From Cereibacter sphaeroides 2.4.1 (GTDB lineage Bacteria; Pseudomonadota; Alphaproteobacteria; Rhodobacterales; Rhodobacteraceae): a DNA stretch of 32,000 nt. This document shows, one piece after another, positions 1 to 32,000 of this stretch. Under the pieces are notes generated by a model. That model did no database searches, was not told where the DNA came from, and saw only the letters and a program-made list of their open reading frames with translations. The DNA lies in NCBI RefSeq assembly GCF_000012905.2, contig NC_007494.2, forward strand, positions 720,001 through 752,000, read 5' to 3'. The stretch's first letter is position 1. The number at the start of each line of letters is the position of its first letter. The position numbers and the translations under genes are program-made.

Positions 1-2838
1 TGGCCGCAAGGCATCTCGGGCGACCTGCCCATCGTGCTCCTGCAGATCGAGGATCTCGAGGACCTGGACAAGGTGGCCCAGCTGCTCGCCGCGCACGAAT
101 ACTGGCGCGCCCGGCAGTTTCCGGTCGATCTGGTGATCCTGAACGACCGGGCCGCGAGTTATGTGCAGGACCTTCAGGGCGCGATCGAGACGGCCGTGCG
201 CTCGTCGCAATCGCGGCCGCGAACGGACGCGGGCGTGGTGGAAGGACGTGGCGGCGTCTTTGCGCTGCGCGCCGACCGGATGACGGCCGAGGCGCGGGCG
301 CTGGTCCTGTCGGTGGCGCGGGTGGTGCTGGTGGCGCGGCGCGGGAACATCGGGCAGCAGATGGAGACCCTCTCCGCGGCCTTGGCGCCGCATCGGCCTG
401 CGGCTTCGATGCCGCCGCAACCCGATCCCGCCCCCGCGCCAGAGGCGCTGGAATTCTTCAACGGCACCGGCGGCTTTGCCGAGGACGGCCGCGAATATGT
501 CACCGTGCTGCGCGAGGGCGCCACGACGCCAGCGCCCTGGCTGAACGTGATCGCCAACCCCTCCTTCGGCTTTCAGGTCTCTGCCGAGGGCAGTGGCCAC
601 AGCTGGGCCGAGAACAGCCGCGAGAACCAGCTCACGCCCTGGAACAACGACCCGGTCTGCGATCCTCCGGGCGAGGCGATCTATCTCTGCGATCGGGATA
701 CGGGCGCGGTCTGGACCCCGACCGCCCTCCCGATCCGTGGACGGGGCACCTATATCGCCCGGCACGGCTTTGGCTACAGTCGCTTTTCGCACAGCGCAGG
801 CGGCATCGAGGCCACGATGGGGCAGTTCGTTCCCATGGCAGATCCGGTGAAGATCACACGACTGCGCCTGACCAACCGGTCGGACCGGGTGCGCCGGCTG
901 TCGGTCACGGCCTATGCAGAATGGGTGCTGGGGCCGCAGCGCGGGGCGACCGCCCCGTACCTGCTCACCGAGATCGCGGACGGAAGCCTGTTTGCCCGCA
1001 ACCCCTGGAGCCCGGCCTTCCCCGACCGGATGGCCTTTGCCGACATCGGACCCGAACCCTCGGGCTGGACCTGCGACCGGGCCTCCTTCCTTGGCCGGGG
1101 CGGCAGCCTTGCCGCGCCTGCGGGCCTTGCCCATCCGCTCTCGGCGCGGAGCGGCGCCGGACTCGATCCCTGTGCGGCGCTGCAACGCGACCTGACCCTC
1201 GGGATCGGCGAAAGGGTCGAGGTGGTGATCCTCCTGGGCCAGACCGCAAGCTCCGAGGCTGCCCGGGCGCTGATCGCGAAGGTTCGCGCTGCCGATCTCG
1301 ATGCGCTGGAGCGAGAGGTCGCGCGGCACTGGGAGGGCCTGCTGACCGCGGTGCGGGTCTCGACCCCCGACCGGGCGATGGACATCCTGCTCAACGGCTG
1401 GCTTCTCTATCAGACCCTAGCCTGCCGCATTTGGGCGCGGGCGGGATTCTATCAGGCCAGCGGGGCCTATGGCTTCCGCGACCAGTTGCAGGATGGCATG
1501 GCGCTGACCTTCTCGCGGCCGGACATGACACGCGCGCACCTCCTGCGCGCGGCCGCCCGCCAGTTTTCCGAGGGCGACGTGCAGCACTGGTGGCTGCCGC
1601 ACTCGGGCCAAGGGGTGCGGACGCGCATTTCCGACGACCGCGTGTGGCTGGGTTATGGCGTGGCGCACTATGTCGCCGTCAGCGGCGACGAGGCCGTGCT
1701 GGACGAGGAGGTGCCGTTCCTCGAAGGGCCGCAGGTCGATCCCGGCGCGCACGATGCCTTCTTCCAGCCGCAGGTGTCGGTGGCGACGGCGAGCCTCTTC
1801 GACCATTGCGCCCGGGGGCTCGATCAGGCCATCGCGCTGACCGGCGCGAATGGAATGCCGCTGATCGGCACCGGCGACTGGAACGACGGGATGAACCGGG
1901 TGGGCGAAGGTGGAAGCGGCACCAGCGTCTGGCTGGGATGGCTCCTGATCGCGACGCTCGACCGGATGGCTCCGCTGGCCGAGGCGCGCGATCCCGCCCG
2001 CGCGGCCCGGTGGCGCGCCCACGCCGAAAGCCTGCGGCAGGCGATCGAGGCCACCGGCTGGGACGGCGCATGGTATCGGCGCGGCACCTTCGACGATGGC
2101 ACGGTCCTCGGCTCAGCCGCCTCCGACGAATGCCGGATCGACAGCATCGCGCAATCCTGGGCGGTGCTCTCGGGCGGGGCCGACCCGGACCGCGCGGCGC
2201 AGGCGATGGCGTCGCTCGAGATGCATCTGATCAGACCCGATCCCGGCCTCGCGCTCCTCTTCACCCCGCCCTTCGACTGCACGCCCCTCGATCCCGGCTA
2301 TATCAAGGGTTACCCGCCCGGCCTGCGTGAGAATGGCGGGCAATACAGCCACGCAGCGATGTGGGCGATCCTCGCCCATGCGACGCTTGGTGACGGCGAC
2401 CGTGCGCAGGCGCTCTTCGCGCTGCTGAACCCGATCAACCATGCTCTGACCCCGGCCGAGGCCGGGCGCTACAAGGTCGAGCCCTATGTCGTGGCTGCCG
2501 ATGTCTATTCCACCCCGCCGCACGAGGGACGCGGCGGCTGGACCTGGTATACCGGTTCTGCGGGCTGGATGTATCGGGCCGGCATCGAGGGCATACTCGG
2601 GCTGAGCCGGTCCGGAGACAGGCTGTTGCTCGCGCCATGCCTGCCGAAGCACTGGCCGCGGATCGAGGCCACGGTCACCCATGGCGCCTCGCGCTACCGG
2701 ATCCGGGTGGAGAATCGCGGCGCCACCGGGCGGATCCTCGGCGCGACGCTCGACGGCCGCCCGCTCGAGATCCTCGGACAGGCGGTCTGCCTGCCGCTGT
2801 CTCCGGGGGACCGGGAAGCAAAGATCGAGTTGGGTTAG
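1..2838 (+). CDS. ndvB: Cyclic beta-1,2-glucan synthase (NdvB/ChvB/Cgs family), C-terminal part with GH94 phosphorylase-like domain; 5' end lies outside the window
   Basis: Frame +1 is open from nt 1 (WPQGISGDLPIV precedes the listed Met at 34). It is a single 2.8-kb ORF. Family-typical blocks are present: HEYWRARQFPVDLVILND, GFRDQLQD, GTGDWNDGMNRVG, RENGGQYSHAAMW, GGWTWYTGSAGWMYR. Assigned by motif recall, no search run. Confidence 0.8.
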   Translation, partial: WPQGISGDLPIVLLQIEDLEDLDKVAQLLAAHEYWRARQFPVDLVILNDRAASYVQDLQGAIETAVRSSQSRPRTDAGVVEGRGGVFALRADRMTAEARALVLSVARVVLVARRGNIGQQMETLSAALAPHRPAASMPPQPDPAPAPEALEFFNGTGGFAEDGREYVTVLREGATTPAPWLNVIANPSFGFQVSAEGSGHSWAENSRENQLTPWNNDPVCDPPGEAIYLCDRDTGAVWTPTALPIRGRGTYIARHGFGYSRFSHSAGGIEATMGQFVPMADPVKITRLRLTNRSDRVRRLSVTAYAEWVLGPQRGATAPYLLTEIADGSLFARNPWSPAFPDRMAFADIGPEPSGWTCDRASFLGRGGSLAAPAGLAHPLSARSGAGLDPCAALQRDLTLGIGERVEVVILLGQTASSEAARALIAKVRAADLDALEREVARHWEGLLTAVRVSTPDRAMDILLNGWLLYQTLACRIWARAGFYQASGAYGFRDQLQDGMALTFSRPDMTRAHLLRAAARQFSEGDVQHWWLPHSGQGVRTRISDDRVWLGYGVAHYVAVSGDEAVLDEEVPFLEGPQVDPGAHDAFFQPQVSVATASLFDHCARGLDQAIALTGANGMPLIGTGDWNDGMNRVGEGGSGTSVWLGWLLIATLDRMAPLAEARDPARAARWRAHAESLRQAIEATGWDGAWYRRGTFDDGTVLGSAASDECRIDSIAQSWAVLSGGADPDRAAQAMASLEMHLIRPDPGLALLFTPPFDCTPLDPGYIKGYPPGLRENGGQYSHAAMWAILAHATLGDGDRAQALFALLNPINHALTPAEAGRYKVEPYVVAADVYSTPPHEGRGGWTWYTGSAGWMYRAGIEGILGLSRSGDRLLLAPCLPKHWPRIEATVTHGASRYRIRVENRGATGRILGATLDGRPLEILGQAVCLPLSPGDREAKIELG

Positions 2839-2954
2839 CCTGGTCGGGATGTGCCGTCAGTTGCCACGGTCAAGACGGTCATGCTGCGCAAGGCGTGCGT
2901 ACGCGCGCAACCGCCGCCAGCATCCCGACCGACGCGCCGCCCTGCGCGCCACGC

Positions 2955-3305
2955 TCATCGGTGGACGGCCGTCTGCTGATGCGCCAGCCGGCGCCATGTG
3001 CCCGCATCGTTCAGCCAGGTCGAGGCGCAGAGCGCCTCGTGTATCGCGACATCCGGCTTTTCCGCCAGCACCCGATAGGCCAGCACGGCGACATTCCCCT
3101 GCCGGGCGATGGTCCGGTCGCTCATCTCCACCGCGCGCCAGCCGGAATTCACCGACGGGTGCGACAACAGTCCGTCGCCCTGCAGGATGCCGTCAGGATA
3201 GGGCAGTATCATGATCGCCCCCGAGGCCATGGCGGTGCGGGCGCTGTCACGACCGCTGGTCCAAAGGTTCTCCTCAAGGCGCCAGAGGGTGTCATCGTGA
3301 GTCAC
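2955..3305 (-). CDS. NTF2-like / SnoaL-DUF4440-like small protein
   Basis: 116-aa ORF with a GTG start at 3303-3305 and AGGAGG about 9 nt upstream (reverse complement of 3315-3321). The pattern (TLWRLEENLW ... W..VEM ... VAVLAYRV.A ... CASTW ... WRRLAHQQT) is typical of DUF4440/NTF2-fold proteins. Confidence 0.65.
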   Translation of the reverse strand: MTHDDTLWRLEENLWTSGRDSARTAMASGAIMILPYPDGILQGDGLLSHPSVNSGWRAVEMSDRTIARQGNVAVLAYRVLAEKPDVAIHEALCASTWLNDAGTWRRLAHQQTAVHR

Positions 3306-3678
3306 GGGCAGGTACCTCCTTCAGACATGTCCTGGTGTCGGATCCGGATCTGCCTTCCGCACCACATCATTTTAAGCAGCGGCGCCAACTGCGTTGGCGT
3401 GCCGAGACCAACGATGCCGGAGATTGCTCGTCAGCCGCCGTTTCATGTCGTCGCGCTGCGACAGGCGTTTGAACCCGGCGTCAAAGCGCGCGGCGTGGCC
3501 AGCTTCCGTGGGCGTCATCATGGCACGACTAGACGTTCCAAGACTGTCGGAAGGAAGAAGTGATCATAGGTCACAGCACAGTCCTCCTTTCGACGGCTGC
3601 CGCCTGAAATGTCCCGCGGACAAGTACCGCTTCCGCCGACACGCCCGAGCCATTCTAGCGCGCCAGAGTGGTCCCGAG

Positions 3679-3825
3679 TTACCTCTTGACGCCGGGGCTC
3701 TTCTTGCCCGCGATGGTCAGCGGCGTCTCTCCCTTGGTGTAGCTTGCCGTTTCCACCACCTTTTCCTTGATTTTCTTGGGCTTCTTAGCTTCGCGATTGC
3801 CGCGTGTCTTGTCGCCTTTGGACAT
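3679..3825 (-). CDS. Small lysine-rich hypothetical protein (48 aa)
   Basis: Internal ATG at 3823-3825 gives MSKGDKTRGNREAKKPKKIKEKVVETASYTKGETPLTIAGKKSPGVKR. The upstream part of the listed 77-aa ORF looks non-coding. No recognisable family. Confidence 0.45.
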   Translation of the reverse strand: MSKGDKTRGNREAKKPKKIKEKVVETASYTKGETPLTIAGKKSPGVKR

Positions 3826-3947
3826 CGTGCTTTTCCTTCGGATTATGTCTTGGTGGGACTGTAACGCGATTCTGGCGATCAGTTCGGGGAGGAGCGGATT
3901 GCCTGAGTGCAAATGCAGACATCAGGGATCGACGCAGCGGGCGAACC

Positions 3948-5917
<1,970 letters not shown>

Positions 5918-6338
5918 GGAAGACAGGAGGACCCCGCGCGGTCCGACAGGAGCCCGTAGCCGTTTCTTCGCGCATGGTTAGCTCCCGAGCCTCCCTGACA
6001 AGGACAGCAGCCGGGTCGCGCGCACACTCACTCCTGACAGAAAGCTCGCCATGCGGGGCTGATCCAAAGCAGTCTCGGAGGCCATTTTCGATCTGGGCTC
6101 GCCACATCGGGCGAGCGGGGCAGGAGCCAGCAGATCCGCCGTCGGCGCGCACAAGCCCGAGGTGGGGCGCAAAGCTGATCCAGGCGAAGACATCCCGTCG
6201 CCCGACAGTCAAATGCTCTGCTTGCTGCGCCCACCGGCGCCTGTCTTGCCGGGAGATGATAACCCCGGAATATCGACGACCCAATGATGCGACACCTTCG
6301 GACTGAGCGCGGGAGGAAGGTCGGCGCCGGAGAAGGGT

Positions 6339-6743
6339 TCAGGTGGCTGACCCCCACCACCCGCCGAGTATCATCAGTACCAGGATGACGATGGCCCCGA
6401 GGATCACCCAGAATGCACCAGAAGAAACGGGACCGGCCTTCACGATGGTACCTGCTCCTTCGGGAAGGAGACGGGTCAGCTCCCAACCGAGTGCGCCATG
6501 GTCCTGCCCCGGTGCCGTTCCATGGAGACCGCGACCGAGCAACAGGCCAAGGCGGGTGGCAGCTCTCTCCCGGCTCAGGTTGGCAAGGTCTGCCGCCTCC
6601 ACCCACGGATCTAGATTCAGACGCGCCAACGCTGACAGAACTGTCACCGCCCCGCCTCCCTGATCCTTGCCAACGGAGGCGTAGAGGAAGCGCTCGAACT
6701 CAGGTGGGTTCGGGTTGAGAATATATGTTTTTGTCATCGACAT
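6339..6743 (-). CDS. Hypothetical protein with C-terminal transmembrane anchor
   Basis: AAGGAG lies just upstream of ATG 6741-6743 (second ATG at 6735-6737). Product: MSMTKTYILNPNPPEFERFLYASVG... ending in the hydrophobic helix AFWVILGAIVILVLMILGGWW. The upstream 47 codons of the listed ORF are probably not translated. Confidence 0.55.
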   Translation of the reverse strand: MSMTKTYILNPNPPEFERFLYASVGKDQGGGAVTVLSALARLNLDPWVEAADLANLSRERAATRLGLLLGRGLHGTAPGQDHGALGWELTRLLPEGAGTIVKAGPVSSGAFWVILGAIVILVLMILGGWWGSAT

Positions 6744-7353
6744 CCGGCTCCTTGACCAAGGCTGTGTCTCTCGCTGCGACTTTCCGGAAACGGTCGGTTC
6801 GACAGTGAGGTCGGTCAATGACCTGCCTGATGTCTCCGACATCGCGTGCATACCGTGCCTGGCGCGCTTATCCAGTTCAGTCAAACCGCCTGTTTCCCGG
6901 GCTAGAGGCGCCAGAGTGGGGGCCGCGCGCCGACCCGACGCTAATCTGCATCAGGGGCCCACCAGCTCTTTCCGAGGTAAGAGATCATAAGGGGCCTGAT
7001 GTGACACGGCTCGGAAGCCGCTGGAGATCGTAGAAGCGACCGTGGCGGAGGTCTGCGATGAACAGGCGATCAGCGCCGTCTGTGGTGAGATTTGGCAGTC
7101 CATCTCCCGTGCCGGGACTTACCGACGAAGTGCCTCCGGGGAGTGACAAGATCTTGGTGGAGGACGAGCTTCTTCACGGGTTCAGTTTCGAGGTCTGGAG
7201 GCGGACGGCGACCCACCTGACAGGGACCACCAGGTCGGACGAACCGAGATGCACATCCATGGCCGTGCGCGATCCTGAGGCGGCGCCGAGCCGGGATAAG
7301 GCACCGCGTGAGGATGACAGCGAGGCGGCGCTTTCTCCGCCGGAGGACTTGAA

Positions 7354-7428
7354 ATGAACTCTCCCGAATGGCTCAAGCCCGGCATCTACGGGGCCTTGAT
7401 CGGCGCGGTTCTCCTCGGCCTGGCATCT
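7354..7428 (+). pseudogene. N-terminal fragment (about 24 codons) of a small membrane-protein gene; the rest appears inverted at 9544-9259
   Basis: GGAGGA lies 6 nt before ATG 7354. MNSPEWLKPGIYGALIGAVLLGLA is the start of a TM helix, after which the frame turns into Arg-rich junk (SRPRDIHRTCGERM...). The matching continuation is found on the opposite strand at 9544. Confidence 0.4.
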
Positions 7429-7574
7429 CGGCCGCGGGACATCCACCGCACATGCGGCGAACGGATGCAGATCAAAGCAGGCTCGCGGCATCGCGGCAGA
7501 CCAGCGAGCGTCAGGACGGGGCAGCGTCGAGCTGTTCGCCCTCCTCGCTCCCGACAAAGCGTGGGGCGGTCGGA

Positions 7575-8306
7575 TCATTTCAGCAGCGGTCCTGCATGAT
7601 CCAGATAGGCAAGGTCAAAGTCGGCGAGTGCGACCAGACCGGCAAGGTCATGGAATTCCACCTGCCCTTTCTGGAAGCTCACCAAGCCCGCCTCGCGCAA
7701 CTCGCGCAGGACGCGGTTGATGTGGACAGCGGTCAGCCCCAGCGCATCCGCAAGCAGATACTGCGAGAGCGGGCAGGCATAACCGTCCGCCGTCCCCATC
7801 CCCACGAGCGTCAGGCGTGCACCGAGTTCCAGAAGGAAATGCGCCGTGCGCTCCTGCGCGTTCCGGCGCCCGAGGCTGACCAGATGTTCGACCACCATTG
7901 CTTCGTCGCGCGAAGCGGCCCACAGGATGGCGGTGGCCAGCCGCGGGGAGTGGGCGAAGCCGTCAAGAAGGTCGGCGATCAAGACCTCGGAGGCTTCCAC
8001 CCGCGTTACCGGCTCGATGTTGTGATCGGCGGTGCGGAACAGGAGCGACCGCAGCCCGAGAAAATCCCCTGGCACCTGAAAATCCACGATCTGCCGGCCG
8101 CCCCCTGCCAAGGTCTTGTAGGAGCAGACCCAGCCCGAGGCGAGCACATAGGCCGAGCGCTTGACTTGTCCCTCGTGAACAATGTCGCGCCCCCTCGGGA
8201 AACTGCGGCGGCGGCCGTGCATCCTGCCGAGAAGCTCCAGCTCGGTCTCGGACAATGCGACGAAGGCATTCAGCTTTCGCACAAGTGGAGTGTCATGGCC
8301 CCGCAT
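7575..8306 (-). CDS. Crp/Fnr-family transcriptional regulator
   Basis: 243 aa. N-terminal cyclic-nucleotide-binding-like fold (FPRGRDIVHEGQ...YVLASGWV) and a C-terminal HTH (LSQYLLADALGLTAVHINRVLRELREAGLV). Confidence 0.9.
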   Translation of the reverse strand: MRGHDTPLVRKLNAFVALSETELELLGRMHGRRRSFPRGRDIVHEGQVKRSAYVLASGWVCSYKTLAGGGRQIVDFQVPGDFLGLRSLLFRTADHNIEPVTRVEASEVLIADLLDGFAHSPRLATAILWAASRDEAMVVEHLVSLGRRNAQERTAHFLLELGARLTLVGMGTADGYACPLSQYLLADALGLTAVHINRVLRELREAGLVSFQKGQVEFHDLAGLVALADFDLAYLDHAGPLLK

Positions 8307-8483
8307 CAGCGCCCCTCGTCCTTGGCAGGCTCCGGACGAAAGCCGGCCATCATGATAAATTAACCAGCAGTGAATCCCGGATGCTGCTCTGGATCAGCAT
8401 CGTCGTTGGCAAAACTGTGAATATGGCCCGTGTCCACTCGCCGAGGCAGTTTCCGCCCGGAGAAGACACCCGGAAGGGTCTTC

Positions 8484-8723
8484 ATGTCCAGAACTCCTAC
8501 AGATGTCGCCGGAACGGCAGCCCTGGCGATCTGCGAGTCGCTGCTTCTGGCGCTGAACGATCGGAACGTGCTGCCCGAGAGTGAAATCGTGGGCATCCTT
8601 CAGGACGCCGCTGCCGCCCACGCGAACGATCCGGGAGTGGACGGCAAGGCCGAGCTTCACGCGGCCGTCGCCGCACTGATCAACAGCATCCTTGCCGGTG
8701 GCAATTCGGTCCGCCGCAGATAG
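8484..8723 (+). CDS. Hypothetical small protein (79 aa)
   Basis: ATG 8484 is preceded by GGAAGGG. Product MSRTPTDVAGTAALAICESLLLALNDRNVLPESEIVGILQDAAAAHAND... has protein-like composition, unlike the overlapping antisense ORFs. Confidence 0.45.
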   Translation: MSRTPTDVAGTAALAICESLLLALNDRNVLPESEIVGILQDAAAAHANDPGVDGKAELHAAVAALINSILAGGNSVRRR

Positions 8724-9258
8724 CCGGCACGGATGCAGGCTGCCCATTGCCATTTGACCAAGACATTTAAAAAGCAAGCGTGTTGAACGGCAGGGCTGGC
8801 GCATCGTCACGATGGGCCAGCCCTTTTCCTGCGACATCTCTCGGGGCCATCATCCGCCCAGAGCACACCATCTTTGGCCTGCCGGAAGATATCAGGTTCA
8901 GGGCCATGGCGGACAATCGCTTGCGCGCATTCTGCGTGCCGTGCGGATGGGAGGATCGCCTCGGCGGAAAGCTCTCGGGCGGGCGCTTCAATCGATCCCA
9001 CCCACTCCTCGGACTGAGGCGGTCCGTTTCGATCCTGCATTTGCGGGACAAACGTCAGCCGTGCCCGCAACGCCATCCGGACTGTTGCAGCCATCCGCTT
9101 GCTGCTCCGGAGGCATTGCCGAAGTCGCCATGATCGCGCAACTTCTCGGCTCGGAACGGACCCTTACGCGGCCGGGCATAGGCTGAGACCATTTCACCCC
9201 CCGGTCCACGATCAGTCGATACCACTCCATGACCAAGTTCGGGACCTCCCGCAGTCCC

Positions 9259-9544
9259 TCAGAGTTCGATGTCCGAGAGGCAGGCCTGCGCGATATCCCG
9301 GTCAGGGCCATCGGTGCCCGGCATGGTCGCCCAACCCGCCCCATGAGCACGTCACGTCGCTCATAGGTCGAGGCGGCCTGGATCTTCGCCAGCTTGTCCG
9401 CCCGCACCGGGTCGGAGCGCGCCATATCAAGGCGGACGGGCACCATGGACGCGACGACAGTCTTGCGAAACATCGCCACCGCCCGTTCGTGCGACGTTCC
9501 GCCGGTCATCCAGCCGCCCCAGGTGAAGCCGACGACGCCGGATG
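9259..9544 (-). pseudogene. C-terminal part of the split membrane-protein gene (see 7354-7428), additionally frameshifted
   Basis: The minus strand reads SSGVVGFTWGGWMTGGTSHERAVAMFRKTVVASMVPVRLDMARSDPVRADKLAKIQAASTYERRDVLMG. A 1-nt slip in a G-run (about 9337-9343) then leads to GWATMPGTDGPDRDIAQACLSDIEL-stop (9259-9261). It has no N-terminus or convincing start of its own. Confidence 0.4.
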
Positions 9545-9716
9545 AATGCCCGCCGTTCCCCAACGCGAGGTGACGCCCTGACGCCGCGCGAATGTGTGCG
9601 GCCCAAGTGCACGTTCCCCTCCCGTGTGGGGATGAACCGACTTGTCGCCATCCCAGCGTTCGCTACGAGAATGCGAAGGCAAATGGCGAGTGGTGCGCAC
9701 TGAATTCCCCGCGTTG

Positions 9717-10194
9717 CCTGTTCGGATATCCCCGGCAGGAGTCTGTCGCGACCTTCTACGGCGTGGCGGGCGGTCCGGACTGCACCGCCGGGATCGCCGA
9801 ACTGCCGATCCCGTTCCGCTTGGCCTAGGATCTCGACACGAGCATCACGAGCTTCCGCTGCCACAGGCTGGTGGCGGCACCGATGACGCGGATCTTCCGG
9901 GAGGCGGTCGCCCACTACGGCGCCGTCCAGTTCGAGCGGCTGCGGCTGAACCTCTTCGGCGGCTGCTTCAACCACCGGCCCATGCGAGGCGGCTCGGCTC
10001 TCTCGATGCATGCCTGGGGGATCGCGGTCGACCTCGACCCCGAGCGCAACCCGCTCCGCTGGGGCCGCGACCGGGCGAGCTTCGCCGCGCCTGCCTACGA
10101 GCCCTTCTGGACCATCGTCGAAGCCGCCGGCGCCACCAGCCTCGGCCGCGCCTGCAACCGCGACTGGATGCATTTCCAGTTCGCCCGTCTTTGA
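9717..10194 (+). pseudogene. Remnant of phage M15-peptidase endolysin: 5'-truncated, with an in-frame TAG
   Basis: Nucleotide-level paralogue of the 3' two-thirds of the endolysin at 25250-26059. Homology starts abruptly at about 9717. Trp codon TGG (copy 2, ...LAWDL...) is TAG at 9826-9828. Downstream, SMHAWGIAVD and DWMHFQF are still readable. Confidence 0.85.
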
Positions 10195-10203
10195 AAGAGG
10201 AGA

Positions 10204-10717
10204 ATGCCAATGCCCTCGATGATCCACATCATCGCGCCGCCGGCGCCCCCCGCCTTCGTCCTGATGCTCGCCCTCTTGCGCGCTCGCCTTCACGCTGCTC
10301 GTCGGCATGTCGCTGGTCGCCACTCTGGCGCGCATGGCGGTCTCGGCCTTGATTGTCGCCATGCTCGCGTTGCCTGCCGCCGCCGCGACCGGCAGCGATC
10401 TCCTGACCGCGCTGACACCCAGCCTCCTCAATCTCGCGGGCGTTGTGCTGACCGCGCCGATCGGTCTCGTCGCCGTGCGCATACAACGCTGGGCCGGGAT
10501 CCAGATCGAGGCCCGGCATCGTGAGGCGCTGCATTCCGCAATCATGACCGCCGCCCGGTTGGCGGTGGCGCGGGACCTGACCCGCGAGGTCGCGATTGAG
10601 TTTGTCGCTGCCTATGCCCGCGCTTCAGTGCCCGATGCCCTGAAGCGCCTGTCGCCCTCGGCCGAAGCGCTCGACGCACTTATACGGTCGAAGCTGCTCC
10701 AAGTAACCGAGCATTAA
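10204..10717 (+). pseudogene. Paralogue of the lysis-module membrane protein (26072-26578) with a 1-nt frameshift; an N-terminally shortened product from ATG 10307 is possible
   Basis: It starts MPMPSMIHIIAPPAPPAFVLMLAL, then ctcttgcgcg (about 10274-10280) versus ctctgcgcg in copy 2 shifts the frame. The rest (10307-10717) aligns with copy 2 (TGSDLLTALTPSLL.LAGV.LTA.IG...IQIEARHREALHSAIMTAAR). Confidence 0.65.
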
Positions 10718-10732
10718 GCGTCCCGCCCGCCG

Positions 10733-10757
10733 GGGGCGCGGCACCCGGCCGCGCCCC
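10733..10757 (+). terminator. GC-rich hairpin after the remnant lysis module (no U-tract)
   Basis: GGGGCGCGGC (10733-10742), loop acccg, GCCGCGCCCC (10748-10757). A perfect 10-bp stem, followed by tatgacc. Confidence 0.35.
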
Positions 10758-10791
10758 TATGACCGCAATGCGCAGACAGCGATCTTCGCGC

Positions 10792-11064
10792 CTAGAGCGA
10801 ATCCGCGAGCGCCTCCAGCTTGCCGCCGCTGCTCGCTTCCGTCCTGACGCAGTGCTTCAGGCGTTGCCCCAGCTCGGGCTCCTGAACACTTGCCCTCACC
10901 TCAGTCAGGGAGGCGTCGCGGGCAAGCTCTCGCTGTGCCGTGATCAGAGCCCGGCGCATCCCCACATCATGCGTGTTGAAGCGCTCAAGAATCCGCGTCC
11001 CGCGTTCATTGATCTCGCGCAGCACTACGCCGGTCCTCGTTACGTCAAGCGACAAGAATCCCAT
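10792..11064 (-). CDS. Hypothetical protein (90 aa)
   Basis: ATG 11062-11064 with GAGGAG about 7 nt upstream on the minus strand. Reasonable composition (MGFLSLDVTRTGVVLREINERGTRILERFNTHDVG...). Confidence 0.5.
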   Translation of the reverse strand: MGFLSLDVTRTGVVLREINERGTRILERFNTHDVGMRRALITAQRELARDASLTEVRASVQEPELGQRLKHCVRTEASSGGKLEALADSL

Positions 11065-11455
11065 GTCAAACTCCTCTCTCAGAAGGCGTTAATGCGTTAA
11101 ATGCAGGGATGTTCCGGCAAATTGCGCAGGGCGGCCCGTCAGGAATTATGCCAGCGGCGGGCGCGCCGGAGCTACGTAGCGCCTACAGAGCCGCCGCTCG
11201 GGAGTTTCAACATGGCAAGGTCGGTCGCGCCGAGGTTTCGGCGCCCGAGTGGCGCTGGGCCGCCTGCCATGCGCAGGAGCAGCCGTAGCGCATGGGAAGG
11301 AGCGCTTGGCACAGCCTGTTCAGCTCAGCCCATAGCCGCCGCTCGATCCCGCCTGAGGCGGGGTCGCGGCCTTTAAGAGCTGGTTCTCAGGCGCTAATCA
11401 CCGGCGATGTGCCATTCAGACGTGATCTGACGGCGCACCTCATCAGTGATCGGGA

Positions 11456-11839
11456 TCAGGCGACCAGTTGTGCCGCTTTCCGCTTCGCATAACGAAGGTC
11501 GCGGGCCGTTTTTCGGGCGGCTTCATCGGAAAGGACAAGCGCAATTCGTCGGGCCTGAGCCGACTGGCTCGCTTCAATCTCTGCTGCCTCAGCGGCCTGT
11601 CGGCGCTCATCTTCCTCGACAACTGCGGCAGCCTCGGCGGCCGCGATCTGCAGCTCCTCCAGCTTCTCCGCTTCGCGCGCTGCGCGTCGTGCGTCGCGTG
11701 CCCGCGCCACCTCGGCACGTGCAGCCAGCTTTACGGCCAGATCAGGGGAGGCGGTCGCGCTTTTGAACTTTTCCAGCAGCGCTGCTTTGGCATTGCTCGC
11801 ATCGCTTCTGCGATCCGAATATTCTTTGAATCTTGTCAT
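11456..11839 (-). CDS. Conserved alphaproteobacterial Ala/Arg/Glu-rich hypothetical protein (DUF6481-like, from memory)
   Basis: 127 aa, MTRFKEYSDRRSDASNAKAALLEKFK... followed by coiled-coil-like A/E/R repeats. This N-terminal signature recurs in small alphaproteobacterial proteins. Confidence 0.6.
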   Translation of the reverse strand: MTRFKEYSDRRSDASNAKAALLEKFKSATASPDLAVKLAARAEVARARDARRAAREAEKLEELQIAAAEAAAVVEEDERRQAAEAAEIEASQSAQARRIALVLSDEAARKTARDLRYAKRKAAQLVA

Positions 11840-11880
11840 TCCGTGTTCTCTGCTGATGGTGTGAATTCGGCAAGGATCTG

Positions 11881-12102
11881 TCAGACTGGATTGGCGCGCC
11901 GTTTTGATGGCAGAGAAGATATTTCCTTCCCTGCCTGTTCTCTTTCGAGACGCGCCATTCTCAGTCTGCGGGTTTTATCCGCACGCTCGGATAGCTCCGC
12001 ATCATGCTCCCGCAAAGCACGCGTGCGATCCAGAAACTGCGATTGCGTTTTATCGAAAGCCGTTTCCGCAATCTGCCGTGCTCTGCTCATTGTACCAGAC
12101 AT
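11881..12102 (-). CDS. Hypothetical small protein (73 aa)
   Basis: ATG 12100-12102 with GGAG 7 nt upstream. Helical, charged sequence (MSGTMSRARQIAETAFDKTQSQFLDRTRALREHDAELSERADKTRRLRMARLERE...). Confidence 0.5.
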   Translation of the reverse strand: MSGTMSRARQIAETAFDKTQSQFLDRTRALREHDAELSERADKTRRLRMARLEREQAGKEISSLPSKRRANPV

Positions 12103-12404
12103 GATGAACTCCGACTACAAGAACGTTTCCAACTCGCACCGGAAGAGAGATCTCCCACTCCGACACTGTGTTTTCTCAGCGCTGCAGTCGAGACTGTGCC
12201 GCTCTGCCTTCCGGGGGAATGCACAGGGCAGGACCACTCAAAGCGCAGGAGAAATGACAAGGGAAAGGGGTGGCCCCAGCCAAGTTCAATCAACCAGATA
12301 TCTTTCATGAAAGACGAACGGCATATGCGAGATAGCATCTTCACCATTCAAGGGATTGCGGGTCCGGCGTCGAACCGATCCCGCATTCGTTGTCGGCCTG
12401 AAAT

Positions 12405-12611
12405 TCAGGCAAGGACGAGGTTCGTCGCGGACTCGCGACCGTTGCGGTCGGTTTCCATGTCGTACGTCAGGGCCTGACCGTCATTCAGCTGACGGATCCC
12501 GGCGCGTTCCAGCGCAGTCACATGGACAAACACGTCCTTGGACCCATGCGCCGGGGCGATGAAACCGAAACCTTTGGTGGCGTTGAACCATTTCACGGTG
12601 CCATTGGCCAT
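12405..12611 (-). CDS. cspA: Cold-shock protein, CspA family (68 aa)
   Basis: [42 protein letters not shown]... with RNP1/RNP2 motifs (KGFGFI, VFVH). The start is the internal ATG at 12609-12611 with AAAGGA upstream. The rest of the listed ORF is 5' UTR. Confidence 0.95.
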   Translation of the reverse strand: MANGTVKWFNATKGFGFIAPAHGSKDVFVHVTALERAGIRQLNDGQALTYDMETDRNGRESATNLVLA

Positions 12612-12633
12612 CGTGACTTTTCCTTTCAAGGGT

Positions 12634-12655
12634 GCCGCCCGCGAAATGCGGCGGC
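12634..12655 (-). promoter_or_regulatory. Conserved 5'-UTR hairpin of csp copy 1
   Basis: Minus strand gccgccgcatttcgcgggcggc: a 6-bp + 2-bp stem with a bulged G, ending 22 nt before the ATG. Same architecture and spacing as 13264-13285, with one compensatory pair change. Confidence 0.45.
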
Positions 12656-13263
12656 CCGGCAAAGCTGAAGATTCAAAGCTGAGCCGAAAGGGACAGGTCC
12701 GAAAAACAGAAGATGCACAGTACACATATTGCAGGAGAGGCAAGATTACCAGCTGAGGATTTCTCAACGTGGTCGTCTACGGTGTTACCTGCTGTTATCG
12801 CTGCAAACTATCTTTCTGCGGCTCAGCATGACCCTCGCCCGCGTCGGCAGACCTGCCGCCCGTTTGCGGCAATAAAGGCCACACCTCGTCCAAGGGAGGG
12901 TTTCGCTACACTGGGCGCAAGTCATGACGTGAAGCACTGGAAGACCGCTTTCCGCCCTCCAGCGCATGGGCTCGTTTTGCGGTGCGCCTTATGTGGCCGT
13001 CGGCGAAAGGGCTGGCTGCGGACCTTCGCCTGCCTCGGTTCAAAGGACCTGCTTCGGGCAAGCGACGGTAACTACGGCTGCTTCTGACCCAGTATGTCGA
13101 TGCCGGGAAGACGCGCCCATGACCCGCACTCTTTCAGTGAGCTTTTTTTCCACCACGGCTTGTGCGAAATGAAGATGTCTGTCATAAGGGCCGGGCTAAG
13201 CATCCTCTTTCGAACTTCTGTTTCCTTGCGGCTTCAGTTGCGACTCTGACGAAACTGAGCCAG

Positions 13264-13285
13264 GCCACCGCATCACGCGGGTGGC
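13264..13285 (+). promoter_or_regulatory. Conserved 5'-UTR hairpin of csp copy 2
   Basis: gccaccgcatcacgcgggtggc, with the same fold as the copy-1 hairpin. Stem position 4:19 is A-T here and G-C in copy 1. It ends 22 nt before ATG 13308. Confidence 0.45.
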
Positions 13286-13307
13286 GAACAAGACAGGAGA
13301 GATCACG

Positions 13308-13514
13308 ATGGCCAATGGCACCGTGAAATGGTTCAACGCAACTAAAGGGTTCGGCTTCATCGCGCCGACGGGCGGCTCGAAGGACGTTTTCGTCCATGTG
13401 ACCGCGCTTGAGCGCGCTGGCATTCGGCAACTCGACGATGGCCAGGCGGTGAGCTTCGACCTCGAGCGCGATCGCAACGGCCGCGAGTCGGCGACGAACC
13501 TCGTTCTCGCCTGA
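13308..13514 (+). CDS. cspA: Cold-shock protein, CspA family (68 aa)
   Basis: [42 protein letters not shown]..., with ACAGGAGAG upstream of ATG 13308. Divergent from the other csp copy. Confidence 0.95.
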
Positions 13515-13533
13515 GCGACGACTGCTGAGACCG

Positions 13534-13565
13534 GAAAGCGGGGCGGCTTGAAGCTGCCCGCTTTC
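13534..13565 (+). terminator. Rho-independent-like terminator after csp copy 2
   Basis: GAAAGCGGG (13534-13542) pairs with CCCGCTTTC (13557-13565), followed by ATTCG. T-rich 3' side (CTTTCATT). Confidence 0.55.
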
Positions 13566-13898
13566 ATTCGAACCGCAGCGGCCTCTCAGGCTGCGCGGTT
13601 CTCTTTATCCGAAAGAAATGACTTGATCGAAATTCACTGGGGGGAACCCCTGTCCTTCGTCGTGTCTCCGGAAGGGGACGTTCAGAAGTTCACGACCATC
13701 GAACAGGCGAGATACTGGCTGCGCCGTAGATGGCCGGTCGAGAATGACGCGCGACGGCGTGCCATCCATCATCTTGAAGCCGCAATGGATTGTGTGGGTT
13801 CGGTCGGCAGCGCCCGCCGCTCATTCATCGCCGCCGCCCGGAGCGCAGGCTTCGTGGCCGAGGATTTGATGAGCCAGGACCATCGGACCCTCTCCTGA
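13548..13898 (+). CDS. DUF982-like protein
   Basis: IHWGEPLSFVV...FTTIEQARYWLRRRWPVENDARRRAIHHLEAAMDCVGSVGSARRSFIAAARSAGF matches the DUF982 pattern (W..PV, eA...L...WP, AR.aF..AA..aG). The start is uncertain. The listed TTG 13548 sits inside the csp terminator hairpin, so TTG 13623 is an alternative. Confidence 0.65.
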   Translation: MKLPAFIRTAAASQAARFSLSERNDLIEIHWGEPLSFVVSPEGDVQKFTTIEQARYWLRRRWPVENDARRRAIHHLEAAMDCVGSVGSARRSFIAAARSAGFVAEDLMSQDHRTLS

Positions 13899-15114
13899 CT
13901 TCCGACAGCGCTCGGACGCAGGTGAGGCTTCCCGCACCGGCTTTGCGGTGCGATATGCTCGTACTCCAGCGCCACTCTCGCTCCATCTCGGTGGCGCTTC
14001 CCGCCTGCATCCCTGACGTTCTCTGCCAGAGCCGGTAGTCATAGCGCAGCCCCGTGATGGGCCGCAGGCTCCATTGCGGAGGGGAATACTGCCTGCGGCC
14101 CGGTCGCTGCCCGGCGGAGACCGAGCTAGCGACCCGGGTGAGGTAGCAGGTCATCCCCTTTAGTCCAGCGTTGCACTGAAGTCCGGCTGCGTGGGGCGCT
14201 CGGCTTCTACGCCGTTGATCCCGTTCAGTCGGATATGCTCCAGTGGTGGAGCACCGCCGCATTACTCTTCCAGCACCTTCCCCGGCGCATGCACGGCCGT
14301 GCTGGCCTGCCCAGTCCGACTTCGGCGGCGGCCATGCGGTTTAGGGACAGCGCCAAAGAACGGCCGCAGGGTTCTAAACCGTAACCAGATCCCCACGGCC
14401 TGACCGAAGGCGCACCCGTCGGCGCACCCGCGGCTCTCATCAAGATGAAGTAGATTACCGAAAACGGGGTGAGACAGGTTGCCGCCGCCGTGGAGCCAAG
14501 GCGGCCGCGGGCTGACGGTGGCGAGAGCCCGCGGCCTGACCAGACGAAGCCGTTAGGGGCGGCGTCGGTGGCTACGGGAATCCTACCATTATCTCACCCT
14601 TGAAGGGTGCGACCGATTGTCTGGCAGAACGTTGTGCGTGGGGCCGCAAGATCTCCGCTCCCGCCAGCATCCTGCGGCCCCGCTTTTCGCGGCTTTAGCG
14701 CAGATGAGCCGCGGGAAAGCGGTACACTATAGCAATCCGCCGGAGAGAAGCCGACGCCCGAATCTGGGCGATGCACCTTGTTGCCGAGGTGCGGCTTTAG
14801 CGGAATGCCTCCTCTGGCAGGGCACCCTGGTACCCTGGCATCCTGTCAGCACTGGGCGGCTAGCGTATGTGCCGAACTTGGGAGACGCGCCCGGGTTCAC
14901 TGAACCTGTGTGAACCCGGACAACTTGGCTAAACCGCGAACAGACGCAATTTACAACACGCGCCTTTGACTGAAACTCGGTACCTTGGCACTGGCGTCCT
15001 CTTTCACACTGAGGATGCCGGGTACGCGCCCCTCACCGCCTTACAATCTCAAGACTGCAACAAGGTGGGGGCTTTCCCCAAGACGCCCCCTCGCCACCAT
15101 CGGTTTCCAAACAC
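13899..15114. other. ORF-poor, hairpin-dense 1.2-kb segment of unknown nature next to the integrase (possible structured RNA and/or attL region)
   Basis: There are no protein-like ORFs on either strand. Perfect stems at 14503-14513/14526-14536 (11 bp) and 14891-14900/14910-14919 (10 bp). GCGGCTTTAGCG is repeated at 14689 and 14791. A 20-nt motif ccgaaNNtgggNgaNgcNcc is repeated at 14758 and 14872 (15/20 identical). Confidence 0.4.
15064..15098 (-). terminator. Hairpin just downstream of the integrase stop
   Basis: Minus strand GGTGGCGAGGGGGC-gtcttggggaaa-GCCCCCACC, followed by ttgttgcag. It begins 17 nt after the int stop codon. Confidence 0.35.
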
Positions 15115-16236
15115 TTAGACAGAATCGCCGCCCTCTGGTCCGCGCCGTTTTACAGCGCGTTTTACAGTGGGCGTTCCGACTCCGTGCTTTTCGAGCTTCG
15201 CCACGGCGGATTCTCCGAGGCGACGATCCCGTCCGAGATAGTGCTTCGACAGGATCCCTTCGGCATCCTTGAGACTGTGCCCGGTGAGCGCCGCGATCTC
15301 CGGCACGCTGCATCCGGCGAGCGCGAGGAACGTGACGGCCGTCCCCCGCAGATCGTGAAACGTCACGCCCTCGATGCCGGCCGAGGCCTGCGCCTTGCCG
15401 AAGCTCGTCTTGAAGCCGTCGCTGGTCCAGGGCTGGCCGCGCGAGGTCTCGCAGATGGTCAGGGTCCTGCGCCGCGCCTTCGCTTCCTCCATCGCCTCGC
15501 GCAGCGGCTGGGCCACCGGGATCAGCATGTGCCGGCCGGTCTTGCTCTGCCGCAGCCGAATCGCCTGGCCGTCGTAGGCGGTCCAGGTCAGCTGGAGGAT
15601 GTCGGCCTGACGCTGGCCGGTCCAGATCGCCAGCAGGAACGGCAGGCGCACCGGCCGCGGCGCCACGGCGAGGAAGGCCGCGATTTGGGCCTCGGTCCAG
15701 ATCGAGTCGGCGCGCGAGCCCGTATAGAGCCGGCCGGGCTTCTCACAGGGATTCACCGGGATCTTCCGCCGGTCGTGCGCCCAGGACAGGATCCGGGCGA
15801 GGACGCTGAAGGCATAGTCGGCGCTGCGCTTGCTCTTCTGCGCCAGCCGGTCGCGCCAGTCGAGGAACTCGCCGCGAACGCGCGGATCGGCCAGCGCCTG
15901 CACTGGCATGTCGCCGAAGTCGGCCTCGATCTGGCGGATATGACGGATGTAGCCCTTCCGGGTCGCCTCGGCGAGATCGGTGAAGGCCGGCGTCTTCTGG
16001 TAAGCCGTGATCAGCGCCTGCAGCGTGCCATCGTGATGCACGGGCCGGTCCCGCGCCGCGTGGGCGGCGTTGTAGGCGGCCACGAACTCGGCACTCCCCG
16101 GCGCCGCGTCGATCCTCGGGCCACCGCGCCAGGCATAATGGTAGACGGCGGTCTCGCCGCTCGCCAGCTTGCGGCGGACCCTATGAACGCCCTTCAACTC
16201 GACCTTCACGTTTTGCCTTCCATGCTCCGAATGCAT
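15115..16236 (-). CDS. int: Tyrosine recombinase / phage integrase
   Basis: 373 aa. C-terminal catalytic region (LAIWTGQRQADIL, HDLRGTAVTFLALAGCSVPEIAALTGHS, ILSKHYL). N-terminal KVELKGVHRVRRKLASGETAVYHYAWRGGPRI is typical of alphaproteobacterial phage integrases. GTG 16207-16209 is an alternative start. Confidence 0.93.
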   Translation of the reverse strand: MHSEHGRQNVKVELKGVHRVRRKLASGETAVYHYAWRGGPRIDAAPGSAEFVAAYNAAHAARDRPVHHDGTLQALITAYQKTPAFTDLAEATRKGYIRHIRQIEADFGDMPVQALADPRVRGEFLDWRDRLAQKSKRSADYAFSVLARILSWAHDRRKIPVNPCEKPGRLYTGSRADSIWTEAQIAAFLAVAPRPVRLPFLLAIWTGQRQADILQLTWTAYDGQAIRLRQSKTGRHMLIPVAQPLREAMEEAKARRRTLTICETSRGQPWTSDGFKTSFGKAQASAGIEGVTFHDLRGTAVTFLALAGCSVPEIAALTGHSLKDAEGILSKHYLGRDRRLGESAVAKLEKHGVGTPTVKRAVKRRGPEGGDSV

Positions 16237-16381
16237 CGTCGACCGGCGGTGCCTTCGTGCTCTCGCGGATCACGATGCGCCCGTCCGGCATGATCTCGCA
16301 GGCCCCGACATCCATGCCGGCATTCTTGGCCGCGCGGATCGCGCGGGTCAGGTCGACCTGACGGAATACGGATCGTGTCAT
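16181..16381 (-). CDS. Small protein upstream of and overlapping int (function unknown; excision/regulatory role possible)
   Basis: 66 aa, MTRSVFRQVDLTRAIRAAKNAGMDVGACEIMPDGRIVIRES... It overlaps the int 5' end. Similar small ORFs commonly precede alphaproteobacterial integrases (recall). Confidence 0.5.
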   Translation of the reverse strand: MTRSVFRQVDLTRAIRAAKNAGMDVGACEIMPDGRIVIRESTKAPPVDDAFGAWKAKREGRVEGRS

Positions 16382-16516
16382 GTCCCCTGCCCTCCCGCTT
16401 CTCTCCCTGCCGCCAGATCCGTTTCAGCCCGGCATGGAAGGAGCGCGACGCCTCGACACAACGAGACGGCTCGTTCGCGTGCTACAACGGGGCCGTGCTG
16501 GTGCGGTGAGGTGCGT

Positions 16517-17164
16517 ATGGAACTGGTCTTCAACCCGATCACCATAGCGTTTGGCGTGGCGTTCCTTATCGCCGTCTCCACCCTCGTCTTTCTGAAGACC
16601 CGGCGCCGGCGCGGCGGCAATGTCGCGCTCATCGGCATCTTCGCCGCCGTGGTTGCCCTGATCGCCGCCGCCGCTCTCTTCAAGGTCGAGCGCGATGCGC
16701 GGGCGGCCGGTTTCGAGAGCTGGTCTGACCGGCGGGCCGCTGCGGCCGCCGGCATCACCGACCCACAGGCGTGGAAGCAGAATCGCGCGGACGCCGAGTC
16801 TGCCACCGTGTTTGAGGATCCGGAGCGGATCGCGGCAGAGCGGGAGCAGGCAGAGGCAGCGGAGGCCGAACGCCAGAAGGCGGAGGCGAAAGAGGCCGCA
16901 GAGCGCCGCTTTGCCCCGCACTGCCTGAACCCCCAGGACGGATCGCACCCGGAGTTCGTGAGCGCGGTCAAGGCCCGGCTGCGCAACCCTGACAGCTTCG
17001 AGCACCTCGAGACACGCGTGCTTGAAGTGGACGAGGAGGGCAGGAACACCGTGGTCATGGGCTTCTGGATGCGGGACCGCTTCGGCGAGAAGAAGATGGA
17101 GACCGCCTTCGGGAGCTTTTCCAACAAGACCTGCGGGTCGTTGGACGTCCAGTTCTGGGAGTAG
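16517..17164 (+). CDS. Prophage-encoded membrane protein (2 TM helices + coiled-coil + small C-terminal domain)
   Basis: ATG 16517 (GTG 16511 also possible). MELVFNPITIAFGVAFLIAVSTLVFL and VALIGIFAAVVALIAAAALF are the helices, followed by an E/A/R-rich stretch, then CLNPQDGSHPEFVSAVKARLRNPDSFEHLETRV...VVMGFWMRDRFGEKKMETAFGSF. Confidence 0.6.
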   Translation: MELVFNPITIAFGVAFLIAVSTLVFLKTRRRRGGNVALIGIFAAVVALIAAAALFKVERDARAAGFESWSDRRAAAAAGITDPQAWKQNRADAESATVFEDPERIAAEREQAEAAEAERQKAEAKEAAERRFAPHCLNPQDGSHPEFVSAVKARLRNPDSFEHLETRVLEVDEEGRNTVVMGFWMRDRFGEKKMETAFGSFSNKTCGSLDVQFWE

Positions 17165-17252
17165 GGCACGGTCTGCATGGACTGAGCCTTGAGCTCTATG
17201 GGCCCGTCGCAGCCCCGTCGCACCGCAACGGCTGATAGCGAGGACCGATGCA

Positions 17253-17969
17253 TCACGCCACGGCCTCCCCTTCGGCCCACCCGCCCCACTGGTCGGCGCA
17301 GGCCTCGGCCACGCCCTCGAAGGTGCGGCTGCGGAATTTCCAGCGGTCGGGCCCCGGCGACGCGCGGTGGACGGCGGACCAGCGCTTGTGCTCGGGGGTG
17401 CCGGGCCGGGGCGGCGTCAGCCGGTTGGTGGCGGCGAGCCGCGGCAGGCCGCGCAGGTAGAAGCTCGTCGCCTTGAAGAAGGGCTCGCCGAACCACCAGG
17501 GCTGCACCGTCTGCGGCCGCGCGAGATCCGCCGGCAGACGGGCCCGGGCGTGCGGGTTCATCACCGGGTTCTCGACCGCCACGCGCGGCACCGGCGCCTG
17601 CCAGCAGGCCGCGAACAGCGCTGCGCCGCGGTCGAGGTCGGCCCACAGGAAGGCCAGCCGCTCCTCACGGCTCATGCGCAGGTAGGCCTCGCGCTCCGCC
17701 GCCGCATAGGTCTCGGGCAGGCGCTTCGAGGGCTCGTGCAGCCACCGGACGCCGCTGTTGCAGAGCCGCGTGCAGGGCGGGTGCGCCACTATCAGCAGAT
17801 CCCAGCCATCCGCCAGATGGTCCCGCACATCGCCCACGATGTGACGATTCGAGCGATCCTCGGCCGGCAGCAGGTCGCAGGACCAGACGTCATGTCCACG
17901 GGTGGCGAAGGCCCGACGCATCACGCCCGAGGCCTCGCAGCCGATCAGGATGCGGAGGGTGTCAGCCAT
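17253..17969 (-). CDS. Short C5-cytosine-methyltransferase-like protein (238 aa)
   Basis: GGAGG lies 6 nt before ATG 17967-17969. AHPPCTRLCNSG resembles MTase motif IV (PC), AVENPV resembles motif VI (ENV), and ILIGCEASG sits where motif I would be. It is too short for a canonical C5-MTase with a target-recognition domain. Confidence 0.65.
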   Translation of the reverse strand: MADTLRILIGCEASGVMRRAFATRGHDVWSCDLLPAEDRSNRHIVGDVRDHLADGWDLLIVAHPPCTRLCNSGVRWLHEPSKRLPETYAAAEREAYLRMSREERLAFLWADLDRGAALFAACWQAPVPRVAVENPVMNPHARARLPADLARPQTVQPWWFGEPFFKATSFYLRGLPRLAATNRLTPPRPGTPEHKRWSAVHRASPGPDRWKFRSRTFEGVAEACADQWGGWAEGEAVA

Positions 17970-18274
17970 GCTGCACCTCCGGCAGATACCGCAAGGCGGC
18001 AGGCGACACGTTGCGCGCGGATGTGAGGAGGCTGCTATGCCTGGGGGCCGGACGACCTACACGTCTTACATGTCCGGCGCGGATGACCCCTCGCGCCCTT
18101 GGGCGCAAGCACAGGCTAGTAGCGCAGGCGGGTGCTGCCGATCCTGCGGGGGCGAGTGGGATGTTCAGTAAGTTGATGAGTTTATCTGCTCGATAGTGCA
18201 TGTATGCACCAATATTGGTTAAGTAAACGCTACCACTTTCGATTGAATCAAAAGCCGGACAAATCACCCATGGA

Positions 18275-18586
18275 TCAGCCATTGGCGATCTCCAGCAGCA
18301 CGTCGGCATGACACGGCGCACCAGGCTGGCACCAGCAGGCGAGGTCTTTGCCGCGCAGTTCGCGGATCACATCCTCAACGGTGGTCCATTGCGCCGGGAT
18401 CTTCCCCTTCGGCCACGGCAAGGGAGCTGGTGACCAGCAGCCTTCCTTCTCGAGCAGCATCCGAAACGACTGGACGGCAAGCGCCGGGTCCATCGGCTTT
18501 TCCAGCGCGCTGCCCGGGTGGTTGACCACAAACGGGTTGCCCCACTTGGTCGAGCGATCAACCTTCACGGCGCCGGGCGGCAGCTC
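18275..18586 (-). pseudogene. DUF4326-family gene lacking its native 5' end (abuts the truncated portal)
   Basis: ELPPGAVKVDRSTKWGNPF...LRGKDLACWCQPGAPCHADVLLEIANG is the DUF4326 signature. No ATG/GTG/TTG occurs in the roughly 90 in-frame codons upstream, which are antisense to portal sequence. The only candidate start is GTG 18566-18568, inside the conserved block. Confidence 0.6.
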
Positions 18587-19411
18587 CGCGGCGTCTCGCG
18601 CTTCGCGCCCGCCATCGTGAAGCTCTTCCTGCTCGATCAGTACGACGATGCCGAGCTTGACCGGAAGAAGGTCGCGGCCATGTATGCGATGTTCATCACC
18701 TCGAACGATCCGGATGCGGCGCCGCTCGAGGGCGAGCTGGGCGATCAGGTGGCGCCGGGGCAGATCGTGCGTCTCGACCCCGGCGAGGACATGAAGGTGG
18801 CCGATCCCGCGGATTCGGGCGCGACCTACGAGCCGTTCCAGTACCGCACGCTCCTGCAGGTCTCGGCCGCCCTCGGGATCCCCTATGCCCACCTCTCGCA
18901 GGACATGGTGAAGGCGAACTACTCGAATGCCCGCACCGCCCTCATGGAGTTCCGCCGCCGGGTCGAGGCCTTCCAGCATTCGGTCCTCGTCTATCAGCTC
19001 TGCCGCCCGGTCTGGGCGCGCTTCACCGATCTCGCGGTGCTGACGGGAGCGGTGCGGTTGCCGGGCTACGAGCGGCGGCGGCGGGACTATCTCGCCTGCG
19101 AGTGGCTGCCGCCGAAGTGGCAATGGGTCGATCCGCTGAAGGACATCCGCGCCGAGATCGAGGAGATCGGCGCGGGCCTCAAGAGCCGGTCGCAGGCGAT
19201 CGGAGAGCGCGGCTACGACGCCGAGGAGGTCGACCGCCAGATCGCCGCCGACCGCAAGCGTGAGGGGCGGTTCGGGCTCGACTTCCGCCGCAGCGGGCAG
19301 GGCTCCTCCGCGCCTCCGACGCAGGACGGGGCGCGCGCCGACGAGGAGGACGAAGAGGACGACGACGGACGCGCGGCGGACCGCGACGCCGGCAGGAGGG
19401 CAGAGCCATGA
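18587..19411 (+). pseudogene. Phage portal protein, lambda family; C-terminal roughly half only
   Basis: RGVSRFAPAIVKLFLLDQYDDAELDRKKVAAMYAMFITS...PGEDMKVADP...YEPFQYRTLLQVSAALGIPYAHLSQD...WLPPKWQWVDPLKD matches the C-terminal part of lambda gpB-type portals. There is no N-terminal half, no start codon, and no terminase upstream. Confidence 0.75.
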
Positions 19412-20754
19412 ACTATCCGATGATCGCGGGCCGGGTGTTCGGCACGCCGCTTCTGGTCGATCCCGTGAAGGGCGCGGCCTTCCTCGCAGGCCTCGGGCCC
19501 CGGCTCGTGAACGGGGCGCTCGAGCTGCGCGGGCTCGAGGAGCTCGCGCCCGACCGCGTGGCCGAGGCCGGGCGGATCGCCCCGCGGGCCTCGGTGCTCC
19601 TCGACGATGCGGGCGACGCCCGGCGGGAGGCGGGCCGGCCGCTCTACCGTGTGGAGGGCGGCGTCGCGGTGATCGAAGTCACCGGCACGCTCGTTCACCG
19701 CGGCGGCTGGATCGGCCAGTCCTCGGGGACGACTTCCTACGAGGGGCTGATGGCGCAGATCACCGCGGCCGTGGCCGATCCGTCCGTGCGCGGCATCGCG
19801 CTCGAGATCGACAGTTATGGCGGCGAGGTGGCGGGCCTCTTCGATCTGGCCGACACGATCCGGGCCGCGCGGGCGGTGAAGCCGGTGCGCGCCTTCGTGG
19901 CCGAGGCGGCCCTATCGGCGGCCTATGCGATTGCGAGCCAGGCCGAGCGGATCGTGCTGCCGCGCACCGGCGCCGTGGGCAGCATCGGCGTGCTCCTCGT
20001 GCATGCCGACTTCTCGCAGGCCATGGCCGACCGCGGCGTCGCGGTCACGCTGATCCATGCCGGTCGGCACAAGGTCGACGGCAATCCCTACGAGGCCCTG
20101 CCCGAGGGGGTGCGCGCCGACCTGCAGGCCCGCGTCGAGGCCTCGCGCGGGCTCTTCGCCGAGACGGTCGCGGCGGGCCGCGGCGCGCGGCTGACCCGAC
20201 AGCAGGCGCTCGCCACCGAGGCGCAGGTCCTCGACGGCGCCGCCGCGGTGGCCGCGGGGCTCGCCGACGAGGTCTCCGATCTCCGCAGCGCCTTCGCCGC
20301 CTTCCGCGCCGAACTGTCCCATCCGCACCTTCCATCCCCCCGGGCCGGCGCGCCGGCCGCAGCCAAGGAGACCCCGACCATGACCGACGAGACCACGACC
20401 GGCGCCGCGCGAGGTACGGACGCCGAGGGCAACGCGCCCCCGCTGGAGGCCGCGGAAGGATCCGGCGGCGCCGTAGCGGTGGCGAATGTCGCCGTGGCCG
20501 AGGCCGCCGAACTGATCGAGATCGGCCAGCAGGCGGTCCGGCTCGGCCTGACCGTCGACGTGGCCGACGCGATGCGCCGCGGTCTCTCGGCTGCCGCCCT
20601 CCGCCGCACCGTGCTCGACGGGCTGGCGGCCCGGGGCGACGGGGCCGACCTCGTGGCCCATGCCCCGACTGCTGCCGCCGGGCCGAAGGAAAGCCCGCTC
20701 CTTGCCGCCGCGCGCCGCACCGCCGAAGCGCAGGCCGCCAGCCGCCGGGCCTGA
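19408..20754 (+). CDS. S49-family (SppA/lambda gpC-like) head-maturation protease with C-terminal scaffold-like region
   Basis: ATGA overlap with the portal stop. Motifs: GIALEIDSYGGEVAG, AEAALSAAYAIASQAERIVLPRTGAVGSIGV (S49 serine region), and an Ala-rich acidic C-terminal third. Confidence 0.85.
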   Translation: MNYPMIAGRVFGTPLLVDPVKGAAFLAGLGPRLVNGALELRGLEELAPDRVAEAGRIAPRASVLLDDAGDARREAGRPLYRVEGGVAVIEVTGTLVHRGGWIGQSSGTTSYEGLMAQITAAVADPSVRGIALEIDSYGGEVAGLFDLADTIRAARAVKPVRAFVAEAALSAAYAIASQAERIVLPRTGAVGSIGVLLVHADFSQAMADRGVAVTLIHAGRHKVDGNPYEALPEGVRADLQARVEASRGLFAETVAAGRGARLTRQQALATEAQVLDGAAAVAAGLADEVSDLRSAFAAFRAELSHPHLPSPRAGAPAAAKETPTMTDETTTGAARGTDAEGNAPPLEAAEGSGGAVAVANVAVAEAAELIEIGQQAVRLGLTVDVADAMRRGLSAAALRRTVLDGLAARGDGADLVAHAPTAAAGPKESPLLAAARRTAEAQAASRRA

Positions 20755-20762
20755 CCCGGCGC

Positions 20763-21074
20763 ATGCAAGACGGGGGGCAGACCCGCTCCCCGTGCTCGCA
20801 TCCTCTTCCTCCCGCGCCGCAGGGCGGGCCCGCGCGCGACGTGCCCTCGATCTTCCGCGAGGAGCAGGTCGAGGCCGAGGATCCCGAGGGCCGGATCGTG
20901 CTCGTCAGGGCGCCCACCTGGCGCGTGCGCCGCGATCTGGTTCCCGAGCTCGCGCGGCGGGACCGGATCCGGCTGGCGGACGGCCGGATCTATGAGGTGG
21001 ACGAGATCTGGCCGCCTGCGACCCCGGCGGCCGACGCGCTCACGCGCTGCACCCTGCGGAAGGTCGCGCCATGA
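20763..21074 (+). CDS. Small phage late protein, possibly head-tail connector/head-closure
   Basis: 103 aa, from the ATG 8 nt after the protease stop. The C-terminal pattern RIRLADGRIYEVDEIWP is reminiscent of head-tail joining proteins. Assigned on position, with weak motif support. Confidence 0.45.
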   Translation: MQDGGQTRSPCSHPLPPAPQGGPARDVPSIFREEQVEAEDPEGRIVLVRAPTWRVRRDLVPELARRDRIRLADGRIYEVDEIWPPATPAADALTRCTLRKVAP

Positions 21075-21490
21075 CCGGGCGCATCCGCTTCCGCCAGATC
21101 GCGCGCGCGGCGCTCGCCGCCGATCCGCGCATGGGCGGCTTCTCGCAGATCTCCGCCTGGGAGGCGCGCCCCGACGCAGGCCGCCTGCCGCTCCTCATGG
21201 TGGTGACGCCGGTCGAGCGGGCGACGCAGGCCACGCTCTCCAACTTCGAGCGCGCGACCGTCCTGCAGGTGGGCGTGAAGCGGCTCGGCCGCGACGATCT
21301 CGAGGATCTCCTCGACGCGGATGCGGATGCCGTCGAGGGCGCCATCTGCCGGGCGTTCCAGCAGGCGGCCATCGTCTGTCTGCCCGAGGAGGTGACGGTC
21401 ACGCTCAACACCGAAGGCGAGCAGGCCGTGGGCACGCTGATCTCGAGCTTCCGCATCGTCTGGCGCAGGCCGGTTCCCCGGCCCGCTTGA
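21071..21490 (+). CDS. Small phage late protein, possibly tail-completion/connector (HK97 gp10-like?)
   Basis: ATGA overlap with the previous gene. 139 aa with protein-like composition. No firm family call. Confidence 0.5.
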   Translation: MTGRIRFRQIARAALAADPRMGGFSQISAWEARPDAGRLPLLMVVTPVERATQATLSNFERATVLQVGVKRLGRDDLEDLLDADADAVEGAICRAFQQAAIVCLPEEVTVTLNTEGEQAVGTLISSFRIVWRRPVPRPA

Positions 21491-21508
21491 TCCCATGGAG
21501 GCAATAAG

Positions 21509-22517
21509 ATGACACGCGATGAGGCGACCGCGTTGCGCGCGGCCCTGCTGACTATCAAGGCCCTTCCGGTCGGCGCCACGCACCCGCCTGAGGTGTCCGA
21601 TCTGCGGCCGAGGTTGCTCACCCTCGGACTGGTCGAGGCGAAAGATTACCCGGAAGGCCGCCGCTACGCCGACCTTCCCCGGCCTCACCTTCAACGGCGA
21701 GGTGGGCTCGAACACGGGCTTCTTCCTCGCGGCCGAGAACGAGCTCGGCGTCTCCTGCCAGGGGACGGAACGGGCGCGGTTCACGCCGTCGGGCATGCAG
21801 CTGCAGGGGCTCCTCTCCGGCACGGCCGTGACCCAGGGCGATCTCGACACCACGCCCGGGCGCCTCCTGAAGGTCGGAGACTATGGCCTCGGCGGCACGG
21901 CGCGCCCGATCCCGGGCAACGACGCGGACCAGATCGGGACGACGGGCTTCTATCAGGTCACAAGCGCCACGCTGAACCGTCCCGCCGGCATGGGCGTCGG
22001 CACCCTGCAGCACATCCAGCACGGGGCCGCGCGGGCGGTGCAGATCGCCTATCCCCAGACGGCCAGCGATACCGGGCGCTGGTGCCGTTACAAGGATACC
22101 AGCTGGGGCGACTGGTTCCTCACCTACGACCAGCGCAACATCGTGGGCGCCGTCAGCTGGTCCTCCGGCTTCCCGCGCGGCGGCATCATCGAAAAGGGAG
22201 AGACGGCTGGCGCCGAGTATGTCCGCTTTGCGGATGGGACGCAGCTTTGCCGCCTGGTCCAGACAGGGGTCCCGGGTCCGACCATTGCGCAGGGCTCGCT
22301 CTATCGCACCGAATGGCAGACGGTGACGCTGCCCGTCGAGTTCGTGAGCGCGGCCCTGAACGGCCATTGCGTGACCGGCGGCTGCCGGGGTGGCTCGGTG
22401 ATCTCGCTCCTCGGCCGGCCGGGGGCCTCGAACGTCGCCGCCTACATGCTGCTGTCGCCGACGTCCTACGGGGCCACGCAGACCGTCGATCTTCTCGTCA
22501 TCGGCCGCTGGAGGTAA
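21509..22517 (+). pseudogene. Tail-fibre-like protein interrupted by a +1 frame change near 21650-21665
   Basis: GGAGG + ATG 21509 opens frame 2 (MTRDEATALRAALLTIKALPVGATHPPEV...DYPEG). The conserved fibre N-terminal block TFPGLTFNGEVGSNTGFFLAAENELGVSCQGTERARF and the remaining 270 aa are in frame 3. Frame 3 has no ATG/GTG/TTG before GTG 21702, which lies inside that block. Confidence 0.6.
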
Positions 22518-22523
22518 CCCGCC

Positions 22524-22841
22524 ATGATGCGCATTCGCATGGTTCCGCTTCGGCGGATGTATGAGCTGACCGTCTTCCGCGTGCAGGGCGACACCCTGAC
22601 CTGCAATGACATGGTCTACGACTTCAGCGGCGTCGAGGAGGGAGACGTGCTGCCCTGGGACGCCATGGACAATACCTGGGTCACCAGCAACGTCACCCGC
22701 GTGAACGGCGTCCTCGAGTTCGAGGTGGTCTTCCCCCACGGCTATTACGGGGACAATCCGCTGCCGAACCCCGGCATCCTCGAGGTCGAGGATCAGGACA
22801 TCCCGATCCCGCCCTACCTCCCGCCGTCCGCGGAAGGCTGA
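22524..22841 (+). CDS. Hypothetical phage protein downstream of tail fibre (assembly/chaperone role possible)
   Basis: 105 aa, 6 nt after the fibre stop, with an acidic/aromatic composition. No family recognised. Confidence 0.5.
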   Translation: MMRIRMVPLRRMYELTVFRVQGDTLTCNDMVYDFSGVEEGDVLPWDAMDNTWVTSNVTRVNGVLEFEVVFPHGYYGDNPLPNPGILEVEDQDIPIPPYLPPSAEG

Positions 22842-22844
22842 TCC

Positions 22845-23171
22845 ATGAGCAGGAAGAGAGCAGCAATGACGAACGCGACCATCGATTACAGCAGGCTCAT
22901 CAAGGCCCGGGACATCAAGGCGCAGCGCGACCTGATCCCGGCCGAGATCAGCCTGCTGCAGGCCATGATCGTGATCGGCGAGGAGAAGTGGGGCCAGGCC
23001 ATGACCATCGCAGACAACGCCTCCTACCCCTGGGCAATGCGGGCGGCGATCCGCAGCGCGACGACGCTCGTCCGGGGATCGGAGACGATGGACACGCTGG
23101 CCTTCCTCCTCGGCTTCTCGCCCGAGGAGACCGACCGGCTGTTCATTGAGGCCGCGCAGGTGACGCTGTGA
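22845..23171 (+). CDS. Hypothetical phage protein
   Basis: 108 aa, 3 nt after the previous stop, with protein-like composition. Confidence 0.5.
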   Translation: MSRKRAAMTNATIDYSRLIKARDIKAQRDLIPAEISLLQAMIVIGEEKWGQAMTIADNASYPWAMRAAIRSATTLVRGSETMDTLAFLLGFSPEETDRLFIEAAQVTL

Positions 23172-23304
23172 GTCTCATCGAGCAGGCGCGCGTCAAGCAG
23201 TCGGCCGCCTGAGGCGCCCCCGCCTTCCCGATCATCATGACAGGACCCGGCCGCTCCCGGCCGGGCCGACATACGCGCATGGCGCACACAACAGGAGCGG
23301 CGCG

Positions 23305-23622
23305 ATGCCGGAAAAGGGACTGATCGACACCATCACGGCGCTCTGGGGCGGGGCCATCGCCACGCTGATCGCGGCCGCCATGGGCCGGCTCATGTATCAC
23401 ACCGGCGAGGTCCGCGCCCGCCGCCGCGCCTTCTTCGGCCGCGAGCTCCTCTGGGAGATCCCCGCCCTCGTCGCCATGGCCTTCATCGGCGAGGCTCTCA
23501 GCTCGTACCTCAATCTCGACGGTCGGGCGGCCATGGGGCTCGTGGCGATGCTCGCCTATCTGGGGCCAAGGGGCACCACGGCGATGATCGAACGGCTCTG
23601 GCGGGGGAGGAGCGCCGGGTGA
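23305..23622 (+). CDS. Holin-like small membrane protein
   Basis: 105 aa with three hydrophobic segments (ITALWGGAIATLIAAAMG, LLWEIPALVAMAFIGEAL, AAMGLVAMLAYLG) and a basic C-terminus. Located in the lysis region. Confidence 0.55.
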   Translation: MPEKGLIDTITALWGGAIATLIAAAMGRLMYHTGEVRARRRAFFGRELLWEIPALVAMAFIGEALSSYLNLDGRAAMGLVAMLAYLGPRGTTAMIERLWRGRSAG

Positions 23623-23674
23623 CGGCGCATGACCACGGAACCGGTGAGCGCTCCAAGGCCGCCCTTCGGCACGA

Positions 23675-23896
23675 TCAGGATGCGAGCGCCTTCCGCAGCG
23701 CCTCGTTCACGAAGGCGCTCTTGTTCGGCATCCCGTCCAGCCTGGAGGCGAGCTCCGGATCGATCATCAGGTTCATGCGCACCTTCTTCTGCTCGCTCGG
23801 CTTCGGCGGCCGGCCGCGGCGCGCGTTTGCAAAGAAGGGATCGTCCAGCTCGCGGACCTCGTCGTCGTCGCCGATGTAGGGTTTTGCCTTAGCCAT
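23675..23896 (-). CDS. brnA: BrnA-type antitoxin (RHH/CopG-like)
   Basis: 73 aa, ...RGRPPKPSEQKKVRMNLMIDPELASRLDGMPNKSAFVNEALRKAL. It overlaps the stop of the upstream BrnT-like gene by 8 nt. Confidence 0.75.
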   Translation of the reverse strand: MAKAKPYIGDDDEVRELDDPFFANARRGRPPKPSEQKKVRMNLMIDPELASRLDGMPNKSAFVNEALRKALAS

Positions 23897-24197
23897 ACTT
23901 CCTCTCCTCTCGGGCGTTCGCCTTGCGCAGGCTGATCACGCGGAGCACGTCACCCCGCCAGCACCAGGCCACAACGCAAAGACGGTCGCGGATGGGCGCG
24001 ACGGTGATGTAGCGGGTCTCCGGGTAGGGCCGCCGCGTGTCCTCGAGGGTCAGCGCGGCATCCCAGTCGATCAGAGCAACGTCGGCGAAATCGAGGCCGC
24101 GGTCTGCCAGCGTGGCCTGCCGCTTATCTTCGTTCCATTCGAGTTCGATGCCGTCGCTCACGGGATTAAATATACACACGCAAAAGGCAGCAATCAA
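23889..24197 (-). CDS. brnT: BrnT-type toxin (DUF497 ribonuclease)
   Basis: IELEWNEDKRQATLADRGLDFADVALIDWDAALTLEDTRRPYPETRYITVAPIRDRLCVVAWCWRGDVLRVISLRKANAREERKY fits the BrnT/DUF497 pattern. The true start is probably GTG 24159-24161. Confidence 0.8.
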   Translation of the reverse strand: MIAAFCVCIFNPVSDGIELEWNEDKRQATLADRGLDFADVALIDWDAALTLEDTRRPYPETRYITVAPIRDRLCVVAWCWRGDVLRVISLRKANAREERKYG

Positions 24198-24388
24198 TAT
24201 AGGTGTGTAGTCAAAAGCGGTCGCGCGACAGCGCGGCCGTAGCGCCTCTCAGGCAGGGGCCGGGCTGCGTTAACAGCCCGAACCACGCGGCCAAAGTCTC
24301 ACCCAAGACCGCGCCAGCCTGTCCGAAGCCTTTCAGACTGCCTGCCACCCCTCGCGAGGGCAGGCGCCTTGTGAGGCAGAATCACCTT

Positions 24389-25195
24389 ATGAAACAAGTA
24401 CCTCCCGCCGCCCCGGTGGCCCCGTGGCTCGGCGGCAAGAAACGTCTCCACCCGCTCATCCTCGAGCGGATCGAGGCCATCCCGCACCGCGCCTATGTCG
24501 AGCCCTTCGTCGGCATGGGCGGGATCTTCCTCCGTCGCCGCTTCCGGCCCCGCCTCGAGGTCATGAACGACCGCAACGGCGAGATCATCAACCTCTTCCG
24601 GATCCTGCAGCGCCACTATCCCCAGCTCCTCGAGATCATGCGGTTCCAGATCTGCAGCCGGCGCGAGTTCGACCGGCTGCGGCTCACCGATCCCGCCACG
24701 CTCACCGACCTCGAGCGGGCCGCGCGGTTCCTCTACCTCCAGCGCCTCAGCTTCGGCGGCAAGCTCGACGGGGTCTTCGGCGTCTCGGCCGGGCACGGGC
24801 CCCGCTTCTCGCTCGCGCGGCTCGAGCCGGTGCTCGACGCCGCCCACGAGCGGCTCGATGGCGTGGTGTTCGAGAGCCTCGACTGGGCCGACCTCATCCC
24901 GCGCTACGACACGACCGAGACGCTCTTCTATCTCGACCCGCCCTATTTCGGCGGCGAGAACGACTACGGAAAAGGCCTCTTCGACCGGGCGCAGTTCGCG
25001 CGGATCGCCGAGATCCTGGGCGGCCTGAAGGGCGCCTTCCTCCTGTCGATCAATGACACGCCGGAGATCCGGGCGCTCTTCGGCCGGTTCCACCTCGAGC
25101 CGGTGCGGCTGAGCTACTCGGTCTCCGCCTCGGGCGGCACCGAGGCGCAGGAGCTCCTCGTCTCGAACCGCGAGCGGATCGCGACCCTGCTCTGA
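24389..25195 (+). CDS. dam: DNA adenine methyltransferase, D12 class (Dam-like), orphan
   Basis: PWLGGKKRL, EPFVGMGGIF and the DPPY motif (LFYLDPPYFGGENDYG). Starts at ATG 24389 (MKQVPP). No restriction partner is adjacent. Confidence 0.9.
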   Translation: MKQVPPAAPVAPWLGGKKRLHPLILERIEAIPHRAYVEPFVGMGGIFLRRRFRPRLEVMNDRNGEIINLFRILQRHYPQLLEIMRFQICSRREFDRLRLTDPATLTDLERAARFLYLQRLSFGGKLDGVFGVSAGHGPRFSLARLEPVLDAAHERLDGVVFESLDWADLIPRYDTTETLFYLDPPYFGGENDYGKGLFDRAQFARIAEILGGLKGAFLLSINDTPEIRALFGRFHLEPVRLSYSVSASGGTEAQELLVSNRERIATLL

Positions 25196-25221
25196 GCAAT
25201 CCCACCAGTCCAACCACCCAC

Positions 25222-25245
25222 GCCCCGCCCTCGCGCGGGGCTTTT
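25222..25245 (+). terminator. Canonical rho-independent terminator between dam and the endolysin
   Basis: GCCCCGC-cctcgc-GCGGGGC followed by TTTT (25242-25245). It ends 4 nt before the endolysin ATG. Confidence 0.7.
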
Positions 25246-25249
25246 GCAT

Positions 25250-26059
25250 ATGGAGAAAGACGTGACGACATCCGACATCCAGCGGCTCTTGTCGGCCGCC
25301 GGGCTCTACCGCGGCGCCATCGAAGGCGATGCGGGGCCGCTGACCCAGGCGGCCGCACTGGCGGCGCTCGAGGGAGAGCCGGTGCCCTGGCGCGCCTGGC
25401 CCTCCCGCCGGCAGCGCATCGCGGCCGGCCAGGCGGTGCTGGCGCGGCTCGGCCACGCGCCGGGTCGGATCGACGGGCTCCTCGGGCCCTACACCCGCGA
25501 GGCGCTGACCGCCTGGGCCTCCGGGCCGGCGCGGGCCGCCGTCGACCGGGTGCCGCTGCCGGGCCACGCGGTGACCGATGCCCAGGGCGCCTATCCGCGG
25601 CAGGAGTCGGTTGCGACCTTCTACGGCGTGGCGGGCGGTCCCGACTGCACCGCCGGCATCGTCGAGCTGCCGTTCCCGTTCCGCCTCGCCTGGGATCTCA
25701 ACACGGGCATCACGAGCTTCCGGTGCCACAAGCTGGTGGCCATGCCCCTGACGCGGATCTTCCGCGAGGCGGTGGCGCACTACGGCGCCGTTCAGTTCGA
25801 GAGCCTGCGGCTGAACCTCTTCGGCGGCTGCTTCAACCACCGGCCCATGCGTGGCGGCTCGGCCCTCTCGATGCACGCCTGGGGCATCGCCGTCGACCTC
25901 GACCCCGAGCGCAACCCGCTCCGCTGGGGCCGCGACCGGGCGAGCTTCGCCGCGCCCGCCTACGAGCCCTTCTGGACCATCGTCGAAGCCGCCGGAGCCA
26001 CGAGCCTCGGCCGAGCCTGCAACCGCGACTGGATGCACTTCCAGTTCGCCCGCCTCTGA
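25250..26059 (+). CDS. Endolysin: N-terminal peptidoglycan-binding repeats + C-terminal M15 zinc peptidase
   Basis: IQRLLSAAGLYRGAIEGDAGPLTQAA and LARLGHAPGRIDGLLGPYTREAL are PG-binding-like. SMHAWGIAVDLD and DWMHFQF form the M15 H..D...H metal site. Confidence 0.88.
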   Translation: MEKDVTTSDIQRLLSAAGLYRGAIEGDAGPLTQAAALAALEGEPVPWRAWPSRRQRIAAGQAVLARLGHAPGRIDGLLGPYTREALTAWASGPARAAVDRVPLPGHAVTDAQGAYPRQESVATFYGVAGGPDCTAGIVELPFPFRLAWDLNTGITSFRCHKLVAMPLTRIFREAVAHYGAVQFESLRLNLFGGCFNHRPMRGGSALSMHAWGIAVDLDPERNPLRWGRDRASFAAPAYEPFWTIVEAAGATSLGRACNRDWMHFQFARL

Positions 26060-26633
26060 AGGAGAGACCATATGTCCCCGATCTTCACTCTCGCGCCCCA
26101 GGCGCCCCTCGTCCTCATGCTCGCCCTCTGCGCGCTGGCCTTCATCCTGCTCGTCGGCTGGCCGCTGGTCGCGGCCATCGCCCGGATGCGCGCTTCGCTG
26201 ATCGCCGCCGCGATCCTCGCCACGCTCGCGGTGCCCGCCGCAGCCTCGACCGGCAGCGACCTGCTGACCGCGCTGACGCCAAGCCTCCTCGATCTCGCGG
26301 GCGTGGCACTGACCGCGTTGATCGGCTTCGCGACGGTGCGCTTCCAGCGCTGGACTGGGATTCAGATCGAGGCCCGGCACCGTGAGGCGCTGCATTCGGC
26401 AATCATGACCGCTGCCCGCGTGGCGGTGGCGCGGGGACTGACACGCGAGATCGCGGCCGAGTTCGTCTCGTCTTACGTCCGCGCCTCCGTGCCTGAGGCA
26501 ATGAAGCGCCTGTCGCCCTCGGTTGATACGCTCGACGCGCTTGTCCGCTCTAAGCTGCTTGAGGTGGCCGGGAACTGACCGTCAATTTTGGCCACGGGCG
26601 CGGCAAGCGTCCGTGCCCCTGTAACCGCAATGG
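25592..26633. repeat. Direct repeat copy 2 (intact lysis cassette); partner at 9717-10770
   Basis: See copy 1. Confidence 0.9.
26072..26578 (+). CDS. Lysis-module membrane protein (holin/spanin-like?; paralogue at 10204-10717)
   Basis: 168 aa with several hydrophobic helices in the N-terminal 100 aa, then a soluble tail. GGAGAG lies before ATG 26072, 12 nt after the endolysin stop. Confidence 0.7.
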   Translation: MSPIFTLAPQAPLVLMLALCALAFILLVGWPLVAAIARMRASLIAAAILATLAVPAAASTGSDLLTALTPSLLDLAGVALTALIGFATVRFQRWTGIQIEARHREALHSAIMTAARVAVARGLTREIAAEFVSSYVRASVPEAMKRLSPSVDTLDALVRSKLLEVAGN

Positions 26634-26835
26634 TCAAGACGAACTGCACGTTTAGATACTGCCCCGCATGAGGCTTTGCCACGACCGGCCCACAGCGGTC
26701 GGTCGAACTTGTGAGTGCGGCGATGTGGCGATGCGGCGAACCCATGCCGCCAGCCGGAAACGCGAGTATGACTATGGCGTCGCGGGCCGCTGGCGCGAGG
26801 ATCTCGACACGCCACTGTCGCAACAGCGCAACCCG

Positions 26836-26868
26836 TGCCAGGCACCTGCACAACCTGCCAGGCACCTG
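26836..26868. repeat. Two direct copies of TGCCAGGCACCTG spaced 20 nt start-to-start
   Basis: Copies at 26836-26848 and 26856-26868. Each contains the near-palindrome CAGG-CA-CCTG. They lie in the non-coding gap between the prophage and the AT-richer island. Confidence 0.6.
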
Positions 26869-27129
26869 AGAAACGGCGCTTCTCACGTCGCGAACTAGAC
26901 GCGCCAAAGGGTGAGCCACTGCTTGGAACAGCGGCCACTTATGTCCCTTGCGGCCCAGCCAATCCCGAATACAACAACCGATAGGGTGGAGCTTGAAATG
27001 GGGGCACGCCGCGTGGCGCAAGCATCCAGACTTATGTTGCAGGCATAGCTGATCCTGCCCAGGAGCCAATCGCGGTATTTGCAACGCGATCAAGAGTCGG
27101 AGTTTATTAGAAACTAGAAAAGTTCTCGC

Positions 27130-27903
27130 TCACTCTTTGGCTGCCTCATCCTCACGTTGCTCCGCCCACTCGGGGGCTGGACCGCTGGCGAAGGACCACT
27201 CACGGCGGGTCTTCAGCTTGAGCTTTGCGAGCTGCTTCTGAATACGCTCAATCGTCAAAGCTTCGACAAGATCGACCAAATCGCGCCACTCATTGGCGCC
27301 CCGGACATAATACCCCATTCTGGATTGCACGCTGACCTTAAACTCTCCCCGGACGAAATCAATTATCATTGAACCGTCTACAGAGTAGTGCCCGTCGTTG
27401 TGTGCGTACCGCTGATTTCTCGCGTCGATGATGTCCTGATGCGCTTGGCGGAGATGGTTCGGGATCTGCCTCCTGCCGACACCGCTGCTTCCATTCCCTC
27501 CCTCGATCACTCGGCAATAAGCAACAACGAATGCCAAGGTCATCATTTCGTGGTCGAGCAGATCGTCTACATTTGTGCTGAATGGCGCTTTCGCCAAACG
27601 ATTATGGATGTGGCGAAGAGCGGCCACTGCGGGGAGCGAAGCGAGGATGCGGCTGAGCTTCTCGAGCTCTCCTGTGACAGGGTTAATCACGCTTTGCATC
27701 TCAGCCTTCACCGCCGCAAGCTGGAGCTGCAGGTCTGTTGGCAGAGAAGAGGATATCTCGTCCGTGACATTTATCACCTCATACTGATCGCCGCCGGCCA
27801 CAGCCCACCTCCCTCTACCTTCCTGATCTACAATGTCGGGCACCAACAGCGGTGCCAACGAAAATCCGGCAACCTCACTCAACTGCGCGCTACTGCCTGT
27901 CAA
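27130..27903 (-). CDS. Hypothetical protein with an R-x5-H motif (possible HEPN-like; speculative)
   Basis: 257 aa from TTG 27903. A better start is GTG 27799-27801, preceded by GGGAGG 6 nt upstream (223 aa). Motif: DIIDARNQRYAHNDGHY. Helical prediction by eye. No family recognised. Confidence 0.6.
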   Translation of the reverse strand: MTGSSAQLSEVAGFSLAPLLVPDIVDQEGRGRWAVAGGDQYEVINVTDEISSSLPTDLQLQLAAVKAEMQSVINPVTGELEKLSRILASLPAVAALRHIHNRLAKAPFSTNVDDLLDHEMMTLAFVVAYCRVIEGGNGSSGVGRRQIPNHLRQAHQDIIDARNQRYAHNDGHYSVDGSMIIDFVRGEFKVSVQSRMGYYVRGANEWRDLVDLVEALTIERIQKQLAKLKLKTRREWSFASGPAPEWAEQREDEAAKE

Positions 27904-28419
27904 CGCACACTCTCAGTCCATCACCGAATTAGCACCAGCGATGCGGAGATTTCATTGCGGTCCACCGGATGGACTGCTCCTCGCCTGACGCTTCGTCTGT
28001 CGTACCGCGCTGCCTCAAGCGGCCCTCCTCTCAGTTGGCTTCACTATGACTGATCGCCGCGTTCTGAATGAGCACCCGCTATCCTGTTGTAGCTGTGCCG
28101 ACTATGCCACTGACGTCAGTCGGCTCACCTTCCTTCCTGATCGATTTCAGCGGCGATGCAGCACAGAACACGTTCGGCAACTCCGGACTGGATGCGATCC
28201 TGCGCCGCGCGGCTCCGATCGCCATGTGCACAAGGCAGTGCTTGCCGCTTTCTGCGGCTCGTCGTCGCAGTGCGGACGTCGCAGGCACGCGGTTGGAAAG
28301 GCGCGTCTTACACGGCCGATCAAGACCCAGCTTTAGCCGGCCCCTCGGCGCACGTCGCGCGCTACCACAGATAGGGCGCTAGGTGGTCTTGCGTCACGCT
28401 GAGCAAACGCAGCGAATCC

Positions 28420-28450
28420 TTGCAAACAGATGAAACCATCTGATTGATAG
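28420..28450 (+). promoter_or_regulatory. Putative promoter with embedded perfect palindrome (operator-like) upstream of the four-gene operon
   Basis: TTGCAA (28420-28425) is a possible -35 and ATTGAT/TGATAG (28443-28450) a possible -10. CAGATG-aaac-CATCTG (28427-28442) lies between them. A 7-bp hairpin GGCCGAA-ctc-TTCGGCC follows at 28466-28482 in the leader. Confidence 0.35.
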
Positions 28451-28517
28451 ACCAGAGAAGACAATGGCCGAACTCTTCGGCCTCCAGAGTTTCGCAAACT
28501 GATAAGGATCAACGAAA

Positions 28518-28895
28518 TTGGGCAGCAGCGGATCGGGCAGGTTTTCTGACTATAGTGGCGCAGAACGACAATCCGAAGGGAGAGGGGGTGAGTCTGGAGG
28601 CTCGAGTGGAGGCGACAGATGTCGTCAAGCCTTCAGTGTCAGCCTCGAAGATGTTGGACTGTACAGCTATTTCTCCAAAACAGGCACTGTGCCTACAGTT
28701 GGCACTGCTCTGACATTGACATTTAGAACGCGCATCTTGGCCGCCGATGCAGCTGGCGTAGAGATTGGCGCGTTGCCAACGCCATTCAACTACTTGGCCG
28801 CATGTATTAGAGATGGCATTAGCTATACTGGAGTTGTCACGAATTCCAGTGCGTTGCCCGCGCCTAGGGTGGATGTCGATTTTGTGCCGGTATAA
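28518..28895 (+). CDS. Small protein (125 aa) with Gly/Ser-rich N-terminal tail and a beta-rich C-terminal domain; first gene of the operon
   Basis: The frame opens at 28506. The first and only upstream start is TTG 28518, with AAGGA at 28504-28508. It ends 2 nt before the next ATG. The N-terminal 35 aa contain 20 Gly/Ser (MGSSGSGRFSDYSGAERQSEGRGGESGGSSGGDRC). Confidence 0.65.
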   Translation: MGSSGSGRFSDYSGAERQSEGRGGESGGSSGGDRCRQAFSVSLEDVGLYSYFSKTGTVPTVGTALTLTFRTRILAADAAGVEIGALPTPFNYLAACIRDGISYTGVVTNSSALPAPRVDVDFVPV

Positions 28896-28897
28896 CG

Positions 28898-30226
28898 ATG
28901 CTTGACAAGCCTGTCCTACTGCTGGGCGAAATCTGCGTGGATTTCACGCTTTCTACGCCAATGTCATCCGCCAAGATGCGCCTTGGCGGCGTAGTTCACG
29001 CAGCAAGGGGTCTGTGGGCATTAAATGTACCGTACTCGGTAGCCGCTATTTGCCCAGATTATCTGGTCTCAGAGGCGGAGGCGTATCTTTACGCTCATGG
29101 ATGTACTAACTTCATTCAGGTAGGCACTGTGCTTGGCGCCCCTAACGTCTTCCTAATTGGAGACGCGAGAGAAGTGGGGCATCAGGGATACGAGAACATC
29201 CTGCGCGAAGCAAAGAAGGTGCTGACGTTCGATCTAGACGAGAAACTAAGGGGCTTCAAAAACATAGTAGTTTATCCGGGCACTTTCGATTTCGAGGGTA
29301 TTGTCAAAAACCTTGATAGCGACGCGAAAATCACTGTTGACATTGCATACGACGTGAATGATGCAGATGAACTTTCCAGAGTTTACGGCGCATCTCATGC
29401 GCTAGCCATATCAACATCATCTGAGTTATTTTCCTCTCTTGCCCTTGAGAATTTGGGGCCACTTTTGAAGGCCTGCAAGACTCGAAGCGCAAAGCATCTT
29501 CTGCTAAAGGAGAATAGAGGGGGGAGCAGACTATTCGACTTAGAATCCGGAGAAAGCTGGGAAATCCCAGCCACACTGGCTAGAACAGTAAACTCTGTGG
29601 GGGTGGGCGATGTTTATACCGCTGTATTTGCGGCATTAATAGACCATGGCGCACTTACGGCCGCCCTTCGCGGGATGCAAGCTGCTACACGCTACGCGCA
29701 GACGACATTTCCCGACGACTTCAAGAGAGACGTTCAACGTGACTTCAAGCTAACACCTGATGAAGTCCTGTCGCTGGGCGGTGTACTGCTGCCATGGCAC
29801 GACCGACCTCACTTCGAAATTTATCTGGCCGCACCTGACTTCTCGTATATGGAGAAAGCTGAAGTTGACGCTGCAGTGGAGGCGCTCCTCTATCATAATT
29901 TTACGGTCAGACGCCCCGTACAAGACAATGGAGAAGCATGCCCTGGAACCCCGGCGGAAGATCTGCGGTCCTACTACGATAGAGATGTCGAACTGTTGAG
30001 GCGCTGCAGTTTAGTATTTGCTGTCCCGCTGAACCGCGATCCAGGAACGCTTGTTGAAATTGGCCTTGCCATTGCGGCTGGCACGCCGGTCGTTACCTAC
30101 GATCCGCGGCAAGAGAACAATAATACGATGGTGATCTGCGGCAGCGACGCCTACTCAGATGACTTGGACCAGTGCTTGAACTCGACGTTCGAACTTCTCG
30201 CCAAACTGCGGGAGCAAGCGAAATGA
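28898..30226 (+). CDS. Fusion protein: PfkB-family sugar/nucleoside kinase (aa 1 to about 290) + nucleoside 2-deoxyribosyltransferase/DNPH1-like domain (aa about 305-442)
   Basis: Kinase part: MRLGGVVHAARGLWAL (GG motif) and TVNSVGVGDVYTAVFAALI (PfkB signature 2 with the catalytic Asp). C-terminal part: FEIYLAAPDFS ... NRDPGTLVEIGLAIAAGTPVVTYD (NDT-family AGPxF-like loop and D.GT..E.G.A motif with the conserved Glu). Confidence 0.88.
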   Translation: MLDKPVLLLGEICVDFTLSTPMSSAKMRLGGVVHAARGLWALNVPYSVAAICPDYLVSEAEAYLYAHGCTNFIQVGTVLGAPNVFLIGDAREVGHQGYENILREAKKVLTFDLDEKLRGFKNIVVYPGTFDFEGIVKNLDSDAKITVDIAYDVNDADELSRVYGASHALAISTSSELFSSLALENLGPLLKACKTRSAKHLLLKENRGGSRLFDLESGESWEIPATLARTVNSVGVGDVYTAVFAALIDHGALTAALRGMQAATRYAQTTFPDDFKRDVQRDFKLTPDEVLSLGGVLLPWHDRPHFEIYLAAPDFSYMEKAEVDAAVEALLYHNFTVRRPVQDNGEACPGTPAEDLRSYYDRDVELLRRCSLVFAVPLNRDPGTLVEIGLAIAAGTPVVTYDPRQENNNTMVICGSDAYSDDLDQCLNSTFELLAKLREQAK

Positions 30227-30846
30227 GCTTCGCGCTATTAATGGCATCTGGCGGGTTGGACTCGACAACAGTTGCATACTGGCTCACCGAAAGGGGGGTA
30301 CAATTTATTCCGGTCTTCTTCGACTACGGGCAGCACTGCGTGGAGACCGAGTGGGAAACACTTAAGGAGGTACTGCCAGCATCGGCTGCACATCCAGAAA
30401 GAAATGATATCTCCGACCTTTTTAGGGGATCGAAGTCAAGGTTGATAACAGAGGCTGACCTTTGGAATGAAGAGGTGAAGGATGAAGATCTTTACGTGCC
30501 TTACCGAACTCTTCTATTCTATTCTGCAGCTGCGGCACGTGCCCAGACACTGGGAGCGTTTGAGGTTTACACCGGCTTTATCAACAGCAACCGCGCTAAG
30601 GAGATCGACTGTACGGCCGAGTTCATGAACAAGCTCGACGCGCTTACTGACTCGGTTGGTCCAGTCCGGTTCTTGTCACCGTTTCGCTTCTGGTCCAAGT
30701 CAGAAGTCGCAAAGGAATCTATTCGACTGGGAGTTCCAATTGGGCGCACCTTCTCCTGCCAAGCTGCGAGCCTGATGCCTTGTGGCGCTTGCCCTAACTG
30801 CGTCGAACGTCTAGCAGCGCTTCGAGAAACAGGGTTACTGGCATGA
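30223..30846 (+). CDS. QueC-like PP-loop ATP pyrophosphatase (7-cyano-7-deazaguanine synthase family paralogue)
   Basis: ATGA overlap with the upstream stop. MSFALLMASGGLDSTT (SGGLDS PP-loop), FFDYGQH, VPYRTLLF, and a zinc knuckle SCQAASLMPCGACPNC (C-x8-C-x2-C-x2-C). Confidence 0.9.
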   Translation: MSFALLMASGGLDSTTVAYWLTERGVQFIPVFFDYGQHCVETEWETLKEVLPASAAHPERNDISDLFRGSKSRLITEADLWNEEVKDEDLYVPYRTLLFYSAAAARAQTLGAFEVYTGFINSNRAKEIDCTAEFMNKLDALTDSVGPVRFLSPFRFWSKSEVAKESIRLGVPIGRTFSCQAASLMPCGACPNCVERLAALRETGLLA

Positions 30847-31508
30847 GCTCGATGGCTATAGACAACGACGCGGTGGAAATTCTCATTGCTGCACGGCGGG
30901 TTGCAAACTTTGCGTGTCTCCAGGGCGTCCCTGCCGATTCGCGCCACCCTCGCGCGTGTTATCAGCACATGGGTGCGATCCTCGTCGACACAACGTTACA
31001 GGCTGGGCTGAATTACGCAAATGTGGTGCGGCCCAGAGTTACGCGTGCACTTGCGCTGTTTCCAGAAGCGACGACGATTGGCGCCCTCATAGAGATTGTT
31101 GAATCTGGCAAGAGCGCAGCGATTTTAAACTGGCAGCATCCGTTAAAGATATCAAGATTCGAGAGGATTGTAAATTTCTTACATCGCAACGATGTTCGAG
31201 ACTCGAAGGAACTTCGAAGAAGGCTTTCGAATAAAGATTTTTGTGCTTTACTTCAAGATATCCACGGAGTGGGGCCAAAAACGGTGGACTACATGGCGTG
31301 CTTGGTTGGCGTTGAGTCTATTGCGGTAGATCGACACATAAGAAGCTTTGCCCAAGAAGTTGGCATACTGGATAAAGACTATTCCTTCCTGAAACATGTG
31401 TTTTGTGCAGCCGCGGATCTACTCGCTATATCGAGACGAGAATTCGATGCATGGGTTTGGCGTCACGAAGTTGAGCGCAAGTCACCACAAATGGCCTTTT
31501 CGTTCTAG
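30843..31508 (+). CDS. HhH-GPD superfamily DNA-glycosylase-like protein (EndoIII/OGG-like, no Fe-S cluster motif)
   Basis: ATGA overlap with the QueC-like stop. ILVDTTLQAGLNYANV, LLQDIHGVGPKTVDYMACLVGVESIAVDRHIRSFAQEVGI: helix-hairpin-helix with Lys in GVGPKT and Asp in VDRH, at the positions of the EndoIII catalytic Lys/Asp (recall). There is no C-terminal Cys-x6-Cys-x2-Cys-x5-Cys. Confidence 0.85.
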   Translation: MSSMAIDNDAVEILIAARRVANFACLQGVPADSRHPRACYQHMGAILVDTTLQAGLNYANVVRPRVTRALALFPEATTIGALIEIVESGKSAAILNWQHPLKISRFERIVNFLHRNDVRDSKELRRRLSNKDFCALLQDIHGVGPKTVDYMACLVGVESIAVDRHIRSFAQEVGILDKDYSFLKHVFCAAADLLAISRREFDAWVWRHEVERKSPQMAFSF

Positions 31509-31767
31509 AGCTGGAGCTGACCTGTTTCATTCCGATCTGCTGTTGTTTTTCCTTATCTAGATCAGACGCACGTGAATGTTCGCGGAAGGCAGCGACTAGC
31601 ACCCGATACGAGCTTAAGAATTGGCCGTTTTGCCGACATCCTGACCAAGCTCAGCATTTTGCTCGAAGGTTCGCCCCGATACGTCTTCAAGGAAGGTTCA
31701 GCTTTCGCCCAATAGCGATGGTAGAGGAGCGAGCTTCGCTCCCCCGCAGATCTTACTTCTTGATCTG

Positions 31768-32000
31768 CTAGATGGGCTTAAACATGCTTTCCGCGACATC
31801 TGACTTGAGCCGAGCCCAGAACTCTACGGCATACCTATCCGTCATTCCTGCGACAAAGTCGCAAATGTGACGCGCCTGCAAATCCTTATCCCCACCGGCC
31901 TCCTGAACCCGCTTGCGCACGTCGTCGGGCATAAGCAGATGTCCGCTCTTCTTTTCCAGCGCCTCGAATATTTCCCCCACCAACTCGGTACCACGGTACT
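31768..32000 (-). CDS. dGTPase-like HD-domain triphosphohydrolase, C-terminal end only (5' part outside the window)
   Basis: The frame stays open to the window edge. ...ARHICDFVAGMTDRYAVEFWARLKS is the conserved C-terminal dGTP triphosphohydrolase block (D.iaGMTDryA). Convergent with the operon. Confidence 0.7.
   Translation of the reverse strand, partial: YRGTELVGEIFEALEKKSGHLLMPDDVRKRVQEAGGDKDLQARHICDFVAGMTDRYAVEFWARLKSDVAESMFKPI

What the first reader, a model, noticed from the sequence alone, without database searches (positions are those of the whole stretch)
28420..31508. Four-gene operon (Gly/Ser-tailed small protein, PfkB-NDT fusion, QueC-like, HhH-GPD glycosylase-like): candidate undescribed 7-deazapurine-linked defence or modification system
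**Seen.** The four + strand ORFs are packed with a 2-nt gap (28895/28898) and two ATGA stop/start overlaps (30223-30226, 30843-30846). They therefore form one translationally coupled unit, inside an AT-richer island next to a prophage.
- Gene 3 has the QueC hallmarks: an SGGLDS PP-loop, FDYGQ, VPYR, and a C-x8-C-x2-C-x2-C zinc site.
- Gene 4 has an EndoIII/OGG-type HhH-GPD fold, with Lys and Asp at the catalytic positions but no Fe-S motif.
- Gene 2 fuses a PfkB kinase to a nucleoside 2-deoxyribosyltransferase/DNPH1-like domain.
- Gene 1 is a 125-aa protein with a Gly/Ser tail.
- There is no queD/queE/queF/tgt, so this is not a queuosine pathway.

**Established.** QueC-like genes outside tRNA modification occur in three known contexts:
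- QatABCD (QatC).
- Type IV CBASS, whose ancillary set is, as I recall, QueC-like Cap9 + TGT-like Cap10 + OGG-like Cap11.
- Dpd 7-deazaguanine DNA modification.

**Inference.** QueC-like + a base-exchanging N-glycosyl transferase (NDT-type here instead of TGT-type) + an HhH glycosylase reproduces the type IV CBASS ancillary logic. However, there is no CD-NTase, no Qat ATPase/TatD and no DpdA. It therefore fits none of the described architectures.
Basis: partly seen in the sequence, partly recalled or inferred. Interest (0 to 1): 0.9.

Follow-up and report, generated by a model that had tools for sequence, protein, structure and literature searches.

The report
Predicted new protein-deazaguanylation defence cassette
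This is a conserved, mobile four-gene cassette that probably attaches a 7-deazaguanine base to the tip of a small DNA-end-binding protein and then processes that base with a sugar-transferring kinase fusion and a DNA-glycosylase-like enzyme; it looks like an unrecognised relative of the deazaguanylation immune modules of type IV CBASS and QatABCD.

Summary
There are four + strand genes at 28518-31508, joined by a 2-nt gap and two ATGA overlaps. They lie in a 51-57% GC island beside a prophage lysis module in a ~70% GC Cereibacter sphaeroides genome.

- **Gene 3** is a QueC-family enzyme. Its closest solved relative is Cap9, and it fails the NCBIfam cut-offs for canonical QueC.
- **Gene 4** is a divergent Cap11/OGG-like HhH-GPD enzyme with the catalytic Lys and Asp.
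- **Gene 2** is a full PfkB kinase fold fused to a nucleoside 2-deoxyribosyltransferase (NDT) domain with its catalytic Glu.
- **Gene 1** starts with an almost invariant MGS(S/T)GSGxF(S/T)DY tail, like the N-termini that Cap9 deazaguanylates. A disordered linker and a HIRAN-like (DNA 3'-end-binding) fold follow.
- **Conservation:** the same order is complete in 72/80 genomic loci from several phyla and 15/17 viral contigs. Flanks are unrelated and rich in defence and mobility genes.
- **Relatives:** plasmid-borne sister operons keep tail protein + PfkB-NDT + QueC-like, with OGG-like, nitroreductase-like, NUDIX or dGTPase partners.

**Best reading:** a CD-NTase-independent deazaguanylation system, probably anti-phage, with the NDT-kinase in the place of TGT-like Cap10. 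Nothing has been tested experimentally. One 2026 paper noted the QueC/PfkB-NDT pairing and called it purine salvage.

The parts
28466..28482 (.). Perfect 7-bp palindromic hairpin (GGCCGAA-gag-TTCGGCC as listed on the - strand), 36 nt upstream of the g1 start. Possible operator or transcript-end element; role unknown.
   Evidence: listed as terminator-like on the - strand; sequence read. Conservation in other loci was not tested.
28504..28508 (+). Shine-Dalgarno AAGGA for g1, 9 nt before the TTG start.
   Evidence: Sequence. In 62 of 65 homologous loci the equivalent start is an ATG preceded by a G-rich GGAG/GGGG-type SD.
28518..28895 (+). g1, 125 aa, predicted deazaguanylation substrate. It has an N-terminal MGSSGSGRFSDY tail (aa 1-12), a disordered Gly/Ser linker (aa 13-32) and a HIRAN-like beta-rich domain (aa 33-125, nt 28614-28892).
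   Evidence: - Alignments A1/A5: M1 G2 S3 G5 D11 Y12 C35 C96 N91 Y92 are invariant.
- AF2 pLDDT is >95 for aa 33-125 and ~45-50 for the tail.
- Foldseek finds HLTF HIRAN domains and lp_0118 (E 5e-4 to 2e-3, probability 1.0), and a HIRAN-annotated phage protein in BFVD.
- There are 314 clusters at 50% identity, almost all stand-alone proteins of 115-140 aa.
28898..30226 (+). g2, 442 aa: a PfkB/ribokinase-fold kinase (aa ~1-300) fused to a nucleoside 2-deoxyribosyltransferase domain (aa ~305-442).
   Evidence: - Pfam Nuc_deoxyrib_tr 6.6e-15; PDB NDTs 3e-7.
- Invariant NSVGVGD238 (PfkB catalytic Asp motif), GG30-31, Y309, D381 and E387 in DPGTLVEIG (NDT nucleophile motif).
- AF2 pLDDT 90.9; Foldseek finds ketohexokinase, ribokinase and pseudouridine kinase at 1e-13 to 1e-11.
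30223..30846 (+). g3, 207 aa: QueC-family ATP pyrophosphatase, Cap9-like, the predicted ligase that joins a 7-deazaguanine carboxylate to Gly2 of g1.
   Evidence: - Pfam QueC 1.6e-32; PADLOC CBASS QueC 1.4e-24; TIGR00364 91.4 bits, below the 150.3 cut-off; QatC 14.6 bits against 280.
- The best solved relative is Cap9 9nto_B at 3.8e-16, then QueC 2pg3 and 3bl5.
- Motifs SGGLDS, YGQ(x)5E, PF(x)4K, DCxxxF and C-x7-C-x2-C-x2-C are present.
30843..31508 (+). g4, 221 aa: divergent OGG/Cap11-like HhH-GPD glycosylase (probably glycosylase/lyase) with Lys146 and Asp163 and no Fe-S cysteines.
   Evidence: - PADLOC OGG 2.2e-6; 18/21 family members hit this model.
- A family profile against PDB finds MagIII 1e-3, EndoIII 2e-3 and archaeal Ogg 0.03.
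- hhalign probability 93% to the sister-operon OGG, which itself passes Pfam Ogg-HhH.
- Pfam Ogg-HhH on g4 itself scores only 13.6 bits, below the 27 cut-off.
31768..32000 (-). C-terminal end of a dGTPase-like HD phosphohydrolase, cut by the window end. It is convergent with g4 and is a recurrent neighbour and possible accessory of the cassette.
   Evidence: - Pfam HD_assoc 7.5e-15.
- The full-length gene in the same island matches the PADLOC anti-phage dGTPase model at 2.4e-120.
- A dGTPase lies within 10 kb in 15/97 loci and directly after g4 in 10.
- It is in-operon in the Moraxella sister system.

Best explanation
The cassette encodes a self-contained protein-deazaguanylation pathway. It is carried as cargo on prophages, plasmids and defence islands, and most likely serves anti-phage defence.

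**Step 1 (inferred from an established rule).** The initiator Met of g1 is removed because residue 2 is Gly. This exposes the Gly2 alpha-amine at the tip of a flexible ~30-residue tail.

**Step 2 (inferred by homology and motif).** g3 is a Cap9-like QueC-family enzyme. It adenylates a 7-deazaguanine carboxylate, most likely host-made 7-carboxy-7-deazaguanine, and ligates it to Gly2. The result is an N-terminal 7-amido-7-deazaguanine (NDG) adduct, as Cap9 makes on type IV CBASS CD-NTases.

**Step 3 (speculative).** The NDT domain of g2 stands where TGT-like Cap10 stands in CBASS. It engages the free N9 of the tethered base and transfers a 2'-deoxyribosyl group onto it. The donor could be deoxyguanosine, which the frequently adjacent dGTPase would supply. 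The fused PfkB kinase then phosphorylates the 5'-OH, giving a protein-linked deoxynucleotide.

**Step 4 (speculative).** The HIRAN-like domain of g1 holds a DNA 3' end, for example a phage replication or packaging intermediate. The tagged tail is therefore delivered to DNA.

**Step 5 (speculative).** g4 is an OGG/Cap11-like glycosylase with catalytic Lys and Asp. It cuts the N-glycosidic bond of the adduct, either to reset the system or to nick the DNA.

My confidence of 0.55 applies to steps 1-2 and the defence role. Steps 3-5 are a working model, at about 0.2.
For: **Tail of g1**
- The first 12 residues are almost invariant across 72 aligned family members (A5), while the following linker varies in sequence and length.
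- The start is an ATG with a Shine-Dalgarno sequence in 62/65 loci, so the protein really begins with MG.
- Published NDG acceptors begin M(G/S)G(G/S)GG: the CdnD peptide is GGSGGSFGSGFDPR (bioRxiv 10.1101/2025.04.06.647259, read). QatB begins MGTS (PMC13279940).
- AF2 predicts the tail as disordered and the remainder as a confident domain.

**g3**
- Its nearest solved relative is Cap9.
- It shares the Cap9 variants of the QueC motifs and the Cap9 cysteine spacing (compared with the motifs listed in PMC13329287).
- It keeps the Asp that binds NDG (D129), judged from the alignments and from PMC13639016.
- It fails the canonical QueC equivalog cut-offs.

**Obligatory partnership**
- The g1-g2-g3-g4 order is complete in 72/80 genomic and 15/17 viral loci.
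- A PfkB-NDT-QueC single-chain fusion occurs in B. cereus.
- One metagenomic protein (P0307) joins a g1-like domain to g2 in one chain; it lacks the MG tail and may be an assembly or frameshift artefact.
- The sister operons in P. aeruginosa, Moraxella, Citrobacter, Synechocystis, Roseivivax and Halorubrum all start with a small protein beginning MSGSGG or MGGGSGG.

**g2**
- The catalytic residues of both domains are invariant.
- Both folds are confirmed.

**g4**
- It is OGG/Cap11-like, with the Lys and Asp.

**HIRAN-like fold of g1**
- It is recovered from two independent structure libraries.

**Defence context**
- Of 129 immediately flanking ORFs, 11 match the PADLOC dGTPase model. Others match Septu, Gabija, mad3, PDC-S18 and DRT-type RT models. 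Resolvases, integrases and transposases are also present.
- In C. sphaeroides the cassette lies between a prophage lysis module and a serine recombinase, next to an anti-phage dGTPase.
- TIR genes flank the Halorubrum and P. aeruginosa variants.
- There is no preQ1 riboswitch.
Against: - There is no experimental datum for any step.
- The Tyr that stacks on NDG in Cap9 (Y115; Y129 in B. subtilis QueC) is an invariant Glu (E127) in g3, so the conjugated acid may not be CDG.
- For QatC, a tail-bearing partner did not guarantee CDG ligation: in vitro reconstitution with CDG failed (PMC13639016).
- g1 and g2 match no PADLOC model.
- g1 has no sequence-level similarity to HIRAN. The HIRAN assignment rests on an AF2 model, and the residues of the 3'-OH pocket were not checked.
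- The defence-neighbour count used crude ORF calls and had no formal background model.
- GenBank phage genomes hold no g2 homologue.
- Nothing shows that an NDT can accept a protein-tethered base.
Confidence: 0.55

Rival explanations
1. The front end is the same (g3 deazaguanylates g1), but g2 is the effector rather than a transferase acting on the tail. The NDT-like domain, with the kinase, destroys deoxynucleosides, nucleotides or NAD-like molecules. It does this together with the neighbouring dGTPase: dGTP to dGuo, then phosphorylation and N-glycosidic cleavage. The NDG tail of g1 plugs the base pocket of the NDT as a tethered inhibitor. Binding of phage DNA 3' ends by the HIRAN-like domain pulls the plug.
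For: - In type IV CBASS the NDG tail sits in the Cap10 active site of an inactive complex (paper read).
- NDT-like domains already serve as depleting effectors in retron Ec86 (bioRxiv 10.1101/2023.08.16.553469).
- dGTPase association is recurrent and sometimes operonic.
- NUDIX and nitroreductase-like partners occur in the sister operons.
Against: - The best NDT-domain matches are genuine nucleoside 2-deoxyribosyltransferases (3e-7), ahead of nucleotide N-glycosidases (MilB 1.4e-5). No DNPH1-type enzyme appears among the matches at E up to 0.1.
- This model does not explain why an OGG-like DNA glycosylase is an obligatory fourth gene in this family.
- It has not been tested.
Confidence: 0.2
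2. The cassette is small-molecule or DNA-modification metabolism, not protein modification. g3 makes a 7-deazaguanine base (preQ0- or ADG-like) from CDG. The NDT converts it to a 2'-deoxynucleoside, and the PfkB kinase phosphorylates it for salvage, for a nucleoside antibiotic or for incorporation into DNA. g4 edits such bases in DNA, and g1 is a DNA-binding accessory. This extends the 'purine salvage' reading of Libby et al. 2026.
For: - The PfkB-NDT/QueC pairing was interpreted this way in PMC13329287.
- The Roseivivax variant lies next to a VUT/YhhQ-type 7-deazaguanine precursor transporter.
- g3 keeps much of the QueC active site.
- Kinase + NDT is a natural nucleoside-to-nucleotide route (my inference).
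Against: - This reading gives no reason for the near-invariant, disordered MG(S/T)-Gly/Ser N-terminus. That tail is found on the first gene of every variant, from Bacillus to Halorubrum.
- g3 fails the canonical QueC cut-offs.
- No queD/E/F, tgt or dpdA gene and no preQ1 riboswitch is nearby.
- Distribution is sporadic and mobile, with defence-gene neighbours.
Confidence: 0.15
3. The cassette is a decayed type IV CBASS or Qat remnant, or a chance adjacency of unrelated genes.
For: g3 and g4 hit the PADLOC CBASS QueC and OGG models.
Against: - The identical four-gene order, with intact ORFs, recurs in 72/80 genomic and 15/17 viral loci across several phyla, with invariant catalytic residues.
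- No CD-NTase, Cap10, QatA or QatD appears in any listed neighbourhood.
- Translational coupling is preserved in the window.
Confidence: 0.01

Closest known systems
Type IV CBASS ancillary module Cap9 (QueC-like) / Cap10 (TGT-like) / Cap11 (OGG-like), also found with Thoeris TIR proteins
   Same: - A Cap9-like QueC-family enzyme: the best solved match is 9nto, and the cysteine spacing and motif variants are the same.
- A partner protein whose N-terminus is M-G/S followed by Gly/Ser residues.
- An OGG-like HhH-GPD protein.
- An enzyme of base-exchanging N-glycosyl chemistry in the third position.
- Location on mobile elements or defence islands.
   Different: - There is no CD-NTase or TIR signalling enzyme and no recognised downstream effector.
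- The tail sits on a 125-aa HIRAN-like protein.
- Cap10 (TIM-barrel TGT fold) is replaced by an unrelated NDT fold fused to a PfkB kinase.
- The OGG-like gene is always present here. Cap11 is present in only about a third of type IV CBASS operons and is dispensable for defence.
QatABCD (QatB substrate-like protein + QatC QueC-family enzyme)
   Same: - A QueC-family enzyme is paired with a small non-enzymatic protein that has a disordered N-terminal tail starting MG.
- It is a four-gene operon.
- It sits in a defence context.
   Different: - g3 scores 14.6 bits on the QatC model (cut-off 280) and lacks the QatC extensions.
- g3 keeps the NDG-binding Asp that QatC has lost.
- There is no QatA ATPase and no QatD TatD nuclease.
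- QatB is an all-helical protein of unknown fold, whereas g1 is HIRAN-like.
QueC-family 'Cluster 4' of Libby et al. 2026 (PMC13329287): QueC-like next to a PfkB-NDT fusion, called purine salvage
   Same: - The pairing of a short QueC-like protein with a PF00294-PF05014 fusion in one operon.
- A mainly proteobacterial distribution.
   Different: - The printed motif CH(x)5CxxCxGCxK fits the P. aeruginosa, Moraxella and Citrobacter sister operons, not this family (CQ(x)6CGACPNCVER).
- g3 is only ~27% identical to that type.
- The paper did not report the tail protein or the glycosylase, and proposed metabolism rather than protein modification.
- The fourth gene there is often nitroreductase-like.
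Canonical QueC (preQ0 synthase) of queuosine biosynthesis
   Same: - The PP-loop ATP pyrophosphatase fold.
- A Cys4 zinc site.
- Probable use of a 7-deazaguanine carboxylate.
   Different: - g3 scores below both NCBIfam equivalog cut-offs.
- The YxQxHxxE, VPxRN and YPDC signatures are altered: YGQHCVE, PYRT and EIDC.
- The spacing is C-x7-C.
- There are no que or tgt neighbours.
- It lies on a low-GC mobile island.
HIRAN domain (HLTF; bacterial lp_0118)
   Same: The predicted fold of g1 residues 33-125 matches (Foldseek probability 1.0, rmsd 2.6-2.9 A over ~96 columns).
   Different: - There is no detectable sequence similarity.
- Pocket residues were not verified.
- No HIRAN domain is known to carry a modified N-terminal tail (my knowledge).

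Membership tests
Canonical QueC (TIGR00364 / NF008317 equivalogs) | Score above the curated equivalog cut-off | tested here: not met
   TIGR00364 scores 91.4 bits against 150.3; NF008317 scores 31.8 against 378.
Canonical QueC (TIGR00364 / NF008317 equivalogs) | PP-loop SGGxDS and a Cys4 zinc site with C-x8-C-x2-C-x2-C spacing | tested here: inconclusive
   SGGLDS is present. The cysteines are C179/C187/C190/C193, which is C-x7-C-x2-C-x2-C. That is the Cap9 spacing as given in PMC13329287.
Canonical QueC (TIGR00364 / NF008317 equivalogs) | Catalytic signature YxQxHxxE, VPxRN, YPDC (Libby et al. 2026) | tested here: not met
   The family consensus is YGQHCVE, (I/V)PYRT and KEIDC.
Canonical QueC (TIGR00364 / NF008317 equivalogs) | Genomic or regulatory link to queD/queE/queF/tgt or a preQ1 riboswitch | tested here: not met
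   None appears among the neighbours listed in the window or in the related loci. There is no Rfam hit.
Cap9 of type IV CBASS | QueC fold with the Cap9 motif variants (Y/FxQ(x)5E, DCxxxF, PF(x)4K, C-x7-C-x2-C-x2-C) | tested here: met
   compared with the motifs. The best PDB hit is Cap9 9nto_B at 3.8e-16. The PADLOC QueC model scores 1.4e-24. Exception: the stacking Tyr (Y115) is Glu here.
Cap9 of type IV CBASS | Operon partner with an N-terminal M(G/S)G(G/S)GG-type tail | tested here: met
   g1 begins MGS(S/T)GSG and this is nearly invariant.
Cap9 of type IV CBASS | Operon contains a CD-NTase (or TIR), an effector and TGT-like Cap10 | tested here: not met
   None was seen among the recurrent or top-listed neighbour families of the 97 loci.
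Cap9 of type IV CBASS | Catalyses NDG conjugation to Gly2 of the partner | not testable with these tools
   This needs mass spectrometry.
QatABCD | QatC model score; QatA ATPase and QatD TatD nuclease in the operon | tested here: not met
   NF041925 scores 14.6 bits against 280. No ATPase or TatD gene is in the cassette.
Cap11 / OGG-like HhH-GPD glycosylases | HhH motif followed by a Gly/Pro-rich loop and catalytic Asp; Lys in the HhH for lyase activity | tested here: met
   G142, G144, P145, K146, T147, D163, R164 and H165 are invariant, in the arrangement of the EndoIII/OGG catalytic Lys/Asp motif (my knowledge of those enzymes). hhalign to a bona fide Ogg-HhH protein gives probability 93%.
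Cap11 / OGG-like HhH-GPD glycosylases | Profile match | tested here: inconclusive
   PADLOC OGG scores 2.2e-6, and 18/21 members hit it. Pfam Ogg-HhH scores 13.6 bits against a cut-off of 27. PDB profile hits range from 1e-3 to 0.1.
Nucleoside 2-deoxyribosyltransferase (PF05014) | Gathering cut-off, and a catalytic Glu in the DxGTxxExG motif with the Tyr and Asp partners | tested here: met
   55.7 bits against 28.8. E387, D381, D363 and Y309 are invariant.
PfkB / ribokinase family | Fold plus the GG and NxxGxGD motifs | tested here: met
   Pfam gives only 16.9 bits against 25.8. The AF2 model matches ketohexokinase and ribokinase at 1e-13, TMt 0.6-0.69. G30, G31 and N232-D238 are invariant.
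HIRAN domain | Sequence profile (PF08797) | tested here: not met
   g1 has no Pfam hit at E up to 0.1. A profile search of PDB sequences finds no HIRAN entry.
HIRAN domain | Fold | tested here: met
   The 16 top PDB hits are all HLTF HIRAN or lp_0118, and the next hit has E 0.3. BFVD returns a HIRAN-annotated protein.
HIRAN domain | Pocket that binds a DNA 3'-OH end | not tested
   Model coordinates could not be inspected residue by residue. An EMSA or a structure is needed.
Libby et al. QueC 'Cluster 4' | PfkB-NDT fusion in the operon | tested here: met
Libby et al. QueC 'Cluster 4' | C-terminal motif CH(x)5CxxCxGCxK | tested here: not met
   This family has CQ(x)6CGACPNCVER. The P. aeruginosa-type sister has SCHKSHLACGNCRGCNKY.
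Dpd 7-deazaguanine DNA modification | DpdA (TGT-like) and further dpd genes | tested here: not met
   There is no TGT-like gene in the window or among the recurrent neighbours.

The most novel reading that the evidence does not exclude
This is a third, signalling-enzyme-independent class of deazaguanylation immune system. A HIRAN-like DNA-3'-end-binding protein is first capped with 7-amido-7-deazaguanine. An NDT-kinase fusion then converts it into a protein-linked 2'-deoxynucleotide, using deoxyguanosine from a partner dGTPase. The product is finally joined to, or docked on, phage DNA ends, and an OGG-like enzyme acts as eraser or nickase. If true, it would show that glycosylation at N9 of the tethered base is the missing downstream step of NDG chemistry, a step still unknown for type IV CBASS. 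It would also define a new kind of protein-nucleic-acid linkage.
Probability: 0.2. Interest if true: 0.95.

Novelty: new variant of a known kind. Interest (0 to 1): 0.8.

Why it matters
Protein deazaguanylation was discovered only in 2025. Two things about it remain unknown: what happens to the tethered base after Cap9 installs it, and what QatC really does.

This cassette is a natural experiment on that question.
- The TGT-like Cap10 is replaced by an enzyme whose textbook reaction is to put a deoxyribose on N9 of a purine. That enzyme is fused to a kinase.
- The modified protein is not a signalling enzyme but a small domain predicted to grip DNA 3' ends.
- The OGG-like gene is obligatory here.

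This points to DNA or deoxynucleotide chemistry as the downstream step. It also gives a four-protein system small enough to reconstitute in vitro.

The system is widespread.
- It occurs in more than 100 species representatives.
- About 1,300 protein clusters at 90% identity match g2 at E up to 0.001, sister families included.
- It is found on prophages and plasmids, and has sister forms in Bacillus, cyanobacteria and haloarchaea.
- It is absent from PADLOC v2.

Many genomes therefore carry an unannotated, probably immune, module. Its genes are currently labelled 'nucleoside 2-deoxyribosyltransferase', '7-cyano-7-deazaguanine synthase' and 'hypothetical protein'.

Tried and rejected
- **PADLOC, Pfam and NCBIfam on g1:** no hit.
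- **PDB sequence search with the g1 profile:** only a spurious S-layer match.
- **Rfam on 26.5-32 kb:** nothing, so no preQ1 riboswitch or other known RNA.
- **Sigma-70 promoter and terminator scans:** counts at the level of shuffled controls, and no convincing + strand promoter before g1.
- **GenBank phage collection with g2:** no match, although IMG/VR viral contigs do carry the cassette.
- **hhalign of the g1 family against the P. aeruginosa small protein:** weak (probability 12%). Homology of the sister tail proteins to g1 therefore rests on the shared architecture and a short N-x-L-x-x-C motif. Only the B. cereus protein is clearly homologous.
- **Attempt to decide whether this family is inside Libby's Cluster 4:** the supplement held as text gives one representative (Salmonella A0A5J2UZ21) but no member list. 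The printed motif does not fit, so this stays unresolved.
- **L076, which seemed to lack g1:** this turned out to be an IS3 insertion with a g1 remnant.
- **Decayed CBASS/Qat remnant, or chance adjacency:** considered and rejected on the conservation data.
- **The longer GTG start for g3 (30172):** considered and rejected, because homologues begin at the ATG-equivalent position.
- **Two family scans:** failed on the size limit and were repeated with fewer sequences.

Full report
**1. The observation**

The window holds four + strand ORFs:
- g1: 28518-28895, 125 aa, TTG start.
- g2: 28898-30226, 442 aa.
- g3: 30223-30846, 207 aa.
- g4: 30843-31508, 221 aa.

I read the junctions directly. g1 ends TAA, followed by 'cg' and the ATG of g2. 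g2/g3 and g3/g4 share ATGA overlaps. An AAGGA Shine-Dalgarno sequence precedes the TTG of g1 by 9 nt.

GC is 0.66-0.75 over most of the window and 0.50-0.57 from about 26.5 kb onwards. Upstream lie prophage genes:
- a head-tail attachment protein;
- a Dam-like methyltransferase (24203-25195);
- an M15 endolysin with a peptidoglycan-binding domain (25244-26059).

The description is therefore correct, with three corrections:
- g1 starts at 28518, not 28420.
- Its Gly/Ser stretch is N-terminal.
- The zinc motif of g3 is C-x7-C-x2-C-x2-C, not C-x8-C.

Exact matches to g1 and g2 identify the organism as Cereibacter (Rhodobacter) sphaeroides.

**2. The four proteins**

*g3.*
- It matches Pfam QueC (1.6e-32) and the PADLOC model built for the CBASS QueC-like protein (1.4e-24).
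- It fails both NCBIfam equivalog cut-offs for canonical QueC (91.4 against 150.3 bits; 31.8 against 378).
- It scores 14.6 bits on QatC, whose cut-off is 280.
- Against solved structures, the best hit of the family profile is Cap9 (9nto_B, 3.8e-16), just ahead of QueC 2pg3 and 3bl5.
- The family is very conserved, with 73% mean column identity. It carries SGGLDS, YGQ(x)5E, PF(x)4K, DCxxxF and C-x7-C-x2-C-x2-C. These are the variants that Libby et al. list for Cap9, not those of canonical QueC (PMC13329287).
- Of the two residues that hold the deazaguanine in Cap9 (Y115 and D117, equivalent to Y129 and D131 of B. subtilis QueC; PMC13639016), g3 keeps the Asp (D129) but has an invariant Glu (E127) in place of the Tyr. 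This follows from the alignments.

*g4.*
- It matches the PADLOC CBASS OGG model (2.2e-6), and 18 of 21 family members do so.
- Its profile finds MagIII, EndoIII and archaeal Ogg weakly in PDB.
- It aligns at 93% hhalign probability with the OGG-like protein of a sister operon, which itself passes Pfam Ogg-HhH.
- GIGPK146T and AVD163RH are invariant. They have the arrangement of the catalytic Lys and Asp of EndoIII/OGG-type glycosylase-lyases (my knowledge of those enzymes). There is no Fe-S cysteine cluster.

*g2.*
- It passes the Pfam cut-off for Nuc_deoxyrib_tr. In alignment with solved NDTs it carries the Y309, D363, D381 and E387 set (DPGTLVEIG).
- Pfam sees the PfkB part only weakly. The AlphaFold model (pLDDT 90.9) has a complete ribokinase fold over the first ~300 residues: ketohexokinase, ribokinase and pseudouridine kinase match at 1e-13 to 1e-11, TMt 0.6-0.69.
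- The GG and NSVGVGD motifs are invariant.

*g1.*
- It has no Pfam, NCBIfam, PADLOC or PDB sequence match.
- Its family comprises 314 clusters at 50% identity, nearly all stand-alone proteins of 115-140 aa.
- The N-terminus is striking: M1, G2, S3, G5, D11 and Y12 are invariant and S6, G7 and F9 nearly so. This gives MGS(S/T)GSGx(F/L/I)(S/T)DY, followed by a Gly/Ser-rich linker of variable length.
- In 62 of 65 loci this Met is an ATG with a strong Shine-Dalgarno sequence, so the mature protein should begin with Gly2.
- AlphaFold predicts residues 1-32 as disordered and 33-125 as a very confident small domain.
- Foldseek's 16 best PDB hits are all HIRAN domains: human HLTF, free and DNA-bound, and L. 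plantarum lp_0118 (E 5e-4 to 2e-3, probability 1.0, rmsd 2.6-2.9 A). The next hit is at E 0.3.
- The viral structure library also returns a HIRAN-annotated protein and HIRAN-type helicases.

**3. Conservation and context**

*Co-linearity.*
- A scan of one genome per species found 106 species with a g2 relative.
- In the 80 loci kept, g1-g2-g3-g4 are complete and co-linear in 72.
- Seven of the others are truncated or disrupted at one end of the cassette. L076 has an IS3 element inserted in g1.
- Hosts span Alpha-, Beta-, Gamma- and 'Delta'-proteobacteria, Bdellovibrionales, Acidobacteria and Chthoniobacterales.
- Seventeen IMG/VR viral contigs also carry the cassette. Fifteen are complete and two end inside it.

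*Flanks.*
- Flanks are not conserved. After the four core families, the commonest neighbour family occurs in 15 loci.
- Among 129 immediately flanking ORFs, PADLOC recognises dGTPase (11), Septu PtuA/PtuB, mad3, Gabija GajB, PDC-S18, DRT-type reverse transcriptases and type I methyltransferases.
- Pfam adds resolvases, integrases, transposases and HipA. No que or tgt family is in the list.

*The C. sphaeroides island.*
- The cassette lies between the lysis module of a prophage and a serine recombinase.
- An anti-phage-type dGTPase (PADLOC 2.4e-120) sits directly downstream. Its 3' end is at 31768-32000 in the window.

*dGTPase association.*
- A dGTPase lies within 10 kb in 15 of 97 loci and directly after g4 in 10, twice on the same strand.
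- These dGTPases are only 26-78% identical to one another. The association is therefore not one island copied around.

**4. A wider superfamily**

Distant g2 relatives on plasmids reveal sister operons.

| Host | Tail protein (first gene) | Other genes and context |
|---|---|---|
| P. aeruginosa pPUV-6 | MSGSGGSYLGPD... | PfkB-NDT, QueC-like, nitroreductase; an OGG-like gene plus a Dam methylase convergent; a TIR gene nearby |
| Citrobacter | MSGSGGGSF... | same layout, plus a dGTPase |
| Synechocystis | MSGSGSSGF... | next to a ubiquitin-like ThiF module |
| Moraxella | MSGSGGGINTYNDY... | a dGTPase overlapping the end of the QueC-like gene in the same operon |
| Roseivivax | MSGGGGGRDDY... 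(unannotated ORF) | an OGG-like gene upstream; a VUT/YhhQ-type transporter downstream |
| B. cereus | MGSTGTGQFGDY... (a clear g1 homologue) | one 658-aa PfkB-NDT-QueC fusion; a NUDIX gene upstream |
| Halorubrum (archaeon) | MGGGSGGYERP... with a long acidic linker and two g1-like repeats | PfkB-NDT and QueC-like genes, between TIR genes |

- The core is therefore tail protein + PfkB-NDT + QueC-like. OGG-like, nitroreductase-like, NUDIX and dGTPase genes are recurrent partners.
- The P. aeruginosa QueC-like protein ends SCHKSHLACGNCRGCNKY. That is exactly the motif Libby et al. give for their 'Cluster 4', whose neighbours are PfkB-NDT (89%) and nitroreductase (22%).
- The window's family is only ~27% identical to it (hhalign probability 97%). 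It is a separate branch in which the OGG-like gene has joined the operon.

**5. Mechanism**

*Established facts from the literature.*
- In type IV CBASS, Cap9 adenylates 7-carboxy-7-deazaguanine and ligates it to Gly2 of a CD-NTase whose N-terminus reads M(G/S)G(G/S)GG.
- TGT-like Cap10 then binds the tethered base with its N9 free, 'poised for transfer'.
- Cap11 (OGG-like) is proposed to reverse the transfer, and the target is unknown (bioRxiv 10.1101/2025.04.06.647259).
- QatB has an MGTS tail that enters QatC (PMC13279940).
- Thoeris operons with Cap9-11 exist.

*My preferred reading.*
1. Met removal exposes Gly2 of g1.
2. g3 ligates a 7-deazaguanine carboxylate to it.
3. The NDT domain of g2 acts on the N9 of the tethered base. 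It either transfers a deoxyribosyl group, which the fused kinase then phosphorylates, or simply binds the base.
4. The HIRAN-like domain brings DNA 3' ends into play.
5. g4 cleaves the resulting N-glycosidic bond, as eraser or nickase.

Steps 1-2 are supported by the motif, the homology and the obligatory gene linkage. Steps 3-5 are inference from what these enzyme families normally do.

The dGTPase link suggests deoxyguanosine as the deoxyribosyl donor. It fits a nucleotide-depletion effector model equally well. That model has a precedent: the NDT-like effector of retron Ec86.

*Weak points.*
- There is no experiment.
- The stacking Tyr is replaced in g3.
- CDG ligation could not be reconstituted for QatC.
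- The HIRAN assignment rests on fold only.
- The neighbourhood statistics lack a formal background.

**6. Rivals**

- **Metabolic or DNA-modification reading** (purine or 7-deazapurine salvage). It explains the kinase + NDT + QueC trio. It does not explain an invariant, disordered MG-Gly/Ser tip on the first gene of every variant, the failure of the canonical QueC tests, the mobile and defence-rich context, or the absence of que/tgt genes and riboswitches.
- **Decayed CBASS or Qat remnant.** The conservation data exclude it.

**7. Novelty**

- Literature searches found no description of this operon as a deazaguanylation or defence system. The closest prior art is the single paragraph on Cluster 4.
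- PADLOC v2 has no model for g1 or g2.
- I class it as a new variant of a known kind. The known kind is the QueC-family protein-deazaguanylation module. The new elements are the substrate, the downstream enzymes and independence from CD-NTase, TIR and Qat partners.

**Scores:** interest 0.8; confidence in the core reading 0.55.

Noticed in passing
window 31768-32000 (-), continuing beyond the window; full gene at L086:10926-12347 (-): An anti-phage-type dGTPase (HD + HD_assoc; PADLOC dGTPase 2.4e-120) lies convergent with g4. Divergent dGTPases (26-78% identical) sit directly after g4 in 10 other loci, twice co-directional. One overlaps the QueC-like gene in the Moraxella sister operon. It may be a functional partner, as a deoxyguanosine supplier or in nucleotide depletion, rather than a mere island neighbour.
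   Followed up: partly
window 27130-27903 (-): A 257-aa ORF lies in the same low-GC island, between the prophage lysis genes and the cassette. It has only a sub-threshold HEPN_AbiU2 match (E 0.009, 16 bits against a cut-off of 26.8) and no PADLOC hit. It may be another defence gene.
   Followed up: partly
window 28466-28482: A perfect 7-bp stem, 3-nt loop palindrome (GGCCGAAGAGTTCGGCC on the - strand) lies 36 nt upstream of the g1 start. Its role is unknown, and I did not check whether other loci have an equivalent.
   Followed up: no
window 19260-26578: This is the end of a prophage: a head-tail attachment protein (19260-21074), a Dam-like D12 methyltransferase (24203-25195), an M15 endolysin with a PG_binding_1 domain (25244-26059), and a 168-aa ORF with no Pfam match that looks like a membrane protein (26072-26578). 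In sister strains a holin and a BrnT toxin lie just upstream (L084).
   Followed up: partly
L081:5628-7950 (Bacillus cereus plasmid pC1L1): A g1 homologue (MGSTGTGQFGDY...) is followed by a single 658-aa polypeptide that fuses PfkB, NDT and QueC domains, with a NUDIX gene just upstream. This is Rosetta-stone evidence that g2 and g3 act together.
   Followed up: partly
L082:4397-7282 (Halorubrum lacusprofundi pHLAC01): This archaeal variant has a 362-aa first protein. It consists of an MGGGSGGYERP tail, a ~200-residue highly acidic linker and two tandem g1-like domains. PfkB-NDT and QueC-like genes follow, all set between TIR-domain genes, with a DUF262 gene nearby.
   Followed up: no
L091:~3033-3400 (Roseivivax sp. 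THAF30 plasmid): The tail-protein ORF (MSGGGGGRDDYTPP...) is not annotated in the record. It lies between an OGG-like gene and the PfkB-NDT gene. A VUT/YhhQ-family (queuosine-precursor salvage) transporter gene lies downstream of the QueC-like gene.
   Followed up: no
L083, L090, L092 (P. aeruginosa, Synechocystis, Citrobacter plasmids): In these sister operons a ~276-281-aa gene paired with a DNA adenine methylase lies convergent with the QueC-like operon. It is annotated 8-oxoguanine DNA glycosylase in Citrobacter, is clearly homologous in P. aeruginosa, and was not compared in Synechocystis. The role of the methylase is unexplained.
   Followed up: no
P0307 (526-aa metagenomic protein): A g1-like domain is joined in one reading frame to a g2-like protein, but without the MG tail. 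It is either a genuine fusion or an assembly or frameshift artefact.
   Followed up: no
L076:8169-8650: An IS3-family element is inserted into g1, leaving only its C-terminal remnant, while g2-g4 stay intact. This is the only locus that at first appeared to lack g1.
   Followed up: yes
L084, L085, L087, L088 (public gene calls for C. sphaeroides assemblies): g1 is not called as a gene in several public assemblies, probably because of its TTG start, and g3 is missed in two. Automated annotation therefore under-reports this cassette.
   Followed up: no
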